Assembly (NCBI GenBank): GCA_964385975.1
Contig: CAYLSK010000001.1
Span: 1-43,501 of the forward strand
Reading direction: 5' to 3'
DNA from: an uncultured Anaerolineaceae bacterium
Lineage (GTDB): Bacteria; Chloroflexota; Limnocylindria; Limnocylindrales; CSP1-4
Length of the DNA: 43,501 nt
Shown here: positions 1 through 43,501 of the stretch, piece after piece
Layout of the letters: the number at the start of each line of letters is the position of its first letter
How positions within the stretch are numbered: position 1 is the stretch's first letter
Translations under genes and position numbers: made by a program
Notes under the pieces: model-generated
Told to the model about the DNA's origin: nothing
Databases searched by the model: none
Seen by the model: the letters and a program-made list of their open reading frames with translations, nothing else

Positions 1-48
1 GTCCTACGAGGCGCGTCCCCGATTTACGTTCGACCCCCACCCCCCCGG

Positions 49-348
49 TCACAGCAGCCATGACGAGCCCTCATCGACTACATCGGCGGCGGGTGGCGCG
101 ACGACGTCCGTGGGCTCAGCCAGGGCCTTGACCCGGGCACCGCAGGCCGCCTTGTCGCGGCAGCGCGGCTCGCTGATGTAGCGCTCCCTGACGTCGGAGT
201 AGGCGAACCCGCTGATGCCTCGACTGGTCTCAGCCGACACGAGGCCGACGCTGACGATGCGCTGGTCGACCTCGGGGACCTTGACCAGACCCATCGCCAC
301 GTCGCGATCCTCGACACCGCAGGCGAGGCACGTCCGGAGGGCGCTCAC
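49..348 (-). CDS. hypothetical early-region protein (99 aa)
   Basis: ORF in the track. GTGA stop/start overlap with the upstream gene at 345-348. Balanced amino-acid composition with several Cys. Confidence 0.5.
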   Translation of the reverse strand: MSALRTCLACGVEDRDVAMGLVKVPEVDQRIVSVGLVSAETSRGISGFAYSDVRERYISEPRCRDKAACGARVKALAEPTDVVAPPAADVVDEGSSWLL

Positions 349-1208
349 AGCTCGGCCGCCGGATCAGGTATGCCGTTCAGCCAACTCGGGCCTGCGGCGA
401 GCTCGTCCTTTTCGCGCTGCTTGGTCTTCGCCCACGCAGCCTCCTCGGCGACCATCCGTGATCGCTCGCTCACCTGCCACCTTCGGTCGGCGTCCATGAC
501 CGCAGCGAGTGGATCCCTGTCTCTCGGCGTCACTCGGATGACCTCCGCCGCGAACGCCGGCCCCGTCACGTCGTGCCGAGCGAGGACCTCGTCGAGCACC
601 GCCCGCTGCTTTGCGCTGACGCGCTTCCAGCCTCTGTCGCGCAACGCCTGGATGTCAGGGCGATCCGTCGTCGCGCGCGAGGTTCTCTCCGGTAAGAGAA
701 TCCTCGTCTCGTCTGAATCTCGTCTATCCTCGTCTCGTCTAGGCTGGACAGCTGGCTTGTCGCTGGTTGACCGGGCTGGCTTGTCGCTGGATGAAACGCT
801 GGGCACCGCTGGATTCGCTGGACTGCCGGCTGGTCCGTCTGCTGGAGCCAGCGACGGCGCCGCAACAAAGCGACCCTGCTCGTTTCGCTCGGCCTGCTCG
901 GCGCGCTTCTTTCCGCCAATCGCATTGCCATTCAAGCGGCCTTCGCGCTCCGTCTTGAGCCCGACGATACGATAGCTCGAGCCCCGGATGACCACGATGA
1001 TTCGCACCTCCGCGAGATAGGCCAGTACATCGTCGGCGAGCCAGCGAGGGAGTGGTGCCGGCGATGGGTAGGTCGCCTCGGCAGCCATCAGCAGGCGCGT
1101 GTAGGCCGCCCAGCGGCGGTCGTCGTCGAACACGTTCTCGAACTTCGGGTCGTCGACGACCGTCCAGTAGATCCGGCTGTACTCGGCCTCAGCCCACTCC
1201 CGTGGCAT
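345..1208 (-). CDS. replication-initiator-like early protein (287 aa)
   Basis: Internal ATG at 1208 forms a TGATG overlap with the upstream stop. Upstream of it the ORF is Arg/Gly/Pro junk. Two globular-looking halves are joined by a low-complexity Ser/Pro/Asp/Arg linker that coincides with DNA iterons at 700-845. Function is by analogy with lambda O only. Confidence 0.55.
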   Translation of the reverse strand: MPREWAEAEYSRIYWTVVDDPKFENVFDDDRRWAAYTRLLMAAEATYPSPAPLPRWLADDVLAYLAEVRIIVVIRGSSYRIVGLKTEREGRLNGNAIGGKKRAEQAERNEQGRFVAAPSLAPADGPAGSPANPAVPSVSSSDKPARSTSDKPAVQPRRDEDRRDSDETRILLPERTSRATTDRPDIQALRDRGWKRVSAKQRAVLDEVLARHDVTGPAFAAEVIRVTPRDRDPLAAVMDADRRWQVSERSRMVAEEAAWAKTKQREKDELAAGPSWLNGIPDPAAEL

Positions 1209-1396
1209 CAGCGCCAGCCCGCCGCGATCGCCCACTGTTCGTGGGCTGTGGACGCGTTGTGGAGACGTACGGCCCGAGCGGTCAACCACTCATCCTCGCC
1301 ATCCTCGACGCGGATGACACCCCCACAGCAGCACTGCTCGGAACGCGGTTCGATCCGATACACGCCCATGCCGCGCATCAACTCGACCTCAGTCAT
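1208..1396 (-). CDS. hypothetical small protein (62 aa, CCC motif)
   Basis: ORF in the track. ATGA overlap with the upstream gene at 1393-1396. Confidence 0.5.
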   Translation of the reverse strand: MTEVELMRGMGVYRIEPRSEQCCCGGVIRVEDGEDEWLTARAVRLHNASTAHEQWAIAAGWR

Positions 1397-1659
1397 GGCG
1401 CTCGCCTCCGCGCTCGCAGGTCGGGCCCACGCCGGGCGATCGGTGGCAGGGGAGCCCCACGGCGCGCGATGACGCGCACCGTCGCCTGAACGCTCTGAAC
1501 GGTCACCCCCAGCTGTCTAGCGGCACGAGAGCGATTGCCACGGTGCGCCAGCAGGACCTCGATGACGCGCAACTGGTGGGACGTCAAGCCGGCATAGCAG
1601 TCAGGATCGGGGATCAGCTCGGCCGGGACGCCACGGCGGGCGATGCGCAGGGCGCTCAC
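1393..1659 (-). CDS. helix-turn-helix DNA-binding protein (sigma-70 region 4 / LuxR-like HTH)
   Basis: Motif SRAARQLGVTVQSVQATVRV. GTG at 1659 gives a GTGA overlap with the stop of the upstream gene (1656-1658). Confidence 0.55.
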   Translation of the reverse strand: MSALRIARRGVPAELIPDPDCYAGLTSHQLRVIEVLLAHRGNRSRAARQLGVTVQSVQATVRVIARRGAPLPPIARRGPDLRARRRAP

Positions 1660-2225
1660 GCCCGCATCTCCGGCCGGACGAACGGCCAACCGGCCGCCGC
1701 ATAGACGTCAGTCTCCTCAGGTGTCGGGACGACCTCGCACTCGTACGCGCCGCAGCCAAGTCCGCCGCGATGGAGCTGGCCCGAGGCGACGTGGAGCCCA
1801 CGGCCGCGGAGGTCCGTCACGAAGCGCTGCGAGTAGGCGGCCGGACCCGTTCGGATGAGCAGGATCAGCCCGTACGTCTCAGGCGTGGCCGAGAACACGT
1901 CGACCTGGAGCCCACTGAGCGGATCGATCAGCTTGGAATACCGCTCGCCGCGCTTCGGGTCGGTCGGGTGCGCCGAGAGGACGTCGGCATCGACCAGCGT
2001 GTCGAGGCGCTCGGTCAGCCGGTTGATCTGCCGCTGGCCGAACATGCCGTCGGCCTCGGTCTCGATCCGAGGCACCGCCACGAGCTCGATGTCGCCGACG
2101 TCCGGGCGCGCGCGGCGGATAGAGCCCGCAATCTCCATGCGCTCACAAGCCGAGTTGATAACGGATACAAGTGATCCGGCGATCACCTCGGCTTCCATGA
2201 GCAGGAAGCGAGTTCCGGTGCTCAT
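1656..2225 (-). CDS. minimal family-X (Pol beta-like) nucleotidyltransferase, 189 aa
   Basis: GS-IRR-x5-GDIELV motif (the GSxRR...DxD/E NTase signature), a later LQVDVF acidic motif, and a C-terminal ...E.DVY...G.PFV.PE.R tail typical of Pol beta/X thumb ends. The ATG at 2225 overlaps the upstream stop (ATGA). Confidence 0.6.
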   Translation of the reverse strand: MSTGTRFLLMEAEVIAGSLVSVINSACERMEIAGSIRRARPDVGDIELVAVPRIETEADGMFGQRQINRLTERLDTLVDADVLSAHPTDPKRGERYSKLIDPLSGLQVDVFSATPETYGLILLIRTGPAAYSQRFVTDLRGRGLHVASGQLHRGGLGCGAYECEVVPTPEETDVYAAAGWPFVRPEMRA

Positions 2226-2569
2226 CGCGCGGCGGGCCTCGAGGCCGAGCCCGCCGCGCGATAGTTCGCCGTGACGTTGTCGTACGCGTCCGTGTGAAAG
2301 ACGAGGCGACCGCGCCTCTTCGTGTCGAAGCTGACCTCGACACCGCGGTGCCCGAAGCGCGTCCGGCCACCAGCCTTGAGGTTGCCTGAGAAGCCGATCA
2401 TGCTCTCGTCGACGACCACACCGATGACGACGTCGCTGCCCCTGAGCTTGTCGATCTCGTCCTCGAGGCGGTCGAGGACCGTCTCCCATGGTGCGCGGAG
2501 TCGAGAGCCTTCCAGCCTCCGCCCGGGCGGATACGGCCAAGCCGGCAGCGGCCGCCATGTTGCTCTCAC
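2222..2569 (-). CDS. hypothetical early protein (115 aa)
   Basis: ORF in the track with GTG start. Its sequence looks real (WETVLDRLEDEIDKLRG...), unlike the overlapping 306-aa frame, whose N-terminus is Arg-rich junk. Confidence 0.55.
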   Translation of the reverse strand: MRATWRPLPAWPYPPGRRLEGSRLRAPWETVLDRLEDEIDKLRGSDVVIGVVVDESMIGFSGNLKAGGRTRFGHRGVEVSFDTKRRGRLVFHTDAYDNVTANYRAAGSASRPAAR

Positions 2570-2603
2570 GGCACATCCGCCGCGTCGAACACCGCCAGCC
2601 TGG

Positions 2604-2900
2604 TCATATCAGCCCACAAGCGCGAAGGATGCTGACCGCCTGCTCAGGCGTCGGACAACCGCGACCACGCTCGAACTTGGAAAGATCACCCCGGTTGATT
2701 CCTGACCGCTCCGAGAGTTCACGAATCGACCAATCACGCTCGTCACGAAGCCTGCCCCATGGTGTCGCAGGCGCCTTGCGAGGAAGGCGATTTATATGGT
2801 TGCAACCATCGCTCACGCCTCGGCCTGAGTCGGTAGGCCTATCGCTACCGAAGGCAATCCGATCAGCCGTGGCGGGCATCCTGGTGAGCTGCTCGCTCAC
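2604..2900 (-). CDS. XRE/Cro-type helix-turn-helix protein
   Basis: WSIRELSERSGINRGDLSKFERG is a classic HTH_3 motif. GTGA overlap with the upstream gene at 2897-2900. Confidence 0.65.
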   Translation of the reverse strand: MSEQLTRMPATADRIAFGSDRPTDSGRGVSDGCNHINRLPRKAPATPWGRLRDERDWSIRELSERSGINRGDLSKFERGRGCPTPEQAVSILRACGLI

Positions 2901-3202
2901 TCCTCGTCCACCACCGAGATCCGGATGCGGCTGCTGGCCTTGGTATCGAATGTGACTGAGCGCGCCGGGATGGCGGACCGTGCGACGCGGAACCGCCCCA
3001 CGCGCGCTGCCCCGCCCTCGGGTAGCTCCAGCTTGGCGATCTCGGCGATCGCCGCCTCATGCGCCCCGTCGTACACCTTGCGAACGGCCTGCAGCGACGC
3101 CTTGCGCTTCTCGCGCTCCTCGAGCGCAGCTTCCACCTCGGCGTCGTCGATGACCTGCTCGTCGAGGGCCAGTTGCGGGACGGCTTTCAACTGGGTCGCC
3201 AT
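2897..3202 (-). CDS. hypothetical early protein (101 aa, acidic coiled-coil N-terminus)
   Basis: Internal ATG at 3202 overlaps the stop of the 60-aa upstream ORF. The upstream part of the long ORF is Arg/Pro junk. Confidence 0.55.
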   Translation of the reverse strand: MATQLKAVPQLALDEQVIDDAEVEAALEEREKRKASLQAVRKVYDGAHEAAIAEIAKLELPEGGAARVGRFRVARSAIPARSVTFDTKASSRIRISVVDEE

Positions 3203-3384
3203 CAGATGTCCAACCTTTCTGACGTGACGGTCGGGACGTTCGCGCTGATGTCGCCGAGCTTCTCTGTGATGAGCTCGGCGAGGGCCGCATTCGTGGGCGG
3301 CTCCGGGGTCGGTTCGCCGTCCTCCAGATCGTCCGGCTCGCGCAGCGTGATCCTGACCAGATACGAAGCGATGATCTTGCCCAT
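3202..3384 (-). CDS. hypothetical small acidic protein (60 aa)
   Basis: ORF in the track, in chain with its neighbours. Confidence 0.5.
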   Translation of the reverse strand: MGKIIASYLVRITLREPDDLEDGEPTPEPPTNAALAELITEKLGDISANVPTVTSERLDI

Positions 3385-3398
3385 GATTGGTTCCTCCT

Positions 3399-3623
3399 TC
3401 AGTTGCTACGAACGAAGGCCGCGTTCGCCTCGGCGACGATCTCGAGGTAGTGATCGGATTGGGCCTTCTCTGGCTGGCTGTACGCTCGCAGGAAGGCATC
3501 GCCCCAGCACTTCTCGCAGAAACCGTTGCGGGCATGCCCCCGAGCCTCCAGGCGCTCGAGCACATCCGGCGACGGCTCGGGCAGGTCAAGATCCTTCGTG
3601 CGGAGTTCCTGCTCGGTCGGCAT
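3399..3623 (-). CDS. hypothetical protein (74 aa)
   Basis: ORF in the track with plausible composition (CEKCWGDAF motif). Confidence 0.5.
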   Translation of the reverse strand: MPTEQELRTKDLDLPEPSPDVLERLEARGHARNGFCEKCWGDAFLRAYSQPEKAQSDHYLEIVAEANAAFVRSN

Positions 3624-3626
3624 GGC

Positions 3627-4655
3627 TTACAGCGCGTCCGCGACCGGCGCGGGGGTCGTCAGATCGGCGAGCAACGCAGCTCGCTGCTCATCCGTCAGCG
3701 GGATCCCGGGCTCGCGCGGGAAGAGGGCCTTGGAGCGTTCGACGGCGTACTCGAGCGCGATGTCGGCCTCGGATAGGGCGGCAACCAGCTCGGGATGCGA
3801 GATTGGGGTGCGCGCCTCAATGACGGCTACGTCGGAGACCGCGATTGGTGCGTGCCCGTTCGTCACTGGCGGGTCGTCCGGGAGCGGTGTATCGCCGGCC
3901 GGAAGCTGCGCGTCAACGCGTCCCGACGCGAGCGCTGGCCGTCCTAGCTCACCCCCAGCGCCAATGAGGTCCAGCCATGTGACGCCCGTCCGGATGGCCG
4001 GGACACTGAACTCCTTGGGCGGCTGGTTCGGCCGCTTGATCCGGCGCTGGTCGATCCACAGCTTCGCCGCGACGGGGCGCGCGGTCTGCGTCGCCATCCC
4101 GGCCAACAGGCTGACGACCGGCGGGAGCTCGACCGCTGCGTAGTAGCTGTGGCTGACCAGGAGCCAGGCGCCGAGATCCATGTCCGGCAGGAGCAGGTTG
4201 ACCCGCGTCGTCGGCTTGCAGGCGTCGCCCTTGGCGGCGAGCTCGGTCCGGTCTGCGGGATCCGGCGGGCACAGACACGGACCGCCCGTCAGCGTCTCTT
4301 CCTCGCCGGTGCAGCGGCGCAGGCAGCCGCCGGCGCCCCACATCTCATACCACTGGCTGAGCGGCTGACCGCCCGGCACGAGCACGTCAAGCTCGCGCGT
4401 CGCGGTCACCAGCTGGAGTGCGTCGCCGTCCGGCGATTCAGGCCATTCCTCAACGCTGCCGCCGTAGACCACCGCCGCCCGCTGGAGCATTCGCTCGTCG
4501 GCGCTGGTCAGGCGGAATGTCTCCAGGCGGGCCGGGCGCATACCCTTGCGGCCGTTCTTCTCATATTCGACCTGCATCCCGGTCCGGATCCGGCCAATCG
4601 GGCGGAACTGCTGCTGGAATGCCAGGGTCGTCCCGGGCTGATGCGTGATCGGCAT
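3627..4655 (-). CDS. early protein with a Cys cluster (342 aa), possible recombination/replication accessory
   Basis: ATG at 4655 lies 3 nt after the exonuclease stop. Cys pattern CLRRC-x13-CLC-x16-C. The function guess rests only on its position next to the exonuclease. Confidence 0.5.
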   Translation of the reverse strand: MPITHQPGTTLAFQQQFRPIGRIRTGMQVEYEKNGRKGMRPARLETFRLTSADERMLQRAAVVYGGSVEEWPESPDGDALQLVTATRELDVLVPGGQPLSQWYEMWGAGGCLRRCTGEEETLTGGPCLCPPDPADRTELAAKGDACKPTTRVNLLLPDMDLGAWLLVSHSYYAAVELPPVVSLLAGMATQTARPVAAKLWIDQRRIKRPNQPPKEFSVPAIRTGVTWLDLIGAGGELGRPALASGRVDAQLPAGDTPLPDDPPVTNGHAPIAVSDVAVIEARTPISHPELVAALSEADIALEYAVERSKALFPREPGIPLTDEQRAALLADLTTPAPVADAL

Positions 4656-4657
4656 CG

Positions 4658-5698
4658 TCAGGCCACCTCTGCATGTTCGATGGATGCGGCGAGCGCGTCG
4701 GCAAGGTCGATCGGGACCGTCTCGCCGAGCCAGGTGCGTGTCCCGACCCGACTCTCCTGGTCGATCCAAGCGAAGATCTCGCGGGCATACAGGAACGTCC
4801 GGAAGGGGCGCTCGTCGGCGCGCAGGAGCTTGAACATGTAGGTCTTCGGCGTGAGGTGCAGGACCGCGGTCCCGTCGACCGGCGGCACTGCGAGCTCCGT
4901 CCGCCCGTCGGGCGCGCCGATGAACTCGCCGTTGCGGTAGGCGGCGGTCTGGAGGGTGACCTCGTGATAGATCGCCTTGCCCGACTTGTAGTCGGTGCAC
5001 AAGCTCAGCCAGCCCGGTTCACCACCGGCCCGCTCATGGACGAAGGGCCGGCTCATCCACGGCGGCGGGCTCCATTCGTCGGGCACCTTGACTCGCAGGA
5101 AGGCGTCGGACTGGCCGCCGTACGAGCGGGTCCGGTTGTAGATCCGCGCCTCGGTGGCGAGATAGACCGGCCGATAGTCATTGAGGAAGCGAACGAACGA
5201 GGCCATCTTCGGCGCGATGTGCTCAGGCCAGACCGGAATCATCCCGGTCGCGGCGTAGATCCGGGCGCCCTCGCGGGCGTGTTCGAGGACGAACGCCTCG
5301 GCCGCATCATGGACATCAGATCCCGTTTCGGCGGCCAAGTCGCGGACTCGATCGGCCGCGCCCTTGAGCCAGCGCAGGGCGAGCCCCTGGGACGTCTCGT
5401 CGGCCTTTTCGAGCTTCATGCCCTGAGCCCGCAAGTCGGCGATATAGCGCGAGCCCTCCGCCGCCCAGCGGCGAGCGATCGCGGACGCGCGGCTGTTGGG
5501 ACCGTGCGACATGACGTCGGCGTAGGCCAGCTCGGCGACGAGCTTCGCGTACCACGCCTGCAGATGCTTCGGGACGCCGCCCGAGATCATCGTGGTGACG
5601 CTGTAGAACTCCTCGAGCGCGCCGGTTCCCTCCCACCGCCATAGACGCTGCCCTTCCTCGTCGAGGCGGGCGCCCGAGGGCTGCTGGCGTGCGCTCAC
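4658..5698 (-). CDS. PD-(D/E)XK exonuclease, RecB/Cas4-like
   Basis: Motifs GGQSDAFLRV (D), LCTDYKSGK (D-x-K) and LQTAAY (QxxxY) occur in the canonical order. GTG at 5698 forms a GTGA overlap with the upstream stop. An alternative ATG lies at 5713. Confidence 0.65.
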   Translation of the reverse strand: MSARQQPSGARLDEEGQRLWRWEGTGALEEFYSVTTMISGGVPKHLQAWYAKLVAELAYADVMSHGPNSRASAIARRWAAEGSRYIADLRAQGMKLEKADETSQGLALRWLKGAADRVRDLAAETGSDVHDAAEAFVLEHAREGARIYAATGMIPVWPEHIAPKMASFVRFLNDYRPVYLATEARIYNRTRSYGGQSDAFLRVKVPDEWSPPPWMSRPFVHERAGGEPGWLSLCTDYKSGKAIYHEVTLQTAAYRNGEFIGAPDGRTELAVPPVDGTAVLHLTPKTYMFKLLRADERPFRTFLYAREIFAWIDQESRVGTRTWLGETVPIDLADALAASIEHAEVA

Positions 5699-5928
5699 TT
5701 TTTGTCGCCCCATGCGAACCTGGTCTGGGTGTCGCTCATCAGGGCACGCTGCGTCAGCCGATCGAGCTCCCGGGTGCAGTCGCCGCACTTGAACGCCACC
5801 GGATGGTCGAAACGCTCCTCGTGGCGTGGCGATCCGCACAGCGCGCGGACATGCTGACGACCGACTAGGAAGGCATGACCCTCGCCACCGGGCCCGGCAT
5901 GCCAGCGGGCATCAGGAGGCGGCTTCAT
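5695..5928 (-). CDS. hypothetical protein (77 aa, Cys/His-rich)
   Basis: ORF in the track, with the pattern CGSPRH...FKCGDC. Confidence 0.45.
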   Translation of the reverse strand: MKPPPDARWHAGPGGEGHAFLVGRQHVRALCGSPRHEERFDHPVAFKCGDCTRELDRLTQRALMSDTQTRFAWGDKK

Positions 5929-6134
5929 CAGCGGTTGCCGTCGAGCAGGCGCAACTCGCTCTCAGTGAGCCCGACGCCGTAGCGGACGAACGTCGCCAGT
6001 TGCCGCCGGCAGAGGCGGCAATCGGTCCGGGGCTCCCGGTCCGCATGGGCGCCGCGGCGGTGCGCCGCGACCGCCTGTCGGGCGGCATGGATGGTGACGG
6101 TACTCGGCGGGGCGGTCGCTGCATCGGTCGTCAT
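5928..6134 (-). CDS. hypothetical protein (68 aa)
   Basis: ORF in the track. I prefer the internal ATG (MTTDAAT...). The longest form starts at 6170. Confidence 0.4.
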   Translation of the reverse strand: MTTDAATAPPSTVTIHAARQAVAAHRRGAHADREPRTDCRLCRRQLATFVRYGVGLTESELRLLDGNR

Positions 6135-6198
6135 GTGCCGTTCTCCCACGTTGGTCCGCCGACCCTGCAACCATCTTCGACAGCAGGGCCGGCGGAAC

Positions 6199-6471
6199 CT
6201 ATGCCCCCGGCGGCTTGCCGGTAGACGAACCTCTCGGCTCGCCGGCGGAACCGTCTACACCGGACCTCGCCCCAACGTGGGGAAGGGTCGAGGTGGGAGA
6301 CGGCTCCGCTGGGGAGCGGAGCGGGCTTGGATGCTCAACGGCCACGAGCTCGGAGTAGGCGATGGCCTGGCGCGGCGTCGCCCAGCGCGGGCCGCAGTAG
6401 CGCTTGTCGAGGCCGGTTTCCGTCACGTAGCAACGGAAGGCACCGTCCACATGAGCGATCTGTACTGTCAC
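6199..6471 (-). CDS. hypothetical protein (90 aa)
   Basis: GTG at 6471 makes a GTGA overlap with the HNH stop. The N-terminal half looks real and the C-terminal tail is low complexity. Confidence 0.4.
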   Translation of the reverse strand: MTVQIAHVDGAFRCYVTETGLDKRYCGPRWATPRQAIAYSELVAVEHPSPLRSPAEPSPTSTLPHVGARSGVDGSAGEPRGSSTGKPPGA

Positions 6472-6938
6472 GACAGATGGCCCCACGACTTACCGTGGAC
6501 GATCGCGTAGATGCTTGATCGGCTGACGCCATACTCGTCGGCGAGGCGCGCCATGTTGTCTGGATGCCCGCGACCTGGCCGGAACCGCCTTCGGACATCG
6601 TGGACTTGCTGCGAAGTCAGCTTCGCGGTATGGCATCGCGCTCCGCGTACCGTTCGTTCCGGATGCGTCCAGCGGCCATTCCGTCCCTTCGCGGCGGAGT
6701 CGCGCTGGTTGTCGGTATTCGTTCCAAGGAAGAGATGGTCGGGTCGCAAACATGGCGGGTTGTCGCAGCGATGCAAAACCCACAAACCATCAGGAATGTC
6801 GCCAAAGGCCATGGTGTAGGACAGCCGATGCGTATAGCGCCGGCCGATCTGGCCGTAGCCCTTCGGGATCCGCCGACCAGTCCATTCCCAGCACGGTCCA
6901 AGTTCGGTGCCGTCGTGATTGATTTGGACCTGCGTCAT
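6468..6938 (-). CDS. HNH homing-type endonuclease
   Basis: HRCDNPPCLRPDHLFLGTNTDNQRD is the HNH_3-type core. A C-terminal HTH-like segment (LADEYGVSRSSIYAIV) follows. Confidence 0.75.
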   Translation of the reverse strand: MTQVQINHDGTELGPCWEWTGRRIPKGYGQIGRRYTHRLSYTMAFGDIPDGLWVLHRCDNPPCLRPDHLFLGTNTDNQRDSAAKGRNGRWTHPERTVRGARCHTAKLTSQQVHDVRRRFRPGRGHPDNMARLADEYGVSRSSIYAIVHGKSWGHLS

Positions 6939-7342
6939 GTCGTCGGCTCCGTCTCGGGATCAGCGGCGATCTCGGCGGCATGCTTCCGAGCGACGTGGCG
7001 GCTCAGCTGATAGACGTGCTCACCGCAGAATGGGCAGGCACCGGCGGCGGCGCGGTTGCGCAACTTTGTGGCCTGTCCCTTCCACGCCCGCCGGCTGGCT
7101 TCGGCTTGATCAGCTGCGGCGCGCGCGGCGGAAGCCCGGTCCTCGGCCTCCTTGTGCAATCGGCGATAACGGTTGGCTTCGCTTTCGGACCAGTTGACGT
7201 AGTGCCCGTTTGGGCAGCAGAACGAGCGGCCATCGTCCCAGCGTGCCCGGTAAAGGTCATTCGGGATGGCGAATGGGATGCCGCAATTGCCACAGCTGGT
7301 CACGGTCAACGTCGTCGAATAGACGTAGGTGCGCGTCGTCAC
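6935..7342 (-). CDS. zinc-finger protein (135 aa)
   Basis: CGNCG...CCPNGH...CPFCGEH motifs with a coiled-coil middle section. GTGA overlap at 7339-7342. Confidence 0.5.
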   Translation of the reverse strand: MTTRTYVYSTTLTVTSCGNCGIPFAIPNDLYRARWDDGRSFCCPNGHYVNWSESEANRYRRLHKEAEDRASAARAAADQAEASRRAWKGQATKLRNRAAAGACPFCGEHVYQLSRHVARKHAAEIAADPETEPTT

Positions 7343-7554
7343 GCCCGCTCCCCCGGCTCGACCAGCTCCAGGACGTCGCGCCGCCCGATCCAATCGCCTG
7401 GTGAGGCGCGTCGGTGCAGAGCCCGGATCTCGACGCCGATCACTGCCAGCCCATAGCGCACGTGGGCCACCACGGCCGCGTCGACGCCAGCCGCTTCGAG
7501 GTCGGCCAGCAGCCGGCGGGCGGTGACGATCGGTGGGGCGGCGAGGTCGGTCAT
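7339..7554 (-). CDS. hypothetical protein (71 aa)
   Basis: ORF in the track, with an ATGA overlap to the upstream gene. Confidence 0.45.
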   Translation of the reverse strand: MTDLAAPPIVTARRLLADLEAAGVDAAVVAHVRYGLAVIGVEIRALHRRASPGDWIGRRDVLELVEPGERA

Positions 7555-7736
7555 CGAAGCTCTTCGAGCAGCTTCACGAAGTACGGTGCGGCGCCCTCGC
7601 CGTAGGTCTTCGGACTCTCCTTGAGCAAGTGCCTGACTTCCGACCAGAACTTCTCGGGATCATCGCGATAGCGACGGTCCCATTCGGTGAACGCGGCGAT
7701 GAACTCACCTACCGAGGCGACGATTTGGGTCTGCAT
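7551..7736 (-). CDS. hypothetical protein (61 aa)
   Basis: ORF in the track with well-balanced composition (FTEWDRRYRDDPEKFW). Confidence 0.5.
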   Translation of the reverse strand: MQTQIVASVGEFIAAFTEWDRRYRDDPEKFWSEVRHLLKESPKTYGEGAAPYFVKLLEELR

Positions 7737-7766
7737 TCGAAAAGGCTCCCTACTTGCTTGCGGTCA

Positions 7767-7973
7767 TCACGCCGCACCGCCCACCCACGCCAACAGAACG
7801 ACGATCCCCACCAGCCATGCGCCGAGGAACGCGGCCAGCAGCGCCACGGTGGCCAGCTGGGAGGCGGCGGGGCGGTGCGCTTGCTCGCGCGTCACAGCGC
7901 CACCCGGACGCCCATCGAGAGCAGCTGGGCCACGACGAGGGCGAGAAGGAGAAGGAAAGGTGACGGGAGTCAT
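7767..7973 (-). CDS. small membrane protein (C-terminal TM helix)
   Basis: The C-terminus LATVALLAAFLGAWLVGIVVLLAWV is a TM helix. ATG at 7973 overlaps the upstream micro-ORF stop (ATGA). GC3 is poor in the first third, so GTG 7895 is an alternative start. Confidence 0.4.
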   Translation of the reverse strand: MTPVTFPSPSRPRRGPAALDGRPGGAVTREQAHRPAASQLATVALLAAFLGAWLVGIVVLLAWVGGAA

Positions 7974-8059
7974 GGCCGCGGCCTCAGGGCCAGGTACGCC
8001 GACACGACCGCGAAGCCGATCGCGAGGCCCAGGAGCAGCGGGCCGAGGAGGTCGGTCAT
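7970..8059 (-). CDS. 29-aa single-TM micro-protein (MTDLLGPLLLGLAIGFAVVSAYLALRPRP)
   Basis: Below the length cut-off of the ORF track, so I translated it by hand. There are ATGA overlaps at both ends (8056-8059 and 7970-7973) and high GC3. Confidence 0.4.
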   Translation of the reverse strand: MTDLLGPLLLGLAIGFAVVSAYLALRPRP

Positions 8060-8271
8060 GCCGGGATCTCGATCGCCGGCCTGTCGTCGCGGCTGATCCG
8101 GAAGGACGCGAGCCACTGATTGACCGTGACGCGGTGAACACCGAGCGCCTTCGCGATCTCTTCCTGGGTATGTCGTTGGTCGACGTACAGCTCTCGAAGG
8201 AGTTCGGGAAGCTGCCGGCCGGTGCGTCCTTCCACCACCTGTTCAGCGCGGCTCTTGATTCGGGTGTCCAT
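8056..8271 (-). CDS. Cro-like HTH regulator, first gene of the leftward early operon
   Basis: HTH motif QEEIAKALGVHRVTVNQWL. Divergent from the cI-like gene. The ATG at 8271 lies 7 nt downstream of a -10 box. Confidence 0.6.
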   Translation of the reverse strand: MDTRIKSRAEQVVEGRTGRQLPELLRELYVDQRHTQEEIAKALGVHRVTVNQWLASFRISRDDRPAIEIPA

Positions 8272-8278
8272 CGCGTGC

Positions 8279-8308
8279 AATGTAGCGAGTCCGCTACCTA
8301 CGTGTCAA
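8279..8308 (-). promoter_or_regulatory. early (lytic) promoter, TTGACA-18 nt-TACATT, probably leaderless
   Basis: On the minus strand the -35 TTGACA is at 8308-8303 and the -10 TACATT at 8284-8279. The ATG follows 7 nt downstream. Confidence 0.6.
8282..8297. promoter_or_regulatory. candidate operator, inverted repeat GTAGCG-N4-CGCTAC
   Basis: Perfect 6-bp arms lie inside the spacer and -10 of the early promoter. An extra half-site, CGCTAG, is at 8319-8324. Confidence 0.45.
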
Positions 8309-8339
8309 GCCCCTACATCGCTAGGAGATTCGTACCAGG

Positions 8340-8792
8340 GTGACAGACGCCCCCGACGTCGCGAACTACCGCGCTCGGATCGTGCCGACGCTTCCTACGC
8401 TCACACTCGTGTTGACTGAACAGGAGCGCAAGGATCGTCTGGCGTATTGGGTGCGCGACACGATGGGTCGACGTGGTCTAACGCCGCCCAAGGTGGCGGA
8501 GCGGGTAGGTGTCTCCCGCAGCACCGTCACGGCGTGGGCGGCTGGTCGCTCCGTTCCATCGATGATCTATCTCGGTCCATTGGCCGCTGCCCTACGAGTC
8601 GATCCGCGCCTCTTCGCGGACTTGCCGGTCATCCCGCCGAGCGGGGCGGCCGAGTATCTGGTCGATGCAGCGGAGTCGGCGGTTGAGGAAGGAGTGCGCC
8701 GGGGTCGTCAACGCCGAGCCGGATCAGCTCCACATAAGCCCGCTCGGTCGCCACGACCAGGCGCTCGCGATAACGAAGCAGAACACGGGTGA
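8340..8792 (+). CDS. cI-like XRE-family repressor
   Basis: GTG start. HTH motif LTPPKVAERVGVSRSTVTAWAAGRSVPS. Divergent from the cro-like gene. GC3 drops after about 8700, so the last ~30 codons look like a non-functional tail. Confidence 0.65.
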   Translation: MTDAPDVANYRARIVPTLPTLTLVLTEQERKDRLAYWVRDTMGRRGLTPPKVAERVGVSRSTVTAWAAGRSVPSMIYLGPLAAALRVDPRLFADLPVIPPSGAAEYLVDAAESAVEEGVRRGRQRRAGSAPHKPARSPRPGARDNEAEHG

Positions 8793-8822
8793 CACGCGGG
8801 TCGAGATTGATCGGATCAGCCA
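8629..8822 (-). CDS. possible small protein convergent with and antisense to the repressor 3' end
   Basis: GTG at 8822 is preceded by GGGGA. GC3 is good from 8822 to about 8690 (VADPINLDPRVTRVLLRYRERLVVATERAYVELIRLG...) and poor afterwards. Confidence 0.3.
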
Positions 8823-8885
8823 CGAATGGTCCCCACGGTAGAGATGATGACCCGCCGACTGTGCTCCGGAGAAGTTGACAAATCA

Positions 8886-9812
8886 ATGACTCGCGCCGGA
8901 AGGTGGGCGCGCGCTGGCACCGGGGTGTGGCCGGCCTGGCGACGCGATCCGCTCCGCGACGGCTACCTGATCGCCGCCGGGCTCTGGGTCGGGGCGATCG
9001 TCCTCGGGATCGTCATGCCGGGCATCGATGCACGGACCTTCTTCGACCACCGCTGGCCGGCGCCGTACGACGTGACCGACTACGCCTCGGGGAGTGGCTT
9101 CTACTACAGTCCGCCGGTCGCGTTTCTGTTCGCGCCGCTGGCCGCGCTGGGGCTGCCGATGTTCGCGGCGATCCTGACCGGAGCCGGATTGCTGGCGCTG
9201 TACGGGATCCTCGGACGCTGGGCCTGGCTTGGGCTGTTCTTCCCGCCCGTGTGGTGGGACATCCGCGCGGGCAACGTGAACACGCTGATCGGCTTCGTCG
9301 CGGTCACCGGAGTCGCGCGCTCGGCCTGGTGGGCGATCCCTCTGCTCACGAAGATCACGCCGGGGATCGGGCTTCTGTGGTTCGCCGTCCGGCGCGAGTG
9401 GCGGCAGCTCGCGATCAGCATCGGGCTGACAGCCGGAATCGTGGGCGCCTCGTTCGTCGTGGCTCCAAGCTTGTGGTTCGACTGGATCGGCGGCCTCGTC
9501 TCGAACGGAGCGGGCTACACCGGCCCCGGCTACTTCACCGTGGCGATCCCGCTCCTGCCGAGGCTGGCTAGCGCGGCGCTCATGATCGCGTGGGGCGCGC
9601 GAACGGACCGTCACTGGGTCCTGCCGCTCGGCGTCACGCTGGCGATGCCGGTCCTGTGGTACTCGGCGCTCGCGCCGTTGGTCGCGCTGCCCAAGCTGCT
9701 AGCCGATGATCGTCGCCCACGCGAACGGGTGAGCCGAGGGATTGTTCTCGACCGCCACCAGCAGGACCGTCTGGCTGACGCTTGTCACGCGCGGCGCCCC
9801 GGCGGCCACTAG
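8886..9812 (+). CDS. polytopic membrane protein, GT-C / DUF2029 (GT87)-like glycosyltransferase candidate
   Basis: About 8 predicted TM helices. First-loop motif DY...GFYYSPPVAFLFAPL resembles the D...Y-x-Y/P-P motif of polyprenol-phosphate-sugar-dependent transferases. ATG 8886 is preceded by GGAGAAG. The longest ORF starts at 8826. Confidence 0.5.
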   Translation: MTRAGRWARAGTGVWPAWRRDPLRDGYLIAAGLWVGAIVLGIVMPGIDARTFFDHRWPAPYDVTDYASGSGFYYSPPVAFLFAPLAALGLPMFAAILTGAGLLALYGILGRWAWLGLFFPPVWWDIRAGNVNTLIGFVAVTGVARSAWWAIPLLTKITPGIGLLWFAVRREWRQLAISIGLTAGIVGASFVVAPSLWFDWIGGLVSNGAGYTGPGYFTVAIPLLPRLASAALMIAWGARTDRHWVLPLGVTLAMPVLWYSALAPLVALPKLLADDRRPRERVSRGIVLDRHQQDRLADACHARRPGGH

Positions 9813-10577
9813 GAGGACGGTCTGACTGACGCGCGCCGGAACCAGAGCCCCGGCGGCGACCAACAGGACCGTCTGGCTAACGCGCGTGTCCGGGACTGGC
9901 TTGGTCGCCACCAGCAGTGGTGTCTGGCTGACCCGGATCCCGACCGCCTGGAAGGTCAGGGTATCGGCGAACTCGAACCACGGGTCGTTGGCCGTGGTGG
10001 TCGTCTCATCCTCGGCCAGGTCCGTCCCGGCGTTGTCGCCGAATGACAGCGTGCCGGTCCGGCTGGTCGTCGCGCTCTCGTGCTTGCGGTAGCCGACCTC
10101 GATGCACAGTCGGTCCCCGTCGAGGGCGTTGACGCTGGTCGGGGTGGTCGAGCCGCCCTTCGGGTACTTGACGTTGCGCAGGGCGGTGTTGAACTCGTGG
10201 CCGAGCCCCGAGGTGTCCGACGCGATCAGCGTCCCGCGCACGGTCGTGCCGTCATTGGATAGGACCCGGATGACGCACTGCGGGTCGAGGTCCCCCGTCC
10301 CCGAGGACTCGAGCGCGCGGATCTGGCCCTTGATCGCGCCAGAGATGGTCTGGTTGCCCGACAGCGGGGCGGAGATGAATTGCGCGATCGCGATGTCGAC
10401 CGCGCCAGCCGGGACGTTGAGGATCGTGGCGACGGCTACCGAGAGGACCGCCGAGTGCTCATCCTTGCCGGTCGACAGCGGAAGTCGCGTCGGGGCGCCG
10501 GTCGCCTCCCACGAGGCATCGAAGGCCGGGCTGATCGGCGCCGTGCCGCTCGACGGGAGATAGAGCCTAGTAACCAC
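9699..10577 (-). CDS. distal tail / receptor-binding-type protein with C-terminal 17-aa repeats
   Basis: Last gene of the tail module. Beta-rich, Ser/Thr/Gly-rich composition. Four VSQT(V/P)LLVA repeats at the C-terminus. Confidence 0.55.
   Translation of the reverse strand: MVTRLYLPSSGTAPISPAFDASWEATGAPTRLPLSTGKDEHSAVLSVAVATILNVPAGAVDIAIAQFISAPLSGNQTISGAIKGQIRALESSGTGDLDPQCVIRVLSNDGTTVRGTLIASDTSGLGHEFNTALRNVKYPKGGSTTPTSVNALDGDRLCIEVGYRKHESATTSRTGTLSFGDNAGTDLAEDETTTTANDPWFEFADTLTFQAVGIRVSQTPLLVATKPVPDTRVSQTVLLVAAGALVPARVSQTVLLVAAGAPRVTSVSQTVLLVAVENNPSAHPFAWATIIG
9756..9934. repeat. 51-bp tandem repeat (about 3.5 copies) encoding R-V-S-Q-T-x-L-L-V-A units
   Basis: Copies begin at 9756, 9807, 9858 and 9909, with core cagcaggaccgtctggctgacgc. 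Confidence 0.8.
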
Positions 10578-10602
10578 TGGACGTCCGCGCTATCCTGCCC
10601 GG

Positions 10603-10818
10603 GTGCGCAAGCCAGTCGATTCCTTCGCCCCCCTGTTCCGGGTGATCGACCGCATGACGGTCCTCGAGCTGATCGAGCTCTACCGGCGGATGCAGGACCG
10701 CTATGGTTTCCCGAGGTCGGAGCACGATCCGCTCCCCGTAGACACTCCCGCTTGGATGAATGGAATGGGCGTCAGCGTGTGGTTCATGGAGGGCTTCGAG
10801 CACTACCCGCTCGCCTGA
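10603..10818 (+). CDS. reverse-oriented 71-aa protein between tail-fibre genes (moron-like)
   Basis: Very high GC3 in the plus frame. GTG start lies 6 nt after TATCCT (10591-10596). The antisense ORF 10567..10824 has junk composition. Confidence 0.6.
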   Translation: MRKPVDSFAPLFRVIDRMTVLELIELYRRMQDRYGFPRSEHDPLPVDTPAWMNGMGVSVWFMEGFEHYPLA

Positions 10819-10824
10819 TGCCAT

Positions 10825-11865
10825 CTACGCAGTCTTCTTGTAGCCCGTTTCGAGGGCGTTCACTTCGCTGATCGTGAACGGGATCCCCGTCGCCGGGCTC
10901 ACGTCGTACATCTGGTCGGACTGGTAGGTGTAGCCAGTACCGAGGGAATCATCCGAGCCGACGTAATCAGCCGCGCTGATTCGCAGGACCGGGGCCAGGA
11001 TCGACGAACCGGCGTCGGTCTTCTTGGCGTAGCTGATCAGCTCGCAGCCGTGAACGACCCCGGTGGCGGTTGCCAAGTTGCCCATCGCGAACGTGTCGAT
11101 CTGGGCCACCGTCGAGGACGAGTTGTAGTCGGTGTCGCCGTTCGGTGCCGCATCGTCGACGTTCTGATAGTTCGAGCCGGCGGACGGCGTGAATTGCGAG
11201 TAATTGCCGGCGGCCGAGGGCAGCAACGCCTCCACCCGCACATCGTTCAGGAAGTCATTGTTCGGCTGGTCGGCATCGCCCGTCGTGCCGTCGAGGATGT
11301 ACATGTCGTCCTGGTCCGCGGTTCGACCGTCTGAGCCATTGGCGGCGCCCTGGTAGCCGATCACGTTGGCTGTAGCATTCCCCGCGTTGCGCGTGTCGCC
11401 GCTGAAGTCCAGCGTGGCGTCCAGCACGCCATTCACCCGGAGCTTGGCGACCCCGACCGCGTCGTCGATGGTGACGTAGAACTCCAGGTAATACGTCGTT
11501 CCGGCCGAAAGAACGCTCGTGCTCGTGGCGAGCAAGGTCCCGCTGATCCCACCTCTCCGGGCCTCGATCGTGCCGTCACTCTTGAGATTGAAGGTCACAT
11601 GATTGATTGCGGTGTCGAGGAAGAAGAGCAGGCCCCGCGACGCAGCCGGGATTGACGCGGGCTTCCACGAAAAGCCGACGACCCATGTCGCTTGAGCGTC
11701 AAGAGTCAGTGTCCAGCCCTGATTCCAGTTCGTCGTTCGGAGCGAGGCGGTCGAGTTCCGCCCGTTGCCGGCCGAGACGGCGGTGGTCGCGGTGACCGTG
11801 GTAAATCGGTTCGGCAGATCGGCCGTGACGAGGTAGTCGTAGCACTCCAGGCGTCGCATGGCCAT
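10825..11865 (-). CDS. tail fibre/baseplate protein with a ConA/LamG-like beta-sandwich (346 aa)
   Basis: Start MAMRRLE at 11865. Composition and motif layout (…TYYLEFYVTIDD…LRVNG…) resemble LamG-type jelly-rolls in phage fibre proteins. Position in the tail module. Confidence 0.5.
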   Translation of the reverse strand: MAMRRLECYDYLVTADLPNRFTTVTATTAVSAGNGRNSTASLRTTNWNQGWTLTLDAQATWVVGFSWKPASIPAASRGLLFFLDTAINHVTFNLKSDGTIEARRGGISGTLLATSTSVLSAGTTYYLEFYVTIDDAVGVAKLRVNGVLDATLDFSGDTRNAGNATANVIGYQGAANGSDGRTADQDDMYILDGTTGDADQPNNDFLNDVRVEALLPSAAGNYSQFTPSAGSNYQNVDDAAPNGDTDYNSSSTVAQIDTFAMGNLATATGVVHGCELISYAKKTDAGSSILAPVLRISAADYVGSDDSLGTGYTYQSDQMYDVSPATGIPFTISEVNALETGYKKTA

Positions 11866-11881
11866 CAGGTCTTCCTCACTT

Positions 11882-12883
11882 TCATGTCCAGCGGACCTTG
11901 AGTCCGACCATGACCTTGGTGAAAGCCGTGATCGAGTCGATGTTGAATGAGAACCGATCACCGGCCGCGAACGCCGTGGTCCAGCCGGTCAGGGTCGTGT
12001 CGGTCGAGGTCAGGTCGGTCCCCCCAGTCGCGGTGATCGTGGGTTTGGCCGATGCGCAGATCGACGCGAAGTGCGCGCCGGCCCAGGTCGTGCCCTTGCC
12101 AATGTCCACGACGATGGCGCCGTCCACATCGGCATCGAGGTAGGCCGCCTCGATGACTCCCGGTCGGGCCATCGGGGAGGTCCAGAGCTTGAGCCCGGTG
12201 GTCAGGGCCGAGCCGCCGCCGTCGAGCCAAACCTGGATCAGCCCGTACTGCGCCTCCCAGACGGCATCGGTGCCGTCCGACGCCAGCAGGCGCCCGTCGA
12301 CCCCGAGCCCGACCCGCTCGATGACCGCCGCGCCCCGCCGGAACAGGTCGCCCCTGGTGGTCAGGATCGACCGCAGGACGTATTGGGTGTGGTCGTCGTC
12401 CGTGAGCCCCGTCAATGCAGCGCCGTGGTCGATCTGCCCCGCCTGGAGCCCGGTCGTCTGGTGCGAGTGGTCGGCGGATTCGAGGCGATAGCCGGTATGC
12501 GGATCACCGGCGGCGACATGCCCGCCGAGGGCTGCGTCGGAGTAGCTCTCGGCGGCCGCCTCCGCTGCTGCCGCAGTTGCCGCGTGCGACGAGCCCGAGT
12601 GCACCGCATCCACGGTCGGGCTCGGCCACGTCCCGCCCAGCTCGCCTCCTGGAGTCGTGCCGACGACGATCTCGGCGCTGAGGCCGGCTTGTGCCGTGCC
12701 CACGAGGTAGTCGGCGTCGTCGGGAGCGGCCGCGCCAACGAGTCCCTCCAGCCGGTCGAGCTCGGCCTGGACGTCGGTCTCCGGGCTGCCCGAGCCGGTG
12801 CCGTCGAAGGTGACGCCCGAGCCCGGTGCCGTCTGCGCCGCCCTCACGAGCGCGATGTGGGAGCCGGTCTCGACGGTCTTCAT
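11882..12883 (-). CDS. tail fibre-like protein (333 aa)
   Basis: HSHQ...DHGALTGLTDDDHTQY motif, Gly/Ala/Thr-rich composition, position in the tail module. Confidence 0.5.
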   Translation of the reverse strand: MKTVETGSHIALVRAAQTAPGSGVTFDGTGSGSPETDVQAELDRLEGLVGAAAPDDADYLVGTAQAGLSAEIVVGTTPGGELGGTWPSPTVDAVHSGSSHAATAAAAEAAAESYSDAALGGHVAAGDPHTGYRLESADHSHQTTGLQAGQIDHGAALTGLTDDDHTQYVLRSILTTRGDLFRRGAAVIERVGLGVDGRLLASDGTDAVWEAQYGLIQVWLDGGGSALTTGLKLWTSPMARPGVIEAAYLDADVDGAIVVDIGKGTTWAGAHFASICASAKPTITATGGTDLTSTDTTLTGWTTAFAAGDRFSFNIDSITAFTKVMVGLKVRWT

Positions 12884-14754
12884 GCCCGCGTCCAGAGGAA
12901 GCCATCGAAGAATCTTCGACGATGAGTCGGGGGCGGACCTGAGAGAGTATAGAAGTCGCCGACCTCTACCCAGCGAACACAGATGTCATCATCGGGAAAG
13001 GTGATCGTTTTCGTGTTGCGCCCGGTTCCTGTGATCGTCCCGCTGTCGTCTGTGACGATTCCCACCCCATCGACATAATGCTGGAGCTTCCACGTCGTGT
13101 TCGGGTCGAGGTCGTAAACGACGGTGTAGATGTCCATCGTTCCCGGACCGACCCCGAAGAGACGTGCCGAGCCGATGCCGTGGTCTGTCCATCCAGCCGG
13201 GTTCTGCGCGCCAGCGTCGGCGAACTGATAGATGGGGAAGTGCCACGGACTGGCGCCGGTGTAGTACGGCGAGGGCACGATCGGCGTTGCGCCGCCGGCC
13301 CGGTGATAGATGATGTTGCCGATGGCGCCAAAGGTCAGGCCGTTCGGCCCCCCCAACGGCGCTTGGTAGCCTTCGGGGGTCGATTCGATATCGGGGCAGA
13401 CGACCTTCATTGGCGTCAGGGTCAACGGGATCTCGAGCGTCGTGTGAGCCAGCTGCGTGACGATCCGACGCAGGGCGCGCATCCAGATGAAGCCGCCCGT
13501 GTAGCTGGGCGGGCCGTCATTGTCGATATATCCCGGCAGATGTGTGGCGTGCATCTGCACTCGCATCCCGTGCATGACCGCGTTGACGTTCTCCTCCTGG
13601 ACGGTCAGCGTGGTCGTGACGACGTCATCGGGCTCGTCCATCTCGTGCAACTGGCGGGTCGCCTCTGCCAGCGCGGTCGCCTCGATCTTGGTGTTGATCG
13701 CCGGCGCCGACACGTCGCGCGAGACATAGCGATCCCGCACGTCAGTGTCCTGGACATAGACGTAGCCCGGAGCTCCGTCGAAGGGCTTGAAGATGCCCGA
13801 GGCGATCCGCCCGCCGGAGCGCGCGAGCTTGACGTCCGCCGATAGCGCGAACGTCGTGACGTCGTCGATCTCCTCGGCCACGTTCGACAGGCGGATCGCG
13901 GACTCGTACAGCTCGTACGTGTTGAAGTCGAAGTAGGCGATCGAGTAGCGCGGCTCGATGACCGTCCCGCCCGTCCCGCCGACGGTGACGTTGACCGGGA
14001 TCGTGAAGGTCGTGTCGTCGATTCGGGTGACCGTGTAGTTGCCATCGAGCGCCGGCGTCGAACCGCTGTGTCCGCTGATCTCAACCTCGGCCCCGGTCAG
14101 CAGGTTGTGCGGCGCGTCGGTCGTGATGACCGTCGGGTTGGCGACGGACGACGACACGATCGTGCCGGCGATCGCGAGCTCGTTGAACCAGATGAAGTAG
14201 TTCTTGCCCGAGGCGTCCTTGGCGGCCGACAGCATCGTCTCGGCCGTCTGCCCGGTGAGGTCCGCCTTGTCCAGGTTCTTGGGCCCGGTCGTGTCGAGGT
14301 AGAGCGAGTCCTTGACCGCCGCGCCCTCGGTCGTCGTCAGCCACCACTGGATCCGTTCGATGTCGGTCTCGGCCGGGCGCTTGACGTCATCGCCGACGAA
14401 GATCTTGCGGGGGATGATGGAGTTCTCATCCTCCATCGTCACGATCCAGGTCCGCGAGGTTGGCGTGAAGGGCTCCGCCCAGACGATGTCGACGTCGCTG
14501 ATCCACCAGTTGCCGACCCGCCGATGACCGGCCGGCGCGTCGTCCGCGATGGCGTAGATCCGGCGGTGTGCGAGCAGGTTCAGGTCGGCGTTCGGATCGT
14601 CGATCTCGATCGTGACCGAGGCCCCAGAGCCCTCCTCCGCGTTGGCCCCGACCGACGCGCCCGGCTTCTCCTCGATGCTGCTCGGCAGACGGATCCGGTC
14701 GGTGATGTCGACGGTCGTTTCGGTAGCCGTGGAGACGACCCATCGGACGGCCAT
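12880..14754 (-). CDS. minor tail protein directly after the tape measure (distal-tail / tail-tip type, 624 aa)
   Basis: Its ATG overlaps the tape-measure stop. Size and position are typical of Dit/Tal-type proteins. It has an inserted domain ANPTVITTDAPHNLLTGAEVEISGHSGSTPALDGNYTVTRIDDTTFTI. Confidence 0.55.
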   Translation of the reverse strand: MAVRWVVSTATETTVDITDRIRLPSSIEEKPGASVGANAEEGSGASVTIEIDDPNADLNLLAHRRIYAIADDAPAGHRRVGNWWISDVDIVWAEPFTPTSRTWIVTMEDENSIIPRKIFVGDDVKRPAETDIERIQWWLTTTEGAAVKDSLYLDTTGPKNLDKADLTGQTAETMLSAAKDASGKNYFIWFNELAIAGTIVSSSVANPTVITTDAPHNLLTGAEVEISGHSGSTPALDGNYTVTRIDDTTFTIPVNVTVGGTGGTVIEPRYSIAYFDFNTYELYESAIRLSNVAEEIDDVTTFALSADVKLARSGGRIASGIFKPFDGAPGYVYVQDTDVRDRYVSRDVSAPAINTKIEATALAEATRQLHEMDEPDDVVTTTLTVQEENVNAVMHGMRVQMHATHLPGYIDNDGPPSYTGGFIWMRALRRIVTQLAHTTLEIPLTLTPMKVVCPDIESTPEGYQAPLGGPNGLTFGAIGNIIYHRAGGATPIVPSPYYTGASPWHFPIYQFADAGAQNPAGWTDHGIGSARLFGVGPGTMDIYTVVYDLDPNTTWKLQHYVDGVGIVTDDSGTITGTGRNTKTITFPDDDICVRWVEVGDFYTLSGPPPTHRRRFFDGFLWTRA

Positions 14755-17480
14755 CAGCCGAACTCGCCGACGCGGCTACCTCGGGAGCCGAGCGGCTTGA
14801 CGATCCGCGACCGGGTGACGCGCGCCTTCTGCATGTCGGACGCAGTGACGGCAAGCGTGATGTGCGGGATGAGGAGGCCGCGGATCGCCGCCACGATATT
14901 ACCGAACTCGCGATCAACCGCCGGGTAGCTGTGTCGCTGGGCGGCGCCGGTGTAGGCCGACTTGGACGGCCAGAACGAACCGCCGGAGGCTCGATGCGGC
15001 ATCGGCCCGCGACCGAAGTTGCCAACGAGCGGGATGTCCGGGATGATGACCCCGTCCCGCTTCGGCCGGAAGCGCTCGGGGCCCTTCTCGCCAACGATGT
15101 AGTCGTGGTCCCGCCAGACAGGGCCGCCGTGTTGACGTGTCGGCATGTTGTGGACGTTGCCGACGAGCCCAGCAGGGGCCGGCCGCGGACCACCGGGCAT
15201 GTTGTGGACGTTGCCGACGAGCCCGCCGGCGACTGGGAAGCTGGGGATGCTGATCCCCTTGACCGCGTTGACGACATCGATCAGGCCGTGGATGATCCCC
15301 GCGGCCGTGGTCCGATGCTCGCTGAGCAGCGTGCTCTCGATGCCCTTCAGGTCGGCGACCTTCTGCTTCACGCTTTCGTTGGACGCGGCGATCTTCTTGG
15401 CTTCCGCGATCTGGGCGGCCTGGTGGGCACGGCCGGCGACGAGCGGGCTGATCTTGCGGATCTCGGCGGTCAGGATCGCGGCGTTCGTCTTGTCGCCGGC
15501 GGCGAGCAGCAGGTCGCGCTTGGCGGTCAGGTCGGCGATGGTGGCCTTGGTCGTCTTGCCCGAGCCGACCCCGCCCAGGATGTCCGTGGTCACGCGCTTG
15601 GCGGCCTCGAGGATCGCCGCCGGGTCGGTCGCCTTGCGCAGGGCCCCGATCGCGTCGCGGAAGTCGGCATGGAGCTGCTGCTGAAGGAGGGTCATGGTGC
15701 TGGCGGTCTTATCGAGGGCCGTGGCCGCGATCCCCATCGGGCCCGAGCGCCCGAGATTGCCGGTCAGGCGGTCGCCGCGTTGCTCGGCGAGCTGCTGCTT
15801 GAGTTCGACCCGCATCTTCTTGAGGTTGTCGAGCGCGTCACCCTGCACCAAGAAGAACGGCAGGTTGGATGTCTGCAGGTCTGTGATCCCCTTCTCGACG
15901 CCCCCGAGTGCCTTTTCGAGATCGGCCTTGCCCGGCGACTGCGCGAGGAACTTGTTGAGGTTGTCCTGGACGCCCAGCGACTGTTGCGTGCTCCGATCGG
16001 TGAGGTTCTGTCGGACGTCGTTGACGAGCACGGCGAGCCCGATCGCCTCGCCAACAAGGAACACTTTCGATGCGAGACCGAGCCCCCCACCGGGTCCGAC
16101 CGGGCCAACGCCGCCGATCCCAGTGCCCGAGACGAAGAGTGGATTGGCCGGAGACGAGCCCCTGGCAAAGAACCCACCCGCCGCCCCGCCGAGCCCCCTG
16201 GAGATGGCCCCTTCAGCCAGGCTCGCGACGAGATGGATCGGCGACATCCCGAACAGGAACTTGATCGTGCGGTCGGCCACGAAGCCCTTGACCAGGAGGT
16301 CGCGGAGCGGCCCCGGGATGCTGTTCCAGAAACTGCCGGCCGCGCCAGCCAATCCGGAGATCGTCGGGACGACCGTGCCGGTGACGAATGAAGCGAAACC
16401 CTTGGCGGCCGATACGGCATCGCGGAACCAGGCGCGCACGTCGTCCTGGTGGGTGCTGAGCCAGGCCGTCCCTTCTTTGAGACCGGCGGTCAGATCCGGG
16501 ACGAGATCGACGCCGATCAAGGTCTGCAGATCGCCGAGTGAATCGGCCCAGTCGCGTTGGGCCACCCGGAACTTCGCCATCTGGGCGAGCTGCGCGTCGG
16601 TCAGGTGGATGGCGTCAGCGGTTTCCTGCTTGATCCCCTTCGAGCCGAGAGACAGGACCGGGATGAGCGTCTGCCACGACCTTCCGAAGAGCTTGGCCAT
16701 GGCAGCGGCTTTCTGGCTCGACTCCGCGTTGCTATTGAAGTAGTCGGCCGACCGTTGCAGGATCGTGTTGGCGTCGGCGACCTTGCCGCTGCTGTCAAGA
16801 ATGGACAGGCCGTACTTCTTCTCGAAGGCGATTGCGCCGCCGGTCGTGACGCCTCCCGTCTTTCGCAGCTCCGCCAATCTGCGCTCCGCATCGGCGACGC
16901 GCTGGTGGGCCGCCAGGCGGGCCGAGGCGGTCGTGCCACGCTTCGTCTCGACCTCGTGAAGCTTGACTTGGGCGAGTCGCAGGGCCTCGCTCGCCTTCGT
17001 CAGCGCCTCGGTGCTGGCACCTCCCTTCGTCGTCGTGCCGGCCAGGTTGCCGAGGTTCTTCTCGAGCATCCCGATCGTCTTGATCTGCGCGTCGCCCACG
17101 ATCCCGTACTTGTCGAGCACGTCGACCAGGGCCGAGGTCTTCTGCACGCCGAGCCCCGTGAGCTTGGCGAGGTCCTCCGTCGCCCGGCCGAACTCGCCCG
17201 CCTTGTCAATCCCGCTCTTGAGCGCACCGACAAGCCCCACGACGCCGGCCGTGACCCCGATGAAGCCGAGCGGACCAGCGAGCTGGGTCAGGCGGTTCCT
17301 GAGATGCCCGAGCGCCTGCCCGCTCTTGTTGGCGACCACCATGACGCCACCGAGGCCGACCGCCGCGAGGCGCCCGCTCGTGCCAAGCTGGGCCAGCTCG
17401 CTGCGGACGTTCTTGAGCTTGCCGGCGGCCAAATCCTGGGCCGTGACAATGATCGCTAGTCGCTGCGTCCGATCAGTCAT
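14754..17480 (-). CDS. tape measure protein (908 aa)
   Basis: Long Ala/Gly/Leu-rich helical protein with TM-like segments, immediately downstream of the G/GT chaperones. Confidence 0.85.
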   Translation of the reverse strand: MTDRTQRLAIIVTAQDLAAGKLKNVRSELAQLGTSGRLAAVGLGGVMVVANKSGQALGHLRNRLTQLAGPLGFIGVTAGVVGLVGALKSGIDKAGEFGRATEDLAKLTGLGVQKTSALVDVLDKYGIVGDAQIKTIGMLEKNLGNLAGTTTKGGASTEALTKASEALRLAQVKLHEVETKRGTTASARLAAHQRVADAERRLAELRKTGGVTTGGAIAFEKKYGLSILDSSGKVADANTILQRSADYFNSNAESSQKAAAMAKLFGRSWQTLIPVLSLGSKGIKQETADAIHLTDAQLAQMAKFRVAQRDWADSLGDLQTLIGVDLVPDLTAGLKEGTAWLSTHQDDVRAWFRDAVSAAKGFASFVTGTVVPTISGLAGAAGSFWNSIPGPLRDLLVKGFVADRTIKFLFGMSPIHLVASLAEGAISRGLGGAAGGFFARGSSPANPLFVSGTGIGGVGPVGPGGGLGLASKVFLVGEAIGLAVLVNDVRQNLTDRSTQQSLGVQDNLNKFLAQSPGKADLEKALGGVEKGITDLQTSNLPFFLVQGDALDNLKKMRVELKQQLAEQRGDRLTGNLGRSGPMGIAATALDKTASTMTLLQQQLHADFRDAIGALRKATDPAAILEAAKRVTTDILGGVGSGKTTKATIADLTAKRDLLLAAGDKTNAAILTAEIRKISPLVAGRAHQAAQIAEAKKIAASNESVKQKVADLKGIESTLLSEHRTTAAGIIHGLIDVVNAVKGISIPSFPVAGGLVGNVHNMPGGPRPAPAGLVGNVHNMPTRQHGGPVWRDHDYIVGEKGPERFRPKRDGVIIPDIPLVGNFGRGPMPHRASGGSFWPSKSAYTGAAQRHSYPAVDREFGNIVAAIRGLLIPHITLAVTASDMQKARVTRSRIVKPLGSRGSRVGEFG
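15142..15224. repeat. 54-bp-period direct repeat inside the tape measure gene (AGLVGNVHNMP x2)
   Basis: The 29-nt string ggcatgttgtggacgttgccgacgagccc occurs at 15142-15170 and again at 15196-15224. Confidence 0.8.
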
Positions 17481-18281
17481 CAGCAGGCCCCGTCACGTGA
17501 TCGGGCTCGTCGAGGAGCAGCAGGACGCGCCGTCGCTTGATCTCCTCCCGGGCGCCGGTGCGGACCGCCTGGAACCTCGTGAACTGCGCTCCTGTCAAGC
17601 CGTGCGGCTCCTGCGCTGCCGCGGCCTGCAGCTCGTCGGTCCCCTCGTACGTTAGCTGCGCGTAGGCCGCCCAACGGACGGCGTCCATGAAGCCCGGGCT
17701 TGCGAACCGCAGCTCGTCAGCCCCCAGGCCACGCCGTGCCATCAGGACGGCGTCATAGGTCACTGCAGCGGCGGGGTCGTCGGGGTGGGGGATGCGCTCG
17801 CCCGAGACGAGGCCCGAGATCGAGCGCCGGATCCGTTTGGGCCTGTCGCCGTTGCCTCGGCTTCCGGTACCTCGCCGGCGAAGACTGCCTGCGCCTTCAC
17901 GATCCGCTCGAGGATCGCCTGGCGGATCGTGTCGTCGAGGAGCATCACGTTGCGGCGAGAGATCCCGAGCGGCTCGAACTTTCCATGCCGCTTGCCGGGG
18001 TGATAGCAGGGGTCCTTGGACAGGAGCGACCACTCCGTGATCGAGGTGACGATCGCCTGGGTGTTGGAGGCCCCGAAGTTGATGTACTCGCCCTCGCCCT
18101 CGGCGAGCCCCACCGACTTGCTGACCTCCCATTCGCCGGCGCCGAGCTGGGTCCGGTAGGTGATCGTCTCGGCCTTGTGGATCCCGGCCGGGCAATGACA
18201 TCCGGGAACCTCGAACGTCTCGGTCGCGTTTGGATCGGCGAACCGGTAGATGACCGGCTCGCCTTCACTGGCCTCGCTCAT
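17473..18281 (-). CDS. tail assembly chaperone -1 frameshift fusion product (gpGT-like)
   Basis: The -1 frame is open from the slippery site to 17473 and has good composition (…VTYDAVLMARRGLGADELRFASPGFMDAVRWAAYAQL…). It ends 8 nt inside the tape-measure start. Confidence 0.65.
17760..18281 (-). CDS. tail assembly chaperone (gpG-like)
   Basis: Lies between the major tail protein and the tape measure. Contains the slippery site and has a low-complexity tail after it. Confidence 0.7.
   Translation of the reverse strand: MSEASEGEPVIYRFADPNATETFEVPGCHCPAGIHKAETITYRTQLGAGEWEVSKSVGLAEGEGEYINFGASNTQAIVTSITEWSLLSKDPCYHPGKRHGKFEPLGISRRNVMLLDDTIRQAILERIVKAQAVFAGEVPEAEATATGPNGSGARSRASSRASASPTPTTPPLQ
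17835..17841 (-). other. programmed -1 ribosomal frameshift slippery heptamer C_CCA_AAC
   Basis: The plus strand reads gtttggg at 17835-17841. The zero-frame codons CCA AAC were verified by coordinate arithmetic against the G frame, and CCC AAA against the T frame. Confidence 0.65.
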
Positions 18282-19297
18282 GGCAGGGCTGCGATCGTGT
18301 TTACGACCTCGATGGTGTGCGACGCGTCAAGATCGGTGTCGTCGGCGAACTCGCCGCTGATCTTGTAGACCCGCTCGCCGTCGCTGTCATCCCAGGGCAC
18401 CGCGAACATGCCGGCCAGGGCATCGATCGTGAAGAGCTTGGAGGCGGAGCCGGTCGCCTTGACCCGGATGCGCTTCTCGCCGAGGACCCCACCCGAGGTG
18501 TTCCACACGTCGTGCAGGTCGGACTGGCTGTCGGCATTGACCGCCACGACCATCTCGTAGGTCGCGGTGGACAGATCGCCGAAGCCGAACTTCGTGGCAA
18601 GATCCGTCGTTCCACCGTAAGCCCGGAGGCGAAGGTTCCGGTTGGCCGTCATGGTGAAGCTGCGCAGGCTCCCCGCCAGCTCCGGCAAATCGGCGAAGGG
18701 GGTGGCAATCGGGCCCTGGTACAGCTGGGTCAGGTGGCCCTGGACGGTTTCGAGGATGGGATCGATGCCGGACAGCGAGCCGGTCAGGGCATTTGACTCG
18801 AGGGTGAAGCCGAGGAGCTGTGCCGACAGCGTCCACGGCGATGCCTGGCCCGCCGTGATCGCGCTGAAGCCCATGGTGAGCGAGTCGATCAGGCAGCTGA
18901 CGATGCGCTCCTGGGCCGCCGCGGTGTCGATATTGCCGGTCTCGATGGTCGCCGGGATGCAGGAGGAGGCGCCGGTCTCGAACGGATACAGCCAGGTGAA
19001 CGCCCCCGTCGGGTCCACATGGCCGTAGATCAGCTCCAGCCACAGGATGATGTCCTCGAAGCGAACCTCCGAGGGCACCGTCACTGCGGCGCTGCGGACG
19101 CCTTTGTAGCCGGAGCCGCCCATGTTCCGGACGTTCCGCCCCCGATCGAGCGCCGGATAGGCGCCACCGAGTGTCAGCTCCGGGCTGATCCGCTCGCTGA
19201 TCGGGAGGAGGACCGTCGCGGCGACGGCCGAGCCGGGTGCCTCGAACGTGCCCGACTGGAAGCCGAGCTGCACGACATTGAAAACGTTTTCGCTCAA
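18278..19297 (-). CDS. major tail protein (339 aa)
   Basis: Position directly upstream of the chaperones. TTG start lies 6 nt after AGGAGG. Confidence 0.6.
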   Translation of the reverse strand: MSENVFNVVQLGFQSGTFEAPGSAVAATVLLPISERISPELTLGGAYPALDRGRNVRNMGGSGYKGVRSAAVTVPSEVRFEDIILWLELIYGHVDPTGAFTWLYPFETGASSCIPATIETGNIDTAAAQERIVSCLIDSLTMGFSAITAGQASPWTLSAQLLGFTLESNALTGSLSGIDPILETVQGHLTQLYQGPIATPFADLPELAGSLRSFTMTANRNLRLRAYGGTTDLATKFGFGDLSTATYEMVVAVNADSQSDLHDVWNTSGGVLGEKRIRVKATGSASKLFTIDALAGMFAVPWDDSDGERVYKISGEFADDTDLDASHTIEVVNTIAALP

Positions 19298-19327
19298 GGT
19301 ATGCCTCCTTTCGGGCTATCGAAGGTC

Positions 19328-19684
19328 CTAGGCCTGGGTGACGGCGGCGATCTTCATCGTCGCGTCGTTGACGTCGATCCAGATCTGGCCGCCATGCGTC
19401 CAGCCGACCGCCTTGAATGGCCCGAACAGGGCCAGCTCGCCGGCGCCAAGTGAATAGGCGCTGACGTCGCCGGTCCGGTTGAGGGAATCGGCGACAGACG
19501 TGATGGTCACGGTGTGGGCGCCCACGTCGGTGTTCTGGATGATGACGAGGGTCTTGCCCTCGACGAGCGCGGTGTAATTGCCGAGCGCCACATCGCCGGC
19601 CTGCATCGCGAGGTCGCGCGAGTTGGCGGTGACGACCGGGTAGGCGCCCGGGGCGACTTGTGCGACGACGTTGACACGAGCCAT
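19328..19684 (-). CDS. virion structural protein (118 aa), neck/tail-completion region
   Basis: ORF in the track, beta-rich, assigned by position. Confidence 0.45.
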   Translation of the reverse strand: MARVNVVAQVAPGAYPVVTANSRDLAMQAGDVALGNYTALVEGKTLVIIQNTDVGAHTVTITSVADSLNRTGDVSAYSLGAGELALFGPFKAVGWTHGGQIWIDVNDATMKIAAVTQA

Positions 19685-19699
19685 CTGGTTACTCCTTGG

Positions 19700-20191
19700 C
19701 TATGCGGGCAGGGGAACGACGGTGCGGTTGCACACGACGTTGACGGTGAAGGGGAGGGTGAGGAAGTTGCGCGTGGCGCCCGGATCACCGAGCGAGCGCG
19801 GCATGATCCCCGGGCCGCCGGCGAGGGACGCCGATTGCAGGGTGGCCTCGGTCTCGTATGCCTTGGCATGGGCGATCCAGGCGTCGGCGATCGCGTCCCG
19901 GTCGGCGTACAGCAGGATCATGTTGTCGCCGAGCTCTGCGGCCTCGCGCCAAACGGCACCTAGGATCGTCAGATGCAGCCGTTCGTTGCCCGGCCTCAGC
20001 AGCGGGTCCCAAGGACCCATGGCGCAGGTGACGGCCGGCAGTCCAGCCTCCGTGAAGTCGCGGGCGATCGGGACCACGAGCGGCGCGGCGTCGGTCACGG
20101 ACTGCGTCACGCCGGCCGCGTAGATGTAGCCGTCGATCGCGCCGGCGATGACCCGAGCGCAGCCGTCGACAATGGCCGCAGTGCTGGTCAT
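19700..20191 (-). CDS. tail terminator / neck protein candidate (163 aa)
   Basis: Position between the head-closure genes and the major tail protein. Confidence 0.45.
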   Translation of the reverse strand: MTSTAAIVDGCARVIAGAIDGYIYAAGVTQSVTDAAPLVVPIARDFTEAGLPAVTCAMGPWDPLLRPGNERLHLTILGAVWREAAELGDNMILLYADRDAIADAWIAHAKAYETEATLQSASLAGGPGIMPRSLGDPGATRNFLTLPFTVNVVCNRTVVPLPA

Positions 20192-20772
20192 TGGCCGATC
20201 ACCCCGCCTTTCGATGGAGCGAAGATCGCGTTGGCGATGGCGTCCTCAGCGGGGCCGACGGCGGCGGCGAACGCCGCCGGCAGGATCGGACGAGCCGCCA
20301 TACCCGGGTGCCGCACGGCGCTCCGCGAGAAGAACGCCGCGGGGCGCTTGCGTCCTTCATTCGTCCAAGCGCTGCCCCCGGCGGGACCGGCCAGCGCGGC
20401 CTTGCCGCTCTTGCGCGCCTTCGTGGGATAGGGACGCGACGGTCGGTAGGAGTTGAAGCCCTTCTCACCCGGCGTGATCGTGTGCGCCTTGGCGCCCGGC
20501 TCGAAGATGTTGAACAGTGGGCTCTTCGGGCGGACGTAGCCCTCGATCTCGCGCCCGGACGCTCCGCCACGGGTCGAGATCCTGGGTGGCGGGACCTTCG
20601 TGAACGAATGCGGATGCCCGGGCGTGTCGCCTTCGAACTGCAATTGACGGCGCATCGGCTGCAGCCCGGCTCGGACGGCCCGGCGCATGGCGTTCGAACG
20701 GTCCTTCGGGGCGAGCTCGTCGAGCGCCCTGAGCGCGCCCGGGATGCCCTCGATGATGAACGCAGCCGGCAT
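20188..20772 (-). CDS. HK97 gp10-like head-tail joining protein
   Basis: The start MPAAFIIEGIPGALRALDELAPKD…AMRRAVRAG resembles the HK97-gp10 family opening. TGATG overlap at 20772. Confidence 0.5.
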   Translation of the reverse strand: MPAAFIIEGIPGALRALDELAPKDRSNAMRRAVRAGLQPMRRQLQFEGDTPGHPHSFTKVPPPRISTRGGASGREIEGYVRPKSPLFNIFEPGAKAHTITPGEKGFNSYRPSRPYPTKARKSGKAALAGPAGGSAWTNEGRKRPAAFFSRSAVRHPGMAARPILPAAFAAAVGPAEDAIANAIFAPSKGGVIGQ

Positions 20773-21716
20773 CAGTTCCACCAACCCGGGCTGCGGTCGT
20801 TGGCGAACAGGCAGGCTGAGAAGCGGCTCTTCTCGCGCTGCATGAACCGGTACGTGACCTGTGGCCACCGCTCTGAGGGCATGGCACCCGATGTGTAATC
20901 GGGTGGCCCGGGGATGTTGCCGGCGTATGACGGGTCCGCGTAGGCGAGCTGACGGGCGCGAGCGGCGGTGCCCTCGGCCAGGGCGTCGGGGATGGCCGGC
21001 CAGCCTCGGGCCCCGGTCAAGACGGTCAGGCTCGGATCGCGCGGGAAGCGACGCTTCGTCAGCTCCACGTGGAAGGCCGGCTCATTGCTGCCGGGATCGA
21101 GGAGGTCAATAGGACCGCTCCCACGCAGGACGTAGTCCGGGGTATCGACGCCGTTGATCTCGAGCCTGTCGATCACCACGATCCCGGCGTGGACGTGCAG
21201 GATCTGGCCGTCGACGTCGTCCGGCCCGGGCGACCATTCCTCGCTGCCGAAGGTCGGGTGGCGGAAGTAGTCCCGGCCGCCGAGCTCGGCGATGAGCTCG
21301 TTCGTCGCGGTGCCTGCCTCTTGTGCCAAGCGCCGCAACCGCGTCGCGTTCGGCTTCGTCTCGAAGCTCGCGATGACCCGCTCGAGCGAAGCGTACGAGA
21401 TCGGCAGGACCGATCCGGCCGGGTTCGTGCCGGGGAACGGTGCTGAATACGGTGAGTAGTCGGCGGGTGTCGTCGGCACGGCCGTGGATGCCCGCCAGCG
21501 GTACAAGCTCGTGTCGATCCCGTCCGGATCCCACCACTGGTACTGCAGCGTCGTCGCGACGACGGCGAGGGTCTGCTCCTCGGCGTACGACCCGAGGTCG
21601 TACGGCGGGCTCAGGTCGAGGTCAGCCCGCTCGATCCTGATGAGCGCGCCGGGCCCGAACGCCCCGACGGCCAGGACGCCCGCCGGATCGGGGAGCCAGA
21701 TGTCGACGCGGATCAT
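20772..21716 (-). CDS. head-tail connector/adaptor candidate (314 aa)
   Basis: Position only. Confidence 0.4.
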   Translation of the reverse strand: MIRVDIWLPDPAGVLAVGAFGPGALIRIERADLDLSPPYDLGSYAEEQTLAVVATTLQYQWWDPDGIDTSLYRWRASTAVPTTPADYSPYSAPFPGTNPAGSVLPISYASLERVIASFETKPNATRLRRLAQEAGTATNELIAELGGRDYFRHPTFGSEEWSPGPDDVDGQILHVHAGIVVIDRLEINGVDTPDYVLRGSGPIDLLDPGSNEPAFHVELTKRRFPRDPSLTVLTGARGWPAIPDALAEGTAARARQLAYADPSYAGNIPGPPDYTSGAMPSERWPQVTYRFMQREKSRFSACLFANDRSPGWWN

Positions 21717-21725
21717 CGGCAGCCA

Positions 21726-22073
21726 TCAGTGCTCATAGAGGAAGATCAGGCGGCCGGTGAGCGTGTCGCCGCCGCCCGCGATTGCGATCTGGATACGATC
21801 GAGGACCGGCATGGGGAGGCCGGCACCTGCGACGTCCACGCCGCCCGTCGTCTGGCCGAGCATCGTCGGCAGGTAGTCCTTGCTCGCCGCAACCGCGGCC
21901 ACGGACAGGAGCGTCTTGTTGCCGGGCTGCTCAGTGATCGCGATGTCGGGTGTCGACAACGTGCCGAGCTCGAAGCGGATCATGTGGAGCCGGCAGGGAC
22001 CGAGGCGGACCGTCGTCAGGTCCGTGCCATCGGCCGCCGTCACGATCGGGACGCTCTTGGTGAGCAGGCTCAC
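21726..22073 (-). CDS. head-associated structural protein (115 aa)
   Basis: ORF in the track, beta-rich, position after the capsid gene. Confidence 0.45.
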   Translation of the reverse strand: MSLLTKSVPIVTAADGTDLTTVRLGPCRLHMIRFELGTLSTPDIAITEQPGNKTLLSVAAVAASKDYLPTMLGQTTGGVDVAGAGLPMPVLDRIQIAIAGGGDTLTGRLIFLYEH

Positions 22074-22309
22074 GGCTCAGGCTCCGGCTCCGATTCGGGT
22101 GTTGGCTCGGGAGCGACCTCGGAATGCGGCGCCGAGACCGGCTCGGGCCTAGCGCCGAGCGGGGCGATCGGACGGAACAGGTGCTCGCGACCCCTGAGGA
22201 CAGGGTGACCAGCCGCGATGACTTGGCCGGCGGCGAAGAACTGATCGTTCTTGTAGAAGAACGGTGCGTTGACGATGAAGTACTCGGTACGGATTTTCTT
22301 CTCGGCCAT
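22070..22309 (-). CDS. hypothetical protein with Pro/Glu-rich tail (79 aa)
   Basis: ORF in the track. AAGGAG lies upstream of the ATG. Confidence 0.45.
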   Translation of the reverse strand: MAEKKIRTEYFIVNAPFFYKNDQFFAAGQVIAAGHPVLRGREHLFRPIAPLGARPEPVSAPHSEVAPEPTPESEPEPEP

Positions 22310-22335
22310 CGGATGCTCCTTTCAGAGACGTGACG

Positions 22336-22363
22336 CTGGGCCCGCCGCCCCGGGCGGGCCCAG
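22336..22363 (-). terminator. 11-bp GC stem-loop just after the capsid gene (partial terminator / mRNA stabiliser)
   Basis: ctgggcccgcc-gccccg-ggcgggcccag, with perfectly complementary arms. There is no strong U-tract. Confidence 0.45.
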
Positions 22364-22373
22364 TCGCCTAGCC

Positions 22374-23987
22374 TCAGTCGATCTCGAGCAGCCGGAAGGC
22401 GTTGAAGGCCAGGACCTTGGTGCCGTTGCGCCAGGCCGCGTAGATCGTCGTGCCGCCTGTCGGCCGTCCGCTGCCATCCCGGGTGTCCACGACCTTGGTC
22501 GTCAGGCCAAGCCGGTCCACGACGACGAAGCCCGTCTTGAAATCGCCGAAAAGCAGGACGTGCTTGGTGTCGGCCGTGGTGTCGTCCATGGCCGACGCTT
22601 CGTGGACCGGGTAGCCGCGAAGGGTGCCCGACTGCGCGTTGTAGATCGAGCCCGCATCCTGGCCGGCCGTGCCGAACGCCGGGACCTTCTGGAGGATCGC
22701 GTTGTTGGCGACGAAGCGCGACTTGGCGATACCGCGGAAGCGTGGCGGCAACGCGCCGATCAGCTTGTCGATGTCGGCGAGCAGGAAGGCGTCGTTGGTC
22801 GTGGTGAGCACGATGCTCGAGGTCTCGGCGATGATCGCGGCCACGATGCCTTCGGGCTCGTCGGTGCCGTCACCCAGGAAGAACTTGGTGGCCTCGAGGG
22901 TGTCTTTCGCGGTGGCGATCAGGGTGCCGACCTCGCCCAGGAGCGCGGCCGAGCCGTAGTCCTGCAGATACTCGAGCGTGATGTCGACCGACACGTCCGC
23001 GCGAACGGGCGTCACGGTCGGATCGTCGAGGTCGCTCGGGGCGCCGTCACTGGCTCCGGTGGTTGCCCGGGTCGCCTCGGAGACGTAAGCCGCCGTCACA
23101 CCCTCGGTGGTGATGGCCGACCAGGTCTTGGCGGTCGTGGTGGCGATCCGGCTAATCGCGCGAATCGGGTTCGCGGAACCGTCGCTGACGTCGATGAACG
23201 TCGGGTCGATCTCGGCCGGGATGGAGACCCCCCCGTCCGTCGCGCTGTAGCTCTGCATGACCGCGAGACGCTGACCGGTCAGGGCCCTTCCCCTGGCGTA
23301 GTCGGTCCAGGCGGCGACGTAGACCGGGTCGCTCGTGCCGATCACGTGCTGCGAAACCCAGCCGTAGTCATCGTTGCGATGCTTCGTGATCAGCTTCTCG
23401 AGCTGCGCTCGCACCTTGTCTGGATCGGACGCAGTCGGGAAGCTCATTTGCTCGATTGCCCGCATCGCTCCGTCGCGGTAGGCGGCCGGGAGGTCGTCGA
23501 TGCTCGTGACCCTCTGGCGGTAGGCCGCCAGGTCGTAGATGTTGTCAGGCGTGCGACGGACGTTCGGGGCTGCGAAGGAGGTCACAGGTCCCTCCGTTCG
23601 ACGGGCCTCGCCGCTGGCCGAGGCTGACTGGATCGCAGCCTCGCGGATCTCGAGCTCGTCGATGGTCGCGGTCACGCGAGCCAGGAGCCCGAGATTCTTC
23701 GGATCCTCGCTCGTGATTTCCTCGAACTCGACGCGCTGGGCGTCGTTGAACGAACTGCCGGCCGCCTCGTTGTGCAGCTCGGTCATCCGGGCGCGGAGCT
23801 CAGCCGCCGCCTGCCGATGGGCATCCAGACCTCGCAGGCCCTCGATGTCGAAACCACCGCTATAGCAAGCGATGCCGATCCCGGCCGGTGTGAAGGCACC
23901 GGCACCGATGCCGAATGGGCGATAGACGGCGAAGGCGGCGACCGCTCCCGCGTACCGCTCCACAGGAATGCGTCGAACGTCGTTCAC
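22374..23987 (-). CDS. major capsid protein, HK97 fold, with N-terminal delta/scaffold-like region
   Basis: Position after the protease. A coiled-coil delta-like segment is followed by a long beta/alpha capsid body. GTG 23987 forms a GTGA overlap with the protease stop. The longest ORF starts at 24017. Confidence 0.8.
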   Translation of the reverse strand: MNDVRRIPVERYAGAVAAFAVYRPFGIGAGAFTPAGIGIACYSGGFDIEGLRGLDAHRQAAAELRARMTELHNEAAGSSFNDAQRVEFEEITSEDPKNLGLLARVTATIDELEIREAAIQSASASGEARRTEGPVTSFAAPNVRRTPDNIYDLAAYRQRVTSIDDLPAAYRDGAMRAIEQMSFPTASDPDKVRAQLEKLITKHRNDDYGWVSQHVIGTSDPVYVAAWTDYARGRALTGQRLAVMQSYSATDGGVSIPAEIDPTFIDVSDGSANPIRAISRIATTTAKTWSAITTEGVTAAYVSEATRATTGASDGAPSDLDDPTVTPVRADVSVDITLEYLQDYGSAALLGEVGTLIATAKDTLEATKFFLGDGTDEPEGIVAAIIAETSSIVLTTTNDAFLLADIDKLIGALPPRFRGIAKSRFVANNAILQKVPAFGTAGQDAGSIYNAQSGTLRGYPVHEASAMDDTTADTKHVLLFGDFKTGFVVVDRLGLTTKVVDTRDGSGRPTGGTTIYAAWRNGTKVLAFNAFRLLEID

Positions 23988-25021
23988 CGTTTCTTCCCTT
24001 TCATGCGCTGATTCCAAGCCCGGTCGGGCTGGCTGATGGACATGGCGGCGACCGCTGCCCGGCCGTGGTCGGCCGGAATCGATGTCAGCGCCCCGCGAGA
24101 GGTTGGCTTGGCTGTGCGGCCGAGGCGGGCGACGGTTGCCTCGAGGGTGTCGATCCGGTCGACCATCCCGGCCGCGAGAGCCTGGCGGGCGAGCATCGTG
24201 CGGCCCTGCCCGTAGCTGCTGGCGACAATGCTCGACGTCACTCCGCGACCCTTGGCGACGTCGCCGAGGAACATCGCGTAGAACGTGTCGACCTGATCCT
24301 GGATGTTCGCCTTCGCCTCATCGGCGAGCGGCTCGAATGGGTTGCCCTCGGTCTTGTATCGACCGGCGCTGATGAGCGTGATCTTGATCCCGGCCATCTC
24401 GAGCGCGCCGCTGTCATCTTCATGCGCGGCGTATACGCCGATCGATCCGACCTCGCCCGATGGCGTCATGACGAGTTGGTCGACCGAGCACCCGATCCAG
24501 TAGGCGGCCGAGGCAGCCAGGGGGTTGACCACCGCGACGATCGGCTTCGTGCCACCGCGGATCCCCCGCAACTCGGTGGCGAACTCGGGGATGCCATCGA
24601 CGCTCCCGCCCGGCGACGAAATATCGAGGACGACCGAGGTGGCGGCTGGGTCGGCGAGCGCCTCTCGGATAGCGTTCCGAAGGTCATCGATGCTTGTACC
24701 GCCGAACAGCCAGCTCCAGAAGTCGGAGCGCTGGGTTATCAGACCGTAGACGGGGATCACGGCGGTCGGGCCGACCATCGCGCCGCCCATCCGCTCCATC
24801 CATGAGGACGCTGACATATCCGGCTTCGGCTTCGTCGGGGGTTCCATCGGCAGCGTCGACGCGTTGAGCATCATCGCTAGCCAGGAGCGGCGAATCGCCC
24901 ACGGACGCTCGGCGAGTGCGCTGCGGATAAGCGCTCGGGTCGGCGAGGCCGCAGGCTCGATGAGTTCGATCGGGTCGGGGTCGACGACGATCGGTTCCAG
25001 CACCGCAGTCACAGGATCCAT
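23984..25021 (-). CDS. prohead protease, S49 (SppA/ClpP-fold) family
   Basis: VVLDISSPGGSVDG…AASAAYWIGC…GSIGV motifs are typical of S49 peptidases. Confidence 0.8.
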   Translation of the reverse strand: MDPVTAVLEPIVVDPDPIELIEPAASPTRALIRSALAERPWAIRRSWLAMMLNASTLPMEPPTKPKPDMSASSWMERMGGAMVGPTAVIPVYGLITQRSDFWSWLFGGTSIDDLRNAIREALADPAATSVVLDISSPGGSVDGIPEFATELRGIRGGTKPIVAVVNPLAASAAYWIGCSVDQLVMTPSGEVGSIGVYAAHEDDSGALEMAGIKITLISAGRYKTEGNPFEPLADEAKANIQDQVDTFYAMFLGDVAKGRGVTSSIVASSYGQGRTMLARQALAAGMVDRIDTLEATVARLGRTAKPTSRGALTSIPADHGRAAVAAMSISQPDRAWNQRMKGKKR

Positions 25022-25037
25022 CGCCCCCTCAGCCTGC

Positions 25038-25124
25038 GGGGTGGCGGGGTATGCAGGTCAAGGGGTGGCGGGGTGTGCTAATTGGGTGGCGGAGGGGGTG
25101 GCGGAGGGGTGGCGGGGTGTGCTA
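25038..25124. repeat. five GG(G/T)GGCGG(G/A)G repeats in the intergenic spacer (G-rich on the template strand)
   Basis: Copies at 25038-25049, 25062-25073, 25084-25092, 25094-25104 and 25106-25117. ggcggggtgtgcta is duplicated at 25068-25080 and 25112-25124. Confidence 0.8.
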
Positions 25125-25679
25125 GTTCACGTGTCGCGAGGGGCTGTCCGATTCGTTCTCGGGCTTCATGACCTCGGCACGGATCGTCTCCATCTCGTGG
25201 ACGAACGAACCGACGACCGTCTCGGGCGTCTCAAAGATGATGTCCAGCTTGAGGATCTCGAAGCCCGCCGCTTCCAGCTGCTCACGGAACGAACGCGGTG
25301 ACCAGCCGCCCTTGTGCTGACCGCCGGCTGAGTTCGGCTCCCCGAAGAGTATCTGCAACGCATCGCTGCGACTCGGGCCGTGGAGCCAGTAGCGCGCCGC
25401 ATAGTCGAGGTTCGGGACCGCAATGATGGCCGGGGCGCCTGGCTTCAGCACGCGCAGCCATTCGGCCAATACGTCGGAGACCCGTTCCCATTCGATGTGC
25501 TCGAGGCAATGGCTCGCCCAAATCTCGTCAACGGAGTCTGTCTCGTACGGCAGCGTGCCGAGGTCGGCCTTGACGTCGGCTTCGGGCGCGTGAAGATCAA
25601 CCGTCGTGTAATCCGGCGCGACCCTGCCCGTTGAGGAGCCGAGATCGAGTTTGAGCGGGGCCAGCGTTTCGACGGTCAT
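25122..25679 (-). CDS. class I SAM-dependent methyltransferase (Methyltransf_11-like)
   Basis: LDLGSS…TVDL…LPYETDSVDEIWASHCLEHI…LRVLKPGAPAIIAVP shows motifs I, II and III in order. Confidence 0.65.
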   Translation of the reverse strand: MTVETLAPLKLDLGSSTGRVAPDYTTVDLHAPEADVKADLGTLPYETDSVDEIWASHCLEHIEWERVSDVLAEWLRVLKPGAPAIIAVPNLDYAARYWLHGPSRSDALQILFGEPNSAGGQHKGGWSPRSFREQLEAAGFEILKLDIIFETPETVVGSFVHEMETIRAEVMKPENESDSPSRHVN

Positions 25680-26308
25680 ATCATCTCCACCCGTGGGTCC
25701 GTGATCGGACGGTACTGCCGGAACTCGCCGTCGCCGTCGAGGTGCGTGAGCGGCAACAGGTCATGGAGCGAGATGTGCGTTCCGCGCCTCGCTACCTCGT
25801 AGATCGCGCCTTCCACCAGCCCCTTCGTGTAGCCCTCCTCCTTGACGTAATCCATCGCCCGGACCAGCAGCGAGGTCGCCATGAGCGTGCAACCCATCGC
25901 CTGGTAGTAGCCCGGCTTGCCATCGTGGAACGGGTAGGTATGGGTCACGAACGGCGAGGCGACATAGGCCGCCGCGTTGAGCAGGGTGTCGATCAGCAGG
26001 GGCGGTCCGATGATGTCCTGCTCGAGCGACAGGACCCAGCCGTACATGTGCTCGACGGCGTAATCCGTGATGACCTCCCAGGCGCGCGTGAAGGTGTGCT
26101 CGAACTCAGCCTCGGGCTCGATGTGACGGACGCCGACCCCGAACTCCTTGCTCATCCAGGCCGCGTACTTCCCTTCGTCGCCCGTGTTGTCCACGAGCAG
26201 CAGATCCCGGTTTGGATAGGCAAAGTCGTTGTACGCCTCGATGTAATGGACGAGGCAATAGCGCTTCCCTCGGTAGGTTGGCGCCGCCACGAGGACGCTA
26301 TCGACCAT
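25676..26308 (-). CDS. GT-A-fold (family 2-like) glycosyltransferase candidate (210 aa)
   Basis: VLVAAPTYRGKRY…LLLVDNTGDEG… and SLEQDI (a DxD-like motif). ATG 26308 lies inside the upstream gene's end. Confidence 0.5.
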   Translation of the reverse strand: MVDSVLVAAPTYRGKRYCLVHYIEAYNDFAYPNRDLLLVDNTGDEGKYAAWMSKEFGVGVRHIEPEAEFEHTFTRAWEVITDYAVEHMYGWVLSLEQDIIGPPLLIDTLLNAAAYVASPFVTHTYPFHDGKPGYYQAMGCTLMATSLLVRAMDYVKEEGYTKGLVEGAIYEVARRGTHISLHDLLPLTHLDGDGEFRQYRPITDPRVEMI

Positions 26309-26783
26309 TGCGCACCGCGTGAAGGAAGATGCCCGGGAGCAGCGCGTCCTCCTGGACCTCGATGACCTCGCAGCCCGCAAGCTCGGCCAACACGGGGCCG
26401 GAATCTGGCAGGAACCGCCACAGATCGCCGGGGTAGTCGTGAACGGAGCAGCCGTTGCCACGCGCCGTGATCAGCAGATGCCCGCCGTGTTTGAGGACGC
26501 GCCCCATCTCGGGTAGTGACAGCCAGGGCGCCGTGTCGTGTTCGAGCATCTCCGTGCTCACCACGACATCGAATGAGGCGTCTGCGAACGGCAGTTCGTG
26601 GGCATTCGCCACCTGATCCACACCCGGCCCGTCGCGCATGTCTACCCCGACGTACGGCCCGCTGAACCACTGGCGCACGCTGCCATTCACGTCGAGCGAA
26701 CCGACTTCCAACGTCGAGAGTCCCGCCAGCCCGTCGATCGCCACGGTATCGGCTACCCAGGAGTGAACGGACTCGTGCATCAC
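26298..26783 (-). CDS. class I SAM-dependent methyltransferase (161 aa)
   Basis: LEVGSLDVNG…VGVDM…FDVVVSTEMLEH…LKHGGHLLI. ATGA overlap with the fibre stop. Confidence 0.65.
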   Translation of the reverse strand: MMHESVHSWVADTVAIDGLAGLSTLEVGSLDVNGSVRQWFSGPYVGVDMRDGPGVDQVANAHELPFADASFDVVVSTEMLEHDTAPWLSLPEMGRVLKHGGHLLITARGNGCSVHDYPGDLWRFLPDSGPVLAELAGCEVIEVQEDALLPGIFLHAVRNGR

Positions 26784-29236
26784 GCCATCCGCTGGATGAA
26801 GGCAAGGGCGAAATACGGCTGCGCAGCCGCCATCGAGGCGATCGTCGGTTGCGTGATGCTGTGGTCGCTGAAAGCCGGCTGGGTGATCGCGTGGGCCGAG
26901 GGTTGGGTGACACCGTGGGCGCTGAACGCCGGTTGGGTGATCGAGTGTGCTGAGGGCTGCGTGATCGAGTGGGCGGAGAAAGCCGGCTGGGTGATCGAGT
27001 GAGCCGACACGACCGGCTGGGTCACGGCGTGGGCGGCGATCGCCACGGACGTCGAGAGGCTGTGGCTGGACAGGGCGACGCTCGTGGACAGGCTGTGGTC
27101 GCTGAAGGCGGGCTGGGTGATCGCGTGGGCGCTCACGACCGGTTGGGTGATCGCATGCGCTGAGACCACCGGCTGCGTGAGGGTGTGCGCCGAGACAACG
27201 GGCTGGGTGATCGCGTGGGCGCTCGGCTGAGTAATGGCGTGAGCAGACACGACGGGCTGCGTGAGGGTGTGCGCGGAGACCACGGGTTGAGTCACAGCGT
27301 GGGCGCTCGGCTGAGTGATGGCATGGGCGGAGACGACGGGCTGGGTGAGCGCGTGCGCCGAGACCACGGGTTGAGTCACAGCATGGGCCGATGGTTGGGT
27401 GATGGCGTGGGCGGAGACGACGGGCTGGGTGAGCGCGTGCGCCGAGACCACGGGTTGAGTCACGGCGTGCGCATCGGGTTGGGTGATCGCGTGTGCACTG
27501 ACAACAGGCTGTGTCAACGCGTGGGCGCTCACGACGGGTTGCGTCAATGTATGGGCACTGACGACAGGTTGGGTAAGAGCATGGGCCGACACGACGGGCT
27601 GGGTGAGAGCGTGGGCGGAGACGACGGGCTGGGTGAGCGTGACGGTGGTCGTGACGACCACGACTCGCGTGGTGCCCGATGCCGCGGAGGCAATCGTCGT
27701 AACGCTGGCACCGACATTCGTGGACAGGGTGTGCGCGCTGACCGCTACATTCGTCGAGAGAGCGTGAGCGTCGATCGCTACATTCGTGCTCAGGGCGTGC
27801 GCCGAGATCCCGACGCTGGTCGACAGCGCATGAGCGTCGATGGCCACACTCGTGCTCAGCGAGTGGGTTGAGACGGCTGCGCCCGCGTGCGCCGAGATAC
27901 CGACGTTCGTGGAAAGCGCATGAGCGTCAATCGCGACATTGGTCGAGAGGCTGTGCGTGCTGACAGCGGTTCCGCTATGGGCATCGATTGCGACGCTGGT
28001 CGACAGCGCGTGGGCGTCGATCGCCACATTGGTCGAGAGGCTGTGCGTGCTGACGGCGGCCCCGCTATGGGCGTCAATGGCGACATTGGTCGAGAGGGCG
28101 TGCGCGTCCACCGCGACGTTCGTTGACAACGAGTGGGTGCTGACGGCAGCCCCGCTGTGAGCGTCAATGGCGACATCCGTAGTCAGGGCATGGGCGTCGA
28201 TGCCGACGCTCGTTGACAGAGCGTGCGTGCTGATAGCCGCGTTGGTCGAGAGGGCATGCGCGTCGATGGCGACGGATGTCGAGAGGCTGTGGCTCGATAG
28301 GGCGGGCTGCGTGATCGAGTGATCCGAGAAGGCCGGCTGCGTGATCGAGTGAGCATCCAACGCCACATTGGTGGACAACGCGTGCGAGTCGATGGCGACG
28401 CTCGTGGACAGCGAGTGCGTGGAGACATCGGTACCCGAGTGCGCGTCGAGCGCCACGCTGGTCGAGAGGCTGTGCGCGGAGATGGCCGCGCCGCTGTGCG
28501 CATCGATCGCCACAGATGTCGAAAGGCTGTGGCTGCTGACGGCCGCGCCCGAAGCGGTGTGAGAGTGTGTGATCGAACCGCCGGAGATAGTGAGCGAGCC
28601 TGTCAGGTTCGTCTTGGCGAAACCTGCGTCGTCAGCCGAGGCGCCAACGATGAACATGTTGCGCAGATCGGGACCGGGTGCGTTCGCGGTGCCGTCGCAG
28701 AGCTGCCAGTCCGGGGCAGGGATGGCCGCGATGGTGCCGGACCACATGATGATCCCGCCGATCGGAACGGCTCCGCCACCGGTCAAGTCTTCCCAATCCG
28801 CATCGCCATCGGCGTCGGAGACTTTCGTCAATACTTGGCCCGTTGTGCCACCGTCAGGGATGCCGCTGCCGTCGGCGCCGGGCGGTCCGCTCGGGCCAGG
28901 TCCACCGTTCCCTCCATGTTGCCCAGGCTTACCGTCGGCGCCCTGCTTGGCGAGCAATTTCCACGACACGCCCGGAGGTCGCGCGCCGCTGGACGCTTCG
29001 GTGGCCACATATGAGCTGCCCTGGTATTCAACGACGTCGGGCGGCGCATAGTCTGCCGTTAGCCGCCACGGACCGCGCCAGATGAGACCGGGCTGGCCAT
29101 CCAAGCCATCTTGGCCGGGCTTGCCCTGCGGTCCCTGCTTGCCGGGGGGGCCCGTCGGACCCGGATCACCCTGCGCTCCACGAAGAAGCTCCGCGTGTTC
29201 CTCGGCCACGATCAGCGCCGCGGAGAGCTCATTCAC
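26780..29236 (-). CDS. 818-aa collagen-like / tail-collar-like fibre protein with a long His-initiated repeat array
   Basis: Two Gly-X-Y tracts (GAQGDPGPTGPPGKQGPQGKPGQDGLDGQPG and GADGKPGQHGGNGGPGPSGPPGADG). A collar-type motif GGIIMWSG…P..WQLCDGT…PDLRNMFIVG…GGSITHSHT. Then about 54 short His-led repeats. The GTG start overlaps the portal stop (GTGA 29233-29236). Confidence 0.75.
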   Translation of the reverse strand: MNELSAALIVAEEHAELLRGAQGDPGPTGPPGKQGPQGKPGQDGLDGQPGLIWRGPWRLTADYAPPDVVEYQGSSYVATEASSGARPPGVSWKLLAKQGADGKPGQHGGNGGPGPSGPPGADGSGIPDGGTTGQVLTKVSDADGDADWEDLTGGGAVPIGGIIMWSGTIAAIPAPDWQLCDGTANAPGPDLRNMFIVGASADDAGFAKTNLTGSLTISGGSITHSHTASGAAVSSHSLSTSVAIDAHSGAAISAHSLSTSVALDAHSGTDVSTHSLSTSVAIDSHALSTNVALDAHSITQPAFSDHSITQPALSSHSLSTSVAIDAHALSTNAAISTHALSTSVGIDAHALTTDVAIDAHSGAAVSTHSLSTNVAVDAHALSTNVAIDAHSGAAVSTHSLSTNVAIDAHALSTSVAIDAHSGTAVSTHSLSTNVAIDAHALSTNVGISAHAGAAVSTHSLSTSVAIDAHALSTSVGISAHALSTNVAIDAHALSTNVAVSAHTLSTNVGASVTTIASAASGTTRVVVVTTTVTLTQPVVSAHALTQPVVSAHALTQPVVSAHTLTQPVVSAHALTQPVVSAHAITQPDAHAVTQPVVSAHALTQPVVSAHAITQPSAHAVTQPVVSAHALTQPVVSAHAITQPSAHAVTQPVVSAHTLTQPVVSAHAITQPSAHAITQPVVSAHTLTQPVVSAHAITQPVVSAHAITQPAFSDHSLSTSVALSSHSLSTSVAIAAHAVTQPVVSAHSITQPAFSAHSITQPSAHSITQPAFSAHGVTQPSAHAITQPAFSDHSITQPTIASMAAAQPYFALAFIQRMA
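26840..28545. repeat. in-frame coding tandem repeats of 24, 30 and 33 nt (His-ladder array)
   Basis: Visible both in the DNA and in the translated ORF. The many antisense ORFs in this interval are repeat artefacts. Confidence 0.85.
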
Positions 29237-31455
29237 TCTAGGAGTTCCTCGTGCGTGCCGGTGATCTCGTTGGTCTCCGGGTCGCGATCGATCACGGTTC
29301 GCGTCGGGACATGCTCAACGATCCGAACCGCGCCCTCCGAGATGTGGACCTGAGCCGGTTCGACGGATCGCTCCGGGACGTTGACGGTCACAGCCGGTGA
29401 CGTGATGGCGCCCTGCGCGATCGTGACCGGAGCGCTGTGAACATCGACCTGGACAGCTCCAGGCTCGATCTTGGTGGGGGGGGTGTTCACCTCCACCTGA
29501 ACGGCGCCAGGAGCAATCGTGACGGGTGATGCGACCGTCGTGGACCGGCCCGCCAGTGCCACGAGGAGAGCCGCCTGGTCGCGTTGCACCTGCGCTTGGT
29601 ATCGTTGTTCCTCGGTCATCTCACTGAGCCGGCGGCGGATCGTGTCGCGCGAGACGGCCATTTCGGCCGCCAGCGTGTCGTAGCCAGCCGGCCGCCCGGC
29701 GGCCTCCAGCTCGGCCTTCTTCGCGAGGACCTCCTCCGTCGTCACGATTGGGGCCGGGCCCGCGCCGAGACGGCGAGCCGGCGAATCGACCGACACGGCG
29801 ACCTGACCAGTGCCGACGGGCGCGAACAGAGAGGGGTACAAGAGGACCATGGCGTCGTCGCCTGGGAGGATTGCGCCCTCGATGATCTCGGGCGATAGCG
29901 GGCCGCTGGCCGGCCAGAAACGGCGCGTCGCTCGGTAGTCAGACACGGTCGTTCCGGCAAGCGCGTCGCGGACGATCTCGATGTCCGTCGGCGTGGCCGG
30001 CGTCCAACCTTGACCGATCATCCTGCGCAGCCGGCCGGCGCTGAGGCTGAACTCCCGCGGCGCTGCCGTCCCTGCCGCGGGCAACGTATTACCGGGCGGC
30101 TGGAGCTGGACGCTGACGAGGCCGGTATGGACGAGTCGGGTGACATCACCCGAGCTGACATAGTCCACGACGCTCGCCGGTGTGAAGCCCTCGTTCACCA
30201 GGCGCCCGATCGTCTCCGAGTTCGCCTGCATGACGCTGGCCTGGTCGGTCACGTCGGCCTGGAGGAAGGGCACCGATCGTTGGTCGAACCAGAGTCGCGT
30301 CCCTCCCGTCGGCGCCGGGATGATCGTCTCGAGCGAGCCGCACATGTTCGGCCAGAGGTAGCGCAGTGTGATGTCGCTCGTGCTGCGTTTCGCGGCGCCG
30401 TAGTTCCCAGCGTTCATCGCTGAGCCAGCCATCCCCTCCGAGAACGGGATGATGACCGGGTGCATGCCGACGACCGCGGCCAGCCGCGTCTCCATGGTGC
30501 CGGCGAGGTCCTTGTAGGCCATGTCCTTGAAGTTGGTTCCGACGGGTGCGACGGTCATGCCGCCGCCCAGGTACATCGTCTTGAACGCGTTCGTCGCGCC
30601 CCTGTGCTTCTTCTCGAACTGCTCGAGCCAGCTCTTCGCTTTGGCCTCGTCCCAATTGGGCGGGAACGAGACCGCGAGATTGGGCGTCGCGGCGTTGCGC
30701 ATGAACGCCCGCTTGTAGCTCGTGGATCCGTTGTCCGCGAGGATCTCGGGCAACGCCGCGAGGATCAGCGGCATGCCCCGGTAGCGCGATAGGGGTCCTG
30801 TGTTCGGGTGGAAGTGGGCGACCTCCTCGCGACCGTAGGCGATGACAGCCTTGCCGGACCTCGGCCCTTCGGGCGTGTAGCCGAAGCCGATGATCTCAGC
30901 GTCAGGGTCCTGTGAAAGCTCGATCGGATCGCGCTTCTGCCGCGAGCCGAGCACGATGACCGTCCAGTCCGGCCGGAGCGGCTTGATCCGGTCGACGTTT
31001 CCATAGGGAAGGCTGGGCCCCTTGGGTCTGACCACGCTGGCGGGGCGCCGGACGCCGAACCAGTCGCCTGCGAGATCCGCGTATTGGATCGCCCGGAAGT
31101 TGAGATCGAGCGTCGTCTCGCCAGGCTCCGGATGCTCGAGCGGCGCGAGGTCGGGCGTCCCGAACAGGCCACCCTCGCGACCGCCGAACATCTGCTGAAA
31201 CTGATAGCGCGCCTGGGCGAAGAGCTTCCAACGCGTCTGCAGGGCCGAGAATACGACGCTGCTGCGGCCATAGACCGACGACAGGAACTCGAGCGTTGCC
31301 GGCGGCAGCTCCTCGTCACCGCGCAGCGTCGAGCCGCCGATGAACATCGGTCCGTCGATCGAGGTCATCACGGAGAGCCAATCTCCGAAAGTGAAGTCGC
31401 CCGAGCTTGCAAACCGGGACATGCTCCGGCGCGCCATGACCGCGAGAGGATTCAT
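29233..31455 (-). CDS. portal protein (HK97-family) with about 280-aa C-terminal extension
   Basis: Position after TerL. The first ~450 aa have portal-like length and composition. The extension has an HTH-like segment and short PGAVQV / PVTIA repeats. Confidence 0.75.
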   Translation of the reverse strand: MNPLAVMARRSMSRFASSGDFTFGDWLSVMTSIDGPMFIGGSTLRGDEELPPATLEFLSSVYGRSSVVFSALQTRWKLFAQARYQFQQMFGGREGGLFGTPDLAPLEHPEPGETTLDLNFRAIQYADLAGDWFGVRRPASVVRPKGPSLPYGNVDRIKPLRPDWTVIVLGSRQKRDPIELSQDPDAEIIGFGYTPEGPRSGKAVIAYGREEVAHFHPNTGPLSRYRGMPLILAALPEILADNGSTSYKRAFMRNAATPNLAVSFPPNWDEAKAKSWLEQFEKKHRGATNAFKTMYLGGGMTVAPVGTNFKDMAYKDLAGTMETRLAAVVGMHPVIIPFSEGMAGSAMNAGNYGAAKRSTSDITLRYLWPNMCGSLETIIPAPTGGTRLWFDQRSVPFLQADVTDQASVMQANSETIGRLVNEGFTPASVVDYVSSGDVTRLVHTGLVSVQLQPPGNTLPAAGTAAPREFSLSAGRLRRMIGQGWTPATPTDIEIVRDALAGTTVSDYRATRRFWPASGPLSPEIIEGAILPGDDAMVLLYPSLFAPVGTGQVAVSVDSPARRLGAGPAPIVTTEEVLAKKAELEAAGRPAGYDTLAAEMAVSRDTIRRRLSEMTEEQRYQAQVQRDQAALLVALAGRSTTVASPVTIAPGAVQVEVNTPPTKIEPGAVQVDVHSAPVTIAQGAITSPAVTVNVPERSVEPAQVHISEGAVRIVEHVPTRTVIDRDPETNEITGTHEELLE

Positions 31456-31576
31456 CGGGGCACTCCCAGGCCTACCCAGCCGACCGCGAGAGGATTCATC
31501 GGGGCACTCCCAGGCCTACCCAGCCGACCGCGAGAGGATTCATCGGGGCACTCCCAGGCCGACCCAGCCGACCGCG
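31437..31576. repeat. 44-bp direct repeat x3 plus an 8-bp partial fourth copy, spanning the portal start
   Basis: Units at 31437-31480 and 31481-31524 are identical. The unit at 31525-31568 has one mismatch. gaccgcga repeats again at 31569-31576. Confidence 0.9.
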
Positions 31577-31740
31577 ACGACGGCCAGACCGGCCAATACA
31601 AGGGCCGCAGGCACGAAGACCAGGCCGACCCCAATGACGACGAGCGCAGCGCCGGCGACGATCAGCGCGGTATAGGCGGTCGATGGTCGACGGATGCGCC
31701 GGAGGAACGGGCGGCGAGGCGTGCGGGCGGTCGTGACCAT
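31540..31740 (-). CDS. 66-aa two-TM membrane protein between TerL and portal
   Basis: Basic N-terminus followed by ALIVAGAALVVIGVGLVFVPAALVLAGLAVVAVGWVGLG. TGATG overlap with the TerL stop. Confidence 0.55.
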   Translation of the reverse strand: MVTTARTPRRPFLRRIRRPSTAYTALIVAGAALVVIGVGLVFVPAALVLAGLAVVAVGWVGLGVPR

Positions 31741-33509
31741 CAGTCGTCTCCACCGAAGAAGATGAACGGCTCGGCCATCGGCTCTTCGGGCTCGACCTCC
31801 GGTCCATTCGCCTCCGCGAACAATGCGTCACACCAGGCAGCGACGCCGTCGATGCGCTCGGAACTCTTCTCCTTCGAGGGCTTGATGTTGCCGGCGGCAT
31901 CCTCGTCCGCGGCGGCGTTCGCAACCATCCAGGCCAGGACCGGGTTGCCGTCGTAGTGGACGAGCCCCCCGGCGATGTCCGCCTCGAGCCGTTTCGCCGG
32001 TGCGGACAGCGAGGCGTAGCCCTGGCCGACCTCGACCACCTCGACGCCCTCGGACTGCAGCGCAGGCGTTAGCCAGGCCGTGTTCCAGCGATCGATCCCG
32101 ACACTCCAGATGTGCGCGCCCAGCGAGACGACATCAGCGACGACCTTCTCCTGGTCGACGCGGTTCCCCCCGGTCAATGTGATCCAGTCGTCGCGGGCCC
32201 AGACATCGTAGGGAACGTGGTCACGCTTGACCCGCGCCGGCATGTTCGCTGCGGGCAGCCAGAAGCGCGCCACGAGATCGTAGCATCGGCCGCCATGACC
32301 CTCGCCGGCGCAGGCGTCACGGTCGACCTTGAGGACGAAGGCGGTCAGGTCCATCGTCGACGATAGATCGAGCCCGCCCCAGCCCTTGCGGCCGGCGAGC
32401 TCGGCGGGCCCGCCGGCACAGGCGACGAACGTCACGACATCGAGCCACTTGCCCGAGCCCTCGGTCCAGATGCAGAAGCACATCCGCTTGACGACGTTCT
32501 GCTGGGCGGGCTTGCCGAGCGCCTCGCGGACCATCTCGCGTAGATAACGCGTCGACACCGAAACGCCGAGGTTCGGGTTGGCCTTGAGCCAGACGGATTC
32601 GTCTGTCCACTGGTCGCAATCGGGGCAGCCGTCGACCGGCGCCCCACCGCGGCGGTGCTCCTCGCAGGCATCGAGCCCGGCGACGAACGGGAACCAGGAG
32701 TCGTCCTGGCGGACACCCTCGAGGATTTCGATGCTGTACTGGTGGTCGGCCCAGCACACCGAGTGGCGATCGAACCCGCTGTTGGTGATCCGGAAGATCA
32801 GCGCGTCGCGCCAGCCCTTCGTGCCGGCCCGCATCGCGTCGATGACCTCGGACGACGGATGAGCGTGCTCTTCGTCGATGATGGCGATGTAGACGCGCTT
32901 ACCGTGGAGGTTCTTGGCCTCCGAGCTGACGTAGGTGAACGAGGATCCCTTCGGCCCGCTGAGCGAGTGCGCGAACATCCGGATCCGCTCGCGCAGCGGG
33001 CTCGACTTCGCGACCATGAGCCGCGCGTCGTTCCAGGCGATCGAGCTTTGGTCGCGACCTGCGGCCGCGCTGTAGATCTGGGCGCCGGAGCGGCCCTCGC
33101 CGACCATCCCGTACAGCCCGATGCCGGCGGCCATCGGCGTCTTGCCCGAGCCCTTCGCCGTCTCGGTGTAGGCGTTCCGGATCAGCCGGACATCGACGCC
33201 ATCTTCGTCGCGTGTGAACCAGCCGAACGTCGAGCCAACGATGAAGGCCTCCCAGCCCTGGAGCACGAACGGCTTACCCTCGAACTCGCCCTCGTGCAGT
33301 CGGAGGTAGCTAAAGAACCGAATCGCGCGACCGCCGGCCGCGGCATCGAACCAGATGTCCTCGCGCTCGAGCCAGCGTTCATGACGCTCGCACAGGAGGC
33401 GGACGTAGCGATTGGCGACGATCCGACCCGACAGGACGTCGGCAGCATAGGCATGGACAACGTCTGCCGCGATCTCATCGGCTGAACGGTCAAGCGCGGC
33501 GACGGCCAA
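31740..33509 (-). CDS. terL: terminase large subunit (Terminase_1-like)
   Basis: Walker A TAKGSGKTPMAAG, an IIDEEH-type Walker B, and a C-terminal nuclease half. 589 aa. Confidence 0.85.
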   Translation of the reverse strand: MAVAALDRSADEIAADVVHAYAADVLSGRIVANRYVRLLCERHERWLEREDIWFDAAAGGRAIRFFSYLRLHEGEFEGKPFVLQGWEAFIVGSTFGWFTRDEDGVDVRLIRNAYTETAKGSGKTPMAAGIGLYGMVGEGRSGAQIYSAAAGRDQSSIAWNDARLMVAKSSPLRERIRMFAHSLSGPKGSSFTYVSSEAKNLHGKRVYIAIIDEEHAHPSSEVIDAMRAGTKGWRDALIFRITNSGFDRHSVCWADHQYSIEILEGVRQDDSWFPFVAGLDACEEHRRGGAPVDGCPDCDQWTDESVWLKANPNLGVSVSTRYLREMVREALGKPAQQNVVKRMCFCIWTEGSGKWLDVVTFVACAGGPAELAGRKGWGGLDLSSTMDLTAFVLKVDRDACAGEGHGGRCYDLVARFWLPAANMPARVKRDHVPYDVWARDDWITLTGGNRVDQEKVVADVVSLGAHIWSVGIDRWNTAWLTPALQSEGVEVVEVGQGYASLSAPAKRLEADIAGGLVHYDGNPVLAWMVANAAADEDAAGNIKPSKEKSSERIDGVAAWCDALFAEANGPEVEPEEPMAEPFIFFGGDD

Positions 33510-33963
33510 AGAACTCCTCCTCCATCGGATCGGCGGTGGGCGGCGTGCCGGTCAATTCGGCGCGCGATCCCGGCGTCAGGCCAAGCTCCCGGGCGTAGGC
33601 GCGCATCAGGTCAGCGTTCGCTTGGACGATCATGTTCAGCGGGTTGCGCACGAGCTCACCGACGCGGGCGCCGCGGATCAGCGGCCCTGCCTGGTGCAGC
33701 CGTTCGGCCGCGTATTCATACCTCGCGACCGCCTCGCAGTAGACCCGCAGCGCGTCGCTGTCGAGTGCGGTGATGACGCCGGTGTCGCCGAAGTCGCGCA
33801 GGATCCGTCGCCAAATCTTTCGAGCGGGCTCAGCCATCGTGGCGGGCATCCGCGGCTGGTTCTGCTTCGGTTTCGGTTCATTGAGATTGAGCCGCTCGGC
33901 CCGCGTCTCGCCATGCAGCAGCTTGAGCGCGGTCGGCATCTTCGAGGGCCCGCGCTTACCCAC
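33490..33963 (-). CDS. terS: terminase small subunit (P27-family-like)
   Basis: N-terminus GKRGPSKMPTALKLLHGETRAERLN matches the typical P27 opening. GTG 33963 lies 5 nt after the upstream stop. An alternative ATG is at 33939. Confidence 0.65.
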   Translation of the reverse strand: MGKRGPSKMPTALKLLHGETRAERLNLNEPKPKQNQPRMPATMAEPARKIWRRILRDFGDTGVITALDSDALRVYCEAVARYEYAAERLHQAGPLIRGARVGELVRNPLNMIVQANADLMRAYARELGLTPGSRAELTGTPPTADPMEEEFFGRRRA

Positions 33964-35249
33964 GCACCGCCTCCCGGCCCGTGAATCGAGCCCAGCGCTC
34001 GATGGCGATCTGAGCGTAGCGCGGGTCGATCTCGATGGCGTAGCAGCGACGGCCGAGCTGCTCGGCTGCGATGAGCGTGGTGCCAGATCCCAGGAACGGG
34101 TCATAAACGTCGCCCGCGTGGTTGCGGAGCGGGGGCTCGAAGAGGGCGACGGGTTTCTGTGCCGGATGGTCGAGCTTCTCCTCGGTCGAGCCGCCCATGA
34201 TCATCTTGGGGCTGGGCGCCCGCCAGACCGTGCTCTGGTCGCGGTCGCCCGTATAGAGGTTGGGCATCCCGGGCTTGCGGACCGCCCAGCACGGCTCGTG
34301 GCCCCAGTGGTACCAGGACCGGCCCATCGCGAAGAGGCCCTTGTCCCAGATCACCTGGCTCACGATCTCGAAGCCGATCCGCACGAGGCCCTCGGCCACG
34401 GCAGCGGCATGGACGCCGGCGTGCCAGACATAGCCCACCTCGATGCTAGGCACGAGTTCGAAGGCCTCCGACCAGTCGACACGCGTGTCGCCTGAAAGGG
34501 TGGTGTTGCGGTGACCCTGGATCCGCATGTACGGCCGCTCGGCCGTAGAGCGAACGCCACGGCTGGATGCGCGGTCCATGTTTCCGTTGTAAATGCCGTC
34601 CCGCCAGGTCGGATCGAGCGCTACCCCGTAGGGCGGGTCCGTCGCGAGGATCCTGGGTGCCCCCCCCCCCGAGCACACGAGCTACGTCCGCCGGGTTGGT
34701 GGCATCACCGACCAAGAGTCGGTGGTCACCGAGGATCCATAATTCGTTGGCCCGCACGTACGGCTCGGCGGGCACCTCCGGGACCTCGTCCGGGTCGGTC
34801 AGGCCAGCTTTCGGGCCACCCAGATCGGCGAGCAGCCGGCGCAGGCCGGCATCGTCGACCGTGACGTCGGCGAGCAGCGCATCGAGCGCGGCCTGATTGG
34901 TCTCGGCCATGGCCGCGAGCGGATCAAGGGTCGCCAGGACGAGGGCTTCCTCCTCGGGCGAGAGGTCGACGTACAGGACCGGGACGGTCGCTTCGTGCCG
35001 CTCGAGCGCCTCCTCAACCCTCGCATGGCCATCGACGAGGTTGCCTGTCTGGACGTTGACGATGACTTGCTGGACCCAGCCCACGGTCTCGAGCGAACCC
35101 GCGAGGGCGCGGCGCTGGCCTCGTCCGTGGACGCGCCAGTTGCGCGGGTTTGCCTGGATCGACGCCGGGTCGACGGCCTCGGACCGGACGATCCGGCTGC
35201 GTAGGCCAGTGACCGGCGCCAAGGGGGGTGCTGCCGCCTTCGCCATCAT
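33956..35249 (-). pseudogene. ParB-like N-terminal domain fused to a beta-class N6/N4 DNA methyltransferase, split by a frameshift in a G11 tract
   Basis: Frame A (34446..35249) carries the ParB-N motifs and ends …WILGDHRLLVGDATNPADVARVLGGGG. Frame B (33956..34678) continues GGGAPRILATDPPYGV…DPFLGSGTT. Removing one G gives one 430-aa ORF. Confidence 0.7.
34660..34670. repeat. homopolymer C11 (G11 on the coding strand)
   Basis: Counted directly: position 34660 plus the ten C at 34661-34670. Confidence 0.9.
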
Positions 35250-35350
35250 CGGGCCGTTCCCGATCTTCGGCCTTGCATTACGGCGCGATCAGAGTGATGG
35301 ATGCGCGACCGATCGCCAGATCGGCGACCGCGAGCGAACGGAGGATCGAC

Positions 35351-35722
35351 ATGGCGAACATGCGGAAGTGCATCGGCTCGGCGAAGTTCGGGATCGAGGC
35401 GCACGAGGCGCCGCCCGAGGATTTCCCGGTCCAACCCTCTCAGCGCGATGGTCTCGGCCGGATGTGCAAGCCCCACTGGACCGCGTACACGCGGGCATTG
35501 CGGCAGGCGGCGCCCGCGAGCAATGCGGCTGGCACGAAGCTGGCGGTCGGCACCGGCACCCCGCCGGTCGTCCACGGAGTCGGCTCGTCGTCGCGGCAAA
35601 GGATCGGCGGTCCGCCAAAGCCCGAACCGATCCGGACGCGCGTCCGGGCGGCCAAGGCGAAGGCCGAGGTCGACGCTCTCGCCCGCGAGGCGGCCAACGT
35701 CGAGGAGGCCACCACCGCGTAG
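35351..35722 (+). CDS. plus-strand 123-aa zinc-ribbon protein with a basic/Ala-rich C-terminus
   Basis: The ATG lies 5 nt after GGAGGA. Near-saturated GC3. Motif C-x..F…DG…MCKPHW. Followed by a strong hairpin. Confidence 0.65.
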   Translation: MANMRKCIGSAKFGIEAHEAPPEDFPVQPSQRDGLGRMCKPHWTAYTRALRQAAPASNAAGTKLAVGTGTPPVVHGVGSSSRQRIGGPPKPEPIRTRVRAAKAKAEVDALAREAANVEEATTA

Positions 35723-35742
35723 ACCTCCCCGCAGATGAACCC

Positions 35743-35776
35743 GGGGCCCTGGGCGCAAGCCCGGGGCCCTTCTTCG
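35743..35776 (+). terminator. intrinsic-terminator-like hairpin (11-bp stem, GCAA loop, then TTCTTCG)
   Basis: gggccctgggc-gcaa-gcccggggccc at 35744-35769, with one G.U pair. It lies 21 nt after the plus-strand gene stop. Confidence 0.55.
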
Positions 35777-35805
35777 TGGGCTGGCGTCAGTGGCCACGGG
35801 CGTGT

Positions 35806-36135
35806 TCATCGCGGCACGCGGGCCAACCGTGGCGCCGGTGCGCGCGATCTCGCCGCGCCGTCGGCGAAGTTGCAGTGCGAGCATGCCGGCCGCAGCCCGG
35901 TTGGCCCGTGGTCGGCCGTCGTTGCGATCCCGGTGCAGCCTGGCAAGCGGAGGACGCACGGTTGCCCGAGCAGCACCGCCCGTCGCCGTTCGTACGCCGC
36001 GTCGTAGCCGCGGGCCTGACGCGAGACGCCGCGATGGTTCCGGCTCGAAGTCCGGGCGTGCAGGGCGCAGCGAGGCCCCATCTGCCGCTCACGACAGCCT
36101 GGCGCCCTGCAGCGCTGGAGCGGGGCCCAGGGCAC
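35806..36135 (-). CDS. HNH endonuclease (packaging-associated type)
   Basis: C..PGC…RC..H…RGYD..Y.RRR…C..PGC…ADH…CSHCN layout. Confidence 0.65.
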   Translation of the reverse strand: MPWAPLQRCRAPGCRERQMGPRCALHARTSSRNHRGVSRQARGYDAAYERRRAVLLGQPCVLRLPGCTGIATTADHGPTGLRPACSHCNFADGAARSRAPAPRLARVPR

Positions 36136-36138
36136 CGC

Positions 36139-36381
36139 TCAGCCCCGCGCGATCGCGTGGGTCGGGACGAGGAGGGTCGGCCCTGGCCGGCGTTGTTTCG
36201 CGAGCTCGGCCGGGAGTTGGAGCGCGATGTAGCCCATGAGGCTGATTGCCTCCTGTGCGTTCAGGTCCCTCGGCACATTGATTGCGACCATGCGACCCGA
36301 TGGCAGCCCGATCTTGAACTCGGACCGCAGCTCTGGCTTCGGCGCCTCAGCAGCAGCGATCGCCGCCGCGACGGGATCCAT
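36139..36381 (-). CDS. hypothetical protein (80 aa)
   Basis: ATG at 36381 (MDPVAAAIAA…) is coupled by TGATG to the preceding micro-ORF. The upstream extension of the ORF has poor GC3. Confidence 0.45.
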   Translation of the reverse strand: MDPVAAAIAAAEAPKPELRSEFKIGLPSGRMVAINVPRDLNAQEAISLMGYIALQLPAELAKQRRPGPTLLVPTHAIARG

Positions 36382-36446
36382 CAGAACCACCACCAGCAAC
36401 CGCCGTATTCGGTGTGCCACGACATACAGTAGGTGCACCAGGTCAT
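36381..36446 (-). CDS. 21-aa Cys/Trp-rich micro-ORF (MTWCTYCMSWHTEYGGCWWWF)
   Basis: Hand-translated. ATGA overlap upstream, TGATG overlap downstream. GC3 is higher than in the competing frame. Confidence 0.3.
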   Translation of the reverse strand: MTWCTYCMSWHTEYGGCWWWF

Positions 36447-36559
36447 CTAGGCTCCTCCGCCCCGCCCATCCACCACGGCCCGAAGCCCAGCCACAGCGCC
36501 GTGAAGAAGCCGAGACCGGCCATCGAGCCGCCGAACAGGACGAGGCCGAGGACGAGCAT
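36443..36559 (-). CDS. 38-aa membrane micro-protein (MLVLGLVLFGGSMAGLGFFTALWLGFGPWWMGGAEEPR)
   Basis: Hand-translated. The ATG directly follows the TAG of the holin-like frame. High GC3. Confidence 0.4.
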   Translation of the reverse strand: MLVLGLVLFGGSMAGLGFFTALWLGFGPWWMGGAEEPR

Positions 36560-36784
36560 CTACTTGACCGGCGTGACCTGGGTCCGGATCAGCTCGGCCG
36601 CGATGATCGGCGACAGCAGCAGGCCGAGCTGCGCCGCGGCGTTCACGATGTCGCTGACCTGGCCCGTCAGGGCGTCGCTGACGAAGCCCTGGCCGTTGAG
36701 CGTGGTGATGGCCCCGATGATGAGGGCGACGACGAGCCCGATCCAGCGGGCCGGTTCATTGCTGGGCGTTTCGGTTACTCCAAT
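36560..36784 (-). CDS. holin-like two-TM protein whose reading frame lacks a canonical start codon
   Basis: The frame …EPARWIGLVVALIIGAITTLNGQGFVSDALTGQVSDIVNAAAQLGLLLSPIIAAELIRTQVTPVK* has about 97 percent GC3 by my count. There is no in-frame ATG, GTG or TTG upstream of the TM region. ATT at 36784 is the only start-like codon. Confidence 0.4.
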   Translation of the reverse strand: MGVTETPSNEPARWIGLVVALIIGAITTLNGQGFVSDALTGQVSDIVNAAAQLGLLLSPIIAAELIRTQVTPVK

Positions 36785-37122
36785 GCTGTCTTGATGACGA
36801 CCTTGACGCCGGCCACGGTGCCGGTTACGGCATCGCGGACTCGACCCCCCGCGGCATTGGACACATCGGAGGCAGCTTCGACGGCTCCCGTTGCGGCGGC
36901 GGCGGCGGCGTCCTCAGCGGTGACGGCTAGATCGCCGGCAACGCTGATGGCGCCCTTGACCGTCGCCACCGCGGCATCGACCAGGTCGGTCCCCAACTCA
37001 GCGGCATCGGCCACGATCGTTCGAGCAGCCCGAGTGAACGCAGCGATCACGTCTGAACCCGCGTCCACCAGGACCACCACATCGGTCTTGATGCGGTTGA
37101 TGATGTCTGCTTCTAACGACAT
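36775..37122 (-). CDS. Ala/Val/Asp-rich helical protein of the lysis cassette (115 aa)
   Basis: AAGGAG lies upstream of the ATG. ORF in the track. Confidence 0.5.
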   Translation of the reverse strand: MSLEADIINRIKTDVVVLVDAGSDVIAAFTRAARTIVADAAELGTDLVDAAVATVKGAISVAGDLAVTAEDAAAAAATGAVEAASDVSNAAGGRVRDAVTGTVAGVKVVIKTALE

Positions 37123-37141
37123 TCCAACTCCTTTACCGTCT

Positions 37142-37435
37142 TCACGAGTCTTCCTTTTTGAGCGCCTTGCGGGCCTTGCTGATCTTGTTGCGGAGTTCCG
37201 CGTTGTCCGCCTCCGCTGCCGCTTCGTCGGCCTTGGCCTTGGCGGCGTCAGCCTTGGCCCGGGCCACCTGAGCCGCGGCGTCCTCTGGCAGCAGTGGCTC
37301 GCCGTCTCCTTCGATGATCTCGGCCGCGATCGCGCCGGCGACGGCGGCAGCGGCGCCCTTGAGCAGGTTCCGGCGGCCAGTGTTCAAGGGCTTGGGCTTC
37401 GGCAGATGCGGCCGGCGCAGGCGTGCGGCGCTCAT
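37142..37435 (-). CDS. 97-aa protein with a twin-arginine-type signal and a coiled-coil body
   Basis: T-G-R-R-N-L-L-K followed by GAAAAVAGAIAA, then an Ala/Lys/Asp/Glu coiled coil. TGATG coupling to the endolysin. Confidence 0.55.
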   Translation of the reverse strand: MSAARLRRPHLPKPKPLNTGRRNLLKGAAAAVAGAIAAEIIEGDGEPLLPEDAAAQVARAKADAAKAKADEAAAEADNAELRNKISKARKALKKEDS

Positions 37436-38361
37436 CAGGTCAGCGCCACCAATGCCTTGTCGACGCGCTCCGACAGGTCGGTCAGGATGCCCCGGATCTC
37501 CGTGACGTCGCTGCGCACATTGACGATCTCGTCATGGAGCGGCTTGACGGCCTCTGCCACCGCGGCGGTGCAGTCCGGTAGCGGGATGGGCAGATCCACG
37601 GTCTCGGCGATGGCCGAACCCTCAATGAACCCGATCGTCTGGCGAGCGTTGCCATCGGCGTAGAAGGCGCCCGTGTTGACCAGGATCCCGCGCCATGCAG
37701 TCGAGGCATTGGTGTTGCCGAAGAGGGGATAGATGGACGTCGCGTTCAGGCCCGCGCTATCACCGCTCGTCGAGGCCTGCCGATAGAAGCGAGTCCCGGC
37801 CTTCACCTTGATCCCTTTGAGCGGCCGAAACTCGGACGGATCGAGCGATGGCGTCAACATGTGATCGACCTCTGGTGTTGCGAAGTAGGGCTCGAACAAC
37901 GCGACCTTGGTCCGCTGCTCCGAGTCGCGATAGAAGCTCAGATGGGTATGGGCGAGGTGGCTCGTGTCGGCCTCACCGGGACGGGGTGCCGATGCGTACC
38001 CACGCTCGCGGTCCCAGCGAAGCACGATTTGGCCGTCAGGGCTGTAGATGATCTCGCGGATGTCGGAGCAACCCGGCACGTCCGCCTGGGCCTGGAGGAC
38101 GAACCAGCGGGAGAAGGTGCGCAGCTTGACGAGCGATCCATCGAGGCGGCCGAGGTCGATGGCGCTGGCGGCGTTGGTCAGGCCAGCCCGGTCGCGCGCC
38201 GTCTGGGCGCTGTACGCACCGGCCAGCAGCTGATCGGCGCCCAGGTGGTAGCTGACACCCTTCGACTGGTGCGCGCTGTCGCCGACCACGCCCAGGTTGA
38301 CGCCACCGTGCGCAGTCCAGAAGCGGCCGAGGGCGACGAGGGTGGCCGGAGCGAACGTCAC
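37435..38361 (-). CDS. endolysin candidate: zinc-peptidase (M15-like H…D…HxH) N-terminal domain plus C-terminal binding/coiled-coil part
   Basis: GDSAHQSKGVSYHLG … ASAIDLG … DTSHLAHTHLSF. Position ahead of the holin-like genes. GTG 38361 forms a GTGA overlap. The longest ORF starts at 38430. Confidence 0.5.
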   Translation of the reverse strand: MTFAPATLVALGRFWTAHGGVNLGVVGDSAHQSKGVSYHLGADQLLAGAYSAQTARDRAGLTNAASAIDLGRLDGSLVKLRTFSRWFVLQAQADVPGCSDIREIIYSPDGQIVLRWDRERGYASAPRPGEADTSHLAHTHLSFYRDSEQRTKVALFEPYFATPEVDHMLTPSLDPSEFRPLKGIKVKAGTRFYRQASTSGDSAGLNATSIYPLFGNTNASTAWRGILVNTGAFYADGNARQTIGFIEGSAIAETVDLPIPLPDCTAAVAEAVKPLHDEIVNVRSDVTEIRGILTDLSERVDKALVALT

Positions 38362-38561
38362 GAGACGGGCTCCAATGCCACGAGCGCGCGGCCCGCGATC
38401 CTCCGCGATTCGCTCCAACAGGCGCGACACTTGCTACCGCTGACCTTGCCGTCGGGGGTCAGATACCAAAACTCAGCGTCGAGTGGCCAGGTCTCGCCAC
38501 AGTGGCGGCACAAACGAACGAAGCCGAGTTCACGGTCGTAACTCGTCATCCGCCCGCTCAC
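38358..38561 (-). CDS. zinc-ribbon protein (67 aa)
   Basis: CRHCG…F…DGK…KCRACW. GTGA overlap with the upstream stop at 38558-38561. Confidence 0.5.
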   Translation of the reverse strand: MSGRMTSYDRELGFVRLCRHCGETWPLDAEFWYLTPDGKVSGSKCRACWSESRRIAGRALVALEPVS

Positions 38562-38746
38562 GGCACCGGCTCCGTCCATGGCACAACTCGTCCGGCGGCG
38601 ATGTCGGCCCGACCTTCCGCAACCCGAGCCACGAAGACCGGATCGGCTTCGAGCTCGCGCCACACACGGCGGCTGACCCAAGATCGCAGCGGCGTCCGAT
38701 GCAGCACGGCGCCGACGCTCCGATGGCTTTGGAGGAACCGGATCAC
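38558..38746 (-). CDS. 62-aa protein with a Phd/YefM-antitoxin-like C-terminal half
   Basis: …WRELEADPVFVARVAEGRADIAAGRV resembles the LE.L.DPE…..L.EA..D.AAGR antitoxin tail. GTGA overlap at 38743-38746. Confidence 0.35.
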   Translation of the reverse strand: MIRFLQSHRSVGAVLHRTPLRSWVSRRVWRELEADPVFVARVAEGRADIAAGRVVPWTEPVP

Positions 38747-38952
38747 GGCACAGGCTCCGTCCACGTCGAGCCGTCATCCTCGCGCCGGTCGCGGTTGGCC
38801 AGACGGAGACAGGTCTCGCAAGTAGGGCCCTCGCTCGTCGGAGGCGGCTCCGTCGTGAACGCGGCGACCTGCTCAGGCGTCACCTTGCGCGGCAGACCGT
38901 GGCGAGTCGTGATCGTGAACGTGCCCCATTCGTCCGTCCAGAGCTCGCTCAT
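38743..38952 (-). CDS. hypothetical protein (69 aa)
   Basis: ATGA overlap with the upstream gene. Ends with the same WTEPVP* as the next gene. Confidence 0.45.
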   Translation of the reverse strand: MSELWTDEWGTFTITTRHGLPRKVTPEQVAAFTTEPPPTSEGPTCETCLRLANRDRREDDGSTWTEPVP

Positions 38953-39398
38953 GCGGCGTAGCCCCATTCGTTGATCAGGGATGCGGTGATCCGGCGCCAA
39001 GTCGTCTCAGCCGCCCGGAATCGACGGACAGCCATCGCCGCATCGCTGCCCTCGACGAGCGCCACCACCGCGACCCCCATCAGGTCCTCGTTGAGCGGAT
39101 CCGCGATAGAGCTCATGAACGCCTTGGGATCCGGCCCGACCAGCGCCCGCGCCAGACCGAAGAGCGGGTGTCCGGTGTACGGCGCCGGGAGAGGCTCGGC
39201 TGACATCCGAAGCCTCGCGGCGCGACGGCGGGCCTGCTCAGCGACCTTCTCGCGATTGGCCCGCTTCCAGCGCAGCCGCCGGGCACGTTCGGTCCCCGGA
39301 TGCGCCTTGGCCCACATGGCGCCGTAGTGGGGCCGTGCGGCGCGCCAGGCGGCGGTGTAGGCGCGACGTCGGGCGATCGACTCGAGTGAGCGGCTCAT
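38949..39398 (-). CDS. hypothetical basic protein (149 aa)
   Basis: ORF in the track. Confidence 0.5.
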   Translation of the reverse strand: MSRSLESIARRRAYTAAWRAARPHYGAMWAKAHPGTERARRLRWKRANREKVAEQARRRAARLRMSAEPLPAPYTGHPLFGLARALVGPDPKAFMSSIADPLNEDLMGVAVVALVEGSDAAMAVRRFRAAETTWRRITASLINEWGYAA

Positions 39399-39420
39399 GA
39401 TGTCGGCGCCGGCATCTGGT

Positions 39421-39711
39421 TCATGGCCGCTGCACCCCTAGCCGATCCTCGCCTGTCAAGGAGCGCGGCTGTCCCTCCGCATCAAGGCGCTCCTGAAGCA
39501 CTCGGAGTTGGCGCCATTTGAGGTAGGCATAGTTGCCGAGGTCCACCATCTCGGCCATCGCCTCGGCCAACATGTCGTGGCGCCCCCAGGAGTCCGATCC
39601 GTACTTCTCGTCGCCGAACCGGAGCTTGCCGTCCATGAGCAGCCGGAACTCGCTGAGGCCCTCGTACTTAGAGCCGACGGCTAGGGCTTCAGGTTCGGTC
39701 TCGATGGTCAT
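39421..39711 (-). CDS. hypothetical all-alpha protein (96 aa), weak resemblance to small MazG / KYG..W pyrophosphohydrolase-like domains
   Basis: FGDEKYGSDSWGRHDMLAEAMAEMVDLGNYAYL. First gene after the att region. Confidence 0.45.
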   Translation of the reverse strand: MTIETEPEALAVGSKYEGLSEFRLLMDGKLRFGDEKYGSDSWGRHDMLAEAMAEMVDLGNYAYLKWRQLRVLQERLDAEGQPRSLTGEDRLGVQRP

Positions 39712-39724
39712 GGCGATGGAGAAG

Positions 39725-39756
39725 CCCCCGCCCCGAGGAGGATGCCGGAGCGGGGG
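39725..39756 (-). terminator. terminator-like 11-bp GC hairpin 13 nt upstream of the first late-side gene
   Basis: The minus-strand RNA reads CCCCCGCUCCG-gcauccuccu-CGGGGCGGGGG followed by CUUCUCC. One G.U pair. Confidence 0.4.
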
Positions 39757-39805
39757 CGCGTGACCGGAAGGAGCGAACCTGTGCCCACGGCTCGCAACGC
39801 TAGCA

Positions 39806-39826
39806 GACAGTCACCGTGTAGTCACG
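39806..39826 (+). repeat. arm-type direct repeat, copy 1 (gacagtcaccgtgtagtcacg)
   Basis: Matches 40015-40036 except for a 1-nt insertion. Lies inside the 10-bp inverted repeat GTGCCCACGG/CCGTGGGCAC (39781-39790 and 39831-39840). Confidence 0.7.
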
Positions 39827-39890
39827 ACATCCGTGGGCACGAGTGGGCATGGTTGGGCGAAGGTAGCTAGCGCACGCTCATTTCGGCGGG

Positions 39891-39966
39891 CGGCAGGATG
39901 CCTCCGAGGGCTGGCGTTAGGTTGCGGACCTAAAGGTCGTGGGTTCGAGTCCCGCCGGGCGCGCCA
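39891..39966 (+). tRNA. tRNA-Arg(GCG)-like 3' fragment (pseudo-tRNA), candidate att core
   Basis: An intact anticodon arm TTAGG-TTGCGGA-CCTAA (39917-39933), a 5-nt variable loop, a T arm GTGGG-TTCGAGT-CCCGC, a 3' acceptor strand CGGGCGC-G and CCA ending at 39966. The 5' acceptor positions (cggcagg) cannot pair, so this is not a functional tRNA. Confidence 0.6.
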
Positions 39967-40014
39967 CTTTTCACGAGGGATTCAGAGCCAGAAGGGGCGA
40001 CTGATCCGCTCTCT

Positions 40015-40036
40015 GACAGTCACCGATGTAGTCACG
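40015..40036 (+). repeat. arm-type direct repeat, copy 2 (gacagtcaccgatgtagtcacg)
   Basis: Directly abuts the integrase stop codon (40038-40040). Confidence 0.7.
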
Positions 40037-40037
40037 C

Positions 40038-41132
40038 TCATCCCAGCGCCTCGTCTAGTGCCGCTGCCGCGGCCCGGTCCGGCGCCTCGGTCGCATGGCC
40101 GTAGCGCCGCGCCATGCCCACGGTCGTGTGCCCCAGTCGGCTCATCCGGACGTCCTCGGGGATCCCCCGATCGCGCAGGATCGTGGCGTTGGCATGGCGC
40201 AGGCCGTGCATCGTCACGTCGACCCCGGCGAGCGTCGCGATGACTCGCCAGCGATGCGACACCCAGCCGCCGTTGAGCGGCCGCCCGACCGGCGACACGA
40301 ACACCATGCCGTCCGCCGTGGGCTCCCCGGACGCCAGGCGCTCGCCGAGTTGACGGGCCCGGTGCTCGCGGAGCGCTGCCACGACGAAGGCTGGTAGCGC
40401 GATTGACCGACGACTCCGGGCCGTCTTGGGCTCGTCGAGACCGTAGGCGCCGTCGATCCGGACCAGGGCGTAGGTCACCGTGAGGGTCGCCTGGTCGAGA
40501 TCGACGTCCTGCCAGCGCAGCCCGAGCAGCTCGCCCTGGCGCAACCCGGTTCCCAGCGCCGCGATCCAGAGGGCCTCGAGGCGATCGCCGCGAACCGCAT
40601 GCATGAGCCGTCGAGCATCGGCCGGCGTCAGAGTCGCCGGCTCGACCCGGACGACCCGCGGCGCCTGGACCAGCCGGGCGGCGTTGCGCAATACGTGGCC
40701 GCGGTCCAACGCAACGTCCAGGACACGACCCAGGAAGCCCAGGACGTTGCGCTGGCCCTTCGGCTCCAGGTCGAGGCCGGCCAGCATCGTGTCGACGTGC
40801 TCGGCGGTCAGGCGGACGAGAGCGATGTGCCCGATCGAGGGCTCGATGTGCAGGCGGAGCGCGACGTCATACGTCCGCCACGTCGACGCTTTCAGGTTTC
40901 GCTTTCCGGCGCTTGCGAGCCACGATCGGAGGTACTGCCCAACGGTCGTCCGCCCGCTCCCGACGATTGGCCGCACGAGCCTTCGCAGGTCGTCGAGGAG
41001 CAGGTCGGCCGCCTTCCTCGTGTTGTCGTTCCTCGGCGCGTAGCGAACTATCATCGTCCGGTTGCCCCGGGGCCCGCTCGAGATCGCGGCCACCCAGCGG
41101 CCGTCGGACTTCCTCCGGTATCGGCTCCCCAT
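40038..41132 (-). CDS. int: tyrosine integrase
   Basis: The ATG lies 7 nt after GGAGGAG. N-terminal …YRRKSDGRWVA… arm-binding type opening, and C-terminal HGLRH…LGHTTVGMARRYGH catalytic motifs. Confidence 0.85.
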   Translation of the reverse strand: MGSRYRRKSDGRWVAAISSGPRGNRTMIVRYAPRNDNTRKAADLLLDDLRRLVRPIVGSGRTTVGQYLRSWLASAGKRNLKASTWRTYDVALRLHIEPSIGHIALVRLTAEHVDTMLAGLDLEPKGQRNVLGFLGRVLDVALDRGHVLRNAARLVQAPRVVRVEPATLTPADARRLMHAVRGDRLEALWIAALGTGLRQGELLGLRWQDVDLDQATLTVTYALVRIDGAYGLDEPKTARSRRSIALPAFVVAALREHRARQLGERLASGEPTADGMVFVSPVGRPLNGGWVSHRWRVIATLAGVDVTMHGLRHANATILRDRGIPEDVRMSRLGHTTVGMARRYGHATEAPDRAAAAALDEALG

Positions 41133-41316
41133 CCCGGCGCTCCTCCGCATTCGTCGACTGTACCCACTCCGACAAGCGCACGGCCGAGATGAGCCACAGA
41201 CCGCCGACTTTCTTGCCCGGCAGCTTGCCCGAGGCCAGCCAGCGCCAGACCGTGTTGGGGTGCAAGCCGAGCAGACTGGCGACCTCGGCCGGGTTGTAGA
41301 CGAGCTGATCAGCCAC
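40867..41316 (-). CDS. xis: excisionase-type (HTH_17/MerR-like) DNA-binding protein, whose ORF runs 266 nt into int
   Basis: YNPAEVASLLGLHPNTVWRWLASGKLPGKKVGGLWLISAVRLSEWV. GC3 collapses after about 41140 while the int frame takes over. Confidence 0.55.
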   Translation of the reverse strand: MADQLVYNPAEVASLLGLHPNTVWRWLASGKLPGKKVGGLWLISAVRLSEWVQSTNAEERRDGEPIPEEVRRPLGGRDLERAPGQPDDDSSLRAEERQHEEGGRPAPRRPAKARAANRRERADDRWAVPPIVARKRRKAKPESVDVADV

Positions 41317-41623
41317 GGTCGAGGATCTCGAGGATGACGTCGCCGTGGCAAGGCGTGGGGGCGCACCAACAGGCGAGGCGCTTACCTCGCAGGGGCTCGA
41401 GAAAGGCCGGCTCGGCGATCAGTCGATCGACAAGGCGGAGACCGTATGCCTCGATCGCCTCCGCACGCGTCATCGGCCCGCTGAACCATCGCTGGCCGAT
41501 GACAAACGGGTTGCCCCACCGGGTGGCGCGATCGATCCGCACCACGTCTGGCGGCAAATCGAAGCCGCCCCGACTCTTGGGATGTCGGAAGTCTCGGAGG
41601 TTGACGACGAGCGGCTCAGCCAC
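41309..41623 (-). CDS. DUF4326-like protein (104 aa)
   Basis: …IDRATRWGNPF…AIEAY…L.GKRLACWCAP.PCHGDVI layout. Confidence 0.55.
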   Translation of the reverse strand: MAEPLVVNLRDFRHPKSRGGFDLPPDVVRIDRATRWGNPFVIGQRWFSGPMTRAEAIEAYGLRLVDRLIAEPAFLEPLRGKRLACWCAPTPCHGDVILEILDRG

Positions 41624-41822
41624 CGCTCGTCCAGGGCTTGTGACGAACCTGCCAGCAACGAGTGTGCCATCGTCGGATCGTGCCTTCCTCGACGATCCAC
41701 CCTTGACGCTGCCATGGCCACACCAGACGGCCACAGCCGATACACCGCTCGCCGCGGTCGTCGGGACGCGGTTGCCGTTCCTGCTGGACCTCGAGAGTCC
41801 AGCCGTCGAGCGGGTCAGGCAC
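41616..41822 (-). CDS. small Cys-containing protein (68 aa)
   Basis: ORF in the track, with CIGCGR…HTRCW. Confidence 0.45.
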   Translation of the reverse strand: MPDPLDGWTLEVQQERQPRPDDRGERCIGCGRLVWPWQRQGWIVEEGTIRRWHTRCWQVRHKPWTSGG

Positions 41823-42009
41823 GGTCCGGGGGCTCCTGCCGCCGCTGGACCATCTCCCTCGCCCGCGTGAGCGCCGCCTGCTGGCCCTCGGCGATCTTGG
41901 CCAGGTGCAGCACGGCGAAGAAGAGCAGCCAGACGACCGCGTCGTCGAATGTCCACCAGTGTGCGAGATAGGCCATGGTGGTTCCGGCGGCGAAGAGCGA
42001 GAGGATCAC
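41815..42009 (-). CDS. small membrane protein (64 aa)
   Basis: GTG 42009 forms a GTGA overlap. TM segments ILSLFAAGTTMAYLAHWW and AVVWLLFFAVLHL. Confidence 0.45.
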   Translation of the reverse strand: MILSLFAAGTTMAYLAHWWTFDDAVVWLLFFAVLHLAKIAEGQQAALTRAREMVQRRQEPPDRA

Positions 42010-42845
42010 GGCGCCCCATCCGTCGCCGGCAACGCGTCCAGCGGCCACTCGATCGACACCAGAACGACGCCCAGCCGCCGGTAATCCGGCTCGATCGCCT
42101 TCATCGCCGCCGGGCTCAGATCGATGATCGTCGGCTTCCCGTGGCGCGGCGCGCATCGACAGAAATCGCGGACGGTAGCGACGACGCATTGACTGCCACC
42201 GGTACAGATGCGAACGGGGTAGGGCGCGTCGCCGAAGCGCCACCACGAGACGGCGGCGTAGAGCCCCGGGCCGTCATCGAACCAGGTGGCCCAGCCTCCG
42301 ATCAGGGCCGTGCCGATGCCGCCTGCGGGTTGTGGGGGCCGCTCAACTGCATCGACCGGGTCGACCGTTTCGGAGAGCGGGCCGTGCGGCGCCCCGGGTC
42401 GACTCGCAGCGGACGCATCGGCGTGGAGCCCGGACATGTCGCGGGGCACGACGATCGTGGGATACGAGCCGCCCCGCGGAGCCGCGAGGACGGCGATGGT
42501 GGTGAGGATCGCCAGCGTCATTAGGCAGCCCCCAACGCGACGGGCCTGGTAGGGGGGCGGCTCGATCGGTTCGGGTTTGATCAGGTAGCCATCGTCGATG
42601 AGCGGCGGTTGCGGCCGGGTAGGTGGCGTCATGGCAACGATCACGTGGACGTGTCGAGGACCTCTTGCCGACGATGAAGCGCCCGCATGCGTCAAAGCGC
42701 CATTCCACGAGGACCGGCTTGCGCCGCGCAACGACCTCCATTCACGAGCCCCGGGTTCCCGCGGCGGATTGACGTGAGGCCACCCAGAGAGCGGCTTGGA
42801 GCAGACGGGGCAGATCATGCCGGCATCGAGCAAGGGATTCGGCAT
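42006..42845 (-). CDS. membrane-anchored RlpA-like double-psi beta-barrel (DPBB) protein
   Basis: TM segment CLMTLAILTTIAVLAA, then GGWATWFDDGPGLYAA…VRICTG…CVVATVRDFCRC…IIDLSPAAMKAI…GVVLVSIEW. An alternative start is ATG 42632. Coding signal between 42640 and 42760 is ambiguous. Confidence 0.5.
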   Translation of the reverse strand: MPNPLLDAGMICPVCSKPLSGWPHVNPPREPGAREWRSLRGASRSSWNGALTHAGASSSARGPRHVHVIVAMTPPTRPQPPLIDDGYLIKPEPIEPPPYQARRVGGCLMTLAILTTIAVLAAPRGGSYPTIVVPRDMSGLHADASAASRPGAPHGPLSETVDPVDAVERPPQPAGGIGTALIGGWATWFDDGPGLYAAVSWWRFGDAPYPVRICTGGSQCVVATVRDFCRCAPRHGKPTIIDLSPAAMKAIEPDYRRLGVVLVSIEWPLDALPATDGAP

Positions 42846-43057
42846 CACGCCCACTCCGCCTTCCGTGCCCGTGCCTCGGCTTGCCGCCGCTTCCGAGAGG
42901 CGTGCGGATCGGGCTTCCGTCGCTGCGGTACGTTGTGGAACGTGGGCAGGACCTCGCCCAGCCCCAGGGCGCCGTGACCCTGAACGGCGGCTGCGGCAGG
43001 GCCTTGATCGCGATACTGCGGATGGCCGTTGAGGTAGCCGGTGACGATTTTGCTCAT
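42845..43057 (-). CDS. hypothetical basic protein (70 aa)
   Basis: ATGA overlap with the VRR-NUC stop. Confidence 0.45.
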   Translation of the reverse strand: MSKIVTGYLNGHPQYRDQGPAAAAVQGHGALGLGEVLPTFHNVPQRRKPDPHASRKRRQAEARARKAEWA

Positions 43058-43359
43058 CGGAGGACCGCCGCGATCTGCTCGAGGTCCGATGGCCGCCACA
43101 CGAATGTCTCGATCCCGGGGCACTCCCGGAGTAGCGCGAGCCATCGCTCCTGCGACGGGCTGAGGGTGCCCTTCTCTCGCTTCAGCTCGGCGAGGATCAG
43201 GCGGGGCGGGCGACACAACGCGAGGTCAGGCCAGCCCCGCGGCGAGTGGATCGAAAGCCAGGCGTGATACGGCTCCCAGCCGAGGATCTTCGCAAGGTCA
43301 GTGACCTGCCGCTGGAACTCCTTCTCGGAGAGCGCGATGACGGTCAGGTCGCGCGCCAT
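43054..43359 (-). CDS. VRR-NUC domain nuclease
   Basis: …GWPDLAL…LILAELKREKGTLSPSQERWL… is the PD-(D/E)xK VRR-NUC signature. Confidence 0.7.
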   Translation of the reverse strand: MARDLTVIALSEKEFQRQVTDLAKILGWEPYHAWLSIHSPRGWPDLALCRPPRLILAELKREKGTLSPSQERWLALLRECPGIETFVWRPSDLEQIAAVLR

Positions 43360-43501
43360 CAGGCGATCGCTCGCAGCTGGACGGAGCCGCCCGTCGATCG
43401 CGCCATGTTGCAGCGTCGGTGGGCAGCGGCCACGTTCGGCCGGACGTGGTCCGTGGCCGCAGTGACCTTTTTACCTTTACCTGGATGCGCAGACAGCCGG
43501 C
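43359..43501 (-). CDS. 3' end of a gene truncated by the window edge
   Basis: The frame is open from the edge to TGA 43359-43361, which forms a TGATG overlap with the VRR-NUC start. Confidence 0.35.
   Translation of the reverse strand, partial: RLSAHPGKGKKVTAATDHVRPNVAAAHRRCNMARSTGGSVQLRAIA

Follow-up and report, generated by a model that had tools for sequence, protein, structure and literature searches.

Between the portal and S49 prohead protease genes in the 43,501-nucleotide stretch of DNA analysed here (the window), four co-directional genes with overlapping starts and stops encode a fibre, a methyltransferase (MT1), a glycosyltransferase-like protein (GT) and a second methyltransferase (MT2). 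We give roughly even chances to the proposal that these genes form a cassette, expressed late and moved horizontally, in which a virion fibre travels with the enzymes that decorate it.

A four-gene block separates the portal and protease genes

The minus-strand gene order is TerL, portal, fibre, MT1, GT, MT2, S49 protease and major capsid protein (Table 1). The portal is 36-39% identical to those of Gordonia, Mycobacterium and Rhodococcus phages, over residues ~40-460 only; its C-terminus is ~270 residues longer than in cultured relatives and carries (A/E)PxxVxV repeats, which are common to other portals preceding such fibres. Among the nearest cultured relatives by portal, Gordonia phage Eyre has its protease directly after the portal, and Mycobacterium phage Babsiella has one 143-aa gene in between; by comparison with these phages, the 4.1-kb block therefore counts as inserted. 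The original observation of a four-gene insert at this position is borne out.

The portal stop overlaps the fibre start in GTGA at 29236-29233, as had been predicted and as the sequence reads. The fibre/MT1 junction, predicted to be ATGA at 26780-26783, reads GTGATG instead, with the fibre stop TGA at 26782-26780 and an MT1 start at either ATG 26780-26778 (1-nt overlap) or GTG 26783 (4-nt overlap); the 160-aa form that begins at the ATG is the exact sequence on record in the protein collection. The expectation that the other junctions overlap holds for MT1/GT (11 nt) and GT/MT2 (ATGA at 25679-25676) and fails for MT2/protease, where a 100-nt spacer intervenes; homology to a sister contig, L010, also ends at this spacer. 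No terminator-like sites were found within 25122-29236.

Table 1. Features of the cassette and its flanks in the window
Feature	Coordinates	Strand	Evidence
TerL	31740-33509	minus	
Portal, 740 aa	29233-31455	minus	PF04860 E 2e-19; phrog_12
Fibre, 818 aa	26780-29236	minus	Pfam Collagen; phrog_5073 tail fibre
Collagen-like G-X-Y runs (two: aa 20-52, aa 99-125) on either side of W/Y-rich segment	28862-29179	minus	regex; Pfam Collagen
N-terminal part of tail-collar domain, aa 157-223	28568-28768	minus	homologue alignment
Needle ascending arm, aa 224-511	27704-28567	minus	unit parse; TRF
Needle tip/turn, aa 512-531, VTTIASAASGTTRVVVVTTT, Ser/Thr-rich	27644-27703	minus	unit parse
Needle descending arm, aa 532-791	26864-27643	minus	unit parse; TRF
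C-terminal collar-closing element, aa 792-818, ...QPYFALAFIQRMA	26783-26863	minus	homologue conservation
MT1, class I SAM-dependent methyltransferase, 160 aa	26298-26780	minus	Methyltransf_11 E 4.5e-12; phrog_32762 E 1.3e-20
GT-A fold glycosyltransferase, 210 aa (from ATG 26308)	25676-26308	minus	structure prediction
MT2, class I SAM-dependent methyltransferase, 185 aa	25122-25679	minus	Methyltransf_11 E 4e-9
Spacer, 100 nt, MT2 to protease	25022-25121	minus	four copies of CCCCGCCACCCC
S49-family prohead protease, 345 aa, first gene past cassette	23984-25021	minus	PF01343 E 8e-33; phrog_53 E 2.7e-79
Major capsid protein	22374-24017	minus	

The fibre joins a T4-like collar to a predicted long needle

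By its sequence, the fibre is predicted to be a collar domain of the T4 gp12/gp37 type with a needle expanded to 28 layers. The original description of a collagen-like and tail-collar-like repeat protein stands for the collagen and collar; the repeats are not a plain array but a gp12/gp37-type needle with mirrored arms. The collagen-like runs score 27.8 bits against a Pfam cut-off of 27.2, flank a 46-aa W/Y-rich β-segment (aa 53-98), and lie within a phrog_5073 tail fibre match (E 6e-20, aa 19-130). The collagen region is absent from most members of the fibre family; some family members bear a T4 gp9/gp10-type N-terminus. The collar is a short-loop variant (VPIGGIIMWSG...WQLCDG...PDLR...) with a mean column identity of 74% across 18 homologues in its N-terminal part. 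In short homologues, the PF07484 Collar match is sub-threshold (E 0.002-0.007), and full-loop homologues match the T4 short tail fibre (PDB 1ocy/1pdi, E 1.5e-5). The closing element is kept in all needle-fibre homologues, and its PPYYALAFIMK form occurs in generic tail-collar proteins of cellular genomes.

Both arms of the needle are built of His-initiated units. The ascending arm comprises 11-mers (HxLSTxVAxxA), 8-mers (HSGAAVST) and two 10-mers (HSITQP) at layers 8-9, with a DNA period of 90 nt that corresponds to an L-L-S triple (TRF: 90 nt x 3.0, 27901-28174). The descending arm comprises 10-mers (HxxTQPVVSA), 8-mers (HAITQPSA) and two 11-mers (HSLSTS) at layers 8-9 from the C-terminus, with a period of 84 nt (TRF: 84 nt x 4.2, 27140-27493). 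Unit types and lengths mirror exactly between the arms for 27/27 units (~1.6e-8 under random ordering), so the chain probably doubles back as in the gp37 tip. The arms are likewise mirrored in four relatives (L009, L011, L020 and L021); the two unit types are swapped between arms in some homologues (L024, L028 and L029), and L010 lacks three descending units, reflecting either misassembly or a dispensable perfect pairing. An AF2 monomer model of one short homologue failed (pLDDT 56), so the needle model follows from sequence logic alone. The repeat region is 20% Ala, 17% Ser, 12% Thr, 12% Val, 9% His and 5% Gln, and an HxH motif is conserved at the needle base. The tip VTTIASAASGTTRVVVVTTT belongs to the longest His-free unit of the parse and is a candidate distal head and candidate glycan acceptor; the equivalent tips of short homologues read (A/G)RTS(T/S)AST, with near-invariant Thr residues.

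The topology of the T4 gp37 needle and its Fe-His sites have been described (PMC6957217, PMC12609058). Like gp37 and gp12, the fibre has a collar homologous at the sequence level (through the full-loop family member), a chain that would run out, turn distally and return to the collar, and recurring needle histidines. Unlike them, it has 28 layers rather than seven Fe sites, regular 11/10-residue and 8/8-residue unit pairs, a collagen-like stalk, and a tiny Ser/Thr tip in place of the T4 head domain; its gene follows the portal and is partnered by a glycosyltransferase instead of gp38/gp57-type chaperones. Where T4 has HxH motifs, each arm here has a single histidine per unit, which leaves metal binding conjectural.

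A predicted GT-A enzyme and two methyltransferases

The GT has no Pfam, PHROG or NCBIfam match, and its small family, which lacks a characterised member, reaches none of the curated GT models by sequence. Its AF2 model (pLDDT 94, pTM 0.91) has a GT-A fold: at E<=1e-3 Foldseek matched it to 543 PDB entries, headed by SpsA, a Leptospira GT, WrtF and TarP, with SpsA, TarP and WrtF as top folds (E 5e-9, TM 0.61-0.65), and the BFVD matches are viral GT-A enzymes. An alignment of 43 homologues shows three invariant acidic residues (D40, E96 and D98) and a nearly invariant fourth, D191; SLEQD replaces DxD. Representative clusters of relatives number 34, 432 and 987 at E 1e-30, 1e-10 and 1e-3, respectively; tblastn against 50,697 deposited phage genomes returned zero homologues.

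MT1 and MT2 share only 30% identity over 96 residues. Both give generic class I SAM-methyltransferase matches only, and the best named ones, with weak scores, are sugar O-methyltransferases: PDB 6uv6, a D-glucose O-methyltransferase, for MT1 (E 3.6e-5, ~50 residues) and the NCBIfam oligosaccharide methyltransferase MftM for MT2 (28 bits). The LDxG, VD, SHxLEH and LxPGG motifs of MT2 are conserved across 20 sequences, including 18 MT2-type homologues. The (D/N)PP(Y/F) amino-methyltransferase motif is absent from both proteins, and none of the enzymes confidently matches a DNA- or small-molecule-modifying family, in line with the original reading. Ten multi-domain relatives from the search of representatives were examined: six fuse the two activities (as MT-GT, GT-MT or MT-MT-GT), and a seventh is GT-GT; the existence of MT-GT fusion proteins implies that the two activities work in one pathway.

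These features bear on whether the GT-like protein might be an inactive needle-assembly chaperone in the position of a tail fibre assembly protein, with the methyltransferases acting on protein (His, Gln or Lys). The gene directly after a phage fibre gene often encodes the fibre's chaperone, and seven-β-strand methyltransferases that methylate HxH motifs exist in eukaryotes; the fibre is itself extremely His- and Gln-rich, with HxH at the needle base. The conservation of nucleotide-sugar-binding acidic residues, however, is unexpected for a pseudo-enzyme, and glycan chemistry is indicated by the fusions and by the additional genes for sugar pathways in L009. The missing (D/N)PP(Y/F) motif and the weak sugar O-methyltransferase matches also weigh against this reading. 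We consider such a chaperone very unlikely.

Fibre and enzymes recur together across unrelated phages

Clustering of the GT homologues at 90% identity gave 37 clusters, 36 of which could be evaluated. In 29 of these 36 lineages a collar-needle fibre lies directly upstream or is separated by a methyltransferase alone, usually with an MT2-like gene. Conversely, a search with the fibre C-terminus found six new contigs: four with the GT next door, one ending at the fibre and one without GT. Two look-ups of fibre homologues, one in a Limnohabitans MAG and the other in a podovirus-like contig, gave fibre-MT-GT or fibre-GT-MT. Among 80 generic tail-collar loci in cellular genomes, a single locus has repeats and GT, and the others have neither. 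The fibre is missing from seven distant GT lineages, among them five of low GC in which GT follows a ChaB-domain protein instead, and L147 has a needle-like fibre without GT; the pairing is therefore not obligatory.

All four genes are present in L010, which is 94% identical from portal to MT2 and diverges completely beyond. Three other contigs (L004, L151 and L002) share only a fibre-MT-GT-small ORF block, at 77-83% DNA identity between unrelated flanks. The cassette adjoins the portal in at least ten lineages and is elsewhere found beside an endolysin, beside or after Laminin-G-type proteins, and in a podovirus-like genome; phages that bear it span 45-73% GC. Neck, head and tail are all candidate positions for the fibre on the virion: recurrent portal adjacency would fit the neck or head fibre first proposed, but set against it are these other surroundings and the T4 gp9/gp10-type N-terminus of some family members. 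By these sequence comparisons, the fibre-GT-MT linkage is tight and reciprocal, and the cassette is mobile between unrelated phage backbones. Only the fibre-GT-MT2 triad is general: the MT2 type, the usual methyltransferase partner, adjoins GT in ~22 lineages, and MT1, confined to the present lineage, is a lineage-specific addition. The gene identities, translational coupling and functional unity first proposed are supported, and the genes do occur together in relatives.

The enzymes could instead decorate other virion proteins such as the capsid or tail tube, as in Che8 and Corndog, the fibre being a mere passenger at a hot spot of the head module. Phage glycosylation is known to target capsid and tail tube (PMC11600133, PMC12363180), the wider GT family stays just downstream of the portal even in fibre-less low-GC phages, and Pontimonas phage phiPsal1 carries GT-MT-GT, but no fibre of this kind, between its capsid and neck genes. 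We judge this improbable given the immediate adjacency of the fibre in 29/36 lineages, the movement of the fibre-MT-GT block into non-head contexts, and the absence of GT beside the generic collar proteins, whose sole exception has repeats.

In L009, the interval between the fibre and S49 protease genes holds GT, MT, rhamnosyltransferase-like, pyruvyl-transferase and TagF-like genes. As a variable island of glycan genes, it counts in favour of the decoration proposal. TagF-like and pyruvyl-transferase gene products normally act on cell-wall polymers, and these genes also fit host-envelope modification, an observation that runs against fibre decoration. An alternative reading is that, in infected or lysogenic cells, the GT and methyltransferases alter a polymer of the host envelope such as teichoic acid, arabinogalactan, LPS or capsule. 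Besides the L009 genes, typical of wall-polymer synthesis, it has in its favour that the best structural matches of GT include TarP, a prophage wall-teichoic-acid GlcNAc-transferase. We hold it to be unlikely, and equally so a purpose in receptor masking or superinfection block like that of TarP or Gtr enzymes of prophages. Translational coupling ties the genes into a late structural operon rather than a lysogeny or moron position, the GT is small and soluble and lacks extra domains, and the enzymes track one fibre type across 45-73% GC phages, hence very different envelopes. GT patterns found zero relatives in 185,579 species genomes, so the GT family is atypical of integrated prophages.

A model for decoration of the fibre

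Of the readings considered, the best supported is that the fibre is the protein which the GT glycosylates and the methyltransferases methylate, with chances close to even. We infer the acceptor, chemistry, metal binding and trimer formation as follows. The fibre would probably be trimeric, its short N-terminus leading into a collagen-like stalk, then a collar of the gp12/gp37 type and finally a six-stranded needle of great length. Each chain would run outward through 28 His-initiated units, turn at the Ser/Thr-rich tip, and come back through another 28 in matching register, closing the collar. With two histidines per chain and layer, each layer of the trimer would hold six that face inward, possibly a ladder of metal ions comparable to the seven Fe sites of T4 gp37 but roughly fourfold in length. 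Made from the same message as the fibre, the soluble GT-A enzyme would take a sugar from a nucleotide-sugar of the host and attach it to the fibre while still in the cytoplasm, either ahead of assembly or in the course of it; the likeliest acceptors would be Ser/Thr residues of the tip or repeat units. The methyltransferases may then O-methylate the added sugar, MT2 as general partner and MT1 in a lineage-specific manner.

Relation to known systems

Mycobacteriophage O-methyltransferase and GT genes modify capsid and tail tube in Che8, Corndog and Myrna (Freeman et al. 2023, as cited in PMC11600133 and PMC12363180). As in those citing accounts, phage-encoded GTs and an O-methyltransferase would act on the phage's own virion proteins, and actinobacterial hosts are a further likeness; their GT family, however, is unrelated by tblastn, the known targets are not a dedicated fibre, and the genes form no mobile fibre-linked cassette. 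In PBCV-1, A064R is a GT-GT-MT protein that methylates a terminal rhamnose of the Vp54 capsid glycan (PMC7826918). It too couples a viral GT-A enzyme to a SAM methyltransferase of the just-added sugar, much as the MT-GT fusions might, but belongs to a eukaryotic giant virus with N-linked capsid-protein glycans, and its sequence relationship is undetectable. Prophage TarP and Gtr are likewise phage-encoded GT-A enzymes, TarP being a top structural match, but target host wall polymers from lysogeny or moron positions with no link to a fibre gene.

Bacterial adhesins are also paired with dedicated glycosyltransferase genes, as in AIDA-I/Aah, TibA/TibC and HMW1/HMW1C. There, a repeat-built surface adhesin gene lies beside a private cytoplasmic glycosyltransferase that decorates the repeats, but the enzymes fold differently (heptosyltransferase, GT41), and these bacterial, non-viral systems involve no methyltransferase. 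Bacillus BclA and Mimivirus fibrils are collagen-like glycosylated surface fibres; they share with the present model the collagen-like stalk and a surface filament that bears methylated sugars. The distal domain of BclA, however, is C1q-like, and the acceptor there is the collagen region, which most members of the present fibre family lack.

Phage virion glycosylation and the gp37-type needle are already known in kind, and the cassette is a variant of both. Its recurrence, fibre and enzymes together, in ~30 other uncultured phage lineages suggests an undescribed, self-contained means of sugar-coating a virion fibre.

Four genes separate the portal from the prohead protease

The late operon of the window occupies 22.3-33.5 kb on the minus strand and follows the gene order of an HK97-type head module, recognised through PF03354/PF20441 (TerL), PF04860 (portal), PF01343 (protease) and PF05065 (capsid). 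The original prediction placed four genes between portal and protease, encoding a fibre, two SAM methyltransferases (MT1 and MT2) and a glycosyltransferase-like protein (GT). This is confirmed: the head module is canonical in other respects, and the block amounts to an insertion of 4.1 kb, since in cultured relatives the portal is followed by the protease directly or after one small gene.

Genes of the head module and its insertion in the window
Feature	Length	Positions	Strand
Large terminase (TerL)		31740-33509	minus
Portal		29233-31455	minus
Fibre	818 aa	26780-29236	minus
MT1, SAM methyltransferase	160 aa	26298-26780	minus
GT, without family match	210 aa	25676-26308	minus
MT2, SAM methyltransferase	185 aa	25122-25679	minus
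S49 prohead protease		23984-25021	minus
HK97-type capsid protein		22374-24017	minus

As read from the sequence, the portal and fibre genes join at GTGA and those of GT and MT2 at ATGA, with an 11-nt overlap between MT1 and GT. The fibre/MT1 junction had been read as ATGA, which is slightly wrong: the sequence is GTGATG, giving a 1-nt overlap with the recorded ATG start of MT1. Nor does overlap extend to every other junction as claimed, MT2 and the protease being separated by a 100-nt spacer. A 261-aa reading frame for GT, starting at a GTG at 26461, was dropped in favour of the ATG at 26308, where its homologues start and which gives the 210-aa protein already on record. Scanned for promoters and terminators, positions 22000-33600 gave fewer sites than shuffled sequences and none within the cassette; the block from the fibre to MT2 is free of terminator-like sites.

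No match to the 11.5-kb region was found by megablast among deposited phages, and hence no close deposited relative; the portal core is 36-39% identical to portals of Gordonia, Mycobacterium (Brujitavirus) and Rhodococcus phages. The window portal is ~270 aa longer than those of its cultured relatives (extra part 29233-30050, aa ~470-740), and ends in (A/E)PxxVxV repeats and an acidic ...RDxxxxxIT..EE tail. Similar tails occur on the portals of five other loci (L006, L011, L020, L030 and L038), in each of which a needle fibre follows the portal directly or at a short distance. The (A/E)PxxVxV-type tail is missing from Gordonia phage Eyre, Mycobacterium phage Babsiella and the related loci L004 and L144, and a tblastn search of deposited phages with the C-terminal repeat tail gave no matches.

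A sister contig, L010, and a 1.2-kb fragment identical to the window come from the same sample. L010 matches the window from portal to MT2 at 94% DNA identity and then continues into unrelated head genes, a sharp mosaic junction inside the head module. Its interval 5961-8024 carries an 82-aa SAP-domain gene and a 560-aa Phage_capsid protein; the window counterpart (22374-25161) encodes the S49 protease and a 547-aa capsid protein. The spacer between MT2 and the protease (25022-25121) holds four minus-strand copies of CCCCGCCACCCC, absent from the rest of the window, and the homology to L010 stops at window 25161, just upstream of it. This spacer may be a recombination or regulatory site.

The fibre has two mirrored arms

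The fibre contains two collagen-like runs (aa 20-52 and 99-125) and the N-terminal half of a collar domain (aa 157-223), the closing element of which, PYFALAFIQRMA, lies at the fibre end. The collar segment is 59-82% identical to the family collar and falls below the Pfam Collar threshold; L029, a family member with a full collar loop, matches the T4 short tail fibre (1ocy/1pdi) at E 1.5e-5. The collar halves enclose 56 units, each with an initial histidine. Outward from the collar, the ascending arm reads x L S L S L L Q Q L L L L S L L S L L S L L S L L L L L, where L is the 11-mer HxLSTxVAxxA, S the 8-mer HSGAAVST and Q the 10-mer HxITQP. Backward from the C-terminus, the descending arm reads Q Q q Q q Q Q L L Q Q Q Q q Q Q q Q Q q Q Q q Q Q Q Q Q, where q is the 8-mer HAITQPSA. 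When the arms are paired into layers, one unit from each, long units meet long and short units meet short; at layers 8-9 both arms have two 'foreign' units, exchanged between them. The mirror agrees at 27 of 27 comparable positions, or one arrangement in 6.2e7.

Exact mirrors with other patterns were found in four independent homologues, L009 (29 layers), L011, L020 and L021; in L024, L028 and L029 the unit types are exchanged between the arms; across the family, needles range from 3 to 29 mirrored layers. The DNA of the arms has periods of 90 and 84 nt with 80-84% matches, so the repeats are old and no assembly artefact. The L010 fibre (790 aa, 1970-4342) is short of one 28-aa Q-Q-q triple, missing from the descending arm alone, and the mirror is broken there; this could reflect repeat collapse in short-read assembly or a real register mismatch.

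From this pattern of units, we infer that the chain doubles back at its distal end, with two arms per chain forming the needle. The tip of T4 gp37 offers a precedent, as its chain doubles back at the distal head and builds a six-stranded needle in which seven Fe ions are held by histidines (PMC6957217, PMC12609058). The arms of the window fibre would share this doubling-back topology, and the fibre would work like the T4 gp12/gp37 tip, to which it is partly homologous. Unlike gp37, which binds its axial metal through HxH, the window fibre has one histidine per unit on each arm, plus one HSH at the needle base. A trimer carrying a ladder of bound metal is a putative state of the fibre. A monomer AlphaFold2 model of a 221-aa fibre homologue from 40 aligned sequences was unusable (pLDDT 56, pTM 0.20).

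GT is predicted to adopt a GT-A fold

Searches with GT gave no matches in Pfam, PHROGs or NCBIfam, and its profile gave none against PDB sequences; only 2 of its 43 metagenomic homologues touch PF00535 (best E 9e-4). The AlphaFold2 model built with the homologue alignment (pLDDT 94, pTM 0.91) comprises a single Rossmann-like α/β/α nucleotide-binding domain that can be superposed on SpsA-type enzymes. It matches 543 PDB structures at E<=1e-3, and its closest neighbours are all GT-A enzymes, namely SpsA, a Leptospira GT, the fucosyltransferase WrtF and prophage TarP (E ~5e-9, TM 0.61-0.65). By Foldseek, SpsA (1h7q) was matched at E 4.8e-9 and TM 0.61, together with 6p61, WrtF and TarP, and the best viral neighbours in BFVD are GT-A enzymes of phages and giant viruses. 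Residues D40 (in LLVDN), E96 and D98 (in SLEQD) are invariant across 43 GT sequences. The SLEQD segment, the putative counterpart of the DxD motif, reads ExD rather than DxD.

On its modelled fold, GT is a predicted GT-A glycosyltransferase of a small, unnamed family. The less likely alternative that it is a chaperone-like pseudo-enzyme, with the methyltransferases acting on protein, fits part of the data; the invariant acidic residues and the weak sugar-enzyme similarities of MT1 and MT2 described below are more in keeping with a transferase. An exhaustive search with the GT profile found 34 representative clusters at E 1e-30, 432 at 1e-10 and 987 at 1e-3. A tblastn search of 50,697 deposited phage records, mycobacteriophages included, gave no match at E<=1e-3, and a pattern scan of 185,579 species genomes, one per species, gave no confirmed case.

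MT1 and MT2 weakly resemble sugar O-methyltransferases

Both methyltransferases are class I SAM enzymes, scoring above the Pfam Methyltransf_11/25 cut-off of 21.2 bits (MT1, 46.9; MT2, 37.4), and share only 30% identity over 96 residues. The MT2 family keeps LDxG (11-14, motif I) and VD (27-28, the β2 aspartate) in at least 85% of 20 aligned sequences, as well as the motifs SHxLEH and LxPGG. In MT1, which was met only in the window lineage, motif I is degenerate (LEVGS) and GVD is retained. Motif IV, (D/N)PP(Y/F), is absent from both proteins, and a role as DNA (N6-adenine) or Gln-N5 methyltransferase was rejected on that ground. MT1 is weakly similar to the D-glucose O-methyltransferase 6uv6 and to 3bus, named only 'Methyltransferase' in the search output and presumably RebM; MT2 is weakly similar to MftM. 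Though weak, these similarities point to putative sugar O-methyltransferases.

Fibre, GT and methyltransferase genes travel together

An IMG/VR scan with the GT profile yielded 42 loci, to which exact look-ups added nine, and the loci were annotated by ORF calling and HMM tagging. The GTs form 37 clusters at 90% identity, of which 36 could be evaluated. In 29 of these the gene next upstream of GT encodes a collar-needle fibre (182-818 aa), or a methyltransferase alone stands between the two, and an MT2-type gene adjoins GT in ~22, in keeping with the expectation that the genes would be found together in relatives. The exceptions without a fibre carry the most distant GTs, comprising five low-GC lineages, in which GT follows a ChaB-domain protein, and loci L037 and L044. 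Starting from the fibre side, a search by its C-terminus brought up six further contigs, of which four have GT next door, one ends at the fibre and one (L147) lacks GT. Two look-ups from fibre homologues recovered a fibre-MT-GT order in a Limnohabitans MAG and a fibre-GT-MT order in a podovirus-like contig. The idea that any tail-collar protein attracts this GT was rejected: of 80 generic tail-collar loci in cellular genomes examined as a control, 79 have neither repeats nor GT, and L082 has both.

The block is also mobile. Loci L004, L151 and L002 have in common only a fibre-MT-GT-small-ORF block, at 77-83% DNA identity, within unrelated flanks. Among ten multi-domain relatives examined from the search of representative clusters, six are MT-GT, GT-MT or MT-MT-GT fusions and one is GT-GT. 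That these enzymes modify virion proteins other than the fibre fits part of the data, including the GT loci that have no fibre; the fibre neighbouring GT in most clusters favours the fibre as the putative acceptor.

In L039-L050, viral contigs of 30-35% GC, the order is portal, a 78-aa gene, a ChaB-domain protein (226-255 aa), GT, more genes and capsid, and the collar fibre is absent from these GT loci. GT may have been tied to the slot after the portal before it became tied to the fibre. The cassette also occurs on high-GC contigs and on contigs binned with an archaeon (L082, Bathyarchaeia MAG) and a betaproteobacterium (L151, Limnohabitans MAG); either its host range is very broad or the bins are unreliable.

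Genome position and a variable enzyme island

The fibre follows the portal directly or closely in the window and in L006, L011, L014, L020, L030, L034, L038 and L144, and in L004 the portal comes just downstream of the cassette. Elsewhere the cassette is found between a peptidase and an endolysin (L021), after an internal-virion-protein-like gene (L013), after Laminin-G-type proteins (L002 and L151) or in a podovirus-like genome (L152). Some fibre homologues have a T4 gp9/gp10-type N-terminus, and the region downstream of the tape measure in the window holds no further recognisable fibre-like gene. Portal adjacency is frequent, not universal, and therefore does not decide between a neck or head fibre, as originally proposed, and a tail fibre.

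In L009, whose GT is 72% identical to that of the window and whose protease matches at E 1e-105, the layout from fibre to protease is the same, but the slot is filled by a much bigger island of glycan or teichoic type. Its interval 2340-7372 encodes GT, an MT, a rhamnosyltransferase-like protein (Rhamno_transf), a pyruvyl-transferase (PS_pyruv_trans), a TagF-like Glyphos_transf and three unknowns, with one unknown on either side of the pyruvyl-transferase gene. The fibre-to-protease interval resembles an island for glycan tailoring whose content differs from one relative to another. GT and the methyltransferases might act on host wall polymers, a reading that fits part of the data, among them the teichoic-type genes of L009; the recurrent pairing of GT with a fibre gene sits better with a virion acceptor.

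Relation to known systems and implications

The best explanation of these observations is a mobile cassette that would make a glycosylated, sugar-methylated needle fibre. Linkage, mobility, fusions and fold are established by the data, and the acceptor, the chemistry, the metal ladder and the place on the virion are putative. The enzyme logic of the cassette resembles that of PBCV-1 A064R and that of mycobacteriophage virion glycosylation. GT is nevertheless unrelated in sequence to these enzymes by tblastn against deposited phages, with no homology to Che8 gp110 or Corndog gp38-type enzymes among the 50,697 phage records. Analogous arrangements occur in two further phages, both non-homologous to the window: Podoviridae sp. 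ctKR88 has a repeat protein-MT-GT-MT set plus more GTs, and Pontimonas phage phiPsal1 has GT-MT-GT between capsid and neck genes. The ctKR88 locus (L156, MW202524.1, 3145-6783) encodes a 598-aa Ser/Thr/Gly/Asn-rich repeat protein, an MT1-like MT, a GT2-like protein and a second MT in the gene order of the window, with three further GT genes upstream and a non-homologous fibre and GT. Homology of the GT family to the GT2-like genes of ctKR88 and phiPsal1 was rejected (hhalign probability 6-10%), and these are analogues. We found no description in the literature of a collar-needle fibre linked to a glycosyltransferase.

We tentatively advance a broader view, which we rate somewhat below an even chance, that the cassette represents, for tailed phages, the first self-contained system of fibre glycosylation. 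As a horizontally mobile unit, it would combine a metal-stapled gp37-like needle of adjustable length, 3-29 mirrored layers, with a private GT-A enzyme and sugar methyltransferases, the enzyme set being swapped or extended by relatives, as with the rhamnosyl-, pyruvyl- and glycerophospho-transferases of L009, in the manner of bacterial O-antigen loci. Virions would thereby gain a glycan coat that varies, borne on a receptor-binding or neck fibre.

Whatever the enzymes do, the fibre family offers a natural set of gp37-type needles whose arms are strictly mirrored and whose layers number 3 to 29. Because each layer needs matched insertions in two distant parts of the gene, the family is a clean model of interdigitated repeat growth, and the needle is a possible scaffold of programmable length. 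If the cassette does glycosylate its fibre, GT would represent a new, unnamed family of glycosyltransferases likely to have a protein as acceptor, and the cassette would supply a portable three-gene unit for testing what a phage-fibre glycan does, for instance in adsorption, shielding from proteases and antibodies, and environmental stability. Virion glycosylation would then extend to fibres and to many uncultured phage groups, spanning 45-73% GC and siphovirus- and podovirus-like backbones.

What the first reader, a model, noticed from the sequence alone, without database searches (positions are those of the whole stretch)
26840..28545. His-ladder: about 54 consecutive His-initiated 8-11-residue repeats in one protein
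Reading the provided translation, every unit of the array begins with His.
- About 27 units are of the H-[AS]-L-S-T-[SN]-V-A-I-D-A (11 aa) or H-S-G-A-A-V-S-T (8 aa) type.
- After a short Thr/Val-rich segment come about 27 units of the H-A-[LIV]-T-Q-P-V-V-S-A (10 aa) or H-A-I-T-Q-P-S-A (8 aa) type.

The array follows a collar-type GGS-x-x-H-x-H motif. The units look like an iterated version of the L-T-x-x-Q-x-P-x-H-x-H element that ends ordinary tail-collar domains.

His-x-His motifs coordinating metal ions along a trimeric fibre axis are established for the phage T4 long-tail-fibre tip. By inference, this array could be a very long metal-stapled trimeric beta-structure. I do not recognise this periodic architecture from any described family.

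At DNA level the array is 24/30/33-nt tandem repeats, so it should be prone to expansion and contraction, which would vary fibre length.
Basis: partly seen in the sequence, partly recalled or inferred. Interest (0 to 1): 0.72.

Follow-up and report, generated by a model that had tools for sequence, protein, structure and literature searches.

The report
Mirror-image histidine ladder in phage fibre
A phage fibre protein carries 56 evenly spaced histidines in two mirror-matched halves, which most likely fold back on each other to make an unusually long needle pinned by about 28 metal ions, a stretched and re-wired version of the tip of phage T4's long tail fibre.

Summary
ORF 26780-29236 (- strand, 818 aa) holds 56 His between aa 224 and 792. 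Their spacings are only 2, 8, 10 or 11 residues, apart from one 40-residue gap.

The key new finding is that the array is two mirror-matched arms, not one run of repeats. Counting outward from the collar, all 28 ascending units pair with a complementary descending unit:
- LST-type 11-mer with TQP-type 10-mer
- 8-mer with 8-mer
- types swapped in both arms at levels 8-9

The chance of this match is about 1e-8. More than 15 metagenomic relatives with 3 to 16 levels obey the same rule. Two relatives replace His by Pro at the same rungs in both arms.

The collar sequence is split around the array, as in the T4 gp37 tip, the JUB59 receptor-binding protein and the PVC fibre. The best reading is a trimeric six-stranded hairpin needle with 28 axial six-His rungs: one canonical HxH plus 27 "split" rungs that take one His from each arm.

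The metal and the trimer are inferred, and monomer AlphaFold2 models were uninformative. The DNA repeats are old and under purifying selection, so this is not an assembly artefact.

Verdict: a new variant of a known kind, and the longest example found here.

The parts
26780..29236 (-). Fibre gene, 818 aa. The GTG start overlaps the portal stop (GTGA), and the stop overlaps the start of the next gene (GTGA).
   Evidence: homologues
29087..29179 (-). Collagen-like G-X-Y run (aa 20-50). It follows a 19-aa N-terminal segment that is conserved in P0002, P0004 and P0005.
   Evidence: Pfam PF01391, E 2.2e-6, 27.8 bits against a cut-off of 27.2; sequences
28865..28942 (-). Second Gly/Pro-rich, partly G-X-Y segment (aa 99-124). 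It comes after a small 48-aa segment (aa 51-98) with a weak CBM5/12-like hit.
28784..28864 (-). GGTTGQVLTKVSDADGDADWEDL module (aa 125-151), a short motif shared with many other fibre proteins.
   Evidence: hits restricted to this motif in L013-L016 and L027-L033; four tandem copies in P0025
28568..28783 (-). N-terminal part of a short tail-collar domain (aa 152-223): GGIIMWSG...WQLCDGT...PDLRNMFIVGA...GGSIT.
   Evidence: 6ov6 alignment; family profile against PDB; AF2 pLDDT 80-87 here; relatives hit Pfam Collar PF07484
28559..28567 (-). HSH (His224, His226). This is the only canonical HxH and forms predicted rung 0.
   Evidence: rung indexing
27701..28561 (-). Ascending arm, aa 226-512, 28 units: 19 LST-type 11-mers, 6 SGAAVST-type 8-mers, 2 TQP-type 10-mers at levels 8-9, and 1 first unit.
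27644..27700 (-). Turn or tip, aa 513-531 (TTIASAASGTTRVVVVTTT). It has no His, contains the only Arg of the array, and is similar in L008 and L022.
26834..27643 (-). Descending arm, aa 532-801, 28 units: 20 TQP-type 10-mers (the first without His), 6 TQP-type 8-mers, and 2 LST-type 11-mers at levels 8-9.
26783..26833 (-). C-terminal strand that returns to the collar (MAAAQPYFALAFIQRMA).
   Evidence: aligned to the C-termini of 9qgo and 6ov6; AF2 pLDDT 87; conserved in 125 of 179 family sequences
26298..26783 (-). Neighbour gene: SAM-dependent methyltransferase (161 aa), translationally coupled to the fibre gene. Part of a conserved cassette.
   Evidence: Pfam Methyltransf_11, E 4.5e-12; synteny
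25676..26308 (-). Neighbour gene: conserved protein of about 210-240 aa of unknown family. It has (V/I)DNT and E-x-D motifs, which I read as GT-A-glycosyltransferase-like (untested). The real start is probably the internal ATG at 26308.
   Evidence: 33-35% identical to the gene that follows the fibre gene in L001, L002 and L004; no Pfam, PHROG, NCBIfam or PDB hit; 210-aa ORF in L006
25122..25679 (-). Neighbour gene: second SAM-dependent methyltransferase (185 aa).
   Evidence: Pfam Methyltransf_11, E 4.1e-9

Best explanation
The gene encodes a trimeric virion fibre of a high-GC siphovirus that is probably actinobacterial.

**Proposed architecture.**
- After a collagen-like stalk comes a short tail-collar domain. 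Its sequence is interrupted by a 578-residue insertion.
- That insertion is a hairpin. Twenty-eight units run away from the collar, a 19-residue turn reverses the chain, and 28 complementary units run back. The last 17 residues complete the collar.
- In the trimer, three ascending and three descending strands would build a six-stranded needle like that of T4 gp37.
- At every unit boundary, the residue of the ascending strand and the residue of the descending strand point to the three-fold axis.

**Predicted metal sites.**
- At 27 boundaries both residues are His. That gives six imidazoles per rung in the trimer, arranged as two staggered triangles, which is an octahedral site.
- The collar-proximal rung uses the canonical HSH of the ascending strand alone.
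- This gives about 28 metal ions stacked on the axis, and all 56 His are accounted for. The ions could be Fe2+ or Zn2+, as in T4 gp37 and gp12.

**Function.** The needle is a rigid, length-defining, metal-stapled spacer that presents a minimal tip. Its length is set by the number of rungs and changes in three-rung blocks.

**What is shown and what is inferred.**
- Shown: the mirror register, the complementary unit code, His/Pro co-variation at rungs in relatives, the split collar, purifying selection, and homology of the collar to solved fibre tips.
- Inferred: trimer, six-stranded geometry, metal occupancy and identity, overall length, and the attachment point on the virion. My own estimate of length is under about 90 nm if fully extended and roughly 40-55 nm if coiled like gp37.
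For: **1. Mirror register in the query.**
- All 28 of 28 levels obey 11-mer(LST) with 10-mer(TQP), 8-mer with 8-mer, and TQP with LST at levels 8-9, in antiparallel order.
- Parallel order matches only 14 of 28 levels.
- The exact chance of a perfect match is 1/87,026,940. The best of 200,000 shuffles reached 24.
- The run of mirrored His spacings is 26 long, reached by 0 of 1000 shuffles.

**2. The same rule holds in independent relatives.**
- In 12 ladder proteins, 97 of 98 level pairs are heterotypic and 96 of 98 are length-compatible.
- Arm orders differ. P0001 has TQP first, with a swap at levels 15-16. L019 alternates both unit types within each arm and is still 12 of 12 heterotypic.
- Other examples:
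  - L008, 12 levels with a non-trivial L/G pattern
  - L021, 8 with 8
  - P0039
  - P0036, with a 5-aa unit in both arms
  - P0048, 13 levels
  - P0032, 16 levels by eye
- A +2-residue insertion at level 2 is matched in both arms in P0046 and P0049.

**3. Co-variation at rungs.**
- His is replaced by Pro at the same rungs in both arms in L019 (5 rungs, 12 of 12 concordant, chance 1/792) and in L022 (2 rungs, 7 of 7 concordant).
- Among 35 non-redundant ladder proteins, a TQP unit without a leading His occurs only in three situations:
  - next to the tip
  - at these Pro rungs
  - where the His is displaced by a 2-residue insertion (P0046, P0049), or where the TQP repeats are irregular (P0108)

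**4. The mirror is not a DNA palindrome**.

**5. Split collar.**
- A profile of the family aligns end to end with the PVC fibre 9qgo (1.8e-19). It also matches both ends of 6ov6 (JUB59 receptor-binding protein), plus 9nxk and T4 gp12.
- The relative L009 hits Pfam Collar at 3e-18, as does the gp37 C-terminus.
- AF2 is confident only for the collar N part and the C-terminal strand.

**6. The gp37-type tip is described in the literature.**
- It consists of a collar, a six-stranded needle in which the chain doubles back, and a head, with HxH motifs binding Fe along the axis (PMC12609058).
- It carries seven Fe ions, and the Fe-binding His are essential (PMC6957217).
- gp37 places an HxH every 9-14 residues along the descending arm, comparable to the 8-11 residues per rung here.

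**7. Trimer.** There is a collagen G-X-Y run, and I know of no solved collar-type fibre tip that is not a trimer (established knowledge).

**8. Selection.** Between the window and L006, the descending arm has 98 synonymous-only codon differences against 10 conservative replacements.
Against: - No structure supports the model. Both AF2 monomer models have pLDDT 30-40 in the ladder of the short relative and the descending arm of the query. For aa 340-505 of the query, AF2 instead draws long beta-strands within the ascending arm at pLDDT 55-80. Foldseek found nothing significant.
- Only one canonical HxH is present. A site made of one His from each arm has, to my knowledge, not been described.
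- An 11-residue period puts successive His on opposite faces of an ideal beta-strand, so each unit needs a bulge or kink.
- L006 is a 90% identical relative with 28 ascending but only 25 descending levels. Either matching is not strictly required, or L006 is a recombinant or chimeric contig. Its identity to the window switches from about 100% to about 86% at the tip.
- P0040 has one discordant rung, Pro in one arm and His in the other.
- The gene lies between the portal and head-protease genes, not in the tail module. "Tail" fibre is therefore unproven.
Confidence: 0.68

Rival explanations
1. Same hairpin needle, but the His do not share sites. The three symmetry-related His of each arm form their own three-His site completed by water or Asp/Ser/Thr/Gln ligands, as at the insulin-hexamer Zn sites. 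That would give up to about 55 ions. Alternatively, the His form a metal-free hydrogen-bonded, pH-sensitive zipper.
For: - There is only one His per unit per arm.
- No structural or metal data exist.
- P0040 keeps His in one arm where the other has Pro.
- Three-His sites on three-fold axes are established chemistry (my knowledge).
Against: - His is lost together in both arms at 7 of 8 substituted rungs in L019, L022 and P0040. This is expected if the two His act as one unit.
- His counts in the query pair off exactly, 27 with 27, plus one HxH.
- Homologous solved tips use six-His octahedral sites (PMC12609058, PMC6957217).
Confidence: 0.17
2. A single continuous parallel structure, such as a triple beta-helix, beta-solenoid or beta-meander. 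Each unit would stack on its sequence neighbours, and the two halves would be two successive domains rather than partners.
For: AF2 draws strands of 24-51 residues within the ascending arm at pLDDT 55-80. Many fibre shafts are parallel beta-structures (established knowledge).
Against: - It cannot explain the 28 of 28 antiparallel type match, against 14 of 28 in parallel order.
- It cannot explain the equal level numbers across relatives from 3 to 28.
- It cannot explain matched insertions or matched His-to-Pro changes.
- It cannot explain why the C-terminal 17 residues must return to the collar.
- The AF2 model has pTM 0.37 and leaves the descending arm as coil.
Confidence: 0.07
3. It is not a functional ordered structure. 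It could be a low-complexity or disordered linker, or an assembly artefact of a repeat.
For: - The sequence is highly repetitive and AF2 confidence is low.
- The close relative L006 differs by one 84-nt block.
Against: - Identical peptides are encoded by 69-93% identical DNA, and the longest exact repeat is 56 nt.
- Differences from L006 are 98 synonymous against 10 non-synonymous.
- GC3 is 0.82 in frame.
- The up-arm DNA is essentially identical (2 differences in about 1530 nt) in an independent contig.
- Dozens of relatives follow the same grammar.
Confidence: 0.03

Closest known systems
Receptor-binding tip of the phage T4 long tail fibre, gp37 (PDB 2XGF); the Bas63 long and short fibres are of the same type
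   Same: - The collar domain is split by an insertion.
- The chain runs out, turns at the tip and returns to the collar.
- The needle is a six-stranded trimer with His pointing to the axis and binding Fe (PMC12609058, PMC6957217).
- Site spacing is 9-14 residues along an arm, against 8-11 here.
- The C-terminal motif is similar: NIAFNYIVRLA in gp37, YFALAFIQRMA here.
   Different: - gp37 has 7 sites, each made by an HxH of one arm. Here there are 28 predicted sites, 27 of them made from one His of each arm.
- gp37 units are irregular. Here the units follow a strict two-type complementary code.
- gp37 hits Pfam Collar and PF03335, and the query hits neither.
- gp37 has a 28-residue head that binds OmpC and LPS. 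Here there is only a 19-residue, fairly conserved turn.
- gp37 is encoded in the tail-fibre module next to its assembly factor gp38. This gene sits between the portal and the protease.
Receptor-binding protein of Bizionia prophage JUB59 (PDB 6OV6), the Photorhabdus PVC tail fibre Pvc13 (PDB 9QGO, 8ON5) and the Pseudomonas phage Pa223 tail fibre (PDB 9NXK)
   Same: They share the short form of the collar, which lacks the approximately 25-residue insert of canonical PF07484. Significant profile matches include the C-terminal PYY(A/L)LAFI strand. Fe-binding HxH has been reported for JUB59 (PMC9509320).
   Different: These have a few HxH motifs and a globular or helical distal part. None has a periodic single-His ladder.
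Pfam PF07484 (Phage Tail Collar Domain) proteins, including "microcystin-dependent protein" MdpB-like proteins
   Same: The ladder relatives L009-L012 carry a full-length PF07484 domain at E 3e-18 followed by a 3+3 ladder. Ladder-free relatives P0020 and P0024 have the usual small head with one HxH.
   Different: The query's collar is the shortened form and falls below the Pfam threshold. Its insertion of 636 aa is the longest among the 102 complete family members examined.

Membership tests
Tail-collar fibre-tip family (Pfam PF07484 and the solved tips 6OV6, 9QGO, 9NXK, T4 gp12 and gp37) | N-terminal collar motif: G-x-I-x-x-W-x-G ... W-x-L-C-D-G ... P-D-L-R-x-x-F | tested here: met
   - The motif is present at aa 160-205.
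- The query alone gives only a weak 6ov6 hit (E 0.043) and no Pfam hit at E<=1.
- A family profile (which does not include the query) hits 9qgo at 1.8e-19, 6ov6 at 2.5e-10 and 9nxk at 5e-6.
- The relative L009 (42% identical to the query) hits PF07484 at 3e-18.
Tail-collar fibre-tip family | C-terminal strand (P-Y-[FY]-x-L-x-[FY]-I) that returns to complete the collar | tested here: met
   QPYFALAFIQRMA at aa 806-818. It aligns with the C-termini of 9qgo and 6ov6. AF2 pLDDT is 87 for this strand.
Tail-collar fibre-tip family | Homotrimer | not testable with these tools
   Indirect only: there is a collagen G-X-Y run, and I know of no solved relative that is not a trimer. Only monomer prediction was available.
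gp37-type metal-binding needle | The chain doubles back, so ascending and descending strands run side by side | tested here: met
   Inferred from sequence. The mirror match is 28 of 28 levels with p about 1e-8. Relatives have matched level numbers, matched insertions and matched His/Pro rungs. No 3D confirmation exists.
gp37-type metal-binding needle | Repeated His-x-His motifs, each giving six ligands per trimer | tested here: not met
   Only one HxH is present (His224/226). The other 54 His are single, spaced 8, 10 or 11 residues apart. gp37 has 7 HxH.
gp37-type metal-binding needle | Match to the Pfam repeat PF03335 (Phage_fiber) | tested here: not met
   The gp37 C-terminus hits PF03335 at 8.6e-11. 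The query gives no hit at E<=1.
gp37-type metal-binding needle | Metal ions on the three-fold axis | not testable with these tools
   Requires a structure or metal analysis.
Collagen-like triple-helix repeat (PF01391) | Uninterrupted G-X-Y run recognised by the Pfam model | tested here: met
   aa 20-50, E 2.2e-6, 27.8 bits against a cut-off of 27.2.

The most novel reading that the evidence does not exclude
This is an undescribed modular repeat architecture, a "mirror-repeat" metal ladder.
- Two different unit types (LST-like and TQP-like, each in long and short forms) must face each other across a hairpin.
- Each rung of the trimer is a split six-His site built from one residue of the ascending strand and one of the descending strand. 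In some relatives a rung is a six-Pro plug instead.
- Fibre length is set digitally by rung number, from 3 to 28 in nature, so the two arms have to expand in step.
- It would be the densest known natural one-dimensional array of protein-bound metal ions, at about 28 per fibre.
- It travels with a dedicated cassette of a glycosyltransferase-like protein and a methyltransferase next to the portal gene. This hints at a modified fibre attached somewhere other than the tail tip.
Probability: 0.5. Interest if true: 0.78.

Novelty: new variant of a known kind. Interest (0 to 1): 0.66.

Why it matters
If the model holds, four things follow.

- **A simple length code.** The metal-stapled needle of phage fibres could be lengthened almost at will with two complementary unit types and one His from each strand per rung. 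That would be a natural, sequence-readable ruler for fibre length. It would also be a template for designing rigid, metal-pinned protein rods of programmable length.
- **An evolutionary puzzle.** Expansion in one arm is useless, or harmful, unless matched in the other. Yet relatives span 3 to 28 rungs.
- **Metal load of virions.** It bears on estimates of how much Fe or Zn phage particles carry, the "Ferrojan horse" idea (PMC11705849). A fibre with 28 sites carries four times the load of T4 gp37.
- **A marker cassette in uncultured phages.** The conserved portal-side position and the accompanying enzyme genes mark an uncharacterised virion-appendage cassette. It is common in soil and peat metagenomes and absent from cultured phages in the collection searched.

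Tried and rejected
- **AlphaFold2 monomer, query aa 141-818 with a 24-sequence alignment.** Mean pLDDT 47. Only the collar and the C-terminal strand were confident.
- **AlphaFold2 monomer, C-terminal 168 aa of the 3-rung relative P0006.** Mean pLDDT 44, with the ladder at 30-36. Both jobs were uninformative for the ladder, as expected for an obligate intertwined trimer with a shallow alignment. No multimer prediction was available.
- **Foldseek against the PDB with the second model.** Nothing at E<=0.001. The top insignificant rows were Pa223, T4 gp12 and PVC fibres.
- **Pfam, PHROGs and NCBIfam on the whole protein.** Only the collagen and N-terminal "tail fiber" regions hit. Nothing matched the ladder.
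- **tblastn against 50,697 phage records.** Only collar-level hits in cyanophages were found. No cultured phage carries a ladder, with the caveat that the low-complexity filter was on.
- **Scan of one genome per species.** A single locus turned up, in a Bathyarchaeia MAG contig, so no host assignment was possible.
- **Exact look-up of the protein in the 15-billion collection.** Absent.
- **DNA inverted repeats as the cause of the mirror.** None found between the arms.
- **Correlating duplication histories of the four 90-nt and four 84-nt blocks.** r = 0.53 on six pairs, too few to conclude anything.
- **Unrelated top hits.** Several top phmmer hits (P0042, P0044, P0045, P0047, P0064) are unrelated low-complexity repeat proteins and were discarded.
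- **gp37 structure paper (PMC2996694).** Not held in the library. Needle geometry was taken from PMC12609058 and PMC6957217 instead.
Full report
**1. What is in the sequence**

The finding lies in one ORF, 26780..29236 on the - strand (818 aa).
- Its GTG start overlaps the stop of the portal gene (GTGA), and its stop overlaps the start of the next gene (GTGA). It therefore sits in a translationally coupled operon.
- GC at codon positions 1/2/3 is 0.64/0.57/0.80, and 0.61/0.56/0.82 inside the array. This fits the true frame of a 67% GC genome.

The protein reads as follows:

| Residues | Feature |
|---|---|
| 1-19 | N-terminal segment |
| 20-50 | Collagen G-X-Y run (Pfam PF01391 above threshold) |
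| 51-98 | Small segment |
| 99-124 | Second Gly/Pro-rich run |
| 125-151 | GGTTGQVL...DWEDL module |
| 152-223 | Short tail-collar N part, ending GGSIT |
| 224-801 | The His array |
| 802-818 | MAAAQPYFALAFIQRMA |

Between aa 224 and 792 there are 56 His. Spacings are only 2 (HSH), 8, 10 or 11 residues, plus one 40-residue gap.

**2. The array is two mirror-matched arms**

I numbered units outward from the collar in the first half (His226...His502). In the second half I numbered them backward from the C-terminal collar strand (His792...His542, then a His-less VTLTQPVVSA at 532). The two lists then correspond level by level:
- LST-type 11-mers face TQP-type 10-mers.
- SGAAVST-type 8-mers face ITQPSA-type 8-mers, at levels 3, 5, 14, 17, 20 and 23 in both arms.
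- At levels 8-9 the types are swapped in both arms. The ascending arm has HSITQPAFSD and HSITQPALSS. The descending arm has HSLSTSVAIAA and HSLSTSVALSS.

The statistics are decisive.
- All 28 levels match in antiparallel order, against 14 in parallel order.
- The exact chance of a perfect match is 1 in 87 million, and 200,000 shuffles never exceeded 24.
- Using His spacings alone, the mirrored run is 26 long, reached by 0 of 1000 shuffles.
- There is no DNA inverted repeat between the arms, so the symmetry exists at protein level only.

**3. The rule is family-wide**

Searches recovered many metagenomic relatives with the same collar, a His-rich insertion and the ...FALAFIQRM end. These came from the word-indexed search, IMG/VR, metagenome contigs and an exhaustive phmmer run against 1.84 billion representatives. 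The phmmer run gave 3097 hits at E<=1e-3 and 458 at E<=1e-10.

In 12 proteins of the LST/TQP subfamily, 97 of 98 level pairs are heterotypic and 96 of 98 are length-compatible. Level numbers are equal in the two arms in nine of the twelve: 3, 5, 5, 6, 7, 7, 8, 16 and 28, the last counting the query's His-less first down unit and its terminal down unit. L008 also comes to 12 with 12 once the tip-adjacent and terminal units are counted. P0006 and P0010 give 2 against 3 and 3 against 5 in the automatic split, which does not divide their tip-adjacent units cleanly.

The rule holds whichever arm carries which type:
- P0001 has 14 TQP units going up, facing 14 LST units coming down, then 2+2 swapped.
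- L019 alternates both types inside each arm and is still 12 of 12 heterotypic.
- Irregularities are mirrored too:
  - a 5-aa unit in P0036
  - a +2 insertion at level 2 in P0046 and P0049
  - 3-aa and 6-aa units in P0032, P0048, P0017 and P0022
- Across 65 complete family members, His counts before and after the longest His-free gap correlate at r = 0.72.

Among the 102 complete members examined, the query has the longest insertion (636 aa) and the most His.

**4. Rung-level co-variation**

The strands are antiparallel. The first residue of ascending unit i and the first residue of descending unit i-1 therefore lie at the same boundary, which I call a rung. With this indexing the query has:
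- His/His at rungs 1/2 to 27/28 (236 with 792, ... 502 with 542)
- HSH from the ascending arm alone at rung 0/1
- no His in either arm at the tip

All 56 His are then accounted for.

Two relatives replace His by Pro, and they do so at the same rungs in both arms:
- L019 reads HPHHPHPHPHPH in both arms (12 of 12 concordant, chance 1/792).
- L022 reads HHPHHPH in both arms (7 of 7 concordant).
- P0040 has one discordant rung.

In 35 non-redundant ladder proteins, a TQP unit without a leading His occurs next to the tip or at these Pro rungs. The only other cases are units whose His is displaced by a 2-residue insertion (P0046, P0049) and the irregular TQP repeats of P0108. The two residues at a rung therefore behave as one functional unit.

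**5. What it is related to**

The collar is the short form of the phage tail-collar domain.
- The query alone aligns weakly to 6OV6. The papers I read cite that entry for the receptor-binding protein of Bizionia prophage JUB59 (PMC9509320, PMC10097599).
- A profile of relatives aligns end to end with the PVC fibre 9QGO (1.8e-19). It also aligns with 6OV6 at both ends (2.5e-10), the Pa223 fibre 9NXK (5e-6) and, weakly, T4 gp12.
- The ladder-bearing L009 protein hits Pfam Collar at 3e-18, as does the C-terminus of T4 gp37.

The gp37-type tip is described as a collar, a six-stranded needle in which the chain doubles back at a small head, and HxH motifs that bind Fe on the axis (PMC12609058). gp37 carries seven Fe ions, and the Fe-binding His are essential (PMC6957217). 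In gp37 the HxH motifs lie at 883, 915 and 929 going up, and at 966, 980, 989 and 998 coming down. That is 9-14 residues apart along the descending arm, similar to the 8-11 residues per rung here.

**6. Best model**

- The protein forms a trimeric six-stranded hairpin needle. The trimer is inferred from the collagen run and from the oligomeric state of every solved relative I know of.
- Each rung places three ascending and three descending residues on the axis.
- Six His arranged as two staggered triangles is the geometry of an octahedral site viewed down its three-fold axis. gp37 builds those two triangles from His i and His i+2 of one strand. Here they would come from the two strands.
- The prediction is 28 sites: 1 canonical HxH plus 27 split sites.
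- The rise per rung is unknown. Ten residues span at most about 33 A, so the needle is under about 90 nm long. If it is coiled as in gp37 it is probably about 40-55 nm. That figure is my own estimate, not a computed result.

**7. What does not fit or is untested**

- Both AF2 monomer runs failed on the ladder: pLDDT 30-40 in the short relative and in the query's descending arm. AF2 drew a within-arm beta-meander for part of the ascending arm at pLDDT 55-80. Foldseek gave nothing significant.
- The 11-residue unit requires a bulge in each unit.
- L006 is an IMG/VR contig whose gene is essentially identical in DNA to the window through the whole ascending arm (2 differences in about 1530 nt). 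It is then about 86% identical through the descending arm, with one 84-nt block missing, and about 90% identical through the three downstream genes. As assembled it has 28 ascending and 25 descending levels.
- L007, from the same metagenome, has only three (L,L,G) blocks in its ascending arm. A 25-rung lineage therefore exists. L006 may be a recombinant or a chimeric contig joined at the tip, but a genuinely mismatched protein cannot be excluded.

**8. DNA repeats and the expansion idea**

- TRF finds periods of 24 to 168 nt at 67-84% matches.
- Units with the same peptide differ at 7-31% of bases, and the longest exact repeat is 56 nt, with its two copies 84 nt apart.
- Between the window and L006, the descending arm has 98 synonymous-only against 10 conservative non-synonymous codon differences.
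- The array is therefore old and under strong purifying selection. It is not an assembly artefact and is a poor slippage substrate.
- Rung number does vary among relatives, in three-rung blocks. Under the model, changes must be matched in both arms.

**9. Genomic context**

- The window is the structural region of a siphovirus. It encodes TerL at 31740-33509, portal at 29233-31455, an S49-type head protease at 23984-25021, the major capsid protein at 22374-24017 and the tape measure at 14754-17480.
- The nearest portals are in Gordonia, Mycobacterium and Rhodococcus phages, at 36-39% identity.
- The fibre gene lies between portal and protease. It is followed by a methyltransferase, a conserved protein of about 210 aa, and a second methyltransferase.
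- The order portal, collar/His protein, 240-aa protein (33-35% identical to the window's), methyltransferase, then protease or capsid recurs in unrelated contigs L004 and L005. The fibre, 240-aa protein, methyltransferase triplet also recurs in L001, L002, L003 and the P0003 contig.
- Where the fibre attaches on the virion is therefore open.

**10. Verdict**

The protein belongs to the tail-collar fibre-tip family. It most likely works like the gp37 needle, but with a different site construction, a strict complementary two-unit code and an unprecedented number of rungs. It is a new variant of a known kind. Interest is moderately high, pending a trimer structure and metal analysis.

Noticed in passing
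window 25122-26783 (- strand); L001 11603-13001; L002 9488-10680; L004 6948-8164; L005 9482-10698: There is a conserved cassette directly downstream of the collar/His-fibre gene: a protein of about 210-240 aa with no family hit, plus one or two Methyltransf_11 enzymes. The first protein has VDNT and E-x-D motifs that look GT-A-glycosyltransferase-like to me. In L004, L005 and the window the whole cassette sits between the portal and the head protease or capsid gene, an unusual place for a fibre gene. This may mean the Ser/Thr-rich fibre is modified, or that it is a neck or head appendage.
   Followed up: partly
L006 (IMGVR_UViG_3300010391_001538) 1-5961 against window 25161-31205: This relative is essentially identical to the window through the portal gene and the ascending arm. 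It is about 86-90% identical from the hairpin tip through the three downstream genes, and unrelated beyond that. As assembled, its fibre has 28 ascending and 25 descending levels. It is either a recombinant with its breakpoint at the tip or a chimeric contig.
   Followed up: partly
window 25676-26461 (- strand): The mechanical ORF (261 aa, GTG) probably starts at the internal ATG at 26308, giving 210 aa (MVDSVLVAAPTY...). Homologues begin there, and L006 carries the 210-aa ORF.
   Followed up: yes
window 29233-31455 (- strand), C-terminal ~250 aa of the portal protein: The portal is 740 aa. PHROG portal models cover only aa 56-411. The C-terminal extension ends in repeated motifs such as PGAVQVEVNTPP / PGAVQVDVHSAP / QGAITSPAVTVNVP. 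Its function is unknown.
   Followed up: no
window 25038-25124: A G-rich tandem repeat (periods 11 and 24 nt, GGGGTGGCGG-like) lies in the gap between the head-protease gene and the second methyltransferase gene.
   Followed up: no
window 28784-28864 (aa 125-151); L013-L016, L027-L033; P0025: The short module GGTTGQVLxKxSxxDGDxxWxD is shared at 62-84% identity with otherwise unrelated fibre proteins. It occurs four times in tandem in P0025, so it looks like a mobile fibre module.
   Followed up: no
L018 (JBEKHJ010000002.1, a MAG labelled Candidatus Bathyarchaeia, SPRUCE peat): This was the only hit among one genome per species. It is a 3+3-rung ladder gene identical in type to viral contigs L009-L012 and L024-L025. 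It is probably a phage contig binned into an archaeal MAG.
   Followed up: no
L019 (VFSW01355040.1) and L022 (Ga0335085_10237903): In these relatives some rungs carry Pro in both arms instead of His. In L019 this affects every second rung over most of the needle. This suggests six-Pro layers can substitute for six-His layers.
   Followed up: yes
P0042, P0044, P0045, P0047, P0064: These phmmer hits scored highly (E-values 1e-23 to 1e-46) but are unrelated low-complexity repeat proteins. Examples are an HAGTEFAFSC repeat and a PINQPIVNDV repeat. The hit counts therefore overstate the size of the family.
   Followed up: yes

Follow-up and report, generated by a model that had tools for sequence, protein, structure and literature searches.

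A triplicated stop/start overlap at the start of a phage portal gene is probably a tolerated tandem duplication private to its lineage

The start of a portal gene in a phage packaging and head operon raises a simple question: why is the overlap between the stop codon of the preceding gene and the portal start codon present three times? The window, by which we mean the whole 43,501-nt stretch of DNA that was analysed, contains one tandem array at this position, reported by TRF with a period of 44, 3.2 copies, a 98% match and a score of 273. The exact 44-bp unit stands at 31438 and at 31482, and a third unit at 31526 carries one mismatch (G for T at 31561), which amounts to 1 mismatch per 132 nt across the three head-to-tail units. 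The array is exactly periodic through 123 nt, the longest perfect repeat within it measures 79 nt, and 0 matches to the array were found in 100 dinucleotide shuffles of the window. The three tandem units with a single mismatch that the initial annotation had described are thus there, displaced by 1 nt from the noted 31437-31576.

On the minus strand, every unit reads GWVGLGVPR-TGA overlapping ATG-AAT-CCT-CTC-GCG-GTC, that is, the last 9 codons of the gene for a short transmembrane (TM) protein followed by the first 6 of the portal gene. The end of the TM ORF falls inside copy 1, and the ATGs at 31543 and 31499 each begin MNPLAVGWVGLGVPR, a run of 15 sense codons. With a unit length of 3n+2, every added ATG shares its frame with the TGA that follows. 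Reading this strand gives the chain TM-ATGA-mini1-ATGA-mini2-ATGA-portal, as the initial annotation had it: from the membrane protein through two identical 15-codon ORFs to the portal, with ATGA at each step. The neighbouring junctions are TerL-TGATG-TM and portal-GTGA-fibre. The junction therefore shows the arrangement expected of a pair coupled by termination and reinitiation, namely co-directional ORFs with an NTGA or TGATG overlap. The coordinates of all features are collected in Table 1.

Table 1. Features of the triplicated junction (window coordinates)
Feature	Position	Strand	Basis or remark
Large terminase (TerL) gene	31740..33509	-	Pfam TerL_ATPase, TerL_nuclease; PHROG 9 at 4.8e-135
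TM protein, 66 aa, basic N-terminus, hydrophobic, two predicted TM helices	31540..31740	-	ORF; homologues in related phages
Relay mini-ORF 1, MNPLAVGWVGLGVPR + TGA	31496..31543	-	ATG overlaps TM stop, TGA overlaps next ATG
Relay mini-ORF 2, sequence identical to mini-ORF 1	31452..31499	-	TGA overlaps portal ATG
Portal gene, 740 aa	29233..31455	-	Pfam Phage_portal PF04860 at 2e-19; PHROG 12 and 2662; start at ATGA of copy 3
Tandem array, three 44-bp units + 8-nt boundary repeat	31438..31577	-	TRF, exact and 1-mismatch matches; same array in JGI contig L006
Array units, copies 1, 2, 3 in coding-strand order	31526-31569, 31482-31525, 31438-31481	-	
Upstream copy of 8-nt microhomology TCGCGGTC (coding strand)	31570..31577	-	Sequence match
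Copy-distinguishing base	31517 (copy 2), 31473 (copy 3): A, codon GTA; 31561 (copy 1): C, codon GTC	- (coding strand)	
GGGAG Shine-Dalgarno-like motif, 7 nt 5' of portal ATG	31463..31467	-	Duplex energy
Identical GGGAG motifs before mini-ORF ATGs	31507-31511 and 31551-31555	-	Duplex energy

This reading has a practical side. The array accounts for the three nested ORFs with the ending GWVGLGVPR, which are spurious; the initial annotation had pointed them out, and they are present in the ORF list. It also fixes the portal start at the overlapped ATG at 31455, a start that is supported because the portals of related phages begin directly at an ATGA or GTGA overlap, with the N-termini MN(N)PLAVMARRSM, MNPIQVMARRSM, MSNPLAVMARRTM or VNALDVIARRAV. 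Readthrough or frameshifting that would join the TM protein to the portal was rejected: the two genes share a frame, yet a TGA and a TAG intervene, the latter (31516-31518) created by the A at 31517 in copy 2.

Is the copy number real? The count of three rests on assemblies, possibly of one habitat or even one sample. The JGI contig Ga0136847_10290939 (L006) contains an identical 3-copy array (GTC, GTA, GTA). L006 departs from the window at 34058, and L003, another JGI contig, does so at other sites, so that a second assembly or genotype shows the array. In addition, a k=31 Logan contig from SRR6155509 breaks off precisely at the final 31-mer with the copy-1-specific C, as is expected if the GTA copies also feed that node. 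One alternative is that the duplication is real while the number of units is not three (more, for example), or is heterogeneous and was collapsed by the assemblers. The 79-nt internal repeat means that assemblers at k <= 79 see a loop, and the MAG is fragmented, with 322 contigs. Nevertheless, we regard this as unlikely: the same three copies occur in two different assemblies, two GTA-type units 44 nt apart need at least 3 units, and no unit-to-unit joint can arise when there is only one copy and 8 nt of homology. Moreover, the JGI contigs overlap by 86 nt (window 31205-31290), which suggests a final k of 87; this exceeds 79, and the array would then be unambiguous. Judging from the assemblies, the three-copy array is most likely not an artefact.

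To place the array, the junction was compared with that of related phages. The lineages compared were L004, L005, L008 (= L010), L012, L013-L020 (one phage in 8 runs) and L021, in each of which a TM homologue of 53-66 aa lies between TerL and portal. In all seven related lineages the junction occurs once, with stop and start overlapping by 4 nt (six ATGA, one GTGA), as the initial annotation had expected of related phages. Identity to these relatives is about 75% for the TM protein and 55-80% for the portal, and GWVGLGV and MNPLAV, the TM-protein and portal parts of the unit, are conserved in them. In the sequences compared, the array is private to this phage. None of the relatives found is closer than about 75-80%. 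A search with the 66-aa protein gave just two homologues, with 76% and 74% identity, and 60 genomes related to the MAG yielded one 39%-identical prophage portal, from the same genus, without the TM gene. The phage GenBank collection gave no match by megablast with 5 kb around the junction, GTDB genome contigs, searched with the portal both singly and in an alignment, gave no relatives, and exact-protein look-ups of portal and TerL returned no record.

The boundaries of the array are informative about its origin. Replication slippage between short direct repeats is known to produce tandem duplications and VNTR expansion. Here, TCGCGGTC closes every unit (31526-31533, 31482-31489 and 31438-31445), and a match search found GACCGCGA again at 31570. 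This is the 8-nt repeat that the initial annotation had placed after the third copy; it is real, and its presence on both sides of the unit is specific to the lineage of the window; in the relatives the two sites differ from each other, L013 having TCGCGGTC upstream only and L021 downstream only. Such a distribution fits an origin by microhomology or slippage. The array thus combines near-identical head-to-tail copies, bounds formed by a short direct repeat and single-copy junctions in the seven related lineages, as is characteristic of slippage duplications. The copy-distinguishing valine codon suggests a time order. In the relatives this codon is GTC or GTT and never GTA, and in seven phage genes GTA makes up 2.2% of the valine codons and GTC 68%. 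With GTC in copy 1 and GTA in copies 2 and 3, at least three events are needed.

We infer the following sequence of events. The ancestor would have had a single TM-stop/portal-start overlap (ATGA), one junction as in all relatives. In this lineage, TCGCGGTC may have come to stand 44 nt apart, flanking the junction, and replication slippage or microhomology-mediated recombination between its copies could then have doubled the intervening 44 bp. A synonymous C>A substitution (GTC>GTA) would then have arisen in one copy, followed by a further duplication of the copy that carried it. Overall, we consider it likely that the array is a real, lineage-private tandem duplication that subsequently expanded, and not an evolved device. 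The recent slippage duplication that the initial annotation had offered as one explanation gains support from the single-copy relatives and the lineage-specific microhomology.

Why was such a duplication tolerated? Most likely, the array is a harmless slippage duplication, tolerated since the extra copies read as tiny genes that could pass ribosomes on to the portal gene. Of 14 pairs tested, 13 showed tight translational coupling through an ATGA overlap (Huber et al. 2019, PMC6728339). Coupling was almost abolished by a gap of about 20 nt (Huber et al. 2023, PMC10666635), and the last 15 nt of the upstream gene suffice for reinitiation (PMC10666635). The unit holds a complete initiation module, consisting of the GGGAG motif, the ATG and the overlapping TGA, and because of this both genes remain intact and the portal ATG retains 52 nt of unaltered upstream context. 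The added DNA forms two 15-codon relay ORFs instead of an 85-nt untranslated gap, and ribosomes leaving the TM gene could still reach the portal by termination and reinitiation. Near-neutrality is our assumption here, and the 3n+2 unit length, with a prior of one in three, does not on its own demonstrate selection.

Conversely, the array might have been selected as a relay, an attenuator or a rheostat of variable copy number, with serial termination-reinitiation adjusting the dose of portal against terminase and TM protein. A stop/start overlap at every junction from TerL through TM and portal to fibre suggests that stoichiometric coupling matters in this module, and both genes are intact at any copy number. 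The array and its internal substitution are also common to two slightly different genotypes or assemblies, which argues against an accident of one generation. Against selection, however, the array is not conserved, with all 7 relative lineages single-copy, and the near-identity of its units indicates that it is young. Downward tuning of the portal dosage, the second explanation that the initial annotation had offered, finds no support here. Scored against a generic anti-SD, each of the three starts has an SD duplex energy of -6.8 kcal/mol; the background is -3.7 +/- 2.6, with -7.0 reached by about 10% of random sites. With its own SD in each unit, new ribosomes can join at every step, so the net effect on portal flux may be up, down or nil. 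We found no RNA structure in the array, which folds worse than its shuffles (z = +2.0), no match to Rfam at E <= 1 and no promoter-like site; the sole terminator-like match falls beyond the array, at chance level. The effect of the array on portal output is probably small, in either direction. Being neither conserved nor structured as RNA, the array shows no sign of an evolved function, and selection for portal dosage is improbable.

Another array in the same MAG points the same way. In C250, a 26-bp unit present twice forms a 9-codon relay between frames of 444 and 531 codons. Like the portal array, it is a local junction duplication forming a relay mini-ORF; C250 is chromosomal and at an unrelated junction, whereas the portal array lies in a phage operon. 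This argues for a mutational class rather than an adaptation specific to the portal. A broader version of the adaptive idea makes the array a contingency locus, a heritable rheostat prone to slippage, in which the number of 44-bp units would alter portal:terminase:TM-protein translation with the genes unbroken; more generally, only 3n+2 duplications would survive, because the link in translation between the portal and the gene before it would be essential. The 3n+2 rule is supported here only in that all four relay-forming arrays found in the MAG (4 of 4) are 3n+2. A global 3n+2 excess among the tandem arrays of the MAG was not seen (period mod 3: 107, 22, 21). We hold this broader version to be improbable.

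The last alternative is a mobile repeat of the MIRU type, directed at start codons and bringing its own relay ORF. It would match the functional layout of MIRUs (PMC12548453) and is effectively refuted, as the unit is built from the conserved ends of the local genes, rather than being foreign to them, and occupies a single locus, 31438-31577 of the window, with no further copy in the 2.79-Mb MAG and, for the exact unit core, 0 matches in IMG/VR and the JGI metagenome collection outside the window's own sample.

The tolerated tandem duplication that we favour reveals no new system; it is ordinary but neat. It provides a clean natural example of how duplication of a translationally coupled junction may do no harm, with SD, start and stop carried along, and its units suggest a natural series of 1, 2 and 3 for following the passage of ribosomes along successive ATGA overlaps. 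As in slipped-strand or VNTR expansion, an 8-nt direct repeat forms the bounds, the copies are nearly identical and a first duplication was probably followed by expansion. There is no mechanistic difference from slipped-strand duplication in general; what is particular here is that the endpoints enclose a stop/start overlap, the length is 3n+2 and no gene is disrupted. The junction also resembles the ATGA and TGATG coupled pairs studied before (PMC6728339, PMC10666635) in being co-directional, with a 4-nt or 1-nt overlap and an SD inside the upstream gene, and this overlap state is ancestral for the junction and for all neighbouring junctions in the module. By contrast with the constructs of Huber et al., it forms a chain of three identical overlaps spaced by 15-codon ORFs; such chains are absent from their constructs, and coupling along this one is predicted.

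Among described systems, the MIRU / MIRU-VNTR minisatellites of mycobacteria come closest; in them, a tandem unit at a start codon contains an internal ORF with a -4 overlap (review PMC12548453). In both cases, units of tens of bp stand exactly at a gene start within an operon, copy number can vary, and a short ORF inside every unit ends in a 4-nt overlap with the start that follows; in layout, the two 15-codon ORFs with their ATGA overlaps have the -4 nt coupling to the downstream gene that marks a MIRU. Translational coupling is thought to bridge the extra DNA of MIRUs almost harmlessly (PMC12548453), and the same logic would apply here. MIRUs, however, are a dispersed and apparently mobile family at many loci, whereas the present unit is a copy of the local junction made in situ, unique in its genome and situated in the morphogenesis operon of a phage with an uncultured host.

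The junction between the 66-aa membrane protein and the portal contains a single tandem array. Tandem Repeats Finder (TRF) located it at 31438-31577 of the window with a period of 44, 3.2 copies, a 98% match and a score of 273. The unit, GACCGCGAGAGGATTCATCGGGGCACTCCCAGGCCTACCCAGCC, is found exactly at 31438 and 31482, and again at 31526 with one mismatch (G for T at 31561); its initial 8 nt, GACCGCGA, recur at 31570. No match to the unit appeared in any of the 100 dinucleotide-preserving shuffles of the window. The initial annotation had described a 44-bp triplication at the membrane-protein stop and portal start, and both TRF and direct matches confirmed it, its coordinates being only 1 base off.

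On the coding strand, each unit reads GGC TGG GT(C/A) GGC CTG GGA GTG CCC CGA TGA, overlapping ATG AAT CCT CTC GCG GTC. The TGA of copy 1, the first in coding order, is the stop of the membrane protein (31540-31542). Because 44 = 3n+2, an ATG at p is in frame with a TGA at p+45, and the relay chain closes through two mini-ORFs, each a chimera of portal codons 1-6 and the final nine codons of the membrane protein. GGGAG lies 7 nt 5' of each ATG, identical at every unit, and its duplex with a generic anti-Shine-Dalgarno (anti-SD) sequence had an energy of -6.8 kcal/mol at each ATG (background -3.7 +/- 2.6). The context of the 52 nt upstream of the portal ATG is unchanged.

Features of the packaging module and of the relay arrays (window coordinates unless a contig of the same MAG is named)
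Feature	Position	Strand	Remarks
Small terminase	33490-34104	minus	Pfam + PHROGs
Large terminase (TerL)	31740-33509	minus	Pfam + PHROGs
66-aa hydrophobic membrane protein	31540-31740	minus	between TerL and portal
Mini-ORF 1, MNPLAVGWVGLGVPR, 15 sense codons	ATG at 31543	minus	TGA overlaps ATG at 31499
Mini-ORF 2, identical sequence, 15 codons	ATG at 31499	minus	TGA overlaps portal ATG at 31455
Portal, 740 aa	29233-31455	minus	Pfam + PHROGs
818-aa collagen-repeat fibre-like protein	26780-29236	minus	Pfam + PHROGs
26-bp (3n+2) unit x2	C250:1588-1639	minus	100% identity; cleanest other relay case
23-bp (3n+2) tandem array	C75:8168-8229		ATGA/GTGA relay chain
23-bp (3n+2) tandem array	C321:913-954		ATGA/GTGA relay chain

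Stop/start overlaps chain the whole module from TerL through the membrane protein and portal to the fibre protein (29233-33509), with TGATG at the TerL/membrane-protein junction, ATGA within the array and GTGA at the portal/fibre junction. The chained overlaps suggest coupled translation of all four proteins as a single unit. The 3' end of the portal gene (29233-29620) encodes a C-terminal extension of ~130 aa, which is missing from the 610-aa portal of the related phage L004.

Portal-based searches and look-ups with the small membrane protein yielded seven distinct lineages having the junction. These included L004 from IMG/VR (portal 79-80% identical), L005 (54-55%), L008, which is the same as L010 (68-75%), L012 (72%), a single phage recovered from eight Logan runs (L013-L020; membrane protein 76% identical) and L021 (membrane protein 74% identical). 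As had been expected of related phages, the junction is single-copy in all seven, the stop and the start sharing 4 nt (ATGA in six, GTGA in L012). Judged from these junctions, this phage alone among the compared lineages has the triplication, which is a derived state. The portal N-termini of the relatives, MN(N)PLAVMARRSM, MNPIQVMARRSM, MSNPLAVMARRTM or VNALDVIARRAV, lie at the overlap; the portal thus truly starts at the overlapped ATG, and for the window 31455 is correct. All seven lineages encode a protein of 53-66 aa between TerL and portal, with a basic N-terminus, two hydrophobic helices and always a stop/start overlap with both neighbours. This small protein, 66 aa long in the window, belongs to no Pfam or PHROG family. 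In a prophage of another genome of the same genus (portal 39% identical), this gene is absent and TerL directly overlaps the portal.

Indirect evidence from assemblies that the array is real, rather than an assembly artefact, is good. The identical array, with its distinguishing valine codons in the order GTC-GTA-GTA, is present in the JGI assembly of metagenome 3300010391 (contig Ga0136847_10290939, L006). Since L006 differs from the window at 34058, and the adjoining JGI contig L003 differs at more sites, L006 is not the same contig reported twice. A Logan k=31 contig (L007, SRR6155509) matches the window at 100% identity along 2710 nt and terminates exactly at the final 31-mer holding the copy-1-specific C, where a de Bruijn graph splits if GTA-type units also enter the shared sequence. 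A unit-to-unit joint cannot come from one copy that has no more than 8 nt of homology, and two GTA units 44 nt apart imply at least three units. The 86-nt overlap between L003 and L006 (31205-31290) suggests a final JGI k of 87; at this length, which is above the 79 nt of the longest exact repeat inside the array, the assembly of the array would be unambiguous. There may be more than three units, or a heterogeneous copy number in the population. L003 (IMGVR_UViG_3300010391_001538), a contig of the same phage, differs from the window at ~90 positions, nearly all in the repetitive fibre gene (in the region 27200-27800); the remainder of the 4-kb comparison has only 2 mismatches. Either the fibre repeats are genuinely hypervariable between genotypes, or one of the two assemblies has mis-assembled them.

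The array had been proposed to be a recent slippage duplication, which is supported by the single-copy relatives and by an 8-nt repeat. On the coding strand, TCGCGGTC lies 5' of copy 1 and at the end of every unit. In the relatives, the two corresponding sites are unlike each other: L013 has TCGCGGTC upstream and TCGCCGTG downstream, and L021 has the reverse arrangement, so that the 8-nt direct repeat 44 nt apart existed only in this lineage. Short direct repeats of this kind are the classical starting point for slippage or for duplication through microhomology, and such a mechanism probably produced this array. The distinguishing valine codon of copy 1 is GTC, and that of copies 2 and 3 is GTA; the relatives have GTC or GTT at this site, never GTA. 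Over seven genes of this phage (GC3 = 0.85), GTA accounts for 2.2% and GTC for 68% of valine codons. The simplest history that we infer comprises at least three events: a first duplication of the 44-bp junction unit, a C>A change (GTC to GTA) in the distal copy, and one more duplication of the GTA copy. With at least three events, the array would have lasted for some time. Three units place the membrane-protein gene and the portal in one frame, and the C>A creates a TAG in this frame in copy 2 (31516-31518, minus), so readthrough of the membrane-protein TGA cannot yield a fusion with the portal. This TAG is probably a coincidence.

ATGA overlaps gave tight translational coupling in 13 of 14 tested pairs (PMC6728339), an intergenic gap of ~20 nt almost abolished coupling, and the final 15 nt of the upstream gene suffice for reinitiation (PMC10666635). 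On these figures, 85 nt of untranslated spacer would be expected to break the coupling of the portal to the genes upstream of it; the two relay ORFs could sustain ribosome hand-over to it. We modelled portal flux with reinitiation efficiency f, flux T out of the membrane-protein gene and de novo initiation d, which gives f·T + d for one unit and f^3·T + d(1 + f + f^2) for three. Under this model, portal flux with three units may be higher than, lower than or equal to that with one. As each unit has its own SD, the anatomy does not imply downward tuning of portal dosage, and this suggestion of the initial annotation is unsupported. Folding of the array RNA was no stronger than that of shuffled sequences (z = +2.0), and Rfam gave no match. 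The array lacks a promoter-like signal, and nothing resembling a terminator exceeds chance. There is no indication of selection for the array.

Across the whole MAG, TRF (period >= 11, >= 1.9 copies, >= 85% match) returned 150 arrays. NTGA relay chains occurred in four, all with a period of 3n+2, and a global 3n+2 excess was absent (107, 22 and 21 arrays by period mod 3). The C250 unit duplicates the final seven codons, ATGA and 2 nt, and its 9-codon relay ORF joins frames of 444 and 531 codons (...LRAAGRLPGDR* ATGA MTGRLPGDR* ATGA MTPRADALD...). The C75 and C321 arrays precede ORFs of 167 and 202 codons and may be leader-region duplications, because the upstream open frames span only 24-26 codons.

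Among known systems, MIRUs are apparently mobile, insert at start codons and carry an internal ORF coupled to the gene at -4 nt (PMC12548453), with insertion occurring 'with minimal impact on expression' (PMC12548453). By analogy, the array would work in the manner of a MIRU. However, MIRUs are dispersed and the array is not, and its unit is composed of local gene ends; on these two defining features, we rejected a MIRU identity. The array is a local VNTR at a coupled junction, a known kind rather than a new system, which is useful for annotation and offers a natural test series of one, two and three units.
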